A DNA stretch of 64,000 nt, taken from assembly GCA_963932905.1 (NCBI GenBank), contig CAWVRN010000020.1:1-64000 (forward strand). The letters run 5' to 3'. Under the pieces are notes generated by a model. That model was not told the DNA's origin, ran no database searches, and saw only the letters and a program-made list of their open reading frames with translations. Source of the stretch: an uncultured Bdellovibrio sp. (GTDB lineage Bacteria > Bdellovibrionota > Bdellovibrionia > Bdellovibrionales > Bdellovibrionaceae). The stretch's first letter is position 1. Every line of letters starts with the position of its first letter. This document shows positions 1 through 64,000 of the stretch, in pieces. The position numbers were made by a program, and so were the translations under genes.

Positions 1-47
1 TTCATGCTCCTTTTTTTATGACTAATTGCTTCCCACTAAGACCCGTT

Positions 48-128
48 ATGAACCGTACAAGCTTTATTTTAAGTGGATTGTTGGTGGCAGCGACGGCTAT
101 TAAAGCGTTGGCAGATACGATAACCTGA
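48..128 (+). pseudogene. Signal-peptide-only ORF (MNRTSFILSGLLVAATAIKALADTIT*), probable remnant of a secreted-protein gene
   Basis: Manual translation shows an n-region, an h-region and an ALA-D cleavage site, with a stop four residues later. Confidence 0.35.
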
Positions 129-166
129 CAACGATCACACCGTCACAAAAGGACTCGTCGTTAGAA

Positions 167-2278
167 TTATCGGTACTCAGGTTCAGCAGGAAGAACTTTT
201 AAATACTCTATAAGTTCTTTTTTCTCTTGCTCACTAAGTTCAACACCATATTCATGACCCATATTTGAGTTTCCAGCAATTCGAGTATCAAGACATTTTT
301 CATAGATCGAAGTACTTTTAGGACATTCTTCGAATACAGAAGTTTTAATTCCTATTTTCTCTATATCAAACTCTTGAGTTCCTTTCAAAATAAAGGCCTT
401 TGGGCGTTTGTTAACTGGTTGTAGTAAATCATACAATGTAGGAACAGATCCATTGTGCAAAAATGGTCCGGTAGCCCATGCGCCAGATAGATGACGTGCT
501 TTATACCCTGATCCAGCGGGTGTGTTTCCGTAGTCGAGATCGTATTTGTTTTGGTCTTGGAACCCCAAATAGGTATCTCTAACGAACTCTTTACCGTGCA
601 GATCAACAGCTGAGATTTCAAGTTTTTCTTTTTCAGACATGGGATTGTGGCTGTAATATATTTTTCTGACTTCATTAACAACTTTAGATGCAGCAACGCT
701 AAAGTTAGTGCCATTTACAGTTTTAGTCACATTAATAGCTGTGTTCGGATCAGTCCCAATTTCCGTCAATGAAAATACTTTGTAATCACGCAAGTTTTTA
801 TGTGGCCCAACAAAGCTATCAGTTTCATGACAGCTTTGACACTTAGATTCATAGATTTTTTTTCCTGATTCCAGAAGATTTTTTTGTATTTGATATTCTG
901 TAATTTGTTTTTGATCGGCAAAAACTTTTTCCCAAGATGGAGGTGCGATCTGATACATTAAATTTTCTAGATAATACAAAGCATGGAGATTTACCGAAGT
1001 CATATTTTTTTCAACAGAGTAAGCTCCCCCAACAGCCAGTGTTTGTCCTACATTTCTGAGGAGTGTGGAATTCATATTTGCAAAATAATGTTTCATTGAC
1101 ATATATTTTGTTCCCCAAACCCACGGAAAGGACACGGGAGCATTTTCGTTTACCAGATCGTCACCGCGTACATAGTTGTTTCCAAAGGCACCAAATGCAT
1201 CGGATCTGCCAAACAGAAAAGGTGTTGATTTTAGATCTGGTCGTTCTCCAATAGCTCTAGCTCCAAACCATTCAGCTAGAATTTCTAATTCACCAATGTT
1301 GTCTGACTCTGTTAGGCCATGAGTCAAACGAGCTAATCTTAAAAAACCATTAGTCAATGGTTTGCGAATTTTACGAAATTGAGTTTTGTCGTTTAAATAT
1401 TTTGCAGATACTAATGTCCATAAATAGGAAAGATCACCAACAAATGAAATATGATTTTGTTTTAATTTTTGATCCAGTGAATTCAGGATGGGAGTGAGAG
1501 TGTGCTCAGCAACATCATTTTTGAACTGGCGGCTAAAATTTTCACTGTCACGTTTGGGGTCTATGAAACTCAACTCAGGATTTTGATCTTTAATGCGTCC
1601 AAGAAAAGACTCTAACATATCCTGTTTTACAAAAAGAGCGACCGTAGAAACAACAATATCACCATAAAAATTTTTGAGTGTGACAGCTGAAGGGGCGCCA
1701 AGGACGTGAACTTTTTCATTTTTATTATTTATTGATAGGTTAAGTTCAGCTTGATGGCAAAGCGAGCAATTTGTCCCGATGGTTTTAATTGATTTCATTC
1801 CATTGATGTTCCTGACTAACTCTTCTTCGTTGGCGAAAGCATTCGAGTTTTGAGGTGAATGATTAGTCCATTCGACAGTTAAACCTGTATAGGGTAGTAT
1901 AAATTGTTTTTCTTGGCCATTCTCGGTGAATTTCATGTGATTTGATTGCACCAGACCATATCGTTGGGTCATTTCTTCGAATGACGGAGATAGAACAGGT
2001 AAAGACGGGGTTCCATTCTCATCTTTGAAATTAACTGAATTTAGTGCCTTAAGCCATAAATAGGGATAAACATTAGTTCCTGTGGTCAAATGCTCCCACT
2101 TTGCAAGTTCATCTGAATTCATTGGTACTATAGAGTCGTTTTTCTTTTGATTGATTCCCGCGTAATTGCTTCCTATAGAAAGTTCAGAGTTTTTTTGCTG
2201 AGTGCACGAAATCAAAATGAAAACAGAGATTGTGAGTAAAGTAGAAATAGATCTGGTTCGAATCAAATTTAAACGCAT
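167..2278 (-). CDS. RoxA-like di-heme cytochrome c lipoprotein
   Basis: Two CxxCH motifs (CSLCH, CQSCH), C-terminal GYKARHLSGAWATGPFLHNGSVPTLYDLL and GNSNMGHEYG motifs typical of RoxA/cytochrome c peroxidase-like proteins, lipobox LISC. Confidence 0.8.
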   Translation of the reverse strand: MRLNLIRTRSISTLLTISVFILISCTQQKNSELSIGSNYAGINQKKNDSIVPMNSDELAKWEHLTTGTNVYPYLWLKALNSVNFKDENGTPSLPVLSPSFEEMTQRYGLVQSNHMKFTENGQEKQFILPYTGLTVEWTNHSPQNSNAFANEEELVRNINGMKSIKTIGTNCSLCHQAELNLSINNKNEKVHVLGAPSAVTLKNFYGDIVVSTVALFVKQDMLESFLGRIKDQNPELSFIDPKRDSENFSRQFKNDVAEHTLTPILNSLDQKLKQNHISFVGDLSYLWTLVSAKYLNDKTQFRKIRKPLTNGFLRLARLTHGLTESDNIGELEILAEWFGARAIGERPDLKSTPFLFGRSDAFGAFGNNYVRGDDLVNENAPVSFPWVWGTKYMSMKHYFANMNSTLLRNVGQTLAVGGAYSVEKNMTSVNLHALYYLENLMYQIAPPSWEKVFADQKQITEYQIQKNLLESGKKIYESKCQSCHETDSFVGPHKNLRDYKVFSLTEIGTDPNTAINVTKTVNGTNFSVAASKVVNEVRKIYYSHNPMSEKEKLEISAVDLHGKEFVRDTYLGFQDQNKYDLDYGNTPAGSGYKARHLSGAWATGPFLHNGSVPTLYDLLQPVNKRPKAFILKGTQEFDIEKIGIKTSVFEECPKSTSIYEKCLDTRIAGNSNMGHEYGVELSEQEKKELIEYLKVLPAEPEYR

Positions 2279-2455
2279 ATATATTGGCCCCTAATAGGAA
2301 ACTATGTGTAGTTTTCGGTTTTATACTAAGACTATGGTTTTATGGTGAGTAAAATTTTTTTGATATGAAAAAAATCTAGGATGTTCAAGATAAGAGTGGG
2401 CTTTTTAAAGACACTGAGCTCCGGTTTGTTCCTCGAACGTTAGCCATTATTTCGT

Positions 2456-3103
2456 TTGCGAATAGTTCTTTCCAAGTTGGTGCTATTACACGAAATACTA
2501 GAAAAGCTCAGACACACTCAAATTCGCACATATGCGCCTTTGCGCTCTACCTCAAAAACGATTTACAGATCCTGTTTCAGCAACGGCCTATATAGTGACA
2601 TCAAAAACAATCTTAAAAAAACTTTCAATTACTCGACCGCTCAAGATATTGGGACTGAGCCTAACTCTTCGGGAGGCGGGCTAGTTCGGGTCTTGGCCTC
2701 GCCGATATTTGAAGTTGATCCGCTATACACAGGGACGAAAGCTAAAGTTTTTGTAAAGGCCAAATGGTCTATGACATTAGATCATCCGAACGGAGCTTAT
2801 CTTTCGATTGCTGAAGAGTCTCATTACAAAACGAATAAAAAGAGTAAGAGTGTTTCCTTAAAGGAACCAGTTATTGGTAACCCACATTTGACTTCGGAAT
2901 CACGAACGCAAGTTATTAATTATTTGAAAAGTCAGATTATAAACGCAGTCCAATTTAAAAAAGGATCTGCTAAAGTTTATGATGCCTGCACTTCAATTCC
3001 CGAACTTAGAGATTTTATGGAATCAAAAATTAGCTCCTTTGAAACCAATACCAACCCGAAGGCCCCAGCGCCAGTCAAGCCGGCATCTGGGAGAGCTCGA
3101 TAA
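2456..3103 (+). CDS. Hypothetical protein, 5' end uncertain or possibly degraded
   Basis: 215-aa ORF with TTG start and no clear RBS; Pro/Ala-rich C-terminal tail. Confidence 0.45.
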   Translation: MRIVLSKLVLLHEILEKLRHTQIRTYAPLRSTSKTIYRSCFSNGLYSDIKNNLKKTFNYSTAQDIGTEPNSSGGGLVRVLASPIFEVDPLYTGTKAKVFVKAKWSMTLDHPNGAYLSIAEESHYKTNKKSKSVSLKEPVIGNPHLTSESRTQVINYLKSQIINAVQFKKGSAKVYDACTSIPELRDFMESKISSFETNTNPKAPAPVKPASGRAR

Positions 3104-3115
3104 AACCCCTCGTTG

Positions 3116-3601
3116 TTAAGAGGCTCCATGGCGGTTACGATCAGCGTCCCAACGCTTCTTTTTAAAAAAATATAAAACTCGCATGGTTATTAAGAAGAGC
3201 GGAATCAAAACCACAAAGCCAAAAAACATCCCCGATAAATGGACCCCGGATGTCGGAGAATCAAAGGCTCGTCTGGCAGCGGCCTCGACCACAGGATCAA
3301 ATAACCGTAAACGACCAATAATAATCGTGGCACAAATCACTCCAAAAATACTAGGAATCATGTAGGTGATGGCCGTTAATGAACCATATTTTTTCGGCAT
3401 TACTTTGCTCCATCGCCAATTAGCGAGGCAAAGCGGAAGGCCAATTCCAAAAGCAAGTATTAAAATAAACTGTAAATAAAAAAAGAGATCAACTTTCGAT
3501 CTAGGATAAACGTCCCTAATTGGGATATTCTCTTGAGCATAAACATTAAATAGCGGAGTCATAGCTAAAATAAAGAATAAGACAGTGGTTAGTTTTCTCA
3601 T
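3116..3601 (-). CDS. Hypothetical membrane protein
   Basis: Signal-like N-terminus plus about 3 hydrophobic helices; GAGGT RBS before ATG 3601. Confidence 0.65.
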   Translation of the reverse strand: MRKLTTVLFFILAMTPLFNVYAQENIPIRDVYPRSKVDLFFYLQFILILAFGIGLPLCLANWRWSKVMPKKYGSLTAITYMIPSIFGVICATIIIGRLRLFDPVVEAAARRAFDSPTSGVHLSGMFFGFVVLIPLFLITMRVLYFFKKKRWDADRNRHGAS

Positions 3602-3609
3602 AGTACACC

Positions 3610-3900
3610 TCATTTTTTTGAAACTTGTTTAAGAATATCTTGTAGTTTTGCAAGATGCTGTTTAAAGGCAATTTTGCCAGTCTCAGATATGCAAATGGTT
3701 GTTAAGGGTTTTTTTTCCACAAAGCTTTTTTTGATTTCAACCGACCGACTGCCTTCTAGTTTGGCCAAGTGGGATGATAGATTTCCTTTAGTCAAACTGG
3801 TGCGAAGAAGGAGCTCACTAAAACTGATCGGCTCCTTGCTCTTATATAAAACTGTCATAATTTCGAGTCGTGCTCGATCGTAAAAAAGTGGGTTGTCCAC
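3610..3900 (-). CDS. Winged-helix transcriptional regulator (HTH_34/MarR-like)
   Basis: RLEIMTVL..SFSEL..LTKGNLSSHLAKLE..KKSFVEKKPLT..SETGK..F pattern. Confidence 0.85.
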   Translation of the reverse strand: MDNPLFYDRARLEIMTVLYKSKEPISFSELLLRTSLTKGNLSSHLAKLEGSRSVEIKKSFVEKKPLTTICISETGKIAFKQHLAKLQDILKQVSKK

Positions 3901-3904
3901 AAGC

Positions 3905-4570
3905 TTACCTAACCTTAGCCAGAGAGTTCAAAAGATTTATGTTCGAAAAAAAACTGACGACGATAAAAAACGACAAGGCGTCTGAAATAGTCAGATTAGA
4001 ATTCCAAAAAACTAAACCACCGATAAGCAAACCAACTGTTCCAAAAACTATTCGGATCGGCTTGCCAAAATGAAACAAACGACCTTGCCAAATATAATCC
4101 AAGGTAAATAAACACAACAAAGGTGACACTAGTTCCGAATGCTTATAGGAAATGACAAGGGAGATGGTAGCAAATTTAATGATTAAATCCGACAAGAAAC
4201 TTTGTGCCATAAGATAGTGAAAATTTCTATTGATGAAGTCAGAAAACCTTAGCTCGCTATTTCTTGCCGCTTTCCAAATAATTGCATACAAAGAAACAGA
4301 TCCAAGAACAAGAATCGAAAATGTAATACCGATTGTCATGGTTGCCAACTCGTGATCCAAACGAGAACCTTCAAAAGCTTTGTCTAAGATCTGCGGGTCA
4401 ATCCTATTCAAGCTCCAGAGCGCCAGGGCAGCCATAAACGCGAGTGCATTTATGATAAATTCTAATTTCAATGTTTTACGCTTTTCAGGAGAAGAAACAG
4501 TTTCATCAAATGCTGAACGCAAATACTCGATATCTGCCAACGCTTTTTTTACTAACTCGTCGTTATTCAT
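3905..4570 (-). CDS. Multi-pass membrane protein co-transcribed with the wHTH regulator
   Basis: About 6 hydrophobic segments, N-terminal ALADIEYLR motif, GGAGG RBS. Confidence 0.7.
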   Translation of the reverse strand: MNNDELVKKALADIEYLRSAFDETVSSPEKRKTLKLEFIINALAFMAALALWSLNRIDPQILDKAFEGSRLDHELATMTIGITFSILVLGSVSLYAIIWKAARNSELRFSDFINRNFHYLMAQSFLSDLIIKFATISLVISYKHSELVSPLLCLFTLDYIWQGRLFHFGKPIRIVFGTVGLLIGGLVFWNSNLTISDALSFFIVVSFFSNINLLNSLAKVR

Positions 4571-4586
4571 AATGCCCTCCAGACTA

Positions 4587-4601
4587 GTTTGTATTACAAA
4601 C
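4587..4601. promoter_or_regulatory. Palindromic operator GTTTGTA-T-TACAAAC, probable autoregulatory site of the wHTH operon
   Basis: Perfect 7-bp inverted repeat between the RBS and a minus-strand TTGACA-N17-CATAGT promoter. Confidence 0.6.
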
Positions 4602-4775
4602 CACTATGAATTATAGTTGAAAGATTGTCAAAATTGTCTCGTAAAGATGATCCATTTTGAGATGACCGTATGTCTGGGGACCAAAAGTGTTTCCAAGTGG
4701 TACCGAACTCTAATGTATTTTGTTTCCGTAGCCCTGAAGCAAATTCCGCTGTGTATAACGTTTTAAATAAATCTT

Positions 4776-5063
4776 TTAACGTCGGTCTTTCTTAGCGTCT
4801 TCGATTTTTTTTTGATAAAGTGCTTTTAAACTTTCAATTTCTTGTTGGTGTTTTACATCTTGAGCATTTAGTTTTTCACGCATTGTGTTTCTGACTTCGG
4901 TGATTTCTTCACCGGTACGCGTTTTAATATTTTCGATCGTTTCGGCGTGATCGACTTTAAGATCTTCGATGGATTGCTTGTGCTTTTTTTCCAGATCGTT
5001 TTCACGTTGGCTATAGTAATCTTGGATCCTGTTATTATCGCCGGATCGGGTAATGCTGCTCAT
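4776..5063 (-). CDS. Small coiled-coil hypothetical protein
   Basis: 95 aa, rich in K/E/Q heptad-like sequence. Confidence 0.65.
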   Translation of the reverse strand: MSSITRSGDNNRIQDYYSQRENDLEKKHKQSIEDLKVDHAETIENIKTRTGEEITEVRNTMREKLNAQDVKHQQEIESLKALYQKKIEDAKKDRR

Positions 5064-5272
5064 TCTTAAAATTTAACAAACTTATTTGCTTGTTGGAAGC
5101 TAGACTCTACGAAAGATCTGGGCCCCATACCAAGCATCCTTGTTGTCGGCCATTCCTGCACCAAAGTACCCAGAGTCTAATGAAGAGATCACACCTTTGT
5201 GACTACCACGCTGTTAATGGAAACGGCAGATCGTCGCGATCCATTTTTTGTAATGGCATGTTGATTTTAAAT

Positions 5273-6013
5273 TTATGGATCAAAAATCACTCCATCATCA
5301 AGGATCGCATTGTATAAAATATTATGGGCATCGATATCACCACCCTCAATGAGAAAATCTAAGCGGGAAAATTCGGTTTTATGAAGATCGATTTTGTTTA
5401 CCTTAAGCCAGTTTTTAAATCCGCGATGAATGGCGGCGACTCGCTGACGATATTTCGTAATTCGCTGATTCATATGATTTAACTCCGCTGATGTAAACGA
5501 ATCATCGGCAAAGAAGATCTCACTACCTGTTGGGCCTTCAAAATATTCTTTCACAATTGTGGACGTCATATATTTTGATCCCAATACGTCTGTGTATTCC
5601 ACTGAATAGTCTATGACCGCGGGTACGTTTAGACCGTGTTCCAAATAGTAACGAGTTACAGCCATTTCATAAAAAATCGAATTAGGCCACGTGTTGTTGT
5701 CTTGCGTTCGTTTAATTTGAACTAGTTTTCCATTGGGTGCTTTGCACAGATAAACTTTAACTCGCTCGCGGTCGCCACCCAGTTTACCAATAACTTTGTA
5801 AGCGATACCGTTCACGGCCAATTGTGTGACATCCGTCGTCTCTAGCAAGTTGCTTCGAAACTGATGAATCTTACTGATTAGTGCCGGAAACGGGTGAACT
5901 TTCTGATGATAAAAGCCTAGGCATTTAGAAGTGGCGTGAATTGGTAAACAGCCGAGCAACGAAAGTACTATAAGGTAGTTTTTAAGCGTAGTTAGCCATT
6001 TTTTTAGCGCCAT
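5273..6013 (-). CDS. Secreted protein-kinase-like (PKL fold) protein
   Basis: Signal peptide; LVQIK (beta3 Lys), helix-C Glu (FYEM), IVKEYFEG hinge, GDIDAHNILY catalytic loop, terminal IFDP. Confidence 0.6.
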   Translation of the reverse strand: MALKKWLTTLKNYLIVLSLLGCLPIHATSKCLGFYHQKVHPFPALISKIHQFRSNLLETTDVTQLAVNGIAYKVIGKLGGDRERVKVYLCKAPNGKLVQIKRTQDNNTWPNSIFYEMAVTRYYLEHGLNVPAVIDYSVEYTDVLGSKYMTSTIVKEYFEGPTGSEIFFADDSFTSAELNHMNQRITKYRQRVAAIHRGFKNWLKVNKIDLHKTEFSRLDFLIEGGDIDAHNILYNAILDDGVIFDP

Positions 6014-6025
6014 ACCTAGTGGTAA

Positions 6026-6041
6026 GGCAAAGCTGGCGCCG
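6026..6041 (-). promoter_or_regulatory. sigma54-like -24/-12 promoter CGGCGC-N5-TTGC
   Basis: GG-N10-GC spacing, 13 nt upstream of the kinase-like ATG. Confidence 0.5.
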
Positions 6042-6111
6042 CTGCTAGAGCATTGAGCGTCTCGAAACGAGACGCTGTCGATTTTAGCACTCGGAGTCTT
6101 ACATTAGAGTC

Positions 6112-7410
6112 TTAACCATTAAACAGTGGCTTAACCCAAAGAGTTTGCTCGCGGCCCGGGCCGACGGAAATAACATCAATCGGTGATCCTAAGTAATTAG
6201 AAATGAAGTCTAAATAGCTGGTCGCATTTCTTGGAAGATCTTTCAGCCGGGTGATTTTAGAAATATCTTCTTTCCAACCAGGAAGGTATTCAATGATTGG
6301 TTCGACCTTTTCTAATTCATGGGGAGATGGTGGCAGATCTTGTATTGTTTCGCCATGTAATTTGTAGCCGGTGCATACGCCAATTTTTTCGTGACCAGAT
6401 AATACATCAAGTTTCATCAGTGCTGTGTTTGTAATACCGTTCAGACGAATGGCATATTTCAATGCCACTAGATCTAACCAACCGCAACGACGTGGACGAC
6501 CTGTTGTCGAACCGAATTCATGACCGTCCGCTTGAAGTTTAGCCCCAACGCTATCGGTTAGTTCCGTCGGGAATGGACCAGATCCCACGCGGGTCGCGTA
6601 CGCTTTGAAAACACCAATCACTTCTTTGATATGAGTTGGGCCAACACCTGCGCCGGTGCAGGCTGAACCAGAAATTGTCGCTGATGAAGTTACAAACGGG
6701 TAGGTACCGTGAAGAATATCAAGCATTGTCCCTTGAGCACCTTCGAATAAAACGCGTTTGTTGTTTTTAAGCATTTTATTAACGATCAAAGACGTATCTT
6801 TTTGGCGATATGGAGCTAGCTCTTCCGCTACAGATAACAACTGTGAATGTAGTTCGGTCACGTTGAATTCAGTCGCGCCGTATAGAGTTTTTAGTAAATG
6901 ATTTTTTTCTTTTAATACGAAATCTAATTTATCGAAGAGATTGGTTGGGTTAAATAAGTCACCGAACAAAATCGCACGACGAGCGGCGCGGTCCTCATAC
7001 GCTGGGCCAATGCCTTTGCCAGTTGTGCCGATTTTATCATTCGACAAGGCTTTCTCGCGCGCTTGATCCAAAGTCTTGTGGTACGGGAGTAAAACCGTAG
7101 CTAAATCAGAGATGCACAATTGTTTTGGATTCTGTAAGAAACCATTTTTTTTAAGTTTAGTGATTTCATCGATCAAACCGAAAACATCGACAACGACACC
7201 AGCAGCAATTACGCATTGTGTGTCTGCGCGTAAGATACCTGACGGGATCAAATGAAGAACTGTTTTTTCACCTTTGACTACCAGAGTATGGCCGGCATTT
7301 GCGCCGCCTTGGAATCGTACAACCATATCCGCGTTTTCAGAAAACACGTCGATCAGTTTACCTTTACCCTCGTCGCCCCATTGAGCCCCAACAACCACAA
7401 CACCTGGCAT
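6112..7410 (-). CDS. purA: Adenylosuccinate synthetase
   Basis: GAQWGDEGKGK, QGGANAGHT, EGAQG and TTGRPRRCGWLD motifs. Confidence 0.98.
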   Translation of the reverse strand: MPGVVVVGAQWGDEGKGKLIDVFSENADMVVRFQGGANAGHTLVVKGEKTVLHLIPSGILRADTQCVIAAGVVVDVFGLIDEITKLKKNGFLQNPKQLCISDLATVLLPYHKTLDQAREKALSNDKIGTTGKGIGPAYEDRAARRAILFGDLFNPTNLFDKLDFVLKEKNHLLKTLYGATEFNVTELHSQLLSVAEELAPYRQKDTSLIVNKMLKNNKRVLFEGAQGTMLDILHGTYPFVTSSATISGSACTGAGVGPTHIKEVIGVFKAYATRVGSGPFPTELTDSVGAKLQADGHEFGSTTGRPRRCGWLDLVALKYAIRLNGITNTALMKLDVLSGHEKIGVCTGYKLHGETIQDLPPSPHELEKVEPIIEYLPGWKEDISKITRLKDLPRNATSYLDFISNYLGSPIDVISVGPGREQTLWVKPLFNG

Positions 7411-7484
7411 GTATCATCCCTTCGAAGAATATCGATTTTGATTTGTTTAAGAACGCGAGATATTTAATTTTTTTCCAAATAAAG

Positions 7485-8471
7485 TCAAAGAAAACTAAAG
7501 TGCGAACCGTTGTACCAAGCCGATTTCGGAGGCAACGTATCTGATGTCGTTCCATCGCGGAAAAAGTGAATTAATTTTATTACGGCCTCCTCAGAGGCGC
7601 GTAGAAAGGCATCTTCCGTATAGGCCCCAACATGAGGGGTCATGATGACTTCGGGGAATAGAAGCAATTTTGACGTTCGAGGCAAAGGTTCTTTTTCAAA
7701 TACATCTAAAGCCACGCCTCGGAGCCATTTATTTTCTAGAGCTTTAACTAATGATTCCTCGTCGATGACAGTGCCTCGTGATGTGTTCACTAAAAAAACC
7801 TCACGATTAATATATTCGAACTGAGGGGCACTCAGCATTTTATGTGTTTCTTTGGTTTTTGGAACATGGAAACTGATTACATCTGACAGCTTTAAAAGAT
7901 CTTCGTAGCTGACTCGCTTGGCACTGTATTTATCGAACATGTCGTCGGCGATATAGGGGTCGTAGGCGACAATGTTCATTTTAAAGGCACGCGCCAATTC
8001 AGCCACCCTTGAACCAATGCGACCAAGTCCAACGATACCCCACGTTTTTTCTGCCAGTTCCGTACCTAAAATGCTCTCCTGACGCCACAATCCAGTTCTT
8101 GTTAACCGATCAGCCTCAAGCAATCGTTGATTCAGAGCTAACATCAACGTCAGAGTTAATTGGGCTGCCGATTCACGATTGGCATTGGGGGTGTTCATCG
8201 CCGTAATTCCCCATTTCTGAGTAGCGTCTAGGTCGATATGGTCGAAACCGCTAGTCGCTGTAATGACGACCTGAAGTTTTTTAGCTTGTTTCAATAGATC
8301 AGCGGTAATCAATGCACGCGAACGAATCAGCAATCCTTCTGCGGTCGCCAAATGAGGATTATTTTTTAACCTCAAAGGATCAGCTTTGATGATCTCGAAA
8401 TAATCTTGAGTTTCCATCATCTGCAGACTTTCTGAAGAAAATCGATCGCAGACTAATATTTTTTTCTTCAT
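7485..8471 (-). CDS. serA: D-3-phosphoglycerate / D-2-hydroxyacid dehydrogenase
   Basis: GIVGLGRIG, NTSRG, ALDVFEKEP and TPHVGAYT motifs; no C-terminal ACT domain. Confidence 0.8.
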   Translation of the reverse strand: MKKKILVCDRFSSESLQMMETQDYFEIIKADPLRLKNNPHLATAEGLLIRSRALITADLLKQAKKLQVVITATSGFDHIDLDATQKWGITAMNTPNANRESAAQLTLTLMLALNQRLLEADRLTRTGLWRQESILGTELAEKTWGIVGLGRIGSRVAELARAFKMNIVAYDPYIADDMFDKYSAKRVSYEDLLKLSDVISFHVPKTKETHKMLSAPQFEYINREVFLVNTSRGTVIDEESLVKALENKWLRGVALDVFEKEPLPRTSKLLLFPEVIMTPHVGAYTEDAFLRASEEAVIKLIHFFRDGTTSDTLPPKSAWYNGSHFSFL

Positions 8472-8480
8472 CGATTTGTC

Positions 8481-9644
8481 CTAGTGCTGAGTCGTCCAAT
8501 TTTTAAGTCGTGTGATGTAATCGTCATATTGAGTGGGTGGTTGGTATTTCATTTTTTCCAACCCACGATACAGCGCTGTTGCTAGTTGCAGAAGGTGAAC
8601 ATCTAAAATGTAACCCATGTGTCCAACACGAATGATTTTGCCTTTGGCTTGGTCTTGGCCGCCCATCAATGTTAAATTAAACTCGGTTTCGATCAGCTCA
8701 CGTAATTTTTGGCCATCGATATTTTCGGGAACGACTACGGCGGTCAACGATGCCGATTTTGATTTCGCGTAGGATTTTAAGCCCAGCAATTGAATCATTT
8801 CTGCGGTGAAATCGGCTCGGCGTTGAATGGATTTAAACAAACTGTCTAAGCCCTGATTTTCAACTTCGGTCAGGACAAAATTTAGCGCTTTGGTTAGTGT
8901 CACATTCGAACTAAAAAAAGTTTCGCCTTTGGCATTGGCTGCTATTTCTCTACGAATATCTAAATAAAATTTTGGAATTTTACTCTGAGCAAAAGTCGCT
9001 TGCGCTTTTTTAGAGAATGAAACGAAACTCATTCCGGTAGGCAACATAAAGGCTTTTTGTGAACCGCCCACTAAACCATCGATGTGCCACTGATCCATAG
9101 GCATAGGAACTGCGCCCAATGCCGTGATGGCATCGACAAGTAAAAGTGTCTTAGGGTAGGCGAGTACGATTTCGCCGATTTTTTGAATTGGATTTAAAAC
9201 ACCAGTGGACGTTTCGCAAGCTTGGGTCAATACAGCATGGTAAGATTTAGTTTTCAATTTTTCGGCAATAAGATCTGCAGAAACAGCTTCGCCCCAAGGC
9301 ACTTTGATTTCATCCACATTGACGCCATAAGTTTTCGCCATCTCGATCCAGCGTTCACCAAATTTGCCCGAATTTACGGCTAATACAGTGTCTCCCGGCG
9401 ATAGCGTGTTAACCAGCAGCGATTCCATTCCACCAGATCCAGTGGATGAAATCATATAGACAGGTTCTTCTGTTTGAAAAACTAGCTTTAATCGTTTCAA
9501 GGCTTGAGCAAGGATCTTGTCAAATTCAGGAGTGCGGTGATGAATCATTGGTTCTGATAGAATTTCACGCACTTTAGGGTGCAAATTCACCGGCCCGGGA
9601 GCCATTAAGGTATAATCGAAATGAAGATCAGCTTTTCCTTGCAT
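8481..9644 (-). CDS. Class V PLP aminotransferase (alanine-glyoxylate / serine-pyruvate type)
   Basis: PGPV, HHRTPEF, ETSTG, VDAIT and GSQKAFMLPTG (PLP lysine). Confidence 0.92.
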   Translation of the reverse strand: MQGKADLHFDYTLMAPGPVNLHPKVREILSEPMIHHRTPEFDKILAQALKRLKLVFQTEEPVYMISSTGSGGMESLLVNTLSPGDTVLAVNSGKFGERWIEMAKTYGVNVDEIKVPWGEAVSADLIAEKLKTKSYHAVLTQACETSTGVLNPIQKIGEIVLAYPKTLLLVDAITALGAVPMPMDQWHIDGLVGGSQKAFMLPTGMSFVSFSKKAQATFAQSKIPKFYLDIRREIAANAKGETFFSSNVTLTKALNFVLTEVENQGLDSLFKSIQRRADFTAEMIQLLGLKSYAKSKSASLTAVVVPENIDGQKLRELIETEFNLTLMGGQDQAKGKIIRVGHMGYILDVHLLQLATALYRGLEKMKYQPPTQYDDYITRLKNWTTQH

Positions 9645-9710
9645 GCTCTTAAGTCCCTATATTACAAATTATACATGCAGTGTAAGCGAAGAACCCAGGT
9701 TTGTGAAGTA

Positions 9711-10268
9711 ATGATTAAAGTAGTGCTAATGTTCAGCCTGCTTTTATCATCATGCGCCTACAAGATCGGCCAGAAATTTCGATCTTTGCCTGGTGGTTAT
9801 CAAAAGATATCTATTCCGGTATTTAAAAACAAATCTATGGAACCAGGGGCCGAAGCCATTGTTACGGCCGCGTTGAAAGAAGAATTCTTTCGTTCGACAG
9901 TTTTAAAAGTCGTGAGTGATAACGAAGCTGAAGTGCGTTTAGAAGGCCAAATCGATACATTGAAGTTTGATTCCATGGCGATCAAAGAATCGGACAATAA
10001 TAATCATTTACCTATAGGCACTGTCCTTGCGACGTCATACAATATGACCGTGATCTTGAATGTGAAGTTAGTTAGAACGGGAACTTCTGAAGTTTTATGG
10101 CAATCGCAATTTACAGGATCGCGTCCAATGAATGCCTCGCAAGTCACAATAGCTGGAGTGAATTCGATCAATCCAATATATAACCAAAATGCAAAACGTA
10201 TGGTCCTGGAAAATGTGGCCAATGAACTGAGTAATCAGATTCATAATAATTTGACAGAGAATTTCTAA
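9711..10268 (+). CDS. lptE: LPS assembly lipoprotein LptE family
   Basis: Lipobox LSSC followed by AY, SIPVFKNKSMEPG motif, position directly upstream of holA. Confidence 0.8.
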   Translation: MIKVVLMFSLLLSSCAYKIGQKFRSLPGGYQKISIPVFKNKSMEPGAEAIVTAALKEEFFRSTVLKVVSDNEAEVRLEGQIDTLKFDSMAIKESDNNNHLPIGTVLATSYNMTVILNVKLVRTGTSEVLWQSQFTGSRPMNASQVTIAGVNSINPIYNQNAKRMVLENVANELSNQIHNNLTENF

Positions 10269-11260
10269 TGAAACCGAATCAACAAGTGTTTGAACAATTT
10301 TACGCCGATATCGAAAACGGGAAGTTAAAGCCATTTTATTTTTTCTCGGGTGAAGAAGAATTTTTATTAAACAAGAATTATAATTTTTTAGTTGATCGTC
10401 TATTGGATGAAACGGGCAAAGAGTTTAATTTTAACGTTTTTGATTCGCAAAATTTCAATGCGGAATCATTCTTGGATTCCTATAACATGTACCCGATGAT
10501 GAGCCCTTACCGCGTGCTTGTGATCAAGGATTTGGAATCGATCACGGATACAACTTTTGCTAGCGTGGATGAGATTTTTAAAAATCCAAATCCGGCTTCG
10601 ATCGTTATTTTCATCAGCAACCAAGTCGACAAAAAGAAAAAAATGTACACGGTATTGGCTAAACATGCATTCGCATTAGAATTCAAAAAACCATTTGAAA
10701 ACCAGATTTCCTATTGGATTAAATATTTATGCAAAGAACGCCAAATTGATATCACCGATTCGGCATGTGATATTTTGCATTTTAAAATTGGCACAAATTT
10801 AAGGACACTAGATAAAGAAATTCAAAAGCTGATCGATTATGTAGGTGCAAAAAAATTGATTGAAGAATCAGACGTTGAGATGGTCGTGACGGATCAAGTC
10901 CGCAGTACTATGTTTCAGTACATCGATCAGTGGAGTGAACGTGATATTTTAAAACAGCTTAAAATAATAGAACAGCTGGATCGTAGCGGGGAAAGTGAGT
11001 TTGGTTTTTTAAGCCTGCTCGCTCGCCATTTTAGAATTCTGCATTCCTTAAAAGCATTTGCCGAAGCTAAACGATCTAAAGATGAATTTTTACGTGAAAC
11101 GCGTACACCGCCGTACTTCTACGATAAATACCTAAAACAGTCGCGGGCTTGGAGTTTAACAGATCTTGAAAATCAATTGTCGACTATTTACTCCGTGTCG
11201 AATGCGGTAAAACAGCATGGCGAGCTGTCCAAGTCGCACCTGTCTCGGTTGGTTATATAG
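10268..11260 (+). CDS. holA: DNA polymerase III delta subunit
   Basis: PFYFFSGEEEFL, FNFNVFD, PMMSPYRVLVIKD and EIQKL motifs. Confidence 0.9.
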   Translation: MKPNQQVFEQFYADIENGKLKPFYFFSGEEEFLLNKNYNFLVDRLLDETGKEFNFNVFDSQNFNAESFLDSYNMYPMMSPYRVLVIKDLESITDTTFASVDEIFKNPNPASIVIFISNQVDKKKKMYTVLAKHAFALEFKKPFENQISYWIKYLCKERQIDITDSACDILHFKIGTNLRTLDKEIQKLIDYVGAKKLIEESDVEMVVTDQVRSTMFQYIDQWSERDILKQLKIIEQLDRSGESEFGFLSLLARHFRILHSLKAFAEAKRSKDEFLRETRTPPYFYDKYLKQSRAWSLTDLENQLSTIYSVSNAVKQHGELSKSHLSRLVI

Positions 11261-11290
11261 TTAGCTGTCAAATCAGGACTATAGTCGCAG

Positions 11291-11317
11291 TAAGCGTGTG
11301 GTCTGTTATGCCGATAT
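11291..11317 (+). promoter_or_regulatory. sigma28 (FliA)-like promoter TAAG-N15-GCCGATAT
   Basis: Near-consensus -35/-10 boxes with exact 15-nt spacer. Confidence 0.6.
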
Positions 11318-11324
11318 GACATCG

Positions 11325-11654
11325 ATGCAAAAAGATACAGCTCTGGAAAGTCTAAGAAAGTTTCCGCGTAAGAACTATACGCGCTTGATTAGCATATTGT
11401 ACAAAGGCCAATATCATACCTTCGAGTCTATCGAAATCTCGGAAGGTGGACTTTCATTTTTATCGGATTTGGTTCTAGATAACGGGATAGAATGTGTCGT
11501 GAACTTGCAGATTCCCAAAGGGGATTTTGTCAGTGTCCGAGGGACGATTCGTCACTCTTCAAAAGTAAACGGGCAGCTGAATATCGGTATTTCCTTCGAT
11601 AAGATGGCTTTTTCTAATAAAAGACAAATTCGAAGTTTCGTTGCTGCCCGCTAA
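11325..11654 (+). CDS. Single-domain PilZ protein
   Basis: RKFPR (RxxxR), EISEGG and C-terminal GISF; start uncertain. Confidence 0.85.
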   Translation: MQKDTALESLRKFPRKNYTRLISILYKGQYHTFESIEISEGGLSFLSDLVLDNGIECVVNLQIPKGDFVSVRGTIRHSSKVNGQLNIGISFDKMAFSNKRQIRSFVAAR

Positions 11655-11667
11655 TTAAGAATCAGAA

Positions 11668-11943
11668 CTATTTAGAAGCTGTTGCTACTTTATGAGCGCG
11701 AGATGCTAAACGGCCAACTTTTCTAGACATAGTTTGTTTTTTGAAAACACCCTTAGAAACGGCGCGAGTTGCTTCGCTAGTGTAAGCTTTAACTAATTCA
11801 GGAAGAGCTTTAAGGTCTAATGAAGTGATAGCTTTGATAAGTTTCTTTTCCGCTGTTCTAACTTTGCTTCTACGAGCTGAGTTAACTGCGTTTTTTCTAA
11901 CTGTCTGTCTGGCTCTTTTTTCTGCTGACTTATGAGTTGCCAA
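11668..11943 (-). CDS. rpsT: 30S ribosomal protein S20
   Basis: ATHKSAEKRARQ...SRKVGRL; TTG start at 11943 with GGAGG RBS. Confidence 0.95.
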   Translation of the reverse strand: MATHKSAEKRARQTVRKNAVNSARRSKVRTAEKKLIKAITSLDLKALPELVKAYTSEATRAVSKGVFKKQTMSRKVGRLASRAHKVATASK

Positions 11944-12027
11944 ATGTGCCTCCAAAATAAATAATTCGTTGCAAACGAGACTAAGAGCATTAACATAGTC
12001 TAAATACGTTCGCAAGCCACAAAATCA

Positions 12028-12108
12028 AAGGGTACCTCCTAACATTCTGGTACCCAAAGCGTCATCATCATTGCCGCGTTGGGTACCAGAATGTTAGGAG
12101 GTACCCTT
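12028..12108. repeat. Perfect 30-bp inverted repeat with 21-nt spacer
   Basis: AAGGGTACCTCCTAACATTCTGGTACCCAA (12028-12057) and its exact reverse complement (12079-12108). Confidence 0.95.
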
Positions 12109-12123
12109 CGAAATGAAGAAACT

Positions 12124-13728
12124 ATGGAAGATCAAAATAATAAAAAAAATCAAGTAGTTAAGAATGCGCTTGCGATGTCCTTGGGCACGTTTTCAAGTCG
12201 CGTGTTGGGGTTGCTTCGAGATACGCTTCTTATGTCATTTTTTCCAAGACCGATTACGGATGCTTGGACGGCCGCTTTTAGACTGCCCAATATTTTGCGC
12301 CGGTTGCTGGGCGAAGGATCGCTTTCGGTCAGTTTTATACCTGTTTTTGTGGATTGTCTGGAAGAATCTAAAAAAGGCGATCTGGCTAAGGCTCAGAATT
12401 TTTTAAACTCACTTTACACTTTATTGCTGATAGTATTGTCGATTTTAACCGCAATAGGTGTGATTTATTCTGATCGCGTTTTGGCTTTTACGGTGGATCC
12501 AAGTTATGTACAAAATGTTGAGAATTTTTCAATAGCCGTTCGCATGTCGCAAATTATGTTCGGCTTTATATTTTTGATGAGCCAGTACGCCTTATTTATG
12601 GGAGTTTTGAATTCACTGGGGCAATTTGGTTGGCCAGCCATGGCGCCTTTGTTTTTTAATATCTCGATGATCGTGTCCACCGTCATGCCAGATAACTGGT
12701 TTAGTTTTCCAGGTGAAGGTTTAGCATGGGGGGTTTTAGTTGGTGGGGTTTTACAAACAGTCGTGTTAGTTCCACCCTTAATTAAAAAAGGCTACATGCC
12801 TCGGTTGACGTCTACGTTGTGGACTCCCGAAGTGAAAATGGTGTTGTCGCGCATGGTTCCTGGATTGTTTGGGATGGGCGTATTGCAGTTGTCTCTTGTG
12901 ATCAATCAACGATTTGCCAGTTCATTGGGTGATGGACCCATTTCTTATATATACATTGCAGATCGACTATTAGAATTACCTTTGTCATTAGTTTCAGTCA
13001 GTTTAGGTACGGCCTTGCTGCCGACATTATCTAGTTTTTTGTCTGCGGGAAAAAAAAATGCGATGTTGGAAACTGTAGAAACCTATTTTCGTTTAAATTT
13101 ATATGTGGTCCTGGCCGCCGCGACGGGACTGTATTTCCTGGGTGAGCCTATCGTTGAATTATTTTTTCAACGGGGGCAATTCACGGCACAAGATACGGCA
13201 ACCACAGCGCAAGTGATTCAGGTTTGGGCTTTGATAATGATCCCAGCCAGCGCGGTGAGAATTTTAATTCCTGGTTATTACGCAATAAAAAACACCTGGT
13301 TTCCAGCGGTGCTTTCGTTAGTCAGTTTGACGGGGCACTATTTACTAGCGCCGGTTTTAATGGCGAAGTGGGGACTGACGGGACTAAATTACTCCTCATT
13401 AGCCAGTAGCTTGTTTAACTTTACGGTTTTATTTGGTGCTTATCCTATTTTTATTGGATCGATTCCGTTAAGAAAAAGTCTAATTGCGATGGTTAAGTTT
13501 GTCGCTATTTGTGGAGTCATGGCGTTGGTTCTGCAGATTCATCCGATATTAAAACAGGCCTTCGCAGGCCATTGGACTTCGATCACAAAAGCCGGAGTTT
13601 TGTTTTTTTGCATAGCCTTATCGGCCGTGATTTTTATTTTGCTTTCAAAAGCGCTAAGATTAGAAGAGTACGAAAATACCTTTGCGAAGGTTATCGGTAA
13701 AATCACTCGCAAGTTAGGAATCAAGTGA
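12124..13728 (+). CDS. murJ: Lipid II flippase
   Basis: SRVLGLLRD, AFRLPNILRRLLGEG and ADRLLELPL motifs; many TM segments. Confidence 0.95.
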   Translation: MEDQNNKKNQVVKNALAMSLGTFSSRVLGLLRDTLLMSFFPRPITDAWTAAFRLPNILRRLLGEGSLSVSFIPVFVDCLEESKKGDLAKAQNFLNSLYTLLLIVLSILTAIGVIYSDRVLAFTVDPSYVQNVENFSIAVRMSQIMFGFIFLMSQYALFMGVLNSLGQFGWPAMAPLFFNISMIVSTVMPDNWFSFPGEGLAWGVLVGGVLQTVVLVPPLIKKGYMPRLTSTLWTPEVKMVLSRMVPGLFGMGVLQLSLVINQRFASSLGDGPISYIYIADRLLELPLSLVSVSLGTALLPTLSSFLSAGKKNAMLETVETYFRLNLYVVLAAATGLYFLGEPIVELFFQRGQFTAQDTATTAQVIQVWALIMIPASAVRILIPGYYAIKNTWFPAVLSLVSLTGHYLLAPVLMAKWGLTGLNYSSLASSLFNFTVLFGAYPIFIGSIPLRKSLIAMVKFVAICGVMALVLQIHPILKQAFAGHWTSITKAGVLFFCIALSAVIFILLSKALRLEEYENTFAKVIGKITRKLGIK

Positions 13729-14834
13729 AAATTCTTTCGCGACGATTTATTCTTTCGTTATTAGGGCTTTTCGGGGCGGGAGCCGCCATTATGCGCTGGC
13801 AAAAGAAATCACAAGAGGAACAGAATATGATCAAACAGCAATTCACATTAGATTTTCAGTGGCAGACTCAAGAGCCATTTTTATTCTGCGTCCACCATTA
13901 TGATTTTTATCCGAAAGGAAATGCCGAATTTGGTCCGGACAAATTATTGCTTGCTGGCCGTGATATAGGACAAGACTTTGCGGGCAAAGATGGTTTTCGT
14001 ATGTACCACGGTGAAGTGGTTCCTGGATTTCCAGTACATCCTCATCGCGGATTTGAAACGATAACGATCGTTCGCAAAGGGTACGTAGATCACGCGGATT
14101 CTTTGGGTGCTGCCGGTCGCTATGGCCAAGGCGATGTACAATGGATGACGGCGGGAAGTGGTGTTCAACACTCTGAAATGTTTCCACTGTTAAAACAAGA
14201 CCAAGACAACACAATGGAGCTTTTTCAAATTTGGTTGAACCTACCAAAGAAAAGTAAAATGGCACCTCCACATTTCACCATGTTCTGGAGTGAAAAGATT
14301 CCGGTGTTAGAGTTAGACAATAAAAAAGTAAAATTGAGTATAATTGCTGGCAGTTACCAAGGCACAAGCGCTTTACCTCCGCCACCGGACAGTTGGGCAA
14401 GTCAGCCTGAAAGCGATACGGCAATTTGGTTATTAAAAATCGAACCAGGCGGGCAATTTGAAATTCCGGTAACAAAAGCAGATACGGCACGAACCTTATA
14501 CTTTTTCGAAGGCAAAGGCGCGACCTTCAACGGCAAAGATATTGTGGCGAAGTCAGGACTAGTGGTAGATGCCTCTCAAGCGATTACGATCAAAGCCGCC
14601 GATTCCCTTGTGGAAGTATTGATGCTGCAATCTAAATCCATTGGCGAGCCGGTCGTTCAATACGGACCATTCGTTATGAACTCGCAAGCAGAGATTCGTC
14701 AAACTATGATTGATTATCAGCAAACGCGGTTCGGTGGTTGGCCCTGGGAACGCCATGATCAAATTCATGGTGCCAAAATCGAACGATTTGCAAAATACCC
14801 GAACGGCAAAGTCGAAAAACCAGAAGCGATTTGA
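13725..14834 (+). CDS. Pirin family protein (long form) with a possible Tat-like leader
   Basis: GFPVHPHRGFETIT, GDVQWMTAGSGVQHSE, FQIWLNLP and YGPFVMN motifs; alternative ATG near 13827. Confidence 0.9.
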   Translation: MKILSRRFILSLLGLFGAGAAIMRWQKKSQEEQNMIKQQFTLDFQWQTQEPFLFCVHHYDFYPKGNAEFGPDKLLLAGRDIGQDFAGKDGFRMYHGEVVPGFPVHPHRGFETITIVRKGYVDHADSLGAAGRYGQGDVQWMTAGSGVQHSEMFPLLKQDQDNTMELFQIWLNLPKKSKMAPPHFTMFWSEKIPVLELDNKKVKLSIIAGSYQGTSALPPPPDSWASQPESDTAIWLLKIEPGGQFEIPVTKADTARTLYFFEGKGATFNGKDIVAKSGLVVDASQAITIKAADSLVEVLMLQSKSIGEPVVQYGPFVMNSQAEIRQTMIDYQQTRFGGWPWERHDQIHGAKIERFAKYPNGKVEKPEAI

Positions 14835-14911
14835 TTTAAAAGAAAATACTATTGGATAATCTGTTTAGTACAGATAGTTTTTACAGGTACGGTTAGCCAC
14901 ACAAAACAATG

Positions 14912-15589
14912 CTACTGACGATTCAACTTGCTAGAACCATGTACTCGAATGGCCTGAAGTTGACTCTGGCTAAGTCCGATGAGAATTCCAAGAACTCGAT
15001 AGTCATTTTGTTCACTTGTGCACTCGTGAATTCTAATTTGGACCTCGTTTATTCCAATAGTCTTTAAGAAATCTGATTCTAACATGACATGATCCAACGG
15101 ACGAAGTGCTGTAGCCGATTTAAATTGAATTGCTATTTCTGAAATGCCAGTGATCTGCACATGAGACCTTAAAATAGAATGGTTTCCTTCAGTTTCAAGC
15201 ACTGGAGTCATGTTCCAAACGTCTTCCCTTTTAAGAATTTTTGCAATTTTACTTTCTAGTATCATCGGATCTATTGGTTTGATTAAATAATCTGTTACGC
15301 CTTGTTCAATTGCTTTTTTGATGTCCTTTGCTTCATTTCGACTGGTAACAAATATTGCGGGAATTGATTTGAGTTCCTGATGGTTTCGTATAGTTTTAAG
15401 AATCTCCATGCCGCTTATCTTTGGCATCATCCAGTCTAAAATAACCAGGTCGAATTTGGTTTTGCTTAAGATGTCTATGGCGCTAAAGGCATCGCTAGTT
15501 TGACTGACATCAAACCCCTTTTTTATCAGTAGCTTGTCGAGCACTTTTAGATCACTCGGATTGTCGTCTACAATTAGTATTTTATTCAT
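14912..15589 (-). CDS. Response regulator, REC plus degenerate PilZ-like C-terminus
   Basis: ILIVDD, LVILDWMMP and YLIKP; C-terminal ITGISE...LIGL..QLQAIR; ATG overlaps the Hpt stop. Confidence 0.85.
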   Translation of the reverse strand: MNKILIVDDNPSDLKVLDKLLIKKGFDVSQTSDAFSAIDILSKTKFDLVILDWMMPKISGMEILKTIRNHQELKSIPAIFVTSRNEAKDIKKAIEQGVTDYLIKPIDPMILESKIAKILKREDVWNMTPVLETEGNHSILRSHVQITGISEIAIQFKSATALRPLDHVMLESDFLKTIGINEVQIRIHECTSEQNDYRVLGILIGLSQSQLQAIRVHGSSKLNRQ

Positions 15590-15936
15590 AATTGTCCTCT
15601 GTTTTTCTTCCATTCGTTAAATATTTTAATAAACAACTGATACTCAGTTTCAATTTGTTCCAGCTTGGAATGATAGTCCGCACCGTCTGCCCTTTTTTCA
15701 ATTTCTTCAAGAAGGCTTCCTACTTTTTTAGCTCCCACGTTTCTTGCGCTCGATTTAATTTTGTGAGCTTGCTGTCGTAGTTCAGTGTCATTAAAATTTT
15801 GGTCAGTTTGTAAAGAGTTAAAAAAGGCTTCTTTTTGACTCGAGAAAATGGAAACGAGTTCATCAAATAAATCCATTTCATAAGTTTCTTCAAGTGCATT
15901 GAAAGAAGATATAGTTTCTTGAATGAATTTTTCCAT
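15586..15936 (-). CDS. Stand-alone Hpt phosphotransfer protein
   Basis: AHKIKSSARNVGA Hpt signature. Confidence 0.88.
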   Translation of the reverse strand: MEKFIQETISSFNALEETYEMDLFDELVSIFSSQKEAFFNSLQTDQNFNDTELRQQAHKIKSSARNVGAKKVGSLLEEIEKRADGADYHSKLEQIETEYQLFIKIFNEWKKNRGQL

Positions 15937-16346
15937 TAGGCCGCCTTCACTGATGTGTTGCTTATTTTTCTGATTCTTTCGATTTGCTTACTGATGCTCC
16001 ATTCTTTAGAGACGTAACAAAGATATTTGAAATACTTTGCTTTAGGCAATTTTAGCTCACTCATTTTTGTTGAAGAGTAAACAATCACTTCGATCCTTTT
16101 CGAATTCGTATGATTTAAACTATCGATCTGTGTAAAAATGTCGTCAGTCAGCAAAATCATCGATTTTCCTGAAAGTCTAGGCATGAGCCAATCGAGAATA
16201 ACCAAATCGGGTGGGCTATTCAGTAGAATATCCATGGCCATATCTCCGTCATCGGCCTCGTTGATGATATTGTTATCGTTTTTAAGGGCGTATTTGATCA
16301 GCTCCCTAGAATTTTGATTGTCGTCAATGACAAGAATGTTTTTCAT
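15936..16346 (-). CDS. Single-domain response regulator (atypical C-terminal half)
   Basis: ILVIDD, LVILDWLMPRLSG, IVYSS and YVSK. Confidence 0.85.
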   Translation of the reverse strand: MKNILVIDDNQNSRELIKYALKNDNNIINEADDGDMAMDILLNSPPDLVILDWLMPRLSGKSMILLTDDIFTQIDSLNHTNSKRIEVIVYSSTKMSELKLPKAKYFKYLCYVSKEWSISKQIERIRKISNTSVKAA

Positions 16347-16358
16347 ATTTAATTCCTT

Positions 16359-17558
16359 TTAATTTTTTGAAAACAGAGAATCGGTTTGTATCCGATCCTT
16401 CTTGTTTGTTATCGTAAACGTAAATTTTGAGCCAAAATTAGGTCGACTTTCTACTGAAATAGCACCTCCCAGTGAATCGATCAGTTTTTTACTTATAGAA
16501 AGACCAAGTCCGGTTCCGCCATATTGTCTATTCATTGCGCTGTCACCTTGAACAAATGGATTGAAAAGTTTTTCAACTGTATCCAACGTCATACCAATTC
16601 CGGTATCCGTGACCATAAATTTGACGATTTGATCTTGTATCCCAAACATATCTACTTGAATAAATCCACTGTGGGTAAATTTGTTAGCGTTACCAACTAA
16701 ATTAATAAGTATTTGTTTCAGTTTTCTTCGGTCTGTGACTATTTTTTCGGTCGGGTCATGGATTTTGAAACCGAGTTTGTTATTTCGTTTTTCAGCGAGT
16801 GCTTTTAATGAACTAAATATTTCCTCTATCAAAACATTGAGGGAAACTTCTTCTTCGTTTAATTCTATATGACCCGATTCGATTTTTGATAGATCTAGAA
16901 TATCATTTATTAATGAAAGCAGGCTCTCTGCTGAATCGAGAATACCTGACACATATTCAGACTGTTCTGAGTTTAGCTCGGTCGTTTCTTTCATAAGCTC
17001 GGCCATACCAATTATTCCATTCATGGGTGTGCGTAACTCGTGGCTCATAGTGGCCAGAAACTGCGATTTCATTTCGGATGCATTTCTGGCAATTTCATTC
17101 GCTTCTTTAAGCTTTTCATTTAATTTATGGGCTTCAATTATTGTTCTGTTTTGAGTCTGAGTAAGCATAAGAAAATCGAAAATTTGGTCTTGTAACGGGA
17201 AGTCGTTAAAATTCAGGTTCAGTCGGGTCACCTCGTGCACTGCGCTTGCGGACAGACTACCAATAAAGACAAATGTCTCCGAAAAATTCGGTTTTATAAA
17301 TTGACCAATAAGTTTTGCTTTTGTGGTTTTCTCTTCAAGTTGAACAAGCTCATCTAGTACACAATTTAGATTTTCTGGTAAAAAATCGGTTGGTTTTAAA
17401 AAGTGTAAATGATTTTCAAAGTGATCGCCATCGACATTTCTACCAATTAATTTTTTTATCGAACGACCAGCCGTTTGAATTTTGTATTCGCCGTCCACAA
17501 TAAAACTAAAAGGGAATATTTTCTCCAATGTTGAAAGCTGAAGGCTGAGTCTTTTCAT
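16359..17558 (-). CDS. H-NOX-associated (HNOBA/PAS) histidine kinase
   Basis: N-terminal LEKIFPFSFIVD HNOBA-like motif; MSHELRTPMNG H-box; N and G boxes; no TM segment, no REC. Confidence 0.9.
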   Translation of the reverse strand: MKRLSLQLSTLEKIFPFSFIVDGEYKIQTAGRSIKKLIGRNVDGDHFENHLHFLKPTDFLPENLNCVLDELVQLEEKTTKAKLIGQFIKPNFSETFVFIGSLSASAVHEVTRLNLNFNDFPLQDQIFDFLMLTQTQNRTIIEAHKLNEKLKEANEIARNASEMKSQFLATMSHELRTPMNGIIGMAELMKETTELNSEQSEYVSGILDSAESLLSLINDILDLSKIESGHIELNEEEVSLNVLIEEIFSSLKALAEKRNNKLGFKIHDPTEKIVTDRRKLKQILINLVGNANKFTHSGFIQVDMFGIQDQIVKFMVTDTGIGMTLDTVEKLFNPFVQGDSAMNRQYGGTGLGLSISKKLIDSLGGAISVESRPNFGSKFTFTITNKKDRIQTDSLFSKN

Positions 17559-18094
17559 TATTTACCCACGATTTCTAAGGTAAAAATCTTTCTTTCATTT
17601 ATTTCGCTATAGTTGATTTCTACTTTGGTATTATATTTTATTGCTAAACCTTCAAGTAGGCCTTGAACCATAGGTGAAAGACCTGAACGTTTTGACTTAT
17701 ATTCTAATTGGAATTTTGTATCAGAGAGTTCGGTGAAAATGAAACTTGGCGGGGATAACTTTGGCATTGTCATGCCCATTCTGGAATGCAGGTGATTCAA
17801 ATTTTTTAAGCAAGATTTGAAATCTTCACCAAACAGGTCCATTATCGGCCCGTAGCCTTCTTTGGCAGTATATAGGATCCAATATTTCCCGAACTCTCCA
17901 AGGATCTTCTCTGGTTGTAAGTTCAATTTTTTTGAAACCGCCGCGACCAGACGATAGGTTGTTTCGTCCTCATAATACTGCATCGAGATATATTCGTCTG
18001 GAGCATTCGCATCTAGGCATATTTGCGTCCATGTTTCTTGATTAGATAAGCTTAGAACTAAATCTTTAATTCCTTGATTGACAAGACCATACAT
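17558..18094 (-). CDS. hnoX: Heme NO-binding (H-NOX) sensor
   Basis: MYGLVN start, FGKYW, proximal His in NLNHLH, PPSF proline, YxSxR (YKSKR); AAGGAG RBS. Confidence 0.93.
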   Translation of the reverse strand: MYGLVNQGIKDLVLSLSNQETWTQICLDANAPDEYISMQYYEDETTYRLVAAVSKKLNLQPEKILGEFGKYWILYTAKEGYGPIMDLFGEDFKSCLKNLNHLHSRMGMTMPKLSPPSFIFTELSDTKFQLEYKSKRSGLSPMVQGLLEGLAIKYNTKVEINYSEINERKIFTLEIVGK

Positions 18095-18235
18095 ACAAAC
18101 ACTCCTTCGTTTGACTTGATTGTTGTATATCTGCACCAAAATAATTAATTAGTATTTTGAAGAAATCTTAACAAAACTCTAGAGAAAAGCGGTCAGCTTT
18201 ATCCTATTATAGGTAAGCATATAGAAGGAGTTCGT

Positions 18236-18625
18236 ATGGCCGACAAGGCTCAAGTTTCGGTATTAGTTGCAGAAGATAACGAAGTTAATCAGAAAATAAT
18301 TGCGAAAATTCTTTCTAAAAATGGTATCGATTACAAGATTGTTTCCAATGGTGAGCAAGCGATCGATATGTATCAAATTGGGAGCTATGGTTTAATTTTA
18401 ATGGATTGCCAAATGCCTATCATGGATGGATTGGTGGCCACCGAGAGAATACGGGAATTCGAAAAAACAAATGGAAAGGGGCGAGTACCTATAGTTGCGT
18501 TAACAGCAAATGCAATGAAAGGCGACAGAGAAAAGTGCATGGAAAGAGGTATGGATGACTTTCTACCTAAACCATTTCGAATGAATCAGTTGTTGGACTT
18601 AATTAAACACTGGACTACGCCGTGA
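18236..18625 (+). CDS. Single-domain response regulator (hybrid-kinase-type REC)
   Basis: VAEDNEVNQ, LMDCQMP, ALTANA and GMDDFLPKP. Confidence 0.9.
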   Translation: MADKAQVSVLVAEDNEVNQKIIAKILSKNGIDYKIVSNGEQAIDMYQIGSYGLILMDCQMPIMDGLVATERIREFEKTNGKGRVPIVALTANAMKGDREKCMERGMDDFLPKPFRMNQLLDLIKHWTTP

Positions 18626-18703
18626 TAGGAAGACAATTTTCAGGTGAAAGGTATTTATAAAAAATGAAAAAAAATAGATTAATCACAAGGATTGGAGATT
18701 AAT

Positions 18704-19105
18704 ATGAGACGAATAGTTATTGTAGATGATAGTCCCATTTTTCATAGGATCATGGAAAGTATTCTCAAACCGTATTTCCAAGTAGTAGGTAAAGGGTTTT
18801 CCGGATTGGAGGCCATTGACCTGTATACAAAAATGAAACCAGATTTGTTGTTGCTTGATATTACGATGCCTAATTGTGACGGCAAAGAATCATTGCAAAA
18901 AATTTTGTCTCTGTTTCCCAATGCAACGATCGTAATGGTTTCGGGGATCGGTGATATGGACACAGTGAAAGAATGCCTCGAACTAGGTGCCAAAGCATTT
19001 GTAAATAAAGGACAAATTTCAGCTACAAAACCCGAAAACTGCGAACTTCTAAAAGTGGTAAATTATGTTTTGGATGGCAACACCGAAAAAGTGAGAGTCG
19101 CATGA
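18704..19105 (+). CDS. CheY-like response regulator
   Basis: VIVDDS, LLLDITMP, VMVSG and AFVNK. Confidence 0.88.
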   Translation: MRRIVIVDDSPIFHRIMESILKPYFQVVGKGFSGLEAIDLYTKMKPDLLLLDITMPNCDGKESLQKILSLFPNATIVMVSGIGDMDTVKECLELGAKAFVNKGQISATKPENCELLKVVNYVLDGNTEKVRVA

Positions 19106-21228
19106 GCGGTTTAGACATGAATAGAATAGATTTAAAGAAAACATGTGGTGCTTATTCGGGTTCAATTCAACGAACATTGAAAGATTTGTTTGCGATTGAC
19201 GTTGAGTCAAATGTAAATTCAGCGTCCACGACAAAATTGAAGGAACAGGATAATCTATATTTTTCAATACTGTTTACTGGACAAGTTTATGGAGAGTTTT
19301 TAATTGGTCTGTCCAGAAAAACGGCCATCAACATGTTAGGAATTCCCTACACACAAGAAAATGAAAAAGAAATTTATGAGGCCAACAGGGCGGTTATCTT
19401 AGATACCTTTAAAGAAGTTGTTAATATTGCCGCCGGATCAACTCTGGCATCTTTTAAAGAGGTATTTGAGGGATTGTCAATAACGCCTCCGCGGTCGATA
19501 GAGGGATATATAACGTTATCCTCTTATCAAATCGAAGCTGTGTCATTGCATCACCAGTTCGGGGATTTATCTTGTTACATATACGTAGACTACATGCGAT
19601 TGGATATCGTCAACACACTGACAAAAAAAGAAAATCTGATAAAGGCCGAAAAAGAGAAACAGGAAGAATTAAAACGGTTAAACAAAGCAAAATCACAATT
19701 TCTTGCGAATATGAGTCACGAACTAAGAACTCCCCTTAACGGAATTATTGGAATGTTAGACGTCTTGAAGACTTCACCTTTAGATCAAGCGCAGTTAGAG
19801 CAATTTGATGTCATTTATCGAAGCGGAGAATTTTTACTTACCTTGATTAGTGATATACTAGAATTTTCGAAAATTGAATCGGGAAAGTTGGAAATTGAAA
19901 AGCGGTCTTTTGATTTAAGGAATGCTTTAGAGACGGTAGTAGAAAGTTTAACATCTGTTATTCAAAGAAGAAATTTGGATTTTATAGTGAAAATTTCTCC
20001 TCTTATTTATGGCACTTATATTGGAGACGAAACACGCATTAAGCAAATTTTAATTAATTTACTTGGCAATGCTGCTAAATTTACTCCATCTGGATCAATA
20101 ACTTTGTCTGTAGGAGCCAATAAGGATTCTAAAATCGAAATCAAAGTAATCGACACAGGAATAGGGATTCCTGCAGAGAAGTTAGAGACTATCTTTGGTT
20201 CCTTTAGCCAAGCTGATGTTTCTGATAACAGAAAATACGGAGGAACTGGTTTAGGCTTATCTATAACTAAATCTTTTGCAACAGCTATGGGGGGAACTAT
20301 ATCAGTCGAAAGTGAAGAAGCAAAAGGAACTTGTTTTACGGTTCAGTTACCTATCCAAAAAACAGACTTTTCTGTAGCGTTTCCAAAAGAAAGAAATTCA
20401 ATATCGGACTCAAAAGTATTTGTGTTAACTCATAATAATAGACTGTTTGAATCCCTGAACGAAAACTTATGGGTAGTGGCTCCACTGGTAAGTATAGAAA
20501 GAATTGATTCCGACTATTCTAGCCATTTTGATTTTAAAGATAGGGTGTTTTTGGATTTTCAAACTGTTAAAGAATATTGCTCTACGGCACTTGAAACGAC
20601 TCCTCTATGGAAAAACATTAGAGACCAAAACGTATCTGTTGTACTGCTTGTACAGCCGAGATTTTTAGGCGAAGCCAATCAGCTTTTGACGAAACTGACG
20701 CACCCAAAAATATCCATTCTTACTGTGCCAATCCTATTAGGAAAAGTTTCAAAAATTTTAAGTAATCCGTCTGTTCTTGAAGTCACCAAAAAAGAGAATA
20801 AAGTGCCTCAGAAAGATAATCTGAATTTAGAAGCGTCTGAAAAAAAGATATTAGTAGTTGAAGATAATCCAACCAATCAGCTTGTTATAGAAAACTTACT
20901 AAAAAAACTAAATTACAGATGTCAGATCGTGAACGATGGTAAGGAAGCGGTGGAATTAATCGAAAAGGGAAAGACCTTTGATTTAATTTTTATGGACTGT
21001 CAAATGCCTATCATGAACGGATATGATGCGACCAAGGCAATTAGAAATTACGAAAAAGAATCAAACATCCATACCGTGATAATAGCTCTAACTGCCAATG
21101 CCTTTAGAGAAACAAAAGAAGAGTGTTTTGAAGCAGGCATGGATGACTTTGCAACTAAACCGTTAAAGCGAGAACTTCTTGAAGAGATACTCACTAGAAC
21201 ATTTAAAGGAAGAGCCGGGGGTAACTAG
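19102..21228 (+). CDS. Cytoplasmic hybrid histidine kinase with N-terminal CheX/CheC-like domain
   Basis: SILFTGQVYGEFLIG..FKEVVNIAAG..LSITPP (CheX-like ExxN); SHELRTP H-box, HATPase and C-terminal REC. Confidence 0.85.
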   Translation: MSGLDMNRIDLKKTCGAYSGSIQRTLKDLFAIDVESNVNSASTTKLKEQDNLYFSILFTGQVYGEFLIGLSRKTAINMLGIPYTQENEKEIYEANRAVILDTFKEVVNIAAGSTLASFKEVFEGLSITPPRSIEGYITLSSYQIEAVSLHHQFGDLSCYIYVDYMRLDIVNTLTKKENLIKAEKEKQEELKRLNKAKSQFLANMSHELRTPLNGIIGMLDVLKTSPLDQAQLEQFDVIYRSGEFLLTLISDILEFSKIESGKLEIEKRSFDLRNALETVVESLTSVIQRRNLDFIVKISPLIYGTYIGDETRIKQILINLLGNAAKFTPSGSITLSVGANKDSKIEIKVIDTGIGIPAEKLETIFGSFSQADVSDNRKYGGTGLGLSITKSFATAMGGTISVESEEAKGTCFTVQLPIQKTDFSVAFPKERNSISDSKVFVLTHNNRLFESLNENLWVVAPLVSIERIDSDYSSHFDFKDRVFLDFQTVKEYCSTALETTPLWKNIRDQNVSVVLLVQPRFLGEANQLLTKLTHPKISILTVPILLGKVSKILSNPSVLEVTKKENKVPQKDNLNLEASEKKILVVEDNPTNQLVIENLLKKLNYRCQIVNDGKEAVELIEKGKTFDLIFMDCQMPIMNGYDATKAIRNYEKESNIHTVIIALTANAFRETKEECFEAGMDDFATKPLKRELLEEILTRTFKGRAGGN

Positions 21229-21308
21229 TATCAAAATGAGCCACTAGTTTTGATCGATCAAAATTTTATGATAAAATATACTTAGATCAAAAAAAAGGTG
21301 GCACGTTT

Positions 21309-22004
21309 ATGGATGATTTAATTTTGGTTGTTGAGGACTCTCTATCCTGTCAAAAGATTGCGGTAAATACTTTAAAAAATATTGGTGAGGTAAAAGCTGT
21401 TAGAACCCTACAGGAGGCTAGAGACTATTTGTTAAATAATTCGGTAAAATTAGTGATACTAGACATCGAGTTGCCGGACGGGAATGGCTTAGAATTTTTT
21501 AGTGAGTTGCAAACAAAAATGAATTTTCCTGAGACACCGGTCATAGTGACTTCTGGTAGTAGTGATATCTGCACAAAAGTAACAGCATTTTCATACGGGG
21601 CGGAGGACTATTTGGTAAAGCCCTATTCACCAATGGAACTCCGGGCAAGAATTGAGAGGGTTTTTCGTTCTGGAAGGTCAGGGTCGTTATTCAGAGAATT
21701 GAAATCAGGCTTAACCCTTGATTTTAATAAATTTAAAGCAACTTATTTGGAGAAAGAGGAAGAAGTCGATTTAAATTTAACACCCCACGAATTTAAAATT
21801 CTAAGTTTGTTTTTGAAAAATCCCGAAAATGTCTATTCCCGAGAAAAAATATTGGACCTGGTGTGGGGCCATGATGTTTATCTAAATGAAAGAACCGTAG
21901 ATACCCACATTTCTTCACTGAGAAAAAAATTAGGCAATTTAGGCATTTCTATAGTAACAATTCGAGGAGACGGATATAAATCGGCTTTTAAGAAACCCGC
22001 CTGA
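21309..22004 (+). CDS. OmpR/PhoB-family response regulator
   Basis: REC plus wHTH (LTPHEF, RTVDTHISSLRKKL, TIRGDGY). Confidence 0.92.
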   Translation: MDDLILVVEDSLSCQKIAVNTLKNIGEVKAVRTLQEARDYLLNNSVKLVILDIELPDGNGLEFFSELQTKMNFPETPVIVTSGSSDICTKVTAFSYGAEDYLVKPYSPMELRARIERVFRSGRSGSLFRELKSGLTLDFNKFKATYLEKEEEVDLNLTPHEFKILSLFLKNPENVYSREKILDLVWGHDVYLNERTVDTHISSLRKKLGNLGISIVTIRGDGYKSAFKKPA

Positions 22005-22307
22005 TAGGTACTTACTGGCCTTCTAAAAACTGGATCGTTGACAAGCGGACTGTGAATCGTTGGTCTCGCTTGCAAAAAGAGTCTGCGAAAGTAAAAACCG
22101 AAAAAAGCATTGCCTATTCAAAGCAACATTTTGCTTACAATTTTTTAATTCAGCTCTCTGCCGTCTCAAAAAAATTGAGATGGTTAAAAGCAGAAAACCG
22201 TCATCGGATAACCAACCTAAAGAAGAATAAGATCATTCTTAATTCAATTTTTGGGTGGGGCCTCTAAGTCAAATCATTGAAGCAAATTTAACTTATACAG
22301 TTATAAC

Positions 22308-23144
22308 CTACTTTACCTGCTGTTCGCCTGGGTCTAGTTTAAAGTTTCCATCCTCGTCTAATCCTAAAGTCGATTCCGTTTCAAAACCCTTTCTAAAACA
22401 CGTAAACAGGTCACTAGCGCTTGGGTCGATGGTGGGGCATGGATTGGAGGCTGGAACTCGATTGGTATCATCAATAGCATTGTTTGAAGTTATAATCGAA
22501 AGATTCATTTTTTTAATTAAGTTAGCTACTTTAAGCTCAACTAGAAGTGTTTTGTTTTCCAATGGCGTAACGGCAGTAGCTCCAGAAATTTGAGACTCTG
22601 ATTCATCAAAGGTCGAAAATGAAAAACCATGCCCATTCACTGTTCCTTCAACATAAAGACTCTTGTTCAATAATCCTGAAGGTGCACCTTCTGGTAGGGT
22701 GGATGTCCGAATTAATTTCATTTTAATTCTGCGAATTTCTTTAATTCCGACTTGATTAGAGCCCAATATGGTAGGTGCTTCGGAAAACAAATTGACCGTG
22801 TAAGGGCCTTTGAAGTCAACGTTTGAACCTGTCTCTTCCCCTGATTCAACGTTTTCGGCAGTTTTGAATTCGAGCTCGCCAATAGTGATCCAGTTTTTGT
22901 TCAATTGAACTGAATTTCCTGCAGAATCAGTCAATGATGTTGGCGCCGGAAACGCAAATAATTTAGGTATCAATAATTCTATGAGATGCTTTGGGTTATG
23001 CCTGAAATACACCGTTGAAACGGTTGAAGAGCTGGTCAGTGCGGCCGAGATTGAAGGATTTCCCGTCGTTGTGTTTTGAGACTTTTTTTGACAACTGAGT
23101 CCGAATATAAAAATTAAGAAAACTAAATTTGTTTTGAGTTTCAT
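22308..23144 (-). CDS. Hypothetical lipoprotein (paralog A)
   Basis: Lipobox GLSC; shares motif blocks with 24077-24928. Confidence 0.8.
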   Translation of the reverse strand: MKLKTNLVFLIFIFGLSCQKKSQNTTTGNPSISAALTSSSTVSTVYFRHNPKHLIELLIPKLFAFPAPTSLTDSAGNSVQLNKNWITIGELEFKTAENVESGEETGSNVDFKGPYTVNLFSEAPTILGSNQVGIKEIRRIKMKLIRTSTLPEGAPSGLLNKSLYVEGTVNGHGFSFSTFDESESQISGATAVTPLENKTLLVELKVANLIKKMNLSIITSNNAIDDTNRVPASNPCPTIDPSASDLFTCFRKGFETESTLGLDEDGNFKLDPGEQQVK

Positions 23145-23983
23145 TTTGTAGGCTCCTCTAACTGTGTAGTTAACAGCGGAAATGCGGCAATTTCGATGTG
23201 ATAAACATTGTTCTTATCTAAACTTCCTTTGTTAACTTCGTTAATAGAATCGACTGCTCGTTGAATAATTTGTTTTATCTTTTCGAAGTCCTGTTTGTTG
23301 ACAGCCATCGTTTGACCCATAATAAATCGTTCATCTCGTGTGCTTCTGTGGATCGACTCGTGGGCCAACTCAAGCATTTGTTTGTGAAATTCTCCCAAGC
23401 TGATTTTGTAAATGCCCTCAGTGCAATCAAGTCTTGGTGATGCCTGAGTCCAAGTACCGTTTGGATTTTCATTTATAAATTGATGTTGCTTTAAGAATTC
23501 GAGACTTTGCTCAATATCCGCTATGGTCAATTTTCTCTTTAATCGCTTTTGAATATTTTCAGGGGTCATCTCAAAACCATCTAAATTGAACATTTCATAA
23601 ATGGCAACATGATGCCACTTTGTCAGATAGTCGAATGTTCTATTTTCTGAAGCATTGACTGTTCTGAACTTTTTAAATTTCATCATTTCATTCAGGCAGT
23701 CCAAGCGAAGCTTTGGTTCTTCAGTTAGCCCTAAAACACGAAGTAAATTCATAAATTTTTTCTCGTCCTCTAGAAGTCCTAAATGGGGAGCTATCTTTAA
23801 AAATGCTTTTTCTGTTAAGCTTCGTTCTCGTTTTAAAATCATGTTCATATATCCGACAGCAACTCCGGTTTGCTTTGAAAAATTCCGAATAGAAAAGTCA
23901 TTTTTTGTTTTCCGCAAATAAGTCAGCCAATCATTCAAAAATTTCACTAAATCAAGGTATTGAAATATATTTGGTCTATCCAT
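23141..23983 (-). CDS. TIGR02147/DUF4423 family protein (HTH N-terminus)
   Basis: PNIFQYLD..FL..FSIRNFS, WHHVAIYEM, FHKQMLELA..SI...R and VYHIEIAAFPL. Confidence 0.85.
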   Translation of the reverse strand: MDRPNIFQYLDLVKFLNDWLTYLRKTKNDFSIRNFSKQTGVAVGYMNMILKRERSLTEKAFLKIAPHLGLLEDEKKFMNLLRVLGLTEEPKLRLDCLNEMMKFKKFRTVNASENRTFDYLTKWHHVAIYEMFNLDGFEMTPENIQKRLKRKLTIADIEQSLEFLKQHQFINENPNGTWTQASPRLDCTEGIYKISLGEFHKQMLELAHESIHRSTRDERFIMGQTMAVNKQDFEKIKQIIQRAVDSINEVNKGSLDKNNVYHIEIAAFPLLTTQLEEPTK

Positions 23984-23999
23984 TTTTCTTTCATTTACG

Positions 24000-24023
24000 G
24001 ACGGCCATCGAAAGATGGCCGTC
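24000..24023. other. GC-rich intercistronic hairpin GACGGCCATC-GAAA-GATGGCCGTC
   Basis: Perfect 10-bp stem; no U-tract in the direction of transcription. Confidence 0.7.
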
Positions 24024-24076
24024 TCAAAAAGTGACTTACTTATTTCAAATAAATCACATTCTTTTTATATCTATTG

Positions 24077-24928
24077 CTACTTTACTTTATCCTCATCTGC
24101 ATCTAATGAGCTATCACCATTTTTATCCAAACCTAGGTTGGCATGCTTTTCCAAACCTTTTCGAATGCAGGTATACAAATCATTAGCACTGGTATCAATC
24201 GACGTGCACAAGTTTGATCCAGTATGTCTATTATTGTGGTCTATGACCTCGTTATTAGTCACCGAAGATAGATCAATCTGCTTGAAAATATTTGCTATCT
24301 GTATCTCCACCATGATTTGAGAATTTTCAGAAGGTTGAAATGCCGACGATCCGCCAATCTGATATTCCGTGCCATCATCCAATTGGAACGTGAAATTTCG
24401 TCCCCCTACGGACCCGGCCATGTATATGCTATTGCTAGCTAGTCCGGCCGGAGCATCGGTTGGTAGTTGGGCTTGAGTCGCTTCGAGTTTCATTTTAATT
24501 CGTTTTATACTTTTTTTAGTAATACTCTGTGTATCCAATGCCTGCGGTGCTGAAGAAAGTAGGTTCACAAAATATGGTCCTTTAAATGAAACCTCGGATT
24601 GGCTATCCTCTGAGCCGCCCGCCGTTTCTTCTGATTTAAACTCGATCTCTTTTATAACTGTCCACGCACTGGAAAGTGTGATCGCAGAGCCCTGGGCGTC
24701 GACAATCGAAGTCGGAACTAATGCGTGCGCAGTCTTGATAAGGACATTCCACAGTGTTGGCTTTTGACTGCTCGCTACCGAGGCGGTCGATGCGGACCCA
24801 GTCATCTTGAATGACGAGGTTACCTGTGTCGTTCCTGAGTCGTTCTTGCTTGAACAGCTGATCATCGTTCCACAAACAGCTAAGGTTAGAATTGACTTGA
24901 TAGACTGAAATGTTTCTTGTTTCTTCAT
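24077..24928 (-). CDS. Hypothetical lipoprotein (paralog B)
   Basis: Lipobox MISC; AAGGAG RBS; paralog of 22308-23144. Confidence 0.8.
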   Translation of the reverse strand: MKKQETFQSIKSILTLAVCGTMISCSSKNDSGTTQVTSSFKMTGSASTASVASSQKPTLWNVLIKTAHALVPTSIVDAQGSAITLSSAWTVIKEIEFKSEETAGGSEDSQSEVSFKGPYFVNLLSSAPQALDTQSITKKSIKRIKMKLEATQAQLPTDAPAGLASNSIYMAGSVGGRNFTFQLDDGTEYQIGGSSAFQPSENSQIMVEIQIANIFKQIDLSSVTNNEVIDHNNRHTGSNLCTSIDTSANDLYTCIRKGLEKHANLGLDKNGDSSLDADEDKVK

Positions 24929-24989
24929 TTTAAACTCCTTTTTTGTTTCTAATTTGAGCTCCTCATGAGTCCCAAATCATCACAAATAC

Positions 24990-25018
24990 AGTCTAACATT
25001 TTAATGTGTTTCGTTCAA
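24990..25018 (-). promoter_or_regulatory. sigma70-like promoter TTGAAC-N17-TAGACT with extended TG
   Basis: Consensus spacing upstream of lipoprotein B. Confidence 0.55.
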
Positions 25019-25496
25019 TTATGTGAACGTTATAATCATACAAATGTACATATTAATCAATAATAACATATATTTATATACGTATTGAAATGATAATATT
25101 TAATTTGTATCTGATAAATGTGAACAGTGTGAGCGTATTTTTTTTGAGACAGAAGTTTCTAGTTTGAGGGAGCGCTTGAAAGATGTATGGGTTAGACCAC
25201 AAATAGGGGAAGGGACCATGAGGGGAGAACAGACCAACACCGCTTAGAACTCGCTGCTGGTCGAGGAACTTGCCTGCTAAAATTGCTGGATTCGAGATGA
25301 CTCGGATGGGGCGGGCTCACCACTGGTTATTGGTTTGCCGGCAAGATATGCTTTAATAGCTTTAGTTAGGCGATCATCATCCTGAATCTTCCCCCCGAAG
25401 TCATTCAGGAGTTTTTGAAATTCCTCCGGGGATTTGATCCACTACCAATCGAAATCTATTTGAGCGGTCACTAGATCAAGTCCTAACTTCTATACT

Positions 25497-26132
25497 TTAT
25501 TCCTTTACCTCAGCCATATTTTTAAAATTGTCGTAAGTTTTTTGTTGTTTATCGATTTCCTTATTCCAGCGAGTAATTTCGCCTTCATAGCCGATTTTCT
25601 TGTTTTTCCATTCGTTCGCTTGAGTGTTAACAGATTTTATTTTGTCCGCGACCTGCTTTTCTTGGTCTTTTAGACCTTGAATACGTGTCGTCCATTGTTT
25701 TTTCTCTTCTGCTATTTGAGTCGACTGAGTTTCATAGTCTTTGATATTCTGATTACGCTTAACTTGATTTTCCTTGATCTTTGCAATCAAATCTTCCAAC
25801 TCTTTGATCTTTTTGTCTTCTTGAGCGAGTTTGTTTTTTTCATCGTTCAATAGATTTTGAAGTTCTTTTTCGTTGGCTTCGACTTTTTTCATCGACGCTT
25901 GATTTTCTTTTAAAGATTTCGCTACTTGAGCTTTTTGGTCGTCGACTTCTTTCTTTGCTTTATTAACTTCCTGAATATTTTTTTCAACCATACTTAGGTT
26001 TTTTTTGTAGTCATCCAAGTTTAGTTTCGCGTTGTCGATATTTGATTTAATTTTTGCTAATGTATCGGCGCTGTTTGGTTTAGCAAATGATACCGTAGCT
26101 GTAAGTAAAAATAGTAATGATATCCGTTTCAT
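25497..26132 (-). CDS. Exported coiled-coil protein, last gene of the gliding operon
   Basis: Signal peptide ending SFA; long K/E/Q coiled coil; AGGAGG RBS. Confidence 0.8.
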   Translation of the reverse strand: MKRISLLFLLTATVSFAKPNSADTLAKIKSNIDNAKLNLDDYKKNLSMVEKNIQEVNKAKKEVDDQKAQVAKSLKENQASMKKVEANEKELQNLLNDEKNKLAQEDKKIKELEDLIAKIKENQVKRNQNIKDYETQSTQIAEEKKQWTTRIQGLKDQEKQVADKIKSVNTQANEWKNKKIGYEGEITRWNKEIDKQQKTYDNFKNMAEVKE

Positions 26133-26133
26133 A

Positions 26134-28209
26134 TTAGTTTCCCTCCTGTGCGCACACATTTTTTAGAGACGAACGGAAATGGCCGATCTCGTCTTCCCAA
26201 ATTTCACCCTGAAAGTTCCATTTTACTTTTTTATCTTTTTCTTTGGCCAATTGCGCCGCTGCTAATTCACGTGCCTTTGGATCATCACCTTTTACATCTT
26301 GGCTAACCGTTTGGAAACGTAAGTGTTCACCAGCACCGGAATACACTTCGTATTGAAGCAATTCATTTTGATCTAAAAGATCTTTAAGATCGCCGGTCAA
26401 TTGGGTTAAGCGTTCTTTCAATACAATACCAGCGCGAGCGCGGTGTTTCGATTTATCTTTATCGATACGAGCAAACGAAACGTCGCGGATACTCTTTACT
26501 GTGTCACGCGCGGTTTTTACACCTTGTTGCTGATATTTAAAGCTTTGCAACTTCTTTAGAATCATTTGCTCTTCACCTTTTAGAATCTCTTTGTTTTTCT
26601 TGGGATCTAAAAGTCCGGCACGGACGTTGGCTAGATCTTGACTTAGAGCACCTTGTTTTTTGATCAAGTCTTTTTCACGTTGGATCAAACTTAATGTCAC
26701 TTGGTTAAACGCCGTGATTTCGTCTTCTAAACGATTGATATCTTTTTGTACCGTGATGAATGACGGGTGACGTGCCAGTTCGATAATGAACGACCGCGGA
26801 ACACCATCCACATCTTTTTGATCTGGATTTTTAAGCCACGATCTAACGGTTTGATAGTAATCTGCGGCCTCTTTCTTTTGCGATACGTAGGTTTCAATAC
26901 GTCCATAATAAGGAGCGTATTTTCTGCCCAATGCCGTTAGAACCTGCAAGCTGTCACCGAATTGACACAAATTTAAATAACTGACCGTACGAACCACATA
27001 GGATTCTGGATTGTACGCATTCTTAAAAAAGTCTGTATGTAACGAGAACATATTTCCGGCAGCGCCTTCATAGTCGTTAATCAGAATTTGTGTCCAAGCT
27101 AATTCCACCATGGCTTGCAACCACAGTGGATGGTCCTTGTCGACTGCAAGATATAACTTCTGTGCTTCTTTATAGTCTTGTTTTTGAAATTTGATACGCG
27201 CCAAAGTTAATGATGCTAATGTTTGGATTGCTGTTAACGACTGTTTGTTTTTTAAAACTTCATCAATGTAAGCCTCAGCTTCAGAAATCTTACCTTGACG
27301 ATATTTTGAAAGACCCGCGATGAACCTGGATTCTGGATAAAATTCAGATTTTTCAGGAATCAATGCTAAAGCCGCTTCCACTTCTGTTAAGTTACCTTTT
27401 TCTAAGTAGTATTTAGCGCGGTAGAATTGATAACCATCGTACTTGTCCGCGTCGAAATCAACGTTTTCAACCAGTGGGTCGATGTCGCCGATATCGTTGA
27501 TTTCAAGTAAAAAGGCACCTTTCACTAGTTCCTCCGTCGCCCACAGTTTTAAATCTTTTGATTTTGACTGTGAGGATACTTTTACAAGCGCATTTTTAAA
27601 TTCCGAATACAGCTTTAGTTCTTTGCTTGTTAAACCATAGTGGTAATAAGCTTCTAAACCGAATTCTTTATCTTTTAATAGCTCACCGAAGTGTGCAAGC
27701 GCCATTTCGTAATTTTTGATATTCTCGAAGTAGATTTGGCCTTCCAACAATTTGAATTCTTGCGGTTTAAACAGAGTAATATCTTTCAGTGCCACATTGG
27801 GTTCTAAGAATGTCGGCTGATAGGTATCTTTCAATGCTTCTAAGGCCGGTACCGCCGCGATTGTTTTTGGCGATGAAATTGTTTTCACTGGATTCAACGC
27901 CGGGATCGTGGTCACCTTCTTATCCATTTCAACCATTTTTACGATATTAGGCTTACGGATTTTCTCGTTCTGAACTTGAAATTGAGTCAAATTAACTTGA
28001 GTTTCTTTATAGCTTATTTCGTTTTCTGTCCCGATATCCAACCGAGGAATATCTTGGCCAGGTTTAAAATCAAACGATGGAACTTTTGATTTTTTAATTT
28101 TTAGCTTACGGGACGGCGTAGATCCCTTCGTTATTACTTCCAATTGAGCTTGCGCTAGGAATGGAACAAGTAATGCCAAAATAGCTAAATTAATTTTTGC
28201 CTTAGTCAT
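26134..28209 (-). CDS. TPR protein, GltC-like gliding component
   Basis: Signal peptide, TPR-like repeats, C-terminal WNFQGEIWEDEIGHFRSSLKNVC motif. Confidence 0.75.
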   Translation of the reverse strand: MTKAKINLAILALLVPFLAQAQLEVITKGSTPSRKLKIKKSKVPSFDFKPGQDIPRLDIGTENEISYKETQVNLTQFQVQNEKIRKPNIVKMVEMDKKVTTIPALNPVKTISSPKTIAAVPALEALKDTYQPTFLEPNVALKDITLFKPQEFKLLEGQIYFENIKNYEMALAHFGELLKDKEFGLEAYYHYGLTSKELKLYSEFKNALVKVSSQSKSKDLKLWATEELVKGAFLLEINDIGDIDPLVENVDFDADKYDGYQFYRAKYYLEKGNLTEVEAALALIPEKSEFYPESRFIAGLSKYRQGKISEAEAYIDEVLKNKQSLTAIQTLASLTLARIKFQKQDYKEAQKLYLAVDKDHPLWLQAMVELAWTQILINDYEGAAGNMFSLHTDFFKNAYNPESYVVRTVSYLNLCQFGDSLQVLTALGRKYAPYYGRIETYVSQKKEAADYYQTVRSWLKNPDQKDVDGVPRSFIIELARHPSFITVQKDINRLEDEITAFNQVTLSLIQREKDLIKKQGALSQDLANVRAGLLDPKKNKEILKGEEQMILKKLQSFKYQQQGVKTARDTVKSIRDVSFARIDKDKSKHRARAGIVLKERLTQLTGDLKDLLDQNELLQYEVYSGAGEHLRFQTVSQDVKGDDPKARELAAAQLAKEKDKKVKWNFQGEIWEDEIGHFRSSLKNVCAQEGN

Positions 28210-28217
28210 AGTTCCCT

Positions 28218-29027
28218 CTATTTCCAAAATGTAACGCCAAATTGAAAGGCGGTATCATTTATCATCTTAGACCCGATGTCTTGACCATTCGTTGAGTTCA
28301 CGCGTGCTTCGTTAGTGTAGCGATTAATTAAATCGATGCGGATCGCCCAGTGTTCCGTTAAGAAGAATTGCTGCATAATAGAGAACGAGTAGTGCGATGC
28401 TGATTTAGAAGACTTTGTAATACCTTCTAGACCCGTTCCTGATTTACAGTTCTCTAGCACCGTACACGAGTTTTGTTCGAAGGTTGTATTACCCAGACCC
28501 AAGCCGAAACCCATGTCAAAGTAGATAATTTTCTTATCTAACAAGCTCATTTTTGCGTAGATGGGTACCCAGTACGCCATTATTGTCTGTGCTGATTTAA
28601 ATGTGTTGTGGTCGGGCAAGACTCCGTAACGTTTTTTAAAGTAGTCAACGGTATCGTTGAATCCAAAATTAGCATTTACATAGTTGAATTCTAAACCAAA
28701 GCGTTCGTTAAAGAAGTAACCTAAATTCATGCCCGTTAAGCTACCGACAGAGTTCGGGTCATTAAACGGAACACCGTAATTTAATGATAAGAATGCACGT
28801 TTTTCTTTTTGGAAGGCGCGGTTTTGGATAACACTGAAATCGTCATCTTTAGCTGACCAATATTTTTGTTCTAATTTTTGGATGTCCAATTTATCGGAAT
28901 CCACGTTTTCAATTTTTTTTGGTTCCTCCGCTGGCTTAGCTTGTTGTTGAGCCAGAACGGTGGTCGAAAATGAGATTAAAATCCCAAGGCAAAGCAATGC
29001 TACTGATGTCGGTTGATGGTATGCCAC
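28218..29027 (-). CDS. Outer-membrane beta-barrel protein, GltA/GltB-like
   Basis: FSVIQNRAFQK, PIYAKMS, amphipathic strands and aromatic C-terminus; operon context. Confidence 0.75.
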   Translation of the reverse strand: MAYHQPTSVALLCLGILISFSTTVLAQQQAKPAEEPKKIENVDSDKLDIQKLEQKYWSAKDDDFSVIQNRAFQKEKRAFLSLNYGVPFNDPNSVGSLTGMNLGYFFNERFGLEFNYVNANFGFNDTVDYFKKRYGVLPDHNTFKSAQTIMAYWVPIYAKMSLLDKKIIYFDMGFGLGLGNTTFEQNSCTVLENCKSGTGLEGITKSSKSASHYSFSIMQQFFLTEHWAIRIDLINRYTNEARVNSTNGQDIGSKMINDTAFQFGVTFWK

Positions 29028-29050
29028 ATATCCTCCTGTGATTGTGCTTT

Positions 29051-30520
29051 TTAGTTAGTACTCTTAAATAAGAACGGATAGGTCACTATGACCTTGGTTC
29101 CGCCACGCGGGGCTGGGAATTTCCAGCTCGCAATTTTATTCAGCATACATCCTTCGACTGTAGTATTCTTCAAAGTGGTATCGCTCACGGTCTGAGTTTC
29201 GACCTTTCCACTACCACTGATGGTGAATTTCACAGAGACTTTACCAAATAATTCTTTATTCGCAGATAATTGACGTTCGTAACAGTATAGGATTTGACCT
29301 AACTGTGTGCGGATATAGGTAGCGATCTCTTCACGATCTAAACCACCGACAACTTCGGATTCATCTTCAATTAGCCCTACGCCGCCTTTTCCTACTTTAC
29401 CACCCGAAAGGGCTGCAAAATTACCAACGCTTTTTCCGCCACCGATACCGTTCGTAGAAATTTTCAATCCACGTGAACCGCTATCTTGACTCCAGTCATC
29501 GCCAGACTTTTCTATTTTTCCTATGGCTGCCAATGCACGACCCGATGGACCACTGCCAGCAGCTACACCGTCAGATAAAATAACGGTCTTAGATTTCGCA
29601 CCTTGGCTAGATACCTTCGATAGTAAAGAAGATATTTTGCCAGAGTTCAAGTTTTTAAGCATACCAGCCACTTTTGTTTTAGCCGGTTGACTGTCGCCAC
29701 TTGATTCTACTTTGGGAGCTTCGACCGGTGCCGTTAGCTTCTGAGTTTCATCTTTAACTGCGACTTTGCTTTTCTCTTTTTTCATTGGTTGCACGGGCTC
29801 AGTAATGATAATTTTCGCCGTAGCCTTTTTTGAAATCGGTACATAGCGTTCTGTTCTTGGAATGAGCGAGAAAGTTACTGCGAATACCAAACAGAAAGTA
29901 AGTAGGGCAGCGATGCCAACTTTGGAATCGCGTTCAATGAAATCTTCCATGCGAAGAAAAAACAACTGAGTTGGTTTTTCTACCTCGATTGATTTTTGTT
30001 TTAGAGTGAAATCGCCATATTTGGAAACGTTCCATGACGAAGAGGGAATCGGTTCCACTTTGACGGCGCCAGACAGTGTTCTGGATGTGTATTTTTTGTT
30101 GAATGGGATAATTTGCGTTTCCACGACGTCATCGCCAAAACAAACTTGGAAAATTTGAAATTTCTTAACGTTTTTGGACGTCGTTGGAGGAGCAATCTGG
30201 AACCTGTTAAGTTCGATCGTTTTGGTTAGTTCGCTTAAAAGCAATTTGGAGTTTTTAAATTTAACTTCAGTAGCGGTTGAATCAACGGATGTTAAAGGTC
30301 CGGTCGCTGCCTTATGAGATGTGGAATTCATAGAAACATAAACCCAAGCTCCATCTCTGATTTCAAAAATACCTTCCCATGATTCTAGCGATGTATCGAT
30401 AGAAACGATGTCAGCGGTACGCGAGGTGCCGAACGTATATTGAGATTTGTCGCCTGAAAGTTTCCAGACTTTTCTCTCGCCCGTAGTAGTATGTTGTTCA
30501 ATAAATAATTGCTTCATCAT
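29051..30520 (-). CDS. AgmX/PglI C-terminal (TonB-C-like) protein, GltG-like
   Basis: FHA-like N-terminus, one TM segment, Gly-rich linker, GLDREEI..CYERQL..GKVSVKFTI..WKFPAPRGG..VTYPF. Confidence 0.82.
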   Translation of the reverse strand: MMKQLFIEQHTTTGERKVWKLSGDKSQYTFGTSRTADIVSIDTSLESWEGIFEIRDGAWVYVSMNSTSHKAATGPLTSVDSTATEVKFKNSKLLLSELTKTIELNRFQIAPPTTSKNVKKFQIFQVCFGDDVVETQIIPFNKKYTSRTLSGAVKVEPIPSSSWNVSKYGDFTLKQKSIEVEKPTQLFFLRMEDFIERDSKVGIAALLTFCLVFAVTFSLIPRTERYVPISKKATAKIIITEPVQPMKKEKSKVAVKDETQKLTAPVEAPKVESSGDSQPAKTKVAGMLKNLNSGKISSLLSKVSSQGAKSKTVILSDGVAAGSGPSGRALAAIGKIEKSGDDWSQDSGSRGLKISTNGIGGGKSVGNFAALSGGKVGKGGVGLIEDESEVVGGLDREEIATYIRTQLGQILYCYERQLSANKELFGKVSVKFTISGSGKVETQTVSDTTLKNTTVEGCMLNKIASWKFPAPRGGTKVIVTYPFLFKSTN

Positions 30521-30524
30521 TTTA

Positions 30525-30770
30525 TTATCTCACGTAAAAACTAGCGTCCCTGATTTTCTTGTCCATGTTCTTTTGGACATCCACTAACGGCATAAATTTA
30601 ATACCTTTTTTCTGCACTAGAAACGCGCCGTCTGGATTTCTGATGGTTCCTTTAATGCTCATCTCGGAAAAGTTAACTTCCTGAACTTTTCTAACGACTT
30701 TCTTTTTAGATTGGGAAAATGACGGTGCAGTCAGCATCAGCATTAAACTAAATAGTAAATAAGCTCGCAT
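30525..30770 (-). CDS. Small exported GltF/CglF-like protein
   Basis: Signal peptide, VNFSEMSIKGTIRNPDG motif, operon position. Confidence 0.65.
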   Translation of the reverse strand: MRAYLLFSLMLMLTAPSFSQSKKKVVRKVQEVNFSEMSIKGTIRNPDGAFLVQKKGIKFMPLVDVQKNMDKKIRDASFYVR

Positions 30771-30827
30771 ACTAAGTCCTTCCTTAAACAATTTATTCCG
30801 CCGCTTACATACCGTATTGGATCTAAG

Positions 30828-33800
30828 TTATTGCTTTTTGGTCTTCAAGAAGTCTAACTTCTTTACCAGCCACGATTTCTTATCGGCTAGTCTAGTTTCT
30901 TTATTAGCTAAATCATAAAAATATATGGCGCGTTCTGTAGAATTCTTAAACACTTCATAAATGCGCGCTTTCGAAAAATACAGATACTCTGGCTTTTTCC
31001 ATTGAGCGGCCGGAAGCGAATCCAGTGTCTTAATTGCCTTTTCAGTATTCTCAACTTGAGACAAGCTTTCTGCAATAAAGGGTATTAAATATTCACGTAA
31101 GCCTGCATTTTCGGTATACTCGCGCTGCTTCATCAAATCATAGTGGATACCGTCAACAGTTTTGTAGTCTTTGTTTTTATAGGACATTAAGAATCGCGAG
31201 TATAAACCCATATACGATTCGATATCATTCAAGTTGGCTAGAGCTTCAACGTTGATTTCCATCGTAGCATCCGGTTTATTTTTCTGCTTTAGTAAGCTGA
31301 TGTTATACTGAATTAGACCAATGCCGTTTTGAGTTTCTTTTAAAAGCTTTTCAAAGATCCATTGAGCTTTTAAGTACTGACCTCTTTTAAAAGCGACATA
31401 TCCATTTGCCCACTGAACTTGTTCAAGATGGTTTTCTTTGTTCGACAATTGAGACGCGAACGATTCAGCTAAATCGATTTGTAATTTTTCACCGCAGCTA
31501 TAAACCTGAGCCAAGTCGATATTTTTAGAATCTTTGCGACAATCAGAAACATCTTGGTTTGAAAATAATTTGATGTTGCCGGTCGTAGTTTTAGGAATCG
31601 CTAACGTTAAGAATGTTTCGTACTTGGTGCCTAATTCTAATCGGGCACTTGTTTCCGGAGTCGTCTCTAGCCAAGCGTCTACATTGGCTGTCCTGCGATT
31701 TTTATTAGAATCTTTTTCACCGATCGCAGCTAGGTTTTCTTTACGTTTTTCTTCAATCGGACCTAGGACTTTTTTAATTTCACCGCGCAGTTCGGCTTGG
31801 TCTTTTGCTGATAAACTTTCAGGTAGTGGCATAGTCGCCAGAGCTTCGATGTAGTGACCATAACAACGGTCGATAGCTTCAAAGCTGCTACGAACAAGAT
31901 CCGGAGCGGTGGTCATTTTCGTGACACTTAAGTACGCCGTTTGCGCCTTTTCAAGCCGTTCTGTTTTCAGTTGAATGATCATTGCGAGACGATCTTCTTT
32001 GCTTGTTTTCATGCTTTGCGAGGTGAATTCTTGTTCTAGAATTTGACCTTGAATAAAGCGAGCCTTCGCTCGGGCCTCGGTAGGGGAATCGCGTTTAAGG
32101 ATTTTCATTGTTAATTCAAATGCATCCTTATAATTTTTATCGTTGAATAAATTAACGGCTTTTTCAGTTAGTACTTCTGTTGCAAACGGTTCTATGTTCA
32201 ATTCGAGGATAATACCATTAATTTTTTGGATTTCCTTTTGATCTTTAGAACTATCCAGCGTCGCTTTTATTTTTGCAAATAGCTGAATACGTTTGTTTTT
32301 TGGAGAGTCGTTAAGTAATTGCTGATAGATGGTACGTGCGTCTTTATTGTTGCCTTCAAGTAAAAACAAATCTGCTGCATTTTCCGAGTAGAGATGTTTT
32401 TTGTCTTTTTCTTTTTCCATCGCTGCTAATTTTAGTGACCATTCGGCTGCTTTTTTCAAGTTGGTCAAATCTGTATATGAATTGATTAAGTCTTTTATCA
32501 AATTCGATTTCTTATCGTAATTTGGATAAAGTTTTAGTAGGTCTTCAGCAGACTGAGCGAATTTATTCAGACTTTTGTTTTCCAAATAGATTTTTAAGGC
32601 GTCAAGCAACGCACGCTGACCTAAATCAGATCCTTTGTGTAAATCAAAATAGCTTATCAAGTTTTGTGTTTGCTCCATAGGCTTAAGCTGACTGTTTTTA
32701 ACCTGGATTTCAGAAAAGTGTGACTCTTCGTAAATTTTTTGTAGAGATTTAGAGCGAGCCTCGTCTTTTGATTCTTTGAGGTAAACTTGCGACAAACTTT
32801 TTAGTTCGGTGTAGCGCTTTTGGATGTTGTAGATATCTAGGATTAAATCCTGAGATTTAGACCTAACAACCAAATCGTTTTTAGATTTTTCGGTAACAGT
32901 TAATACCTTAAGTGCTTCCTCGTAGTTTTTTTCTTCATAATATATAACCGCTACTTTTAGACCCACTGGATAGAAGTGTTCGCCTTCAGGGAATTTTGTG
33001 TAATATTCGATCGAACGTTGTTTACGGTCATCTTTCTTTTTGTCCGACGATTTTAATTCTAACTGTTTTTCAATTGAATACAAGCTTGCATATAAAGTAT
33101 CGTGAACTTCTTTTTTTTCTTTTGAATGGGAGGCTACGAAATAGTAGTTCTCCGCGGCTTCGTCGTATTTTTCGATTTGGAATTGCAGTTCCGCCAAAAT
33201 AGTGCGAGTTTTTAAATCTGGCGTGGTTACATCTTCGTTTTTAATAATTAATTTTAGAATGGTTTCTGTTAGTAACGAAAACTCTTTGTGGCTTTTGTTT
33301 TTCTGCCAAATTTCCCACCAACGTTTAGCAAGATCAAGGCTAGCACGTTTGAATTCAGATTGGCAAATTTCTGCAACTTCCTCGGCCGTTTGCTCTTTTC
33401 GCCAGCGAGAACCGACGGCACACTCTTCTCCGGCGTAGGTCAGTTCCGATATGACCTGGTCACGTTTTTTTATAGTTTCATATGTTTCTGCCATCAAAAT
33501 GTGAGATTTAACTACATACATATTGTCTGGCTCTTTTTTGATGAATTCGTTCAAAAAAATATGAATGTCTTTTAGGCGTGAATAGGAATCATATAGTTTT
33601 GCCATATCAAATAGGGCAGGACCAAGTTCATCTGTCGTTACGATTCCTTTAAAGAAATCGTATAAATCTTCAGCTTGATAGACTTCTCCAATAAATAGTA
33701 CTAGGTCACGGATGGCTTCCTTACGTAAATAGTAGCCTTTTTTATTTGTGCCTTCAGTTTCAGGAGGATTTTTTTGAACAACTAGTTTCAATTTTTTAAT

Positions 33801-34514
33801 CGCTTCGGCCGAATTTTTTAAATTGTAGTTGGCCCAGCCCAATTTATACAGACCGTAGACGTAAACGCGAGATTCCGGATAGTTTTCAATTTTTTCAAAA
33901 TACAATTTCGCGTCGGCAAATCTACCTTGATCGTATAACAGTTCGCCCAATGCAAGTAGGGTGTCTGGAAGAATTGCTGAATTCGGAAAACGATCAATTA
34001 AGATTTTGTAATTGGCTTCTGAATTTTTCTTTAAATTCAATTGTTGGTAAGCAAACGCAGAGTTAAATAAAACACTATCTGTTTCGTTAAATTTTGGATA
34101 CTGGGTCAGGATAATATTGTAAGTCTTGACCGCTTTTTGCAACCAGTCGGCACCTTTGGCTTCTGCCACAGGGAATGAACTAAGTGTTTTCGAATTTGCA
34201 CTTCGTTGTAAATCGAAGAAGCGACCTGATTTTGATTTACGCATGTAGAGTTCTGCTAAACGATTCAGTAGGTCAGGTTCCTGCGGAGTTCCTTTTTTCT
34301 TTTTTAAAATATTTTGCAAAGCTTCAATGGCTTTATTTTCTGTCTTTGAAATTAGTACTTCAGATTTCAGATTTTGTGAGTCCGTTTCTGTTTCAGTGCT
34401 TTTTTGTGTGTTGAGCTCGGGTAGGAGGCCCCGGTCATCGCCTTTAGGTGCAGCGATTAAAGATGTAGAAATTAAAACTAGTAGAACAATCTTAGTGGCA
34501 TATCTATTCATCAT
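30828..34514 (-). CDS. Large TPR protein, AgmU/GltD-like
   Basis: Signal peptide, many TPR-like repeats (RLAELY, YGLYKLGWANYNL), operon context. Confidence 0.78.
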   Translation of the reverse strand: MMNRYATKIVLLVLISTSLIAAPKGDDRGLLPELNTQKSTETETDSQNLKSEVLISKTENKAIEALQNILKKKKGTPQEPDLLNRLAELYMRKSKSGRFFDLQRSANSKTLSSFPVAEAKGADWLQKAVKTYNIILTQYPKFNETDSVLFNSAFAYQQLNLKKNSEANYKILIDRFPNSAILPDTLLALGELLYDQGRFADAKLYFEKIENYPESRVYVYGLYKLGWANYNLKNSAEAIKKLKLVVQKNPPETEGTNKKGYYLRKEAIRDLVLFIGEVYQAEDLYDFFKGIVTTDELGPALFDMAKLYDSYSRLKDIHIFLNEFIKKEPDNMYVVKSHILMAETYETIKKRDQVISELTYAGEECAVGSRWRKEQTAEEVAEICQSEFKRASLDLAKRWWEIWQKNKSHKEFSLLTETILKLIIKNEDVTTPDLKTRTILAELQFQIEKYDEAAENYYFVASHSKEKKEVHDTLYASLYSIEKQLELKSSDKKKDDRKQRSIEYYTKFPEGEHFYPVGLKVAVIYYEEKNYEEALKVLTVTEKSKNDLVVRSKSQDLILDIYNIQKRYTELKSLSQVYLKESKDEARSKSLQKIYEESHFSEIQVKNSQLKPMEQTQNLISYFDLHKGSDLGQRALLDALKIYLENKSLNKFAQSAEDLLKLYPNYDKKSNLIKDLINSYTDLTNLKKAAEWSLKLAAMEKEKDKKHLYSENAADLFLLEGNNKDARTIYQQLLNDSPKNKRIQLFAKIKATLDSSKDQKEIQKINGIILELNIEPFATEVLTEKAVNLFNDKNYKDAFELTMKILKRDSPTEARAKARFIQGQILEQEFTSQSMKTSKEDRLAMIIQLKTERLEKAQTAYLSVTKMTTAPDLVRSSFEAIDRCYGHYIEALATMPLPESLSAKDQAELRGEIKKVLGPIEEKRKENLAAIGEKDSNKNRRTANVDAWLETTPETSARLELGTKYETFLTLAIPKTTTGNIKLFSNQDVSDCRKDSKNIDLAQVYSCGEKLQIDLAESFASQLSNKENHLEQVQWANGYVAFKRGQYLKAQWIFEKLLKETQNGIGLIQYNISLLKQKNKPDATMEINVEALANLNDIESYMGLYSRFLMSYKNKDYKTVDGIHYDLMKQREYTENAGLREYLIPFIAESLSQVENTEKAIKTLDSLPAAQWKKPEYLYFSKARIYEVFKNSTERAIYFYDLANKETRLADKKSWLVKKLDFLKTKKQ

Positions 34515-35002
34515 TGACTCGACGTTATGAGTTTAATTTGTGGAAATCCAGCCATGGACGCCGTATACATTACCTTTTTGATGACCGCGTAAGGAAGTTC
34601 GCGATCGGCGATTAATAAAATTTGGCCATCTTTTACAGCTTTCACTGTAGTTTCCTTAGATGTTTTTTCTAGCGACTTAAATAGTGCAGGAATAAAATTA
34701 GGATCTTTAGGATCTTTATCACTAGCCGCAAAATCTGTCCCTTTAACTTGTGCTAAGATTTCTTTGCCGATAGTTAACGACTCTTTGCTTAGGGTCATTT
34801 CTAAGCCTTGAGTTAGTACGCCTTCAGATTGTGATGTTGGCATACGTATATCAGCCGGAGCTTCGATTTGAACTTCCGACGTATTGTACGTTTGCAGTAA
34901 GAACACTAGGATCACGGTAAACATATCGGTTAACGATGTCACGTTGACCATAATACCTGTTTTCTTATTAATCTCTGGCGAGTACCTTTTTCTTCTAGAC
35001 AT
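34511..35002 (-). CDS. ExbD/TolR family stator subunit (AglQ/AglS-like)
   Basis: NVTSLTDMFTVILVFLL with TM Asp; ADRELPY..V. Confidence 0.88.
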   Translation of the reverse strand: MSRRKRYSPEINKKTGIMVNVTSLTDMFTVILVFLLQTYNTSEVQIEAPADIRMPTSQSEGVLTQGLEMTLSKESLTIGKEILAQVKGTDFAASDKDPKDPNFIPALFKSLEKTSKETTVKAVKDGQILLIADRELPYAVIKKVMYTASMAGFPQIKLITSSQ

Positions 35003-35008
35003 AACGAC

Positions 35009-35545
35009 CTATTGAAAAATGTTGTTAAATACGACTTCTGGGAAAAGGAAATCGGTTTTGACTTCTTTTCCTGTCTTCGGGTCCATGAATGTAAACTCAT
35101 CATTATTGCTGGACTTTCTAGATCCATCTAAAATAGTAACCACTTCGCTATAAGACATAGCGTCGTTTGGTGCGAGTTCAATTTTGAATACTTCCGGATT
35201 CTTTTTTTTGATCTCGACTAACTTTGCATTTAATCCAGCCAAGTTTAAATTAGCACCGTTTGCTGGAATTTTAGATGTGTCGGTCGCATCACCTTTAGTC
35301 ACCACAACGCTGAAATTTTTAGAGTCGTCGACCAAAATTTTAATTTTTGCCATTTTTTCTGGATTCAATTTTTGGTTTTCGATTTGTTGTTTGACGACTT
35401 GAGGCAAATCGGTTTCGATTTGTGTCAATTGAAGAAACGACGATGAAATTACCAGTACCGGTACCAGTTTCATGATGATCGCTAGTAGCGGCGTTAAATC
35501 CAGTTCAAATTCCTCGTAATGTGTGCGGAACTTCTTGATCCCCAT
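35009..35545 (-). CDS. ExbD/TolR family subunit lacking the TM Asp
   Basis: ELDLTPLLAIIMKLVPVL TM segment; MSYSEVVTILD; LFPEVVF. Confidence 0.82.
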   Translation of the reverse strand: MGIKKFRTHYEEFELDLTPLLAIIMKLVPVLVISSSFLQLTQIETDLPQVVKQQIENQKLNPEKMAKIKILVDDSKNFSVVVTKGDATDTSKIPANGANLNLAGLNAKLVEIKKKNPEVFKIELAPNDAMSYSEVVTILDGSRKSSNNDEFTFMDPKTGKEVKTDFLFPEVVFNNIFQ

Positions 35546-35580
35546 TTTTGTTACCCCTTTTTAAGTCCTTTGTGGCCCTA

Positions 35581-36273
35581 TTACGAAACTTTCGAATTTG
35601 GGTTAGGAGGTAATTGATCCGGGAATACATTCTGACGAGTCAACTGTGGTAAGTGTGAAGAAGTTAAAACTTCTGTTAATTTACCGCATTTTTCAGTTGT
35701 TTGTTCGATTAACTGATTTTGTCTGCCAGAAAGAACCGAGAAAAATACCATCGCTGGAATCGCAACCACTAGACCTAACAATGTTGCATTCAATGATTCC
35801 GCAATACCGCTAGATAATAATTGTTGTTTTAAAGCGGCGTCGGCTTTAGACACAGCTTTGAACGAGGTAATCAGACCCGAAATTGTACCCAATAAACCGA
35901 CCATCGTAGCCACGTTGGCTAACATACTTAGATAGTGAAGTTTCTTAGTATACAGAGGAATGATTTCACTCATCGCATTGTCATGGGCTTGGAAAATTGT
36001 TTCATCATCGCGATCTGCTTTTTCCAAAATGGTTTTAAACGCCCGCGCCATTGGTTTTTTCTCTAGCTGCGCACTTAATACAAGTGCTTCATCTAATTTT
36101 TTAGACACAATCAAAGCATGAATGCGCTGGGAGAAGTCTTTTACATCCATACCGTAATCAAAGTACAAAACTTTGATACGTTCAGAGATAAAGTACACGG
36201 ATATGAAGCCTGTCATAACGATCAAGGCTCCGAAAAAACCTGCTTCTTTTAAAAAGGTAAAAATATTTTCCAT
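35581..36273 (-). CDS. MotA/TolQ/ExbB proton channel (AglR-like)
   Basis: ATMVGLLGTISGLI and GIAESLNATLLGLVVAIP. Confidence 0.92.
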   Translation of the reverse strand: MENIFTFLKEAGFFGALIVMTGFISVYFISERIKVLYFDYGMDVKDFSQRIHALIVSKKLDEALVLSAQLEKKPMARAFKTILEKADRDDETIFQAHDNAMSEIIPLYTKKLHYLSMLANVATMVGLLGTISGLITSFKAVSKADAALKQQLLSSGIAESLNATLLGLVVAIPAMVFFSVLSGRQNQLIEQTTEKCGKLTEVLTSSHLPQLTRQNVFPDQLPPNPNSKVS

Positions 36274-36283
36274 CTCTATACTC

Positions 36284-36892
36284 CTATACTTTTTCCGTAG
36301 CGTTTACTTCGTGATAAAGTGCAACTAACTCTTCGATTTGTTTGGTCGCCCAATCAGGAGCTTCCAAAAAACGAATGGCGTAATTCAATCCTGACTTTAC
36401 GTTCAGTCGTTGCCTGCTAAAATTCTTTCGGACTATTTGAGATAGAACATTAAAGGATTTTACATTAACGTTGTTCTGTGACAGATTTAACATCACTTTT
36501 TGTCCGGGTAACAATAACGGATTGTTAATTAAAACGAGTGCTCCGTTGACACTTAATGAAATAATATGACCATTGAAAAAAAATTCGTCATTATGCCCAG
36601 AAATTGGAATAATCACTTCGGCACGATCAGCGCCACGGCGGCTGAAAGCATGGCTTAATGGATCGTGAGTTTTAATAATTAATGAAAGACGGTCTTTTGA
36701 GAACTCTTCGACTTCACCTAATGGTTGCCATCCTTCAAGATGTGGGGACCAAACATAATTGTAGTCAAAAAGTTCACCTTTTTGAATCATATTAATCATT
36801 GTAGAAAGCTCGAAGGGGCCGTATTTATTTTCACCCCTTAGTATGTACCACTTTGATTCTTGTTTTTTTAGAGCGTGGGCTTGTTGACTCAT
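36284..36892 (-). CDS. GYF_2 plus PilZ domain protein
   Basis: WYI..YGPF..VW....GWQP (GYF_2); RRGADR and SLSVNG (PilZ). Confidence 0.85.
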   Translation of the reverse strand: MSQQAHALKKQESKWYILRGENKYGPFELSTMINMIQKGELFDYNYVWSPHLEGWQPLGEVEEFSKDRLSLIIKTHDPLSHAFSRRGADRAEVIIPISGHNDEFFFNGHIISLSVNGALVLINNPLLLPGQKVMLNLSQNNVNVKSFNVLSQIVRKNFSRQRLNVKSGLNYAIRFLEAPDWATKQIEELVALYHEVNATEKV

Positions 36893-36940
36893 TTTAAGAA
36901 AACTCCTCTTTCTTTTAAGTGACTGCTTTTTTCTATAAAC

Positions 36941-38089
36941 TTATTTGACTGTGACTGGGTCAAAATTAATATTGATCGACGAATCGGCGGCTGGGATCGC
37001 TGAACCGTGGAAGTTCACTGTCCAGTTCGATGCCTCATATGTCCAACCGTTACTAGCATCTTGCTGAACAGCTACACCGTTAACAACAACACGAATAGTT
37101 TCAGGAATAGGTTCGCGATCTAACTTGAACGACGACGTTAAAGCTAGAACTGAATCAGATATTAAACTTAAAGACTGAGCAAAGTTTCCGCACAGTGATG
37201 CTTTTGTTCCGCCAGTTTGATCGGCGATTTGACCTAAACGTGTTCCCATACGACGTGTGAACGTAGTATTTAAATCATCTAGGCACGCTTGGTCTAAAAT
37301 AGTGATTGAGTTAACTGAATAGTTTCTAATCGTAGCAGTTGAATTTGTGTAACTGTCCAACCAGTCAACGTAGCTTTTTACCGAATGAATACGACTATCT
37401 GTTAAGTATGAGTTACCAGATAGTGATTCTAAGGCCGGAGTCATCGCACTGTGGGAGAAATCATCTTCGTCACTTACGATAATAACAGCAAGATAAGCAT
37501 CAGGGCGACGGAAGCCTGTGTTAGAAGGATTCGTCAAAGCTGTTTTAAAGCTTAGAAATGCTCGCTCGTCACCGTAGCCTTGTATACCTTGAGCCGCATT
37601 TAAATTAAATACGTCGGTGATATTTGCAGTTAACTTGGAAATAATTGGAATGCCACTATGATACGATGCGGTTGCATTTTTTCCTGGGCCATCACGAAAA
37701 ACAGAACACTTTTTATTAAATGCAACACAGTAGGCATTTTTAAATGAACCACCTGTATCTGTTGCGTCTAAATAGGCATCCGTAGAAATGAACGCCATAT
37801 TGAAATCGTAATTAAGAGTTTGGAATCTTTGGATAAACGAATTGAAATTAGAGATCACGTTTTGTTGAGATGTTTCCATACTACCAGAGTTATCGATAAC
37901 CCATAAGATATCGATTTTACGAGCTTGGAAAGACGATCCTTGTTGAAAGGTAGATTGTTCGGCTAACAATGAAAAGCTATCGTTCGACTTTTGGCATGAA
38001 ATGCTAAAAAACGACAAAGCTAAACAGATAGCAAGAACTCGTCTTGAGCTTGAAACACGTGCGAATTTAGTAGTTTGTTCTAAGGTCAT
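36941..38089 (-). CDS. vWA-domain lipoprotein adhesin, CglB-like
   Basis: Lipobox SISC, MIDAS motif DILWVIDNSGS, VIIVSDEDD; AGGAGG RBS. Confidence 0.8.
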   Translation of the reverse strand: MTLEQTTKFARVSSSRRVLAICLALSFFSISCQKSNDSFSLLAEQSTFQQGSSFQARKIDILWVIDNSGSMETSQQNVISNFNSFIQRFQTLNYDFNMAFISTDAYLDATDTGGSFKNAYCVAFNKKCSVFRDGPGKNATASYHSGIPIISKLTANITDVFNLNAAQGIQGYGDERAFLSFKTALTNPSNTGFRRPDAYLAVIIVSDEDDFSHSAMTPALESLSGNSYLTDSRIHSVKSYVDWLDSYTNSTATIRNYSVNSITILDQACLDDLNTTFTRRMGTRLGQIADQTGGTKASLCGNFAQSLSLISDSVLALTSSFKLDREPIPETIRVVVNGVAVQQDASNGWTYEASNWTVNFHGSAIPAADSSININFDPVTVK

Positions 38090-38374
38090 CTTGACCTCCT
38101 CAGCTATAAGTCTAGAGGTTTTAAAACTAATAGCGAACGCGAGTCGTAACTGCTGAAATAGACGCATATTTTGACTAAAATTATCATTTTGATTCGCAGT
38201 TAACTTGTTGAAATTATTAAGTTTGTATAAAAATTCATCATGTCGATTTTTTTTCAGTGTCGAAGGTCTAAACAGAATTCGAAAATTACTAAAATAGACT
38301 GTACAAAAGTACTCCTATTTTGCCCAACCTAGGCAGCAATAGGGCCTGCGGTGTTAACGCTCTAGACAGAAAAT

Positions 38375-38402
38375 TTGACTTTTAGAAAGGGCCCGCTACC
38401 AT
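38375..38402 (+). promoter_or_regulatory. sigma70-like promoter TTGACT-N16-TACCAT
   Basis: Located upstream of the OmpA gene RBS. Confidence 0.5.
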
Positions 38403-38442
38403 TGTGTTTTGAGTAAAAAAAATAGCTTTTAAAGGAGCCAAT

Positions 38443-39096
38443 ATGAGCAAATTTATTTTATCGAGTTTAGTAGCATTGGGATTAGTATTGTCAGGTTGCC
38501 AATCTATGAAAGAAAACCCTAACACAGCAAAAGGCGCTGGAATTGGTGCCGCGGCTGGTGCGATATTGGGCGGAGTGATCGGTCATCAGACAGGTAAACG
38601 TAATGAAGGTGCGTTGATTGGTGCGGCTCTTGGCGCTGGTATCGGTGGTTACGCTGGTAAACGTATGGATAAGCAAGCTAAAGAATTAGAAAAAGTAGCG
38701 GAAACAAAACGCACAGAGCAAGGTTTAGTTTCGAAAATGAAAAGCGATATTTTGTTTGATACAGGTAAAGCCGAGTTGAAAGCCGAAGCTAAGAAGAATT
38801 TGACAGAAATGGCTGCGATCATGAAAAAATATCCAGAGAACGTATTAACTGTAAAAGGTTTCACAGATAACACAGGTTCTCAAAAAGTAAATGATGAACT
38901 TTCACATAAGCGTGCAGAGGCCGTGAAAGCTCAGCTGACTGCGGCTGGTATGCCAACAGAAGTTATTTCCACTCAAGGTATGGGTCCTAAGGATCCGATT
39001 GCTGATAACGCCACTGCGGATGGTCGCAAACAAAATCGTCGTGTAGAAATTGAAGTCACCGTCGATCAATCCAAAGTTCCTGCTGAAACTAAATAG
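38443..39096 (+). CDS. OmpA-family lipoprotein with glycine zipper (YiaD-like)
   Basis: Lipobox LSGC, Gly-zipper, GFTDNTG..LSHKRA..NRRVEI. Confidence 0.93.
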   Translation: MSKFILSSLVALGLVLSGCQSMKENPNTAKGAGIGAAAGAILGGVIGHQTGKRNEGALIGAALGAGIGGYAGKRMDKQAKELEKVAETKRTEQGLVSKMKSDILFDTGKAELKAEAKKNLTEMAAIMKKYPENVLTVKGFTDNTGSQKVNDELSHKRAEAVKAQLTAAGMPTEVISTQGMGPKDPIADNATADGRKQNRRVEIEVTVDQSKVPAETK

Positions 39097-39119
39097 TGCA
39101 TAAGGTTTATTTGGAAATC

Positions 39120-39155
39120 AAAGCCAAGCATCGAAAGATGTTTGGCTTTTTTTTT
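39120..39155 (+). terminator. Rho-independent terminator
   Basis: GCCAAGCATC-GAAA-GATGTTTGGC followed by T9. Confidence 0.85.
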
Positions 39156-39355
39156 GTAGGTCGAATGTAGAGTTCTTTCAAATCAATTTTTCTGAGATGA
39201 ATTTTGGCATATATGAAATAATGGCCAATCTTGAATAGAGGTGTCGAAGCGGTTTTACGGAATTATTTCTGAGAAAATTTGGTCAGGAAAGTTCAATGGC
39301 GCTGAATGGACAGCGCCAACCAAGGTAGAGGATTTGAGGCCGGGAATTCAATGCA

Positions 39356-39679
39356 TTAAGGTTCAAAGGTTGTCGAAAGTGCGCTACTGCTATTTAAATT
39401 AACCACTTCACAAGTTCCAGGGTGCAACTCAATCTCGCCGATTTCAGCCATGACTCCGCCACCGTCGACGGAAAATTGCATTTTCAAATTTCCTTCGAGT
39501 TCTTTATCACCAATAACGACTTTTTGGCCCTGTGCGCTTGTGACAAAAACCTTATTACCTTGATTTCGTTTATTAAAAAAAGCATTGGCTGCATCTCTTG
39601 CCTTTTGCTGTGTGCATTCACCAGCCAAAGCTGTCGAAGAAATTAACACTAGCCCTAAAATTGCTGTTATTGTTTTCAT
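39356..39679 (-). CDS. Small secreted protein with two cysteines
   Basis: Signal peptide ending ALA; AGGAG RBS. Confidence 0.75.
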   Translation of the reverse strand: MKTITAILGLVLISSTALAGECTQQKARDAANAFFNKRNQGNKVFVTSAQGQKVVIGDKELEGNLKMQFSVDGGGVMAEIGEIELHPGTCEVVNLNSSSALSTTFEP

Positions 39680-39763
39680 GGGATCTCCTTATAAATTTAT
39701 TGGTCTAAATTTTATCGAAATACCGGTAAATGCTTGGAAGATTTGTGCCAAAATCTGCTTTTA

Positions 39764-41089
39764 CGAATTGAATCATATTAAATGATACCGACGGTGGTAG
39801 TTGAATCACGAGGGGCGCACTAAAGCCCTCGTTGAATCATGGTCAGAGCACACCTAGAATTGTTTTTACGAGAAATAATTTTAGGGGGTCAACTATGAGC
39901 AACGAGATTAAACGCATTCTATTGCAAAAACTACGGCTGCGCTACCAGAAAGGGTCAAGGAGACAGAAAACTTTAATTCTTGATGAGTTTTGTCAGACCG
40001 TCGATCTATCACGTAAGCATGCGATAAGATTATTAAATGGAGAGATAAAATCACACCGAAACCATCCAGGCCCTAAATACAAGTACGGGCCAGAGGTGCG
40101 TCGTCATGTAGTGATTTTATGGGAATCCTGCGGAAGGCTGTGCTCAAAGAAAATGGTGTCGGCGATAAAAAGATGGCTGCCTTTTTATGAAGATTGTTCA
40201 AATGAAACCAAAATACTTTTGCAGCAGATTTCTAGCTCAACAGTTGATCGAATTTTACAAGATCACCGGGAGCTTGTGAGAAAGGGAAAATCATTGACGA
40301 GCCCCTCCTTAATTAAAAATAAAATACCAATTAAGTTACTTGATAGCGGGATTATGGGTCCAGGATTTATCGAAGCCGATACGGTTGCCCACTGCGGGAC
40401 ATCGATGGCGGGAGAGTTTATGAACAGCCTTACAATGACCGATATTTTTTCTGGGTGGACAGAAGTAAGAGCTGTGTGGGGAAAAACATCTGAGGCGGTG
40501 TTAAGTGCAGTAAAAGCTATAGAGACTAGCCTTCCATTTAAGATCCAAGGTTTTGCTTCAGATAATGGGAATGAGTTTTTAAACAATGACCTATGGACTT
40601 ACTTTTATCAAAGACCAGAAAAAGTGAACTTCGTAAGGCGACGTCCTTACAAGAAGAATGATAACGCTCATGTAGAACAGAAAAACTGGACGCATGTTAG
40701 GCAGTTGATTGGATATGACAGACTTGATCAGCAGTGGGATGTCGAATACATCAATGATATCTACCAGAATTACTGGCTGCCGCTCTGGAGTTACTTTACT
40801 CCGGTGATGAAACTTAAAACAAAAACTCGAATTGGGGGAAAAATAGTCAAAGTTCATGATGAGCCAAAGACTCCATTTGAAAGGCTTCTTGAAACTCAAA
40901 ACTTAACTCAGGAAGAAAAGCAAGCCCTGCTAGCTAAAGCCGAAGGTCTTAATCCATTTGCGCTTAAAGTAGAGCTTGATAAAAAACTAAAGTGGTTCTT
41001 CAGAATAGTCGATATACGTAAAAAACAATCTCTAGCTACAGGCTAATGACCCGCAGCCCCTGAGTATCATTTATCTATGGTTCAATACG
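39764..41089 (+). mobile_element. Insertion sequence (DDE/rve transposase, ISNCY/IS481-like; family not resolved)
   Basis: Imperfect terminal inverted repeats CGAATTGAATCATATTAAATGATAC and GTATCATTTATCTATGGTTCAATACG; candidate TTTA target duplication. Confidence 0.8.
39895..41046 (+). CDS. DDE transposase, integrase core domain
   Basis: RKHAIRLL HTH-like segment, EADTVAHCG, SDNGNEF and RPYKKNDNAHVEQKN. Confidence 0.92.
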   Translation: MSNEIKRILLQKLRLRYQKGSRRQKTLILDEFCQTVDLSRKHAIRLLNGEIKSHRNHPGPKYKYGPEVRRHVVILWESCGRLCSKKMVSAIKRWLPFYEDCSNETKILLQQISSSTVDRILQDHRELVRKGKSLTSPSLIKNKIPIKLLDSGIMGPGFIEADTVAHCGTSMAGEFMNSLTMTDIFSGWTEVRAVWGKTSEAVLSAVKAIETSLPFKIQGFASDNGNEFLNNDLWTYFYQRPEKVNFVRRRPYKKNDNAHVEQKNWTHVRQLIGYDRLDQQWDVEYINDIYQNYWLPLWSYFTPVMKLKTKTRIGGKIVKVHDEPKTPFERLLETQNLTQEEKQALLAKAEGLNPFALKVELDKKLKWFFRIVDIRKKQSLATG

Positions 41090-41275
41090 TTTATACGCCG
41101 CTTGGCCATCTCTACTTAGCTTTTTGAAGCCCCGGTATCGGAAAGAACGGCGAAGTTCCAGACCTCGCCCATCGCGGATCGAAGCGCCATTATTTCAATG
41201 ACTGTCAGACTAAATATAAACTACTTAAAGGAAGTGTCAGATCGAATTCAAGTTTACACAAGTACTGTTGTCCAG

Positions 41276-41974
41276 CTAAATCATGTCAAAGATGATCATT
41301 TCAGAATCGTCTTTGGCTTCGATTTTTGCAGTGCCGATATCCACCGCAGCGATAGCATCGCCAGTTTCAATTTCCTTTTCATTGATTTTCACTAAACCTT
41401 TTACTAACTGGATCCATAATTTTCGATTGTCGGCTAATTTAAAATCTAGCGTTTCCGATTTTTTCAAACGAGAAATGAAGATATTTGCATCTTGATTGAT
41501 GCTGATAGATCCATCTCGTCCGTCTTTGGAAATCACGTGAACTAACTTTTGATTTTCTAGCTCTTTTTCAAAGGATTTCTGTCCGTAGCCAGGTTTACCT
41601 CCACGATGGGCAGGATTGATCCAGATTTGAAAGAAGTGTGTTTCTTTGTCTGTCTCATTGTTATACTCGGAATGGGCAACGCCGGTACCAGCACTCATCC
41701 GCTGTACTTCGCCCGGTTTGATCACCGCCACGTTACCCATAGAATCTTTGTGTTGCAATCCACCCGAAATTACATACGAAATGATTTCCATATCGCGATG
41801 GGGGTGAGTTCCAAAACCAGTTCCGCCTCGGATGCGATCCTCGTTAATCACTCTTAACGGTCCGAAACCCATAAATTCTGGGTCATAGTATTCCGCGAAT
41901 GAAAACGTATGACGTGATCTCAACCATCCATGTTCCGCAATTCCTCTGTCATTCGATTTTCTTACTGCCATCAT
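41276..41974 (-). CDS. Pirin family protein (YhhW-like)
   Basis: HGWLRSRHTFSF, GFGTHPHRDMEI and MSAGTGVAHSEYN. Confidence 0.93.
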   Translation of the reverse strand: MMAVRKSNDRGIAEHGWLRSRHTFSFAEYYDPEFMGFGPLRVINEDRIRGGTGFGTHPHRDMEIISYVISGGLQHKDSMGNVAVIKPGEVQRMSAGTGVAHSEYNNETDKETHFFQIWINPAHRGGKPGYGQKSFEKELENQKLVHVISKDGRDGSISINQDANIFISRLKKSETLDFKLADNRKLWIQLVKGLVKINEKEIETGDAIAAVDIGTAKIEAKDDSEMIIFDMI

Positions 41975-42045
41975 AATTATCTCCTGTTTGATGGGTTTAG
42001 TATCGTCTAAAACAACTGGACAATAAATTATAATCTTTCTATATT

Positions 42046-42068
42046 CTATATAGATAAGAACTATATAG
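42046..42068. promoter_or_regulatory. LysR-type box (CTATATAG-N7-CTATATAG, contains T-N11-A)
   Basis: Dyad in the divergent pirin/LysR spacer. Confidence 0.5.
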
Positions 42069-42084
42069 TTTAACGAGGGCTAAT

Positions 42085-42999
42085 ATGACGATAGATCAAT
42101 TAGAAACGCTAGAGATGATAGTAGAGAAGGGCAGCTTTAAGGCTGCTTCTGAACACATGCACAAGAGTCAGCCCAGCTTAAGTGTTGCCATCAAAAAGTT
42201 AGAAGAGGAGTTCGACCTAAAGTTATTCAGCCGGGAAGAGTACCGTCCCAAGCTGACGTCCGAAGGCGTGGTGTTTTACAATTGGGCCAAGCAATGTCTG
42301 CATTCTTTTCGCGAATTAAAAACGGTGGGTCTAGAATTAGGCACGAAGAAGGTCGAACCCTATTTAACAGTCATCTTAGATCCATTGGTCCGTATCAATG
42401 TACTCTGCGATATTTTTGATGATATTGTTTCAGGCAAGCATCCCACTGAAATTACATTTCGGTCTGAAATTATGAGTGGTGGAATCGAATCGTTGCTAAA
42501 TGGTGACGCCGATTTTGCTATTTCGGCCAAAGCGGCTGACAATGAATCGATTGAAAGTATCGCATTTGATAAAATTGAATTGATCCCCGTTATTGCAAAA
42601 TCCATTGCGAAGAAAGTACCAAGCTTAAATTTGAAATCGCTTAAACAAATTCCACAAATTGTCGTACAGCAACAGACAGAAAAAAATCCCGGTATTTCAA
42701 AAGATAGTCGTGGTGTAATTGCCGATACGAAAAAGTGCTACGTCACGGACCATTCGCTGAAACACAAAATGATAAGTAATGGTTTTGGTTGGGGTCGGTT
42801 AGCACGACATGAAGTCGAAAGCGAGCTAAGGAAAGATATTTTAGTTCAGATCCGTGACGAAAATATCAAGCCATTCGTTTTGGATTTGCAAATTATGCGG
42901 TTAAAACAAAAACCGATGGGGCCAGTGGCCCGTGTTATTTGGAATCAATTAGCAAAAGCAGAAACGGGATCTGCGAAATCCCGATTAAAATCGAAATAA
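42085..42999 (+). CDS. LysR-family regulator
   Basis: GSFKAAS..SQPSLSVAIKKLEEE HTH; divergent from pirin. Confidence 0.93.
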   Translation: MTIDQLETLEMIVEKGSFKAASEHMHKSQPSLSVAIKKLEEEFDLKLFSREEYRPKLTSEGVVFYNWAKQCLHSFRELKTVGLELGTKKVEPYLTVILDPLVRINVLCDIFDDIVSGKHPTEITFRSEIMSGGIESLLNGDADFAISAKAADNESIESIAFDKIELIPVIAKSIAKKVPSLNLKSLKQIPQIVVQQQTEKNPGISKDSRGVIADTKKCYVTDHSLKHKMISNGFGWGRLARHEVESELRKDILVQIRDENIKPFVLDLQIMRLKQKPMGPVARVIWNQLAKAETGSAKSRLKSK

Positions 43000-43003
43000 G
43001 AAA

Positions 43004-44443
43004 TTATTCAGCAACGTCTTTGGCATTAATTCCATATTTACGCATTTTTCTGAGTAATGTGTTTTTAGGAATGTTGGCGTTAGCTACGGTCTGATTAATG
43101 CGACCTTTGTTTTGCTTTAGGGCTTTAACAATAAATTCTTTTTCCATTTCCTCTTTGAAGTTATCAAAATCAAGTGGCTTAAAGGTGTCTTCAGCGCCAG
43201 CGCCAACAGGCAGGGTGCTGGCTAGAGCACTGCTAATGACGGAAGAGGCCGGTAGAAGTGACTTCATGCTTTCCGTTAAGGAAGCATTCGTGATTTTATT
43301 TCCTGATTCAATGATGAATGCGCGCTCGACAAAATTTTCTAGTTCGCGAATATTTCCCGGCCATTTGTATTTTTTGAGTAAGGCCAGTGTGCCTGGTTCA
43401 ACCGATTCAAAATTACGATTTTGTTTGCGATTAAATTTCTTAATAAAATAATCCGCTAGTTTGTCTAGATCATCCAGACGTTCTCGTAATGGCGGCATAA
43501 AAATAGGCATAACGTTTAATCGATAGAATAAATCTTCACGAAATTTACCTTCTTGAATCATTTTCTCCAAATTTCGATTCGTGGCTGCGATAATGCGAAC
43601 GTTGGTTTTAACTTCGCGAATAGAGCCTACCGGAGTAAACGCTTTATCTTGAATCGCACGAAGGAGTTTCACTTGCATATCAATTTTTAATTCGCCGATT
43701 TCGTCTAGAAATAACGTTCCATTATTTGCAGCTTGAAATTTTCCGATCTTACGCTCGGTCGCTCCTGTAAATGCACCTTTTTCGTGCCCAAAGAATTCGC
43801 TTTCGATTAAATTTTCTGGAATTGCACCGCAGTTCACAGCAATAAATTGACCTGATTTTTGTAGCGAATTGTGGTGAATCGCCTTCGCAACTAATTCTTT
43901 TCCTGTGCCGTTTTCACCACGAATTAAAACCGTAGTGTCAACTTTGCTTAATTTATAGATCAATTGAAATACTTCACGCATTTGCTGAGAGTTTCCAACA
44001 AACTCCGTATCGATATCGTCATCAAAAATGGGATTCGATGCCGTTAACTCAAGAACCAGTTCGCGAGCACGCAAGCAGCCATCAATGGCTTTAAACAAAG
44101 AATCCTTTTGAACTGGTTTCTGGAAATAATCAAAAGCACCTTCTTTGATCGCTTCCACTGCGTCGGAATAGTTTCCATGTGCGGTCATGATAACCACAAA
44201 TGTTCGTGGATCATGGGCTTTGATTGCCTTTAGCGCGGTGATTCCGTCCACTCGAGGCATTTTTACGTCCATCAGAACAAGGTCATAGTGCTGAGCCTTG
44301 ATTTTATCTATGGCATCTTGGCCATCAATCGCTTCACTGAAATTAAAAGTTACATCAGGAAACGAAGAGGGCAGAATTTGTTTTAGAGATTCTCGGAGTT
44401 CCTGTTCATCATCGACAACAAGTGTTCTTAATGTAGTGTTCAT
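43004..44443 (-). CDS. sigma54-dependent response regulator (NtrC family)
   Basis: REC domain, GENGTGKE, GAFTGA, FLDEIG and C-terminal HTH. Confidence 0.95.
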   Translation of the reverse strand: MNTTLRTLVVDDEQELRESLKQILPSSFPDVTFNFSEAIDGQDAIDKIKAQHYDLVLMDVKMPRVDGITALKAIKAHDPRTFVVIMTAHGNYSDAVEAIKEGAFDYFQKPVQKDSLFKAIDGCLRARELVLELTASNPIFDDDIDTEFVGNSQQMREVFQLIYKLSKVDTTVLIRGENGTGKELVAKAIHHNSLQKSGQFIAVNCGAIPENLIESEFFGHEKGAFTGATERKIGKFQAANNGTLFLDEIGELKIDMQVKLLRAIQDKAFTPVGSIREVKTNVRIIAATNRNLEKMIQEGKFREDLFYRLNVMPIFMPPLRERLDDLDKLADYFIKKFNRKQNRNFESVEPGTLALLKKYKWPGNIRELENFVERAFIIESGNKITNASLTESMKSLLPASSVISSALASTLPVGAGAEDTFKPLDFDNFKEEMEKEFIVKALKQNKGRINQTVANANIPKNTLLRKMRKYGINAKDVAE

Positions 44444-44487
44444 GGTCCAAAAACTACCATAAAGGCGCTGACTGAAGAAAGGAATTA

Positions 44488-46218
44488 TTAGCTGTTTGGT
44501 AATTTTATTCTGACGGTCGTACCTTGGTTCAATATTGAAACTACTTCCATTTTGCCGTTATGCAATTCGATAAAATACTTAACTAGGAAAAGCCCTAAGC
44601 CACTGCCTTTAATGTTTTCAGGTACAGACTCGGAACGGAAAAACTTTTGCCCCACTTTTTGCAATTCCGTTTCAGAAATCCCATATCCTTGGTCTCTAAC
44701 CTCTGTCACAATGTGCTGATCAGTTTCAAATGTTTTAATGGCTATCACCGTCCCATTTGGTGAATACTTAATGGCGTTTTCAATGATGTTAATAAGGGCC
44801 TCTTTGATCAGGATTGGGTCCATTTCGGTTAGGAAAAGTGGTGCCAAATCGGTATCAATTTTTATATTTTTGTCATTGGCCAAGGGGCGCAGCGCTATAA
44901 TACTAGCTTCAATTAATTGGTTTAGGTCGCTAGGGACAAGATTAAGTTTAATATTCTGAGATTCGACGCGGGCGATATTTAAAATGGATCGGATGTAGTG
45001 ATCTAACTCTTCTGAATATTTTTGAATTGCATTTAGATCCGTAGCTATAGGACTATCGCCAGCAATCGCCAAGTTGCGAGCAACGACACTCTGAATTTTA
45101 GCAAGGGGATTTTTTAAATCGTGCGAAATCAAACTGATGAAATTTGACTTCATTAATTCAAGCTGGGCACGGGTTTCACTCGCTTGCTCCAGTTGGAAAT
45201 TTTTCTTTTCTATGTTGCTAGTGAGAACGGTATAGCCGATCAACCAACCTAAGAACATGCATAATGCCGTTGATGCCATGGGGAACCAAAAATGATGGAT
45301 ATCGAAAAAATATATGTTCAAGATCACCATGACGAAAAGACTTACGATTGTGACGGTGATAGATAAATTACGGGGCAAAGATAGTGTCGAGAAGTATATT
45401 AAAATAATAATAAGCAAGATTACGAAAGACTGTGTCCAAAAACTCCATGATCTGATCCATTGGGAGTAGTACTTATTTTCTATTAATTGTGCGACCAGAG
45501 AACTGCGACCGTAGGAACCCATAGGCGTTATGTATTCATAGTCTGAATTTGTAAAACCGCCCAATACAATGATTTTATTTTTGAAGAAATCTATCGGCCA
45601 TTCATTGTTGATCAATTGATTGTAAGTTACTTTGAAGAAGCGATTTTCAGATCCCTGAAAATTGATATACCTAGCCGGTTCTCCTCGTTGAGGGGATAGT
45701 ACTCGGCGAACGACACCATCTTTTTCAAATTGTATATCTAGGACATCAAGTAGCCGTTTTTTTTCCATGCCTAGTGGATCCAGATCGCTAGAATAAACCC
45801 AAGTCACTTTTGGGCTGCTAAGCAAGCTGACGTTTAGTCCATCTGTCAGTGCCTGTTTGATTAAGTCTAACGTGATAATTATTGTCTTTGGCTGAAGCTT
45901 AAGTAGGTCGGTGAGTAAAGCATTCCATAATTGTGGGTTCCAGTAGTAATGATCGTTTATGCTTGACGAGGAATTTAACAACATCAGATCTTGAACCTCG
46001 GTCGTGTTAAAATGTCTTAAATCAGATGGAGTCAGTTCAATAATTACGATATCTTTTGCTGGACTGCGATCGCCACGCATTTGAAAGCGGAAATCAAAGT
46101 CGTTTAAATTATCTATGCGCAGGGAAACGAGGCAAATAAGCCAAACGATAAGTACCCTCAGAATCGAGCCCGAGGAAATAGAGGCAAAAGCTTTTTGCAA
46201 TTGGAATTGACTAGGCAT
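44488..46218 (-). CDS. CHASE2-domain sensor histidine kinase
   Basis: DIVIIEL, DGVVRR and FKNKIIVLG (CHASE2-like), 3 TM segments, SHDLKNP and HATPase. Confidence 0.85.
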   Translation of the reverse strand: MPSQFQLQKAFASISSGSILRVLIVWLICLVSLRIDNLNDFDFRFQMRGDRSPAKDIVIIELTPSDLRHFNTTEVQDLMLLNSSSSINDHYYWNPQLWNALLTDLLKLQPKTIIITLDLIKQALTDGLNVSLLSSPKVTWVYSSDLDPLGMEKKRLLDVLDIQFEKDGVVRRVLSPQRGEPARYINFQGSENRFFKVTYNQLINNEWPIDFFKNKIIVLGGFTNSDYEYITPMGSYGRSSLVAQLIENKYYSQWIRSWSFWTQSFVILLIIILIYFSTLSLPRNLSITVTIVSLFVMVILNIYFFDIHHFWFPMASTALCMFLGWLIGYTVLTSNIEKKNFQLEQASETRAQLELMKSNFISLISHDLKNPLAKIQSVVARNLAIAGDSPIATDLNAIQKYSEELDHYIRSILNIARVESQNIKLNLVPSDLNQLIEASIIALRPLANDKNIKIDTDLAPLFLTEMDPILIKEALINIIENAIKYSPNGTVIAIKTFETDQHIVTEVRDQGYGISETELQKVGQKFFRSESVPENIKGSGLGLFLVKYFIELHNGKMEVVSILNQGTTVRIKLPNS

Positions 46219-46265
46219 GTCTTAGCTACATATAATCCGTAATAACCTCAGAGTTCAATGATTTT

Positions 46266-47183
46266 ATGATTATTCTAGATAGTTTAGACAAAATTTCAGA
46301 TCGCAAAACCCCCTTCGTACTTACCATTGGTAATTTTGATGGCGTTCACTTGGGGCATCAAAAGTTATTGAAAAGTCTTAAAACTGATCCGAGGCAAAAC
46401 AGCCTTGTTACAACGTTTGATCCTCATCCAGTCGAATACTTTGATGTAAATAAAAAATTTAGAAAACTATTTTCCACTGATGATCAAAACAAACAGATGG
46501 AACGGCTGGGTGTTGACTATCTACTGCGAATGAAATTTGATCAGGGCATAGCGACTATGTCGTTTGAGCAGTTTTTATCCCAATTTACGAATGCTTTAAA
46601 TGTTCAGCGAATCGTTATCGGGCATGATTTAAAAATTGGAAAAGATCGCGGTGGAGATCGCTTTTCAATCCAAGCTTGGTGCCAAAAGGCAGGAATTAAT
46701 TTTGAAGTGATTGAACCATTGGCTGTGGATGGTCAGGTGATTTCATCGACCTATATAAAAACGTTGGTCGAAGAAAGTAATTTCGACCAAGTTCCTAAAT
46801 TTTTGGGACGATATTACTCGGTGAGTGGCCCTGTTATTCACGGTGATAAGCGGGGACGACTGATCGGTTTTCCAACGGCAAATTTGACGTGTCATCGATC
46901 TTTGTATGTTCCCAATTTCGGTGTCTATCAGACACGCACGCTTTGGAAGAATTCTAAATTCGATTCGATTACCAACGTGGGTAAAACCCCAACATTTAAA
47001 ACCGATGATTTGGTAAAAATTGAAACGCATATTTTTGATTTCAATACAGAGATATACGGGGATGAAATCACTGTGGAATTTTTGAAATTCGTTCGTTCTG
47101 AACGTAAATTTTCGGGAATTGAAGAAATTAAAAATCAAATCGGACTTGATATAGCCTCGCTAGGGCGAAAGCATCAGCCATGA
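46266..47183 (+). CDS. ribF: Bifunctional riboflavin kinase / FAD synthetase
   Basis: TIGNFDGVHLGHQ, ISST, GFPTAN and ETHIFDF. Confidence 0.96.
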   Translation: MIILDSLDKISDRKTPFVLTIGNFDGVHLGHQKLLKSLKTDPRQNSLVTTFDPHPVEYFDVNKKFRKLFSTDDQNKQMERLGVDYLLRMKFDQGIATMSFEQFLSQFTNALNVQRIVIGHDLKIGKDRGGDRFSIQAWCQKAGINFEVIEPLAVDGQVISSTYIKTLVEESNFDQVPKFLGRYYSVSGPVIHGDKRGRLIGFPTANLTCHRSLYVPNFGVYQTRTLWKNSKFDSITNVGKTPTFKTDDLVKIETHIFDFNTEIYGDEITVEFLKFVRSERKFSGIEEIKNQIGLDIASLGRKHQP

Positions 47184-47989
47184 TTCGATTGTTTCTAAAT
47201 CAAGGCTTCAAATCCACTGGTCTAGTTCCTGATTTTGAAAATATTAAACGATATTTACAATCGGAATCTGTGACCTTTGAAGTTGCTGAGTATGAAGACT
47301 TGATTGATTTGCGTCGTAAAAACTTGGATCAATCAATGATTCGGTGTGATCTTGATTTTGGAACTGAACATGTAACTCAGTTGGCAATGGCTCCTGAAGC
47401 TGTACGTTTTAACCGTACTTTTGATTCTTTAACTTTCGAATCTGGTCATTGGCTACCTCGATTAAAATACTTCGATCTTCTTCGTCGTAAGATAGTAACT
47501 CATTTTGGTAATGTCGATATTCACGAAACAGCTGGTATTATTTGCGACTCATGTTCATTGGAAGGTCTGGTTTCCGTTGCTGTGAGTTTGGGTTTTAGGT
47601 CCATTATTCTTTTTATACCGGATGGGAAGTCTGGAATGGTTGATGAATTGTCCCGCTATTTTATCGGCGTAAAAATCAAGACGGTGGCGTTTTCTGAGAT
47701 AACACAAAATCGGGATCAAACCAGTTTGATGATTAATGCTGTCGATGTCGAAAAGAACACGACTTTGATGAATGACTTAGCTTATTTCAATTTCATGTCA
47801 GTCAAAGGGATTATGGTGGACCTTGTTTCTAAAACCCCTGTTCATCCTTTGCTTTTCGAGGCAGAGAAGGCCGGCTTAAGGACTTTGAAACGTCGTGATC
47901 TGGCAGCTTTTTATGATTATGAATCATTGCGTACAATTCACCCACCGTTAGAAAACACAAAAAACGAGTTTTTTCTCAACTATTTATAA
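47180..47989 (+). CDS. Degenerate shikimate-dehydrogenase-like protein
   Basis: C-terminal LMINAV..VDLV....PLLFEAEKAG resembles AroE; no GxGG motif. Confidence 0.5.
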   Translation: MIRLFLNQGFKSTGLVPDFENIKRYLQSESVTFEVAEYEDLIDLRRKNLDQSMIRCDLDFGTEHVTQLAMAPEAVRFNRTFDSLTFESGHWLPRLKYFDLLRRKIVTHFGNVDIHETAGIICDSCSLEGLVSVAVSLGFRSIILFIPDGKSGMVDELSRYFIGVKIKTVAFSEITQNRDQTSLMINAVDVEKNTTLMNDLAYFNFMSVKGIMVDLVSKTPVHPLLFEAEKAGLRTLKRRDLAAFYDYESLRTIHPPLENTKNEFFLNYL

Positions 47990-48043
47990 ATCGAGACTAT
48001 CGACTAGTAACAAATTCGCCACGTTTATCTAAAATAGTAATCT

Positions 48044-49774
48044 ATGAGCGAAATTAAACCTTGGGATAAAAAGACGTGCGATATATTGTATCGCCAAGGC
48101 TTGATTAAACCAGAACAGTACGAACAAGCACTTGAAACAAAAAAAACAACTCCGAATTTATTGCTCACTCAAATTCTGATAAATTTAAATTTTGTACAAG
48201 AAGCCCAGGTGCAAAAAGGTTTAGAGGCCTTTTACAATATTCAGGGAATTAATCTTTCACAATTCCAAATTGATCAACAGGTTGTTGAAATGGTTCCACG
48301 TGACATTTGCTACAAGCACAATGTTATTCCAGTTCAAAGAATGTTGGACAACCAGGGCAAGATTTCTACGGTAGTTATCGCATTCTCGGATCCAAGCCAA
48401 ATTCTAGTGCGCGAGGATTTGCGTATTATCACTAAAGCTAAAGTTATTCAACCCATCGTGGCTTCGCCAATTGCTATCCAGCACGCGCTGGAGAAGTACT
48501 ATGGTATCAGTGTTGATAAGGCGTTGGAAGGTGTAGATGGTGATGATGCTGAAGTCGACGTGCTTGATGAAAAGAAAGTCGAGACGATCGACAATATCAC
48601 TGACAAAGATTCCCCGGTTGTTAAATTCGTAAATGCGATTTTGAATGAAGCGATGAAAAAGCGCGCCAGTGATATTCACTTTGAACCGTACGAAAAAATT
48701 TTTCGTGTTCGTTATCGCGTTGACGGGATTTTGATTGAAGCGAAAAATCCACCACGTGATTGGGGTCCTTCGATTTCCGCACGTATTAAAATTATGTCAA
48801 AGTTAGATATCGCTGAACGACGTCGCCCTCAAGATGGTCGTTTAAAAGTGCGTACGCGTGAAGCCGATATGGATTTTCGTGTTAGCACGATGCCAACTTT
48901 GTGGGGTGAAAAAGCTGTTCTTCGTCTTTTGGATAAATCGAATTTGCAATTAGACATGACAAAACTTGGATTTGAAGAAGAAGATCTAAAGCTTTTTAAA
49001 TCATGTATTAACTTGCCTCAAGGGTTGGTATTGATAACGGGCCCTACGGGTTCTGGTAAAACAACAACAATTTATTCTGCGCTTTCGGAACTGAATCAAA
49101 CGGATGTTAATATTTCGACGGCGGAAGATCCTGTCGAATTTAACTTAGAGGGTATTAATCAGGTTCAGATGAATCCTGATATCGACTTAAATTTCTCGGT
49201 CGCGCTGAAATCGTTTCTCCGTCAAGATCCAGATATTATTATGGTGGGGGAGATACGAGATTTAGAAACGGCAGAGATTTCTTTCAAAGCGGCTTCTACG
49301 GGGCACTTGGTTGTGTCGACACTGCATACTAACGATGCACCGTCTACGGTGATCCGTTTAACAGAGATCGGTATCCAGCCGTACGTCATAACGTCGACGG
49401 TCAATTTAGTAGTGGCCCAACGTCTTGTCGGAAAGATATGCGAAAACTGTAAAGTTCCCGTCGAGATGCCCGTTCAAAACCTTATAAACATCGGTGTTCC
49501 GCCTAATGAGGTGCCTGAATACAAATTATACAAAGGCAAGGGATGTTCAAACTGTAACAATACGGGAATTAAAGGCCGATTAGCTATTTATGAATTACTT
49601 CCAATGACCGAGAAGATAAAGGACGCGATTCTAAAAGGCGCTAATCAGGCTCAATTACGTTTTCTAGCTCGAGAGCTAGGTCTACGTACCTTACGCCGAA
49701 GCGCACTTTTAAAACTAAAGCGCGGTGTAACAACGTTTGAGGAAGTTTTAAACTCTTCAGTAAAGGATACGTAG
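48044..49774 (+). CDS. pilB: Type IV pilus assembly ATPase
   Basis: ASDIHFEP, GPTGSGKT, EDPVE, LRQDPD, TGHLV..TLH and CxxC..CxxC. Confidence 0.95.
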   Translation: MSEIKPWDKKTCDILYRQGLIKPEQYEQALETKKTTPNLLLTQILINLNFVQEAQVQKGLEAFYNIQGINLSQFQIDQQVVEMVPRDICYKHNVIPVQRMLDNQGKISTVVIAFSDPSQILVREDLRIITKAKVIQPIVASPIAIQHALEKYYGISVDKALEGVDGDDAEVDVLDEKKVETIDNITDKDSPVVKFVNAILNEAMKKRASDIHFEPYEKIFRVRYRVDGILIEAKNPPRDWGPSISARIKIMSKLDIAERRRPQDGRLKVRTREADMDFRVSTMPTLWGEKAVLRLLDKSNLQLDMTKLGFEEEDLKLFKSCINLPQGLVLITGPTGSGKTTTIYSALSELNQTDVNISTAEDPVEFNLEGINQVQMNPDIDLNFSVALKSFLRQDPDIIMVGEIRDLETAEISFKAASTGHLVVSTLHTNDAPSTVIRLTEIGIQPYVITSTVNLVVAQRLVGKICENCKVPVEMPVQNLINIGVPPNEVPEYKLYKGKGCSNCNNTGIKGRLAIYELLPMTEKIKDAILKGANQAQLRFLARELGLRTLRRSALLKLKRGVTTFEEVLNSSVKDT

Positions 49775-49777
49775 AAC

Positions 49778-50500
49778 GTGAAAGAATTTCTGATGCCCGA
49801 AGTAATGCGAGAAAATTTGGCTCGACGCCATGGTTTGCTGTTGGTGAATGGCAATCGTTTCTCTGGTATCGAGAAGTTTTTCCTAAGTGCAATTAAGCAA
49901 TTTGAATCTGAAAAGCGCACAGGCACGGTTTTTTTACGTGATACAGTTAAATCTCCATTTAAGCATTGGTCGTATAAAACAATAGATGATTTAGTTAGTT
50001 CAGGAACTATGCTGGTTAAGGATTCTGAGGTTTTGATTTTTGAGAATATCTCTAAATTATTTGAAGTAGAGGCGGCGCTTGAATGTGCCGAAGAAGGTCG
50101 TTTAGTTATCATGCATTTCTGTAATCAGTCACTCGTTAGTTCGCTACACAAGTTGCTTTCTTTTTTTCCAGATTCGCGGGCTCAGCACATGTTGTGGCGA
50201 ATGCTTGATTTGTTGTCACTAAGCTACTCACAATATGAAATTGACGGTGAAAATAATGAAACGGTTTATGCCGGTGAAATTGTTCCCCTAAGCCCCGAAA
50301 TCAAGAAAGAGATTTACGCTAAGGGTGTAGATTCGTTTGAAGAACGATTGAAAAATATCGACGATGAAAATGGCGTGGTTACGTTTAATCAAAGTTTATT
50401 GCAATTACTAATCAGAAGAAAAATATCACTTCAGAAGGCTTTTGAATTTTCAAAAGACCCACAGGATCTTGATTCTTTATTGAAGAAGGTAGGTATCTAA
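49778..50500 (+). CDS. Truncated, degenerate PilT-like protein
   Basis: Occupies the pilT slot between pilB and pilC; AEEGRLV and TFNQSLLQL..KIS resemble PilT; Walker A degenerate. Confidence 0.7.
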   Translation: MKEFLMPEVMRENLARRHGLLLVNGNRFSGIEKFFLSAIKQFESEKRTGTVFLRDTVKSPFKHWSYKTIDDLVSSGTMLVKDSEVLIFENISKLFEVEAALECAEEGRLVIMHFCNQSLVSSLHKLLSFFPDSRAQHMLWRMLDLLSLSYSQYEIDGENNETVYAGEIVPLSPEIKKEIYAKGVDSFEERLKNIDDENGVVTFNQSLLQLLIRRKISLQKAFEFSKDPQDLDSLLKKVGI

Positions 50501-51720
50501 TGGCAAAGTTTTCATATCAGGCAAAGAACTTGAATGGTCAAATGACCAACGGAGAGCTGGAAGCCTTTAATGAAACAGAAGTTCGTACTCGCCTAAGGCA
50601 AATGCATCTGGAAGTTGTTCGTGTGAACGCCAAAGGTCTTGGCGGCACTATGAAGGCTGCTGGAAGTGGATTATTTGTATCTAAAGTGAAAGTAAAAGAT
50701 TTGCAGATTTTCACCCGTCAGTTTGCAACGTTAATTAACTCAGGTATTCCGGTTGTGGATGCTCTTAAAATATTGAGTGAAGGTTTGCGTTCGGGAATTT
50801 TAAAAGACGCGGCTATGAAAGTTAAAAAGAGCATCGAGCAAGGTAAAAAATTATCAGACTCGATGGCCCAAGTTCCAAACGTTTTTGACCGATTTTATTC
50901 AAACATGGTTCATGCCGGTGAAGAAGCCGGTATTCTTGATGGTATCTTGAGTCGTTTGGCGACGTACATGGAAAAAAACGAAAAGGTAAAATCTCAAGTG
51001 AAGGGTGCCTTGGTATATCCAACGGTGATCGTCGTCGTTGCGATGTTTGTTATCGCGGCGATCTTGGTGTTTATTATTCCTAAGTTCCAAGAATTTTTCA
51101 ACTCTGCTGGTAAAGAACCACCTTTGTTAACTATGATGGTTGTGTCTTTATCTAATGCCATGATTAAAATGTGGTATGTTATTGTTGGCGGCGCTATAGC
51201 AGCTCCGTTTGTCATCAAGTCGTATTTGGCTACACCGGCAGGAAAAGCATCATTTGAACAGTTTTTGTTCCGAGCGCCTATTTTTGGTGAGCTAGTGAGA
51301 AAATCGGCCGTAGCACGTATGACTCGTACGTTAGGTACACTGCTAAGTTCGGGTGTTGGTCTAATTGAAGCGATCGAGATCGCATCGCGTACGGCCGGTA
51401 ACATTGTCGTTGAGCGTGCGTTGATTCGTTGTAAAGAATCGGTTCTGCAAGGTAAACCCTTTGCGACGCCACTTTCAAAAGATAAGGTATTCCCAGACAT
51501 GGTTGTGCAAATGATCGCGGTAGGGGAGCAGTCGGGTACGTTAGATAACATGTTAAACAAGATCGCCGACTTCTATGAAGATGAAGTGGAAACTGCGGTT
51601 AAGGCATTGACCTCGTTGATTGAACCATTACTGATGGTTGTGCTAGGTGGTATTATTGCCGTCCTAGTTATCGCGATGTACTTGCCAATTTTCTCGATGG
51701 CAGGAAATGCAGGCGGGTAG
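50500..51720 (+). CDS. pilC: Type IV pilus platform protein
   Basis: FTRQFATLINSG, AGEEAGILD, GEQSGTLD and AMYLPIF. Confidence 0.93.
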   Translation: MAKFSYQAKNLNGQMTNGELEAFNETEVRTRLRQMHLEVVRVNAKGLGGTMKAAGSGLFVSKVKVKDLQIFTRQFATLINSGIPVVDALKILSEGLRSGILKDAAMKVKKSIEQGKKLSDSMAQVPNVFDRFYSNMVHAGEEAGILDGILSRLATYMEKNEKVKSQVKGALVYPTVIVVVAMFVIAAILVFIIPKFQEFFNSAGKEPPLLTMMVVSLSNAMIKMWYVIVGGAIAAPFVIKSYLATPAGKASFEQFLFRAPIFGELVRKSAVARMTRTLGTLLSSGVGLIEAIEIASRTAGNIVVERALIRCKESVLQGKPFATPLSKDKVFPDMVVQMIAVGEQSGTLDNMLNKIADFYEDEVETAVKALTSLIEPLLMVVLGGIIAVLVIAMYLPIFSMAGNAGG

Positions 51721-53296
51721 TGTAGCAACCTCTCAGACTCTATCCAGAAAGTGGCAGGTCGAATCTGTTCGCGTACTGCTCTATATTTTTTCGTTAATAG
51801 TCTTAGTATTTTTCTATTTCTGGCAGGCTCCTTTTGTGTCGTGGGCATTGCTGGGGCCATCATTTTTAGTGTTGGGGCTAGGACTTATCACCCATTTCAT
51901 ACTTTTTTTCAAAATTGATTCTATGTCTGAGGAATCGACAGCGTTGCTGTCGACATTTATTCTGGATTCATTACTTATTTCACTGTACGTATATTTCTCT
52001 AGCGGCTCTGTTAGTTTGTTTTTGCTGCTTCATGTGATTAACATTATTTTAGGTAGTTTTTTGTTTAAGGGGAAAGGTGCGATAATATTAGCTTTGGTGA
52101 CCAGCTTCAACTACAGCTGGGTGCAAATCTTGGGGCCAGAATTTAAAACCATTGCAAGTCTTATTACTCTGACAATAAATAACTTGGCTTTTTTTGGTGT
52201 AGCCGGTTTGTCTGGTTATTTAAGTGAAAAGCTTTTTCAAACTGAAACGGCGCTCAAAACGAAAGAAGGACAGCTTCGATCGTTAGAGGATTTGTACGAA
52301 CTAATCATTGAAAAATCACCTGTTGCCTTGCTAACGCTGGACAAAGCCTCCCAGATTGTTCAAATGAATACAAAAGCCATAATGTTGTTTCCATTAATCA
52401 AAGAGAACGGACGATTGACTGAATTTTTTCCGCCACTTAATAGTCTTTGGGGGCAAATTGTTGCTCTTGATACGCAAGAGGAGTTATCCCGTGAAGTTGA
52501 TTTTAAGAACGATACAGAGGATTCAATTTTTAAAATCGTCGCTAAACCAATTTCAAAAACCGAAGGATTGTTCCTGCTCGTAATTGAAGACCTAAGCCAA
52601 ATACGAAAAATGGAGTTTCACTTGAAACAAAGTGAAAAATTGGCGGCGATCGGTGGTCTGGCTGCCGGTGTGGCACACGAAATTCGTAATCCATTAGCCG
52701 GTATTAGCGGCAGCGTTGAATTGCTAAGTCAAACTACACAAGGCGATGACGATCGCAAATTAATGAAAATTATTTTAAAAGAGATCGATAGACTAAATAA
52801 TCTAATTACGGAATTCCTGGAGTATGCCAAGCCAGCGAAAAATCCTACAGACCCGTGTGATTTGAATTTAATTTTGCGCGATGTTTTAGCGAATGTGGAA
52901 CAAAATGCGCAGCTTCGAAAAGATGTTAAAATGACTATCGATATTGAGCCCAATGCCATGATCAAGGGCTACAGTGACAAGCTAAAGCAGGCGTTTCTAA
53001 ATATTATTATCAATGCTTTGCAAGCGATGGATAAAGTGCCTATTGCCGCACTCGACGTCACTTTGAAAAAAGTAAATAAGCATTGGTGTTTACGTATCAA
53101 AGATACGGGATCTGGAATGAGTGAACAAACGTTGAAACGAATTTTCGAACCGTTTTTCACGACTAAGAGCAAGGGTACGGGTCTAGGTCTAGCAGTAACG
53201 CATAAAATTTTAGAATCACATCAAGCCATCATTCATGTTCGCAGTCAGGTAGGCCAAGGCACAGAGTTTGAGTTTAATTTTCCTTGCTTAGAATAA
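51707..53296 (+). CDS. pilS: PilS-like sensor histidine kinase
   Basis: About 6 TM segments, PAS-like region, AHEIRNPL and HATPase; follows pilC. Confidence 0.8.
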   Translation: MQAGSVATSQTLSRKWQVESVRVLLYIFSLIVLVFFYFWQAPFVSWALLGPSFLVLGLGLITHFILFFKIDSMSEESTALLSTFILDSLLISLYVYFSSGSVSLFLLLHVINIILGSFLFKGKGAIILALVTSFNYSWVQILGPEFKTIASLITLTINNLAFFGVAGLSGYLSEKLFQTETALKTKEGQLRSLEDLYELIIEKSPVALLTLDKASQIVQMNTKAIMLFPLIKENGRLTEFFPPLNSLWGQIVALDTQEELSREVDFKNDTEDSIFKIVAKPISKTEGLFLLVIEDLSQIRKMEFHLKQSEKLAAIGGLAAGVAHEIRNPLAGISGSVELLSQTTQGDDDRKLMKIILKEIDRLNNLITEFLEYAKPAKNPTDPCDLNLILRDVLANVEQNAQLRKDVKMTIDIEPNAMIKGYSDKLKQAFLNIIINALQAMDKVPIAALDVTLKKVNKHWCLRIKDTGSGMSEQTLKRIFEPFFTTKSKGTGLGLAVTHKILESHQAIIHVRSQVGQGTEFEFNFPCLE

Positions 53297-53334
53297 ATTT
53301 CCTAGGGACAATATTTCTATAGGGGATTGACCAA

Positions 53335-54741
53335 ATGAAAGCAAAAATTTTAGTTGTTGATGACGAAGAATCGATAAGAGAATTCCTCGAAATCATGCTT
53401 CGGAAAGAAGGCTATGAAATTACATTAGCCGAAGACGGTCAAAAAGCGAAAGAACTGTTGCAGAAGAAATCATTCGACATGATTATTTCTGACTTACAGA
53501 TGCCAAATATGACTGGTATTGAATTACTGAAATACGTAAGACAAGATTTTCCAGAAATTATTTTCATGATGATCACGGCGTTCGGTACAACTGAAACGGC
53601 TGTTGAAGCGATGAAAATGGGCGCTTATGATTATTTAACTAAGCCATTTAAAATTGATGAAGTTCGAATCAATATTTCAAATGCATTAAGATCAAAAAAC
53701 TTAGAATTTGAAAATAGAAGCCTAAAAAAAGAACTAGGTAAAGAATTTTCGTTTCAAAACATCATTGGTAATTCACCAGCGATGCATCATGTGTTTGATT
53801 TAATTAAACGCGTTTCTCAAGCACCAACAAATATCTTGGTAACAGGTGAATCTGGAACAGGTAAAGAGGTTATTGCCAAAGCGATTCACTACAATGGTCC
53901 TTTGAAAGATCGTCCGTTCGTAACAATCAACTGCGGTGCGATTCCTGAGAACCTAATGGAATCAGAAATGTTTGGTCATAAGAAAGGATCGTTCACAGGA
54001 GCAATTGCGGACAAGTTAGGTTTGTTCGAGGTGGCTGACGGCGGAACATTGTTTCTGGACGAGGTTGGCGAGTTGCCGTTATCGATCCAAGTCAAACTAC
54101 TGCGTTCTTTACAAGAGCGTGTTATTCGTCGTGTGGGTGCTACGGAAGACATCAAAGTAGATGTTCGTATCATCGCGGCTACAAATCGGCATTTGGAAGA
54201 AATGGTTCAAAAGGGAACATTCCGTCAAGATTTGTATTATCGTCTGAATGTTATTCATATCAAAACTCCAAGTTTACGTGAGCGTAAAGAAGATATTCCA
54301 ATTCTTGCGCATCACTTTTTGAAAAAATATAACGACAAATTAAATAAGAATATTTCATCAATCAGTACTGAGGCGATGGAAAATCTGAAAAAATATGACT
54401 ATCCTGGTAACGTACGCGAGCTTGAAAATATGATCGAGCGTACTGTAGCATTAGAGGGTGGAGCGACTGTATTACCAGAGAGCTTGCCACCATTGGTTAA
54501 TACGAGCTCGGGTCGTAAGTTGGCCTCTTCAAATGAAATCGAAGTGACAGACGACGGTGTTGATTTAGATAAAATCATTGGTCAGATCGAAAAAGAACTG
54601 ATCATTAAAGCCATCCATCAGGCCAACGGTATTAAAAAACGTGCCGCTAAGTTATTAAATATCACATTCCGTTCGATGCGTTACCGTATTGAAAAATACA
54701 ATCTGGGTACCGTTGGAGATGATGAGTTAGACGAAGAGTAA
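53335..54741 (+). CDS. pilR: PilR-like sigma54 response regulator
   Basis: REC domain, GESGTGKE, GSFTGA, C-terminal ITFRSMRYR. Confidence 0.85.
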   Translation: MKAKILVVDDEESIREFLEIMLRKEGYEITLAEDGQKAKELLQKKSFDMIISDLQMPNMTGIELLKYVRQDFPEIIFMMITAFGTTETAVEAMKMGAYDYLTKPFKIDEVRINISNALRSKNLEFENRSLKKELGKEFSFQNIIGNSPAMHHVFDLIKRVSQAPTNILVTGESGTGKEVIAKAIHYNGPLKDRPFVTINCGAIPENLMESEMFGHKKGSFTGAIADKLGLFEVADGGTLFLDEVGELPLSIQVKLLRSLQERVIRRVGATEDIKVDVRIIAATNRHLEEMVQKGTFRQDLYYRLNVIHIKTPSLRERKEDIPILAHHFLKKYNDKLNKNISSISTEAMENLKKYDYPGNVRELENMIERTVALEGGATVLPESLPPLVNTSSGRKLASSNEIEVTDDGVDLDKIIGQIEKELIIKAIHQANGIKKRAAKLLNITFRSMRYRIEKYNLGTVGDDELDEE

Positions 54742-54767
54742 AATAGCTAATGAAATAGGTTCAAATG

Positions 54768-54801
54768 AAAAAGGTCAAACTAAGTAGTTTGACCTTTTTT
54801 T
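54768..54801. terminator. Bidirectional intrinsic terminator
   Basis: AAAAAGGTCAAACTA-AG-TAGTTTGACCTTTTTTT between convergent genes. Confidence 0.85.
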
Positions 54802-54823
54802 GTACCTCGAAAAAGCGCGAGAT

Positions 54824-56047
54824 TTAGAACGTCTTTAGGTCAATAGCTGGGCTAATGGCGCGTCCTAAATCTTCAGATATGGCTACGACTTGGAAGCGAT
54901 AGTTTGTGTTGTTCTTAAGCCCCGATATTAGAATTTGATGGGTCGTTCTTAACACGTTGTCGGATTGGGTGACTGTTTTTTCACCCGTATCCAAATTTGT
55001 AACCATCATCATAGATACCGCTTTGATGTCGGTTCGCCAAGAGAACGAAACTTCGTTAGACAGCTGTTCAACCACTTGGAAATTTGAAATCACTGGCACT
55101 GTACCAGTGTAGCAAGGATTGTAATCCACATCTCCACCTTCTGACGTAGAATTACCTGTTTCTGGCAATAAATAGTTTTGCGTCGATAAAACTCTCCAGC
55201 CGCGGGCCGCTAGATCGAGCCACTTAAGTGGAGCCGAGTTATGTTTTGGATCAAAAAACAATTCGTTGCCAGACTGATTGCAAAGTGAATCTTTACCAGC
55301 TTGTGTAGCTTTACGCCAAATTAACATATTCGAAATATGGTAGCGAGGGCCTTGGTAATACAACAATTCCATTTGAATTTTTTTATCTCTCGTCATGTTA
55401 ACTAGTCGTGACGAACACTTCATTCGAGTTGGCGTGTCGCCGTCATTATTAATATGTGTTTCCCAGCCGTTAGAATTCGCAGTCGTAATCACGTTGTCCG
55501 GGTCCTTGATTTTTAGTATGGTGCCATCATCCGACAGCATCGCTAATTCGTATAAGCCTTCGCTATCATCTGGGCCCAAAATAATTTGCGATTCAAACTT
55601 CATCGCAAAGTATTCTATTAATTGAGTGCCTAGATCATCACGAACTACGTCACCAGACTCTAATGGGAAACCATCATAAAACATGCGAGTCGGAACGTTG
55701 ACTGAATTAAAGAACAGAGTCTGATCGGAATGTGTATAATTATTGATATAGCTCATTACTGATTGGTAGATAGGCTGGTTGAACCCTCTAAACCATAGTG
55801 ACGATTTGATACCATGCTTTGCCGATGGCACTGGATCTGGATCGAAGGGGTCGCACACCAATTTATTTAAAGGATATGCATTCGTATCGTAGACCGATTT
55901 TACAACGGTCTCTGTTTGTGCCGTAGTTATAATCTCGCCTTTAATAGATTCTGCGGAAGAAGATCCTTTAGAACATGAGATATTTAATCCCAGCATCATA
56001 CCTAAACTTATTGATGTAGCTAATGTCTTGAAATTATACGTGCGCAT
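54824..56047 (-). CDS. PA14-domain lipoprotein with C-terminal FN3-like domain
   Basis: Lipobox NISC; YELAMLSDDG PA14 motif; SWRTD..H...ISGL..NTNYRFQV. Confidence 0.75.
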   Translation of the reverse strand: MRTYNFKTLATSISLGMMLGLNISCSKGSSSAESIKGEIITTAQTETVVKSVYDTNAYPLNKLVCDPFDPDPVPSAKHGIKSSLWFRGFNQPIYQSVMSYINNYTHSDQTLFFNSVNVPTRMFYDGFPLESGDVVRDDLGTQLIEYFAMKFESQIILGPDDSEGLYELAMLSDDGTILKIKDPDNVITTANSNGWETHINNDGDTPTRMKCSSRLVNMTRDKKIQMELLYYQGPRYHISNMLIWRKATQAGKDSLCNQSGNELFFDPKHNSAPLKWLDLAARGWRVLSTQNYLLPETGNSTSEGGDVDYNPCYTGTVPVISNFQVVEQLSNEVSFSWRTDIKAVSMMMVTNLDTGEKTVTQSDNVLRTTHQILISGLKNNTNYRFQVVAISEDLGRAISPAIDLKTF

Positions 56048-56282
56048 GATTCACCACCCAGACCTCATCGTAACCTAGCCGTTTGGCGAGTTCGAGAAAA
56101 ATGGTGTGGCTGTAGTTATTTGGAACTCTAAATAGTCGACAGTAAACAATAAAATAGAAAAATCGAATAAAGAATAGTCATAAAATTAAACTTTCTGTTT
56201 CGATTTAAATCGAGCCTCAGTTCTATGGCTAGCGATGTACCAATACAAGATTTTGAATACATCGCCCGGTTAGCTGTTAAAA

Positions 56283-56648
56283 CTAATGTTTCTGCTGAGA
56301 GGCTAGGACGTTATTTTCAACGATGTGAAAATAAGCACGAACAAGTAGGACAAGTGAAGTTTTATCCAATGACTGAAGGTAGGCTAATTTTTCGAAGTAT
56401 GTTTTTCGAGAGATTAGTTCTGTCATAGAGTCTTGAATGACTTTCACTTTATCGAAGTCATAGAAATCTTTCTCGTCGGTGACTTCTTTGTAAGCAGCAG
56501 CGATAGTTGCCTTATCAAAGAGCACATGAATGCCCATAGCCGCTTGGCTTAAAATGGCTTCCATTTTTTCCAATGCTTGTTCTTGAAACATGTTTTTATC
56601 AAAGGGAGCTGACGGGTTATTTGATTCCGTAGACAATAGCGCCTCCAT
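56283..56648 (-). CDS. Hypothetical protein
   Basis: 121-aa globular-looking ORF. Confidence 0.7.
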   Translation of the reverse strand: MEALLSTESNNPSAPFDKNMFQEQALEKMEAILSQAAMGIHVLFDKATIAAAYKEVTDEKDFYDFDKVKVIQDSMTELISRKTYFEKLAYLQSLDKTSLVLLVRAYFHIVENNVLASQQKH

Positions 56649-56832
56649 CCATAGGTTTGCGTTTTTATCAGAGCGTTATTAATTGAACACGTTCGTTTGT
56701 TCTTAACTTAATGCTGATGTGTGTTTTGACTTATTTCAATCGAAAACTGCTCGAGTTGACTTACGCTGTCATTCTTGTCCCGCGGACTGCAAGGTTATTG
56801 ATAGACGCTATGAAAACAGTAATGATGAACAG

Positions 56833-57678
56833 ATGAAGAAGTCCAAAAACAGAGGCAAGAAAAAGATTCAGGAGTTATTTGTGATCGACGAAGACAAGAA
56901 CTTAGTTTTTGATTCTGAAGAAAAGGTTTTTACTTTTTTTGAAGAGCCGATTCAGCGCATCGAAGAGTTATATCAAACGATCCGTCGTCCTGATGATTTC
57001 ACGGATGAAGAACAAGTCGAAGAAGAAGAGAGTCTTGACCTGACACTCAGTGATCCAGATGAAATCTGGTTGATGGAAACGTTCTTCAAAAAAGCTCCGA
57101 TTCATGTTTTTGTTAAAACGATCACAAAAAACACAATGAGTTACGATTACGTTGCGATCGTGTTCCTTTCGACGAAGGAACGTAATCCTACCTTCGTGTT
57201 ATCTCATTTTCCGACAAAATTTAAAGAAACAGCCGAAGCTTTCAAAGATGGCGAAATGATTTTCAGTCACGACATGGAAATTAAACACTTTGCTGGACTA
57301 GAAGGCGATTCCATTCTAGAAAACGACGAACTATCGATCGGTTTATTTAAATCGATGCTAAAATTACGTACTGAAAAAGATATTCCTTTGGAAAAATTCA
57401 AAAATTTTCTTGAAACCCGAGAAGATACCATTGAATCCCCAGACGAAATCTGGCGAAAAAATGACCATGATGGAAACGTTTTCGTGACATTCATCAAAGA
57501 ATACACGGAAACAGAATACGACGATTATTACTACATCAGCGTCACGTTAGAAGAGAATAATTCAGACGTACATACGCTGTTGTTTTCATTCCCGACGAAT
57601 GATGAAAACCTGGTAGATCGCTATCGCTTAGGGGAGAACCTGCAAGCAGAAGAAGTCAGTCAAGAGTCATCCCACTAA
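56833..57678 (+). CDS. Acidic protein with tandem PBECR2-like domains
   Basis: Internal repeat TLSDPDEIW...FPT and TIESPDEIW...FPT. Confidence 0.6.
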   Translation: MKKSKNRGKKKIQELFVIDEDKNLVFDSEEKVFTFFEEPIQRIEELYQTIRRPDDFTDEEQVEEEESLDLTLSDPDEIWLMETFFKKAPIHVFVKTITKNTMSYDYVAIVFLSTKERNPTFVLSHFPTKFKETAEAFKDGEMIFSHDMEIKHFAGLEGDSILENDELSIGLFKSMLKLRTEKDIPLEKFKNFLETREDTIESPDEIWRKNDHDGNVFVTFIKEYTETEYDDYYYISVTLEENNSDVHTLLFSFPTNDENLVDRYRLGENLQAEEVSQESSH

Positions 57679-57709
57679 ACTGGAAATAAAACCCCCGTTC
57701 AAAAAAATA

Positions 57710-57735
57710 AAACCCCCGGAGTACGCCGGGGGTTT
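57710..57735. terminator. Intrinsic terminator between convergent genes
   Basis: AAACCCCCGG-AGTACG-CCGGGGGTTT. Confidence 0.8.
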
Positions 57736-57764
57736 CCTATAAAAAATTTCTTTAAGTTAAATGA

Positions 57765-58535
57765 TTACTGAGCCGTATAAATCGTCGAGCAAAATTCGCC
57801 AGCTTTCGTTTGAAAGATCTGAGCAGACCATTGTCCCGCGTATGCTTTGAAAGGGTGTAACACTTGCAGTGTAGAGTGGCGTGTCGTGCCATCTTTATCC
57901 GTAGCGTAGCGAGCTGGATCAGCGTCAAATGCTGGGATTAAACTGTCTAACTGACTGACTGTTGAGTTATCTGACGAGTTGTAGTAGATCGCTGAGATTG
58001 CATCATAGTCTGCATTGGGATCAACCAATTGAATTACGATGCGTGTCTTTTTAAAGAACTGATCTGGAGTTGAAACACCTAATTTTGAGGCCGCCGAAGT
58101 TAAATCTCTCCAATATAAAGACGTTTTACCAGAAGCCAGTAACTTGCCATCAGCAATCGAGTAAAGGTTCATTGAAAGGCGACTTTCACCCCACATTTTA
58201 TTACCCGAAGAGTTTACCATATATTTATGGAACTCAATGTAGTTGGCGTTAGATGAAAATGCGGAAGGAATCTTAGTGATTTTTAAATTAATGCGGTTTG
58301 GATCGATGGATTCGCCATCTTGATATGTCGATGTATTGTAAGAAAGTGTCGAGCTAGTTGCCTGATTGCAATAGGCTAGAGGGCGAGTCGATGTATCTAT
58401 GCTTGCTACATCTGTTGTTAGCAATCGGCTTGAAGTTGAGTAGTCTGCTGTACCTTTGCTAGCTCCACATGCTGACAACATTGCTGTTGTGATTAGTAGT
58501 AAAGTTAGTTTTAGATAAAAGCTTTGTGTTCTCAT
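57765..58535 (-). CDS. Hypothetical lipoprotein
   Basis: Lipobox LSAC; GAGG RBS. Confidence 0.8.
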   Translation of the reverse strand: MRTQSFYLKLTLLLITTAMLSACGASKGTADYSTSSRLLTTDVASIDTSTRPLAYCNQATSSTLSYNTSTYQDGESIDPNRINLKITKIPSAFSSNANYIEFHKYMVNSSGNKMWGESRLSMNLYSIADGKLLASGKTSLYWRDLTSAASKLGVSTPDQFFKKTRIVIQLVDPNADYDAISAIYYNSSDNSTVSQLDSLIPAFDADPARYATDKDGTTRHSTLQVLHPFKAYAGQWSAQIFQTKAGEFCSTIYTAQ

Positions 58536-58559
58536 AAATACCTCTTGCTAGATACTAAG

Positions 58560-58575
58560 AGCAATCAGTTTGCCA
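58560..58575 (-). promoter_or_regulatory. sigma54 promoter TGGCAA-N5-TTGCT
   Basis: Near-consensus -24/-12 site 25 nt upstream of the lipoprotein ATG. Confidence 0.65.
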
Positions 58576-58795
58576 TGTGTCCGAATGAGGCAGTGGTAAG
58601 TGCGCGAATTTTTGACGGAAAAGTTGTCTCAGCTTGGGAATAAAATTTTTCTAATTTTGAGGCGTTATACAACACTGAGAGTGACAGTAAAAGTCAGTCA
58701 CTCTTTGGTGTTGCCATGATGATTTGTTTTAGAACGAGACTTTTGATTTACAGAGCCTTTGCTTGGGTAATCAATCCATACATTCTGTGCGACTG

Positions 58796-60079
58796 CTATT
58801 TTTCGTTCCAATAAACAATACGGGGAGGGCCTTTAGGGATGGGTTGTGACGTTGCGGTCTGAGTTCCTGCCGCCGGCGTTGTTCCAGCCGCTGGGGGTGT
58901 CGCTCCGGGTGTTCCCGCCGGTGGGGATGTCGTTAAACCAGCAGGTTGGTTTTTTTCGTCGACCTTTTTTTGGATTTCATTAACGTGTTCAGCTACTTTG
59001 TTAACATCAAGTGTGATGATATCAATTTCACGTTTAGATCCGCCGTATTCTCCAATTGAATTAATACGAAAACTGCTAAAGCTATCGGTGTTAATTGGGA
59101 ACTCCTCTCTATTGATTGAAACTCGGGCCCCTTTTTGTTCTAGGAATTCCCAAAACCCTGCGGCGTCTTTGAACGGTCCTAGTTGTGGATCTTGGCGACG
59201 TTTAACTACTTCATCTGCAATTTCTTTTGTGATAGTTGGATCGATGGATTGTAAAACTTCGGAAGTCGCGGAATTGGGATTTAATCCTTTAACACCGTAA
59301 ATAGTAATTTGTGGCTCCAGAATTTGATAGAACTCATCTGACATCCCTGTCACTAACCGAAGCTCCTGAATGGTGCGAAAATTTCGGTTAGGGGGGAACG
59401 CATCGGTGCCACGATCTTTGTAACCTGATTTTTTATCTCCGCCGTTTAAGCTTTCGTTTTTAGTGCTCATCCAATCGGCGATATTGTTAACTAAAGTGTC
59501 AAAACGATAGCCGCTATAGTTTTTAGAAAACTCTTCGTCGTTTTTAACTTTGTTTTCAAACAGGGCCAGCAACTGTTTCTTTGTGATCTCGCGCAGAGTT
59601 TCAGATGGCGAAGCTAAATTTGTGACATCTATTTTTGAGCCTTCGTCTGTAATTTTGGTGGCGAAGGCGGCATCCAGTAACGACTCTTTTGTTTTGTCTT
59701 TCACAATGTCTTTGTCTACCGCATTTAATCCTTCGGGCAATTCTAGCGGCCAGATCAAAGGAAACTGCCAAATTTGATCTAGCATCCCATTCTGAGGTAA
59801 ACTTTTTCCTAATTTTTGCTGAACCGTTTGGAAAATTTTAATACGCAATAATGACAAATCAATTCCGCTGCGAGTGGCATAGTAAGCTTTCACACGATTG
59901 ATTTGTTGAGCATTAATTAAATATTCAACTTGAGTGTCATAGGTGACTTCCATTGCAAGATAGGTCATCAGCGACAACGCCGCGATCGCCGTGATCAAAG
60001 CGATGCCGCGATTATTGTTGGTTTTCGAAATGAATTCTTTTGTCGTGCGATTAAATATTTTTACGCCAAATAACTTCAT
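58796..60079 (-). CDS. gspK: T2SS minor pseudopilin K
   Basis: RGIALITAI leader, DEGSKID, IADW, ELRLVTGM and HhH-like region. Confidence 0.9.
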   Translation of the reverse strand: MKLFGVKIFNRTTKEFISKTNNNRGIALITAIAALSLMTYLAMEVTYDTQVEYLINAQQINRVKAYYATRSGIDLSLLRIKIFQTVQQKLGKSLPQNGMLDQIWQFPLIWPLELPEGLNAVDKDIVKDKTKESLLDAAFATKITDEGSKIDVTNLASPSETLREITKKQLLALFENKVKNDEEFSKNYSGYRFDTLVNNIADWMSTKNESLNGGDKKSGYKDRGTDAFPPNRNFRTIQELRLVTGMSDEFYQILEPQITIYGVKGLNPNSATSEVLQSIDPTITKEIADEVVKRRQDPQLGPFKDAAGFWEFLEQKGARVSINREEFPINTDSFSSFRINSIGEYGGSKREIDIITLDVNKVAEHVNEIQKKVDEKNQPAGLTTSPPAGTPGATPPAAGTTPAAGTQTATSQPIPKGPPRIVYWNEK

Positions 60080-61035
60080 TGAGTGACTCCTCCTCCAGCA
60101 GGGGTCCCGGCCGGACCACCCGATGTTGCTGGTGTTGTTGCGGCTGGCGTTCCCGATGTGGTAGATGAATCGCCGCTGCCAGACTCTTCCTTGTTGTTAG
60201 GGAAATGGATAGGAATCACCAATTGCATCGAGTGTTTCTTAGAGCCTTCTTTTTCTGGATCTTTTTGATATGTGATAGAAATTTCAACTAGCCACGGAAA
60301 GTTTCCTTTTGTAGCGCCGTCACCACCTGAATCTGTTCGCCAGTCTTTGTTCCAATCTTGTTTGCCTCGACCTAGGTAACGCAAATTAAACTCAGTTATA
60401 TTTTCAATCAGTAAATATTCTTCGCCGCCTTTCGTGACATCTTCGTCTACCCAAGGTGAAACACGGCGGAAGATACACTTCGTCGCTTTCTTTTCAGCGA
60501 ATGTAGTGCAGTCTTTCAATGCGTAGCCTACTTCAACGAAATCGGCTTGCGGCATATCTTTCATAATGCGACCTGTGTTCATCGTCACGAAACTGATTTC
60601 ATGTTCTTTGCCGATAAAATGAGTTGTGGGGTCTTTGCGCGGAGCTTCGGCCGGTGTTTCTTGTTCCGCAATTACATTTCCATTTGAATCAAAAAGTTGT
60701 TGTGGTTGTTGGGCCAATTGAGCGGCGCCAGGAATCCCAGATCCGGCAGGTCCACCCGCAGGGCCACCGGCCGTTGTGGCCTTTTTGTTTTTCTTCGCTA
60801 TTTCTTTGATTTCTTTTTCCCAATCGCGATGGTGATAGGCAAGCTGAACATCTTTTTCAAAAATTTTAACACCGTCACGTAAGCGGGACGTGTCGTTCAC
60901 CATTTCTTGAATGATTTTTTTCTGAGTGATGGCTTGCTTGATTGTTTGCGCCGCCAACAATCCCAACGTCGACATAATCGCCACAGCAATCAAAACTTCA
61001 ATTAAAGTAAAACCAGATCGTGAAGAGAATTTCAC
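60076..61035 (-). CDS. gspJ: T2SS pseudopilin J
   Basis: GFTLIEVL prepilin motif; gene order. Confidence 0.8.
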   Translation of the reverse strand: MKFSSRSGFTLIEVLIAVAIMSTLGLLAAQTIKQAITQKKIIQEMVNDTSRLRDGVKIFEKDVQLAYHHRDWEKEIKEIAKKNKKATTAGGPAGGPAGSGIPGAAQLAQQPQQLFDSNGNVIAEQETPAEAPRKDPTTHFIGKEHEISFVTMNTGRIMKDMPQADFVEVGYALKDCTTFAEKKATKCIFRRVSPWVDEDVTKGGEEYLLIENITEFNLRYLGRGKQDWNKDWRTDSGGDGATKGNFPWLVEISITYQKDPEKEGSKKHSMQLVIPIHFPNNKEESGSGDSSTTSGTPAATTPATSGGPAGTPAGGGVTQ

Positions 61036-61553
61036 TAACCACCACCAGGTATCGAAGGCAGGGGCAGCTGCTTGTCATAGTCCACAAAAAGTAAGGTTGC
61101 CGAATATTCGAATTCTTTTTCTTTCACTTTGTAAACAACAGTGACTTTAACTTCTTTTATGGAACTCGATAGGTGGTCCGAGAATTGTTTCATCAATTGA
61201 CTCATCATTTGATCGACGCCGCCTTCGCGGCCAATCAGAATTGCAGTCAAGTCCGGCATCTCAAATTTTTTAGATTCTAGTTTCCAACTGTATTCAGGGA
61301 ACCCTTCGAATTCATCGCCCTCAGTTTCGGGGATTGAGTCAATGGATTTACCACGGTATTTCATATCGATTTCGGCTAACTTTCTTTCAAGCAGAGCTGC
61401 AATCTCGACGTTCTTTTGTGTTTTGCGAATGCGATTATAAGAACTGCTCCAAGATTGCGCCAGTAACATCACGCCGGATGCCAGAATGATCAGGGCGATC
61501 AAGACCTCTAGCAAAGTAAAACCTGATTGTTTCAGTCGGCTGCGTTTATTCAT
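61035..61553 (-). CDS. gspI: T2SS pseudopilin I
   Basis: GFTLLEVL prepilin motif; gene order. Confidence 0.8.
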   Translation of the reverse strand: MNKRSRLKQSGFTLLEVLIALIILASGVMLLAQSWSSSYNRIRKTQKNVEIAALLERKLAEIDMKYRGKSIDSIPETEGDEFEGFPEYSWKLESKKFEMPDLTAILIGREGGVDQMMSQLMKQFSDHLSSSIKEVKVTVVYKVKEKEFEYSATLLFVDYDKQLPLPSIPGGG

Positions 61554-62199
61554 TGCGCTTTATTACATCCTTCAAGCTGATTTCCTCATCCGCAATATCT
61601 ACTATACCGGTTAGGGGATTGATCAGCAAAGACCATGTGTTTTTATCATCCGTAATATGAATAATAGACGCCTCAACCAATCCTTCGGGTGAATAGTATA
61701 TGGCACCAAGGCCATCCACCAAGGGTTCGGTATTTTGAATCTCGAGGGATTTAAATTTAATTCCTTTAGGAAGAGTTTTTTCTTTTTTAGTTAGTTTTTT
61801 AAATAGTGTAAATGACGATTTCTTTTTGTCGCTACTTGTATCCTGTTCATCTTGGGCTTTTAATTCCAATTTGGGATCTTTCATTTCAATGGCGTTACCT
61901 TTTTCAACCCAGTAGCGAGATTGATCAGGTTTTATTTCTATCATCAGGCGAAAAAAAGTCTGAGTCAGGCGGGCCTGATTGCGAATTTCCTTCGATAGAA
62001 CAGTGAGCTCACGAAAGGTAGTTTTAATATTGTTATCATTTTTACGAACCCGACCGAGTCCTAGTACAATCACCGCAGAGATGATGCCTAGGACGATCAG
62101 AATTTCAATTAAGGTGAATCCGCGTTGAGAAGACCTAGTTAGCTGGAGCTGCTTCGCCGGATTCGTCTTCGCCCCAAACAAGATCTCTATCAAATCCAC
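61546..62199 (-). CDS. gspH: T2SS pseudopilin H (start uncertain, inside gspG)
   Basis: RGFTLIEIL prepilin motif, YYSPEG and INPLTG; GTG at 62199 preceded by GAGG. Confidence 0.75.
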   Translation of the reverse strand: MDLIEILFGAKTNPAKQLQLTRSSQRGFTLIEILIVLGIISAVIVLGLGRVRKNDNNIKTTFRELTVLSKEIRNQARLTQTFFRLMIEIKPDQSRYWVEKGNAIEMKDPKLELKAQDEQDTSSDKKKSSFTLFKKLTKKEKTLPKGIKFKSLEIQNTEPLVDGLGAIYYSPEGLVEASIIHITDDKNTWSLLINPLTGIVDIADEEISLKDVIKRNE

Positions 62200-62569
62200 T
62201 GCCGCCCTCTTTTCCGTCCTTACCAAGAGATTTTAAAGTAAACTCAGCTCCCGAATCAGCTGTGTATTCATACTTTCTGTTCCATGGATCTTCTAATCTT
62301 CCTTGGTAGTAAGCATTTGGTCCCCAATTCTTACAATCATCGGCTTTTTTCAAGCCGTCAAGAGATGCGGGGTATTTATTGCAATCTAAATTGTAATTCG
62401 CTAATGCGTTTGAAATTTGTCCCATTTGGATATTAGCTTCTTTCACTTTGGCTTTATCACGTGCGCCAGCAAATCGACCGGCTAATAATGCGAAGATAGA
62501 ACCAAGAATCGCAAGAACGATCATAATTTCAACAAGTGTAAAACCTTTTCGATTTTTAGAAATATTCAT
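62135..62569 (-). CDS. gspG: T2SS major pseudopilin G
   Basis: GFTLVEIM, DPWNRKYEY and SLGKDGKEGG. Confidence 0.92.
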   Translation of the reverse strand: MNISKNRKGFTLVEIMIVLAILGSIFALLAGRFAGARDKAKVKEANIQMGQISNALANYNLDCNKYPASLDGLKKADDCKNWGPNAYYQGRLEDPWNRKYEYTADSGAEFTLKSLGKDGKEGGSGFDRDLVWGEDESGEAAPAN

Positions 62570-62609
62570 AAAACAAGCCTCTCCTTAACAAGATTAAAAA
62601 ATTATAAAT

Positions 62610-63827
62610 CTAATTACCTAAATTTGTCATCTCAAACATAGGGATAACGATAGACAACACGATAATCATGACCACGACACCCATAATGACTGTGATGATC
62701 GGGGTAATCAATGACGTCATGCCGTCTATTTTATTTTGAACCGAAAAATCATAAGCGTCTGAAACTTGCGTTAACATGTTTTCTAGCTCGCCCGTTTTTT
62801 CACCAATCTTCACCATATGTATAACGATAGGGGGGAATTGCCCCGACCGTCCCAAAGGACCAGCTATGCTTTCCCCTTCGGAAATATTACCACGTGCTTC
62901 GTCTACGGCTTGTGCAATAACGGCATTGTTAACCACATTGCGTACGATATCCAATGCGCCTAACATCGGCACACCGCCAGTTAATAATGTAGCCAGTGTT
63001 CGTGTGAAGCGAGCCACCGCTACCATACGAATGATCGGCCCAAATACAGGGAGACGGAGTGAAATTGCATCCCAGCGCGGGCGACCTTCGGTTGAATTTT
63101 TCCAGGCCATAAATGAAACGTAAGATCCAATCAATACTCCCAAAATGATGTACCAGAAATCAGTCATAATTTGTGAAATCTGGACGATCACCAATGTGTA
63201 CCACGGCAGTTGCAGTTCTGGTGCCGACTCAAAAATCGTCATCATTTTAGGAATAACGAATGTGAACAAACCCATAACGATAATAAACACAACCACAAGC
63301 ATGATGATCGGGTAGGTTAAGGCACTGGATACTTTTTGGCGCAGTTTCGCCGAGGATTCAGTAAAGTCAGCTAGACGTAAAAGTATAACGTCCAAACTAC
63401 CTGACATCTCGCCGGCTTCACACATTGAAACATAAATTTTATCAAAGATATGCGGATATTTTGCGAGTGATTTATAAAACGGACTACCTTCATTGACCAT
63501 ATTTTTGGAATCGGCCAGGGCTTGCGATAAAGCCGGGTGTTCCACTTGTTCGCTGACGGCAGCCAAGGCATCTACCAATGGAATTTGCGATTTAATTAGT
63601 ACAGCTAACTGACGAGTCATCAAGGCTAAATCTTTGATAGGAACAGAGGCTTGGAATAAACCAGAATTGTTTTTCTTCGCAGCGGCTTTTACTTTGTTGC
63701 GAATGTCGGTAACAAATATGCCATCTTTTTTTAATTTGGTTCGAGCGGTTTTAATATTTTCCGAATCGACAACGCCAGACTTGTTTTTTCCAGCTTGAGT
63801 GATTCCCTTGTATTCAAAGAGTGGCAT
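62610..63827 (-). CDS. gspF: T2SS inner-membrane platform protein F
   Basis: TRQLAVL, AGEMSGSLD and GEKTGELE; upstream of gspG. Confidence 0.92.
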   Translation of the reverse strand: MPLFEYKGITQAGKNKSGVVDSENIKTARTKLKKDGIFVTDIRNKVKAAAKKNNSGLFQASVPIKDLALMTRQLAVLIKSQIPLVDALAAVSEQVEHPALSQALADSKNMVNEGSPFYKSLAKYPHIFDKIYVSMCEAGEMSGSLDVILLRLADFTESSAKLRQKVSSALTYPIIMLVVVFIIVMGLFTFVIPKMMTIFESAPELQLPWYTLVIVQISQIMTDFWYIILGVLIGSYVSFMAWKNSTEGRPRWDAISLRLPVFGPIIRMVAVARFTRTLATLLTGGVPMLGALDIVRNVVNNAVIAQAVDEARGNISEGESIAGPLGRSGQFPPIVIHMVKIGEKTGELENMLTQVSDAYDFSVQNKIDGMTSLITPIITVIMGVVVMIIVLSIVIPMFEMTNLGN

Positions 63828-64000
63828 TTAAAAATAGTACGCGTTGGAAAGCGCTAAGTAAAGCGTTGTCATGAGCGAAGGAAGTGGTTCTAAACTGGAT
63901 CTATTGGCCGAAACCAAAACCTACTTTTAGGCTTATGATACTAGCGCTCACCGTTGCAGATGACGGGAACAGAGAGTAATCAAGTGATACAGGAATCACA

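Follow-up and report, generated by a model that had tools for sequence, protein, structure and literature searches.

The nine genes at positions 14912 to 22004 of the window, the 64 000 nt stretch of DNA from a Bdellovibrio-like bacterium analysed here, encode two soluble kinases with intact catalytic motifs, and on balance we think it probable that both feed one multistep phosphorelay. Trees point to three modules (Table 1): H-NOX, the HNOBA kinase and the receiver REC2; REC3 and the CheX-kinase; and an Hpt/OmpR/REC-PilZ cassette. In the predicted circuit, NO is the likely ligand of H-NOX, which in turn likely governs the HNOBA kinase; phosphate from that kinase would go to REC2, encoded by a gene of its own. 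The CheX-kinase likely senses REC3, the CheY-like receiver, and removes its phosphate, and it would also phosphorylate REC4, the receiver in its own chain. REC2 and REC4 would both load Hpt, from which phosphate would reach the OmpR factor and the REC-PilZ adaptor; REC1 is a likely phosphate sink. If NO acts here as it does on characterised H-NOX kinases, less phosphate would flow, and the likely outcome is altered transcription and altered binding of the adaptor to a partner. We infer the phosphotransfer steps, the ligand and the sign of the response, and observed the gene content, motifs, domain ancestry and recurring pairs described below.

Reading the ORFs recovered the nine genes in the order and orientation given by the first-pass annotation, and Pfam searches of the block proteins returned matching domains: HNOB, HNOBA-HisKA-HATPase, REC, Hpt and REC plus an extra domain in the left arm, and REC, REC, CheX-HisKA-HATPase-REC and REC-Trans_reg_C in the right. 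Left-arm genes mostly abut or overlap, as had been claimed (gaps of -1, +12, -1 and -28 nt, in order), while right-arm gaps are 78, -4 and 80 nt. A promoter scan of the intergenic region between the arms found nothing above chance. The hydrophobic 19-mer maximum is at most 1.38 across all nine proteins, in line with the earlier view that all are cytoplasmic. The block is also AT-rich as described, with a GC content of 36.3% compared with 41.6% and 38.9% in the flanks and 40.7% in the genome, and 8 of 1202 genome windows of block size have an equally low value. The reported absence of c-di-GMP genes holds for the block, where Pfam found no GGDEF, EAL or HD-GYP domain, but was overstated, as the genome has five GGDEF genes elsewhere. 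This genome-wide count covers the GGDEF family; EAL and HD-GYP were sought in the block with Pfam and, together with GGDEF, in a crude motif scan of 27 loci that found none of the three motifs.

Table 1. Features of the nine-gene block and the adjoining part of the insert
Feature	Position	Strand	Basis or remark
REC with degenerate PilZ fold (REC-PilZ)	14912..15589	-	Model, fold searches; ORF could extend to 15613
Stand-alone Hpt, His58, HKIKSS	15586..15936	-	Pfam Hpt over cut-off
REC1, atypical single receiver	15936..16346	-	13-row clade (99), synteny
HNOBA(PAS)-HisKA-HATPase kinase, 399 aa, no REC	16359..17558	-	Pfam, kinase tree
H-NOX, Nostoc Alr2278/sGC-beta1 type	17558..18091	-	HNOB, PDB match, key residues
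Divergent intergenic region, 144 nt	18092..18235	.	Between the two arms
REC2, stand-alone receiver, hybrid-kinase type	18236..18625	+	Receiver tree, synteny
REC3, CheY-like single receiver	18704..19105	+	PDB matches, synteny, tree
CheX-kinase, 708 aa: CheX-like, coiled coil, HisKA-HATPase, degenerate middle segment, REC4	19102..21228	+	
OmpR-type response regulator	21309..22004	+	REC-Trans_reg_C; tree
Three passenger genes, same insert	22308..24928	-	Missing from empty sites L221-L223

H-NOX matches Pfam HNOB with 153 bits (E 8e-45; cut-off 25.5). Its best PDB match is Alr2278 (E 1e-38), and the next bacterial type reaches E 3e-7. H103, P116, Y132-x-S134-x-R136, W72 and M142 are present; the His, Pro, Tyr and Arg are found in 50/50 homologues and the Ser in 49/50. 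M142 is at what we take to be the distal position, presumably Tyr in O2-binding H-NOX proteins, and the 50 homologues have Met (43), Phe (6) or Leu (1) there, and never Tyr. By these residues, and with no distal Tyr, the protein is likely an NO-selective sensor with NO as its ligand, as first proposed. The most likely start, 18091 (MYGL), matches the homologues and corrects an earlier one.

The stop of the H-NOX gene overlaps the start of the kinase gene at 17558, and H-NOX followed by a gene for an HNOBA/PAS coiled-coil protein is the usual pair in related loci from many phyla. The H, N, G1, F and G2 boxes of the HNOBA kinase are all intact. In the kinase tree its core falls in a receiver-less clade of four rows (SH-aLRT 99), nested in a 69-row group (support 85) that includes 61 hybrid kinases. 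All five other matches are 391-403 aa and without REC, and the complete HNOBA kinases at L129, L131 and L302 are each about 400 aa, REC again being absent. By tree position and length, this is evidently a kinase of hybrid ancestry that has no receiver domain. REC2 lies within a 51-row clade (97) of the receiver tree, 45 rows of which are hybrid-kinase receivers, and orthologues with 52-58% identity are divergent from H-NOX at L129, L130, L132 and L302. Tree and synteny thus suggest that REC2 is no output but that it likely belongs to the HNOBA kinase as a receiver encoded apart from it. Both trees rest on few columns and leave many forks open, and REC2 and the kinase have no single nearest hybrid relative in common; with the nearest relatives differing, the trees fall short of a split by one fission event. 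Among the loci compared, the combination of a receiver-less hybrid-type kinase, a free receiver encoded divergently and the Hpt/OmpR/REC-PilZ cassette was found in Bdellovibrionales-like loci only.

The best PDB matches of REC3 are CheY proteins. In 21/21 other loci of the order, the gene just before the CheX fusion is of the REC3 type, and no other protein of the genome groups inside the 12-row REC3 clade (96) of the receiver tree. We conclude from this arrangement that REC3 is, by all appearances, a dedicated partner of the CheX-kinase. The nine-gene block contains no che genes. One distant REC3-type gene sits after an Hpt-HATPase kinase. Pfam CheX scored 24.6 bits on the whole protein (cut-off 27) and 27.8, above the cut-off, in a second scan, and a profile of the domain matched solved CheX structures of Thermotoga and Borrelia (1squ and 1xko, E 1.9e-8; 3hzh, E 8.4e-8). 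The window copy has D101-x3-E105-x2-N108-x21-P130, in agreement with the CheC/CheX/FliY consensus D/S-x3-E-x2-N-x21-P given in PMC12887009, and E-x2-N is kept in 22/22 aligned loci and in all 149 representatives covering the site. Among 63 representatives scanned, the CheX domain is fused to GGDEF in nine, to SpoIIE in four, to Hpt-HATPase in nine and to HATPase-CheW in two. Because the same domain also heads GGDEF, SpoIIE and CheA-like proteins, it likely acts as the input of its kinase; the GGDEF and SpoIIE fusions contain no histidine kinase to oppose. The fused enzymes are thus histidine kinases, diguanylate cyclases, PP2C phosphatases and CheA-like kinases. More tentatively, and with some doubt, the domain may be a phosphatase turned receptor that binds a phosphorylated REC3-type receiver, destroys its signal and thereby switches the fused enzyme, so that one Hpt would combine a second phospho-signal with that of NO, which an sGC-like pair of H-NOX and HNOBA would sense on a split hybrid kinase.

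Among the remaining relay parts, the HKIKSS motif of the Hpt agrees with cassette Hpts elsewhere. REC1 retains the active-site residues, the Lys-Pro is missing and the alpha4 region is altered. Ten of the 12 other members of its clade, as well as the window copy, are encoded immediately upstream of Hpt, and REC1 is likely an Hpt partner or phosphate sink. The REC-PilZ gene most likely starts at 15589, which corrects an earlier start. Its extra domain has no Pfam match in the window copy, and 5/11 homologues weakly match Pfam PilZ. The model of this domain has a PilZ fold; the best rows in the fold search are PilZ proteins with Z 9.0-9.4, including 3kyf (Z 9.3, rmsd 2.2, 85 residues). PilZ receptors bind c-di-GMP through the motifs RxxxR and (D/N)xSxxG. 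The first is missing from the window protein and from 36/37 family members, and the second is reduced to GISE in the window protein, which is likely a protein-binding adaptor. OmpR clusters with cassette OmpR proteins in the receiver tree and is likely the transcriptional output. The 21 other H-NOX loci in the order include Hpt in 12, OmpR in 11, REC-PilZ in nine and all three in eight, and 20 REC-PilZ loci without H-NOX include Hpt in 16, OmpR in 10 and a hybrid kinase in 16; a profile of the REC-PilZ C-terminus matches 284/384 genomes of the order. By gene content, Hpt, OmpR and REC-degenerate-PilZ evidently form an output cassette that is common in the order and has exchangeable kinases. 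It is lineage-typical rather than specific to NO.

A synteny search upheld the claim that the arms co-occur and recur as a single circuit. The full set of nine gene types is at L302, which is from another genus and has a decayed H-NOX (identities: HNOBA kinase 46%, REC2 56%, REC3 50%, CheX-kinase 43%, OmpR 38%), and seven are at L132. At both, REC1, Hpt and REC-PilZ share a side of H-NOX with REC2, which shows that the make-up of the arms can change. Indirect evidence for linkage beyond the window came from contig sizes: the top 69 H-NOX and 41 CheX-kinase matches share four exact values, with 0.06 expected. Two of the four also recur among HNOBA matches. No CheX-kinase was found within 6 kb of 21 intact H-NOX loci in the order, so the H-NOX and CheX inputs mostly occur apart, and all nine genes were together in just one other genome, where H-NOX is broken. 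Nine same-genus genomes yielded no H-NOX, and three of them have nothing at the site beside the gliding operon. The site varies between genomes, and the block is an accessory insertion there.

Two separate systems could instead share the location, with the H-NOX kinase serving receivers of its own operon and REC3, the CheX-kinase and OmpR acting alone. The operons are divergent, the kinase, REC1, Hpt and REC-PilZ genes abut, and the REC3/CheX-kinase pair, present in 21 other genomes of the order, stands without H-NOX in 20, the exception being G139, where H-NOX is decayed. We nevertheless consider this reading unlikely, as REC2 is of the hybrid-receiver type and opposite H-NOX in four other loci, and genes are redistributed between the arms at L302 and L132. 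The genome also encodes further stand-alone Hpts and 19 more hybrid kinases, which counts against a shared relay. REC1 and REC-PilZ, encoded in the kinase's own operon, could be its direct substrates, and no target of OmpR or the PilZ adaptor came to light. The hybrid-type route needs an Hpt, according to PMC4436077, and we therefore counted the block-encoded Hpt in favour of the split-kinase relay. If the wiring to Hpt is as proposed, the main output could still be c-di-GMP made in trans by an orphan REC-GGDEF protein, as in a conventional, Silicibacter-like H-NOX network. The five GGDEF genes in the genome include one such orphan (C27:45210-46274), and in Silicibacter the SiliHK-SiliHpt pair feeds a diguanylate cyclase that is likewise an orphan (PMC4436077). 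However, receiver-bearing outputs accompany Hpt across the order, the crude scan of 27 loci found no c-di-GMP enzyme motif and the PilZ fold lacks RxxxR, making this distinctly unlikely.

A role in motility, with REC3 a motor-binding CheY-like output, CheX only a tethered phosphatase and the circuit tuning swimming or gliding, would fit the CheY matches of REC3, the intact CheX catalytic motif, FliM and three CheA-like kinases in the genome, and a gliding-like operon that begins 3.5 kb from the block. The empty site in three relatives makes that closeness look incidental; no test tied the output to gliding or predation, and the link drawn earlier is unsupported. The REC3/CheX-kinase pair is sporadic (22/384 order genomes), no genome protein joins the REC3 clade and the same CheX domain heads proteins with no kinase to oppose, so we regard a motility circuit as very unlikely. 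Sensing of haem redox state, CO or O2 in place of NO seems less probable still. No NirK or NosP over the cut-off and no NorB was seen in the genome, which leaves no obvious internal source of NO, and a cbb3-type oxidase gene points to a life at low oxygen. Against this, a distal Tyr is absent from 50/50 homologues and the nearest solved relative is Alr2278, presumably NO/CO-binding and O2-excluding.

The core logic of the favoured relay, H-NOX to hybrid kinase to Hpt, is already known from Silicibacter and Vibrio. The SiliH-NOX/SiliHK/SiliHpt/SiliDGC network of Silicibacter sp. TrichCH4B, as PMC4436077 describes it, likewise has a stand-alone H-NOX beside a soluble hybrid-type kinase and relays via a stand-alone Hpt, but there the kinase carries a fused receiver, orphan genes encode the Hpt and the output, and that output is a diguanylate cyclase. 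The block differs in having a receiver gene apart from the kinase gene, an HNOBA domain in the kinase, a second kinase and output genes of its own. Vibrio harveyi H-NOX/HqsK/LuxU also places a cytosolic H-NOX kinase among several hybrid kinases that feed a single Hpt and a transcription factor; according to PMC6769237, HqsK is without a sensory domain, the other inputs are autoinducer receptors and the output is LuxO, whereas the block has HNOBA and CheX-like inputs and an OmpR-type output. HnoX/HnoK of Shewanella oneidensis and Vibrio cholerae, as outlined in PMC4436077, similarly link an H-NOX kinase to several response regulators, one transcriptional, but with a different H-NOX subtype (E 3e-7 versus 1e-38), no Hpt step and c-di-GMP outputs. 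The block is thus wired differently from the Shewanella and Vibrio networks, as first suggested. We take H-NOXA/H-NOBA kinases to be the operon context of Nostoc Alr2278. There and in sGC beta1, the same H-NOX subtype precedes an HNOBA/PAS coiled-coil protein (PMC2828450), whereas the block adds a receiver-less hybrid-type kinase, a divergent free receiver and the cassette. CheX phosphatases of Thermotoga, Borrelia and Vibrio vulnificus share D-x3-E-x2-N-x21-P and an adjacent CheY-like gene (PMC12887009), but are stand-alone proteins of ~155 aa, while the block's CheX is the N-terminus of a 708 aa kinase and, like those heading GGDEF, SpoIIE and CheA-like proteins, lies outside chemotaxis operons.

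Literature searches found no description of the split kinase, the CheX input or the Hpt/OmpR/REC-PilZ cassette, and no H-NOX study in predatory Bdellovibrionota. Although it is an accessory island of one uncultured-type genome, the block would hold a gas-sensing pathway from this group with all predicted steps in one cloneable piece. Its two-protein H-NOX/HNOBA kinase is a bacterial mirror of the sensing half of soluble guanylate cyclase, in which signal transfer via HNOBA and the coiled coil could be followed by a simple kinase read-out. CheX-headed signalling enzymes would be a new way of coupling two phosphorelays if the input reading is true, and the order-wide cassette would offer one output to exchangeable sensors.

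The passenger genes of the insert, not part of the relay in the other loci examined, comprise two paralogues, 41% identical and each with a sub-threshold DUF4382 match, on either side of a gene for a TIGR02147 protein. The last gene of the gliding-like operon ends at 25497; its NCBIfam matches to GltC, GltG, CglD and TolQ are below the cut-off, and those to OMP_myx_plus and the AgmX-tail domain are above it.

The nine ORFs described in the first-pass annotation were recovered in the same layout in an ORF map of the window, and a family scan returned the domains that had been named for them. All nine products are soluble by hydropathy. The block is also AT-rich, as reported. Its GC content is 36.3%, the genome-wide value being 40.7%, and a GC content this low occurs in 8 of 1202 genome segments of equal size. 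Codon usage in the block deviates only mildly (top 10% of 523 gene sets), and its GC3 is in the lowest 6% in the same comparison. No attachment-like repeats were found at the block ends in a repeat scan, where the longest repeat reflects the paralogy of REC2 and REC4. A promoter scan returned 18 promoter-like sites, with 23 expected. Six identical pieces of RNA run X1 (151–195 nt) lie within the block and one in a 19.8-kb control stretch. As X1 is a single study of very low depth, was found with the block itself and may contain DNA, these pieces are not evidence of expression. The original observation stands, and its interpretation holds in part: the co-occurrence of the two arms was upheld, and the link to gliding and the role of REC2 as an output were not.

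H-NOX is present in one copy in G000, the window's own genome, and was found in none of the nine same-genus genomes searched (83–99% complete). Counting G000, it was found in 22/384 genomes sampled from the order and 30/301 from the phylum. An orthologue of the pirin gene flanking the block was found in six congeners. In three, the gliding operon begins 30–215 nt past pirin, in two the genes are separated by other DNA (1.2 and 2.3 kb), and one is uninformative. The site is thus variable, and what fills it here, the block together with three passenger genes, is an accessory insert. The block's nearness to the gliding operon is therefore not evidence of function, and a link to gliding was rejected as positional. 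Gliding genes may occur among 118 non-signalling neighbours at the other H-NOX loci, which lay outside the Pfam scan. Other features of this part of the window are listed with those from elsewhere in the Table.

Table. Positions of features in the window and in other contigs and loci
Location	Feature	Remarks
Window 167–2278	Member of the di-haem cytochrome c peroxidase family, 703 aa	NF040606 above cut-off; weak RoxA/B/C likeness
Window 9561–26094	Segment with an identical copy, L128	L128 excluded from counts, as it may be the source assembly
Window 11298–11654	Stand-alone PilZ gene flanked by holA-like and rpsT-like genes	Also conserved in congeners L221 and L223; PDB sequence search without a match
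Window 14912–22004	Nine-gene block	
Window 22308–24928	TIGR02147-family gene between two 41%-identical paralogues (sub-threshold DUF4382)	Same insert as block
Window 39832–41046	ORF with weak IS481 transposase match	Just past gliding operon and OmpA gene
G000 C7 21626–23824	732-aa haem-copper oxidase subunit I	Reads as fused CcoN–CcoO (cbb3 type), by reading of sequence
G000 C27 45210–46274	REC-GGDEF gene	
L302 5657–5900	H-NOX pseudogene	Internal deletions and frameshift
L354 4753–13002	CheX-SpoIIE gene divergent from gene for 1989-aa Ser/Thr kinase-AAA-GAF-Hpt-HATPase protein	Seventh CheX locus outside the order
L036 538–1620	OmpR-type regulator with fused C-terminal Hpt	H-NOX locus; Pfam-confirmed
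L039 1879–2904	OmpR-type regulator with fused C-terminal Hpt	H-NOX locus; custom profile only

An alignment scan of genome contigs for H-NOX loci yielded 220, and 80 were retained; a single-protein scan matched nothing. Several Bacteriovorax and Bdellovibrionia assemblies are among the closest named loci. All nine gene types occur together, in a different order, in L302, a locus from another genus of the same family. Identities to the window are 56% for REC2, 50% for REC3, 46% for the HNOBA kinase, 43% for the CheX-kinase over its length, 38% for OmpR, 37% for REC1 over part of its length, 29% for Hpt and 25% for REC-PilZ. The rest of the L302 block is intact, and it was missed by the H-NOX family search because its H-NOX gene has decayed. 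A further locus, L132, contains seven types (REC-PilZ, OmpR, Hpt, REC1, REC2, H-NOX and the start of HNOBA).

The closest matches to the H-NOX protein were Nostoc Alr2278 (E 1e-38) and sGC beta1 (1e-20), with the next bacterial type at 3e-7. The haem residues are present, and none of 50 homologues has a Tyr at what we take to be the distal position. On these residues, the protein is likely to be NO-selective. The H-NOX/HNOBA gene pair is widespread in the locus survey. Seventeen of the 21 other H-NOX loci in the order have a different H-NOX subtype with a kinase that lacks HNOBA, and four have the window's subtype with HNOBA, which indicates that the sensor pair is exchangeable.

Every catalytic box of the HNOBA kinase is intact, and it has no receiver. 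In the kinase tree, its core sits in a four-member clade without receivers (SH-aLRT 99), which lies within a 69-row group that includes 61 hybrid kinases (85), and all five further matches, from a search spanning 219–699 aa, are 391–403 aa proteins without REC. REC2 is the first gene of the right arm. In the receiver tree it belongs to a clade of 51 rows (97), 45 of which are hybrid-kinase receivers, and an output CheY role was rejected. REC2 orthologues lie opposite the H-NOX gene in L129, L130, L132 and L302; L342 and L344 have a similar layout and were set aside as non-orthologous. The HNOBA kinase and REC2 probably represent, together, a hybrid kinase split over two genes. As the two have no single nearest hybrid relative in common, the trees, which are quick and built on short alignments, do not establish a single fission.

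The N-terminal domain of the CheX-kinase is homologous to solved CheX proteins in a profile search and carries the motif D101-x3-E105-x2-N108-x21-P130. PMC12887009 gives this pattern as the active-site consensus. E-x2-N is present in all 149 CheX domains that cover the site among the best 150 representatives. The domain was found in 22/384 genomes of the order (three-sequence profile) and 14/301 of the phylum (22-sequence profile). The named homologues of the CheX-kinase are from Bdellovibrionales and, with the named H-NOX loci above, place the window's genome in Bdellovibrionota. The domain is joined to two different classes of HisKA kinase. Among 63 proteins, picked by length from the best 150 representatives, 9 have GGDEF, 4 SpoIIE, 9 Hpt-HATPase without HisKA and 2 HATPase-CheW; the others are mostly histidine kinases, and 12 had no match at 1e-6. 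Fusions that lack a Pfam match at this threshold include P0214, P0216, P0221 and P0224. CheX-headed family members include P0250, P0255, P0262, P0247, P0267, P0228 and P0241. As the domain is N-terminal and linked by coiled coil to unrelated enzymes, it behaves as an input domain would, and may be an input module or a tethered phosphatase. This putative module is the part of the block most worth testing.

A single receiver lies directly upstream of the CheX fusion in 21/21 other order loci (G020 was excluded, as its contig ends there) and in 6/7 loci outside the order. In the seventh, L354, a REC3-type receiver is 6 kb from the CheX-SpoIIE gene, beyond the large kinase, which has Hpt-HATPase at its end.

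The C-terminal domain of the REC-PilZ gene (14912) was folded alone, because a fold search with the whole protein gave receivers only, and its structure model has a PilZ fold. A profile of this domain matched 284/384 order genomes, though weak matches may include other PilZ proteins. The 21 order H-NOX loci, several of them cut by contig ends, include Hpt in 12, OmpR in 11, REC-PilZ in 9 and all three in 8. Twenty REC-PilZ loci without H-NOX, picked among top scores, include Hpt (16), OmpR (10) and a hybrid kinase (16). Genes in both sets of loci were labelled with custom profiles, which were checked against Pfam on 85 proteins. Thus, the cassette is lineage-typical, and NO would be one among several inputs. 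REC1 belongs to a clade (99) in which 10 of the 12 other members directly precede an Hpt gene, and by eye its beta4 segment looks similar to the FATGUY motif of intermediary receivers (PMC9981736). The output cassette also has a two-gene form, seen in several complete genomes from the family (L273–L276, L270), where the gene for an unorthodox HK-REC-Hpt kinase (about 830–860 aa) adjoins the one for REC-degenerate-PilZ.

Silicibacter and Vibrio already provide established cases of signalling from H-NOX through a hybrid kinase to Hpt, and the same core logic is proposed here. Our literature search found no study of H-NOX in Bdellovibrio, none of CheX-headed kinases or cyclases, though older papers may mention CheX fusions, and no account of the Hpt/OmpR/REC-PilZ cassette. 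In the whole scheme, which we consider to have slightly better than an even chance of being correct, NO-bound H-NOX would control the HNOBA kinase, which would phosphorylate REC2, and the CheX-kinase would read REC3~P, remove its phosphate and phosphorylate REC4. REC2~P and REC4~P would both load one Hpt serving OmpR and REC-PilZ, with REC1 as a buffer. By analogy with characterised H-NOX systems, in which kinase inhibition by NO is described (PMC4436077, PMC6769237), NO would lower HNOBA kinase activity.

The arms might instead be two separate systems that are co-located. No CheX-kinase was found within 6 kb of H-NOX at the 21 intact order H-NOX loci, which counts against the block as a fixed unit. 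On the other side, in addition to L302, four contig sizes are identical between the best 69 of 119 listed H-NOX matches and 41 CheX-kinase matches (0.06 expected by jittering), and two of them, 9037 and 7957, appear again among HNOBA matches. This is indirect evidence that H-NOX and the CheX-kinase share a contig in other genomes. Output through c-di-GMP in trans is another reading, and G000 has five GGDEF genes, one of them REC-GGDEF. Within the block, REC-PilZ was rejected as a c-di-GMP receptor, as RxxxR is missing in 36/37 family members. REC3 might be a motility CheY: FliM is present in the genome, and REC3-type receivers are CheY-like by PDB matches. In the tree, the 12 REC3-type receivers form one clade (96). 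Finally, H-NOX may bind a ligand other than NO. Set against this is the selectivity predicted from its haem pocket. In its favour, a search of G000 for NirK and NosP found neither above cut-off. The same genome encodes a haem-copper oxidase subunit I on C7.
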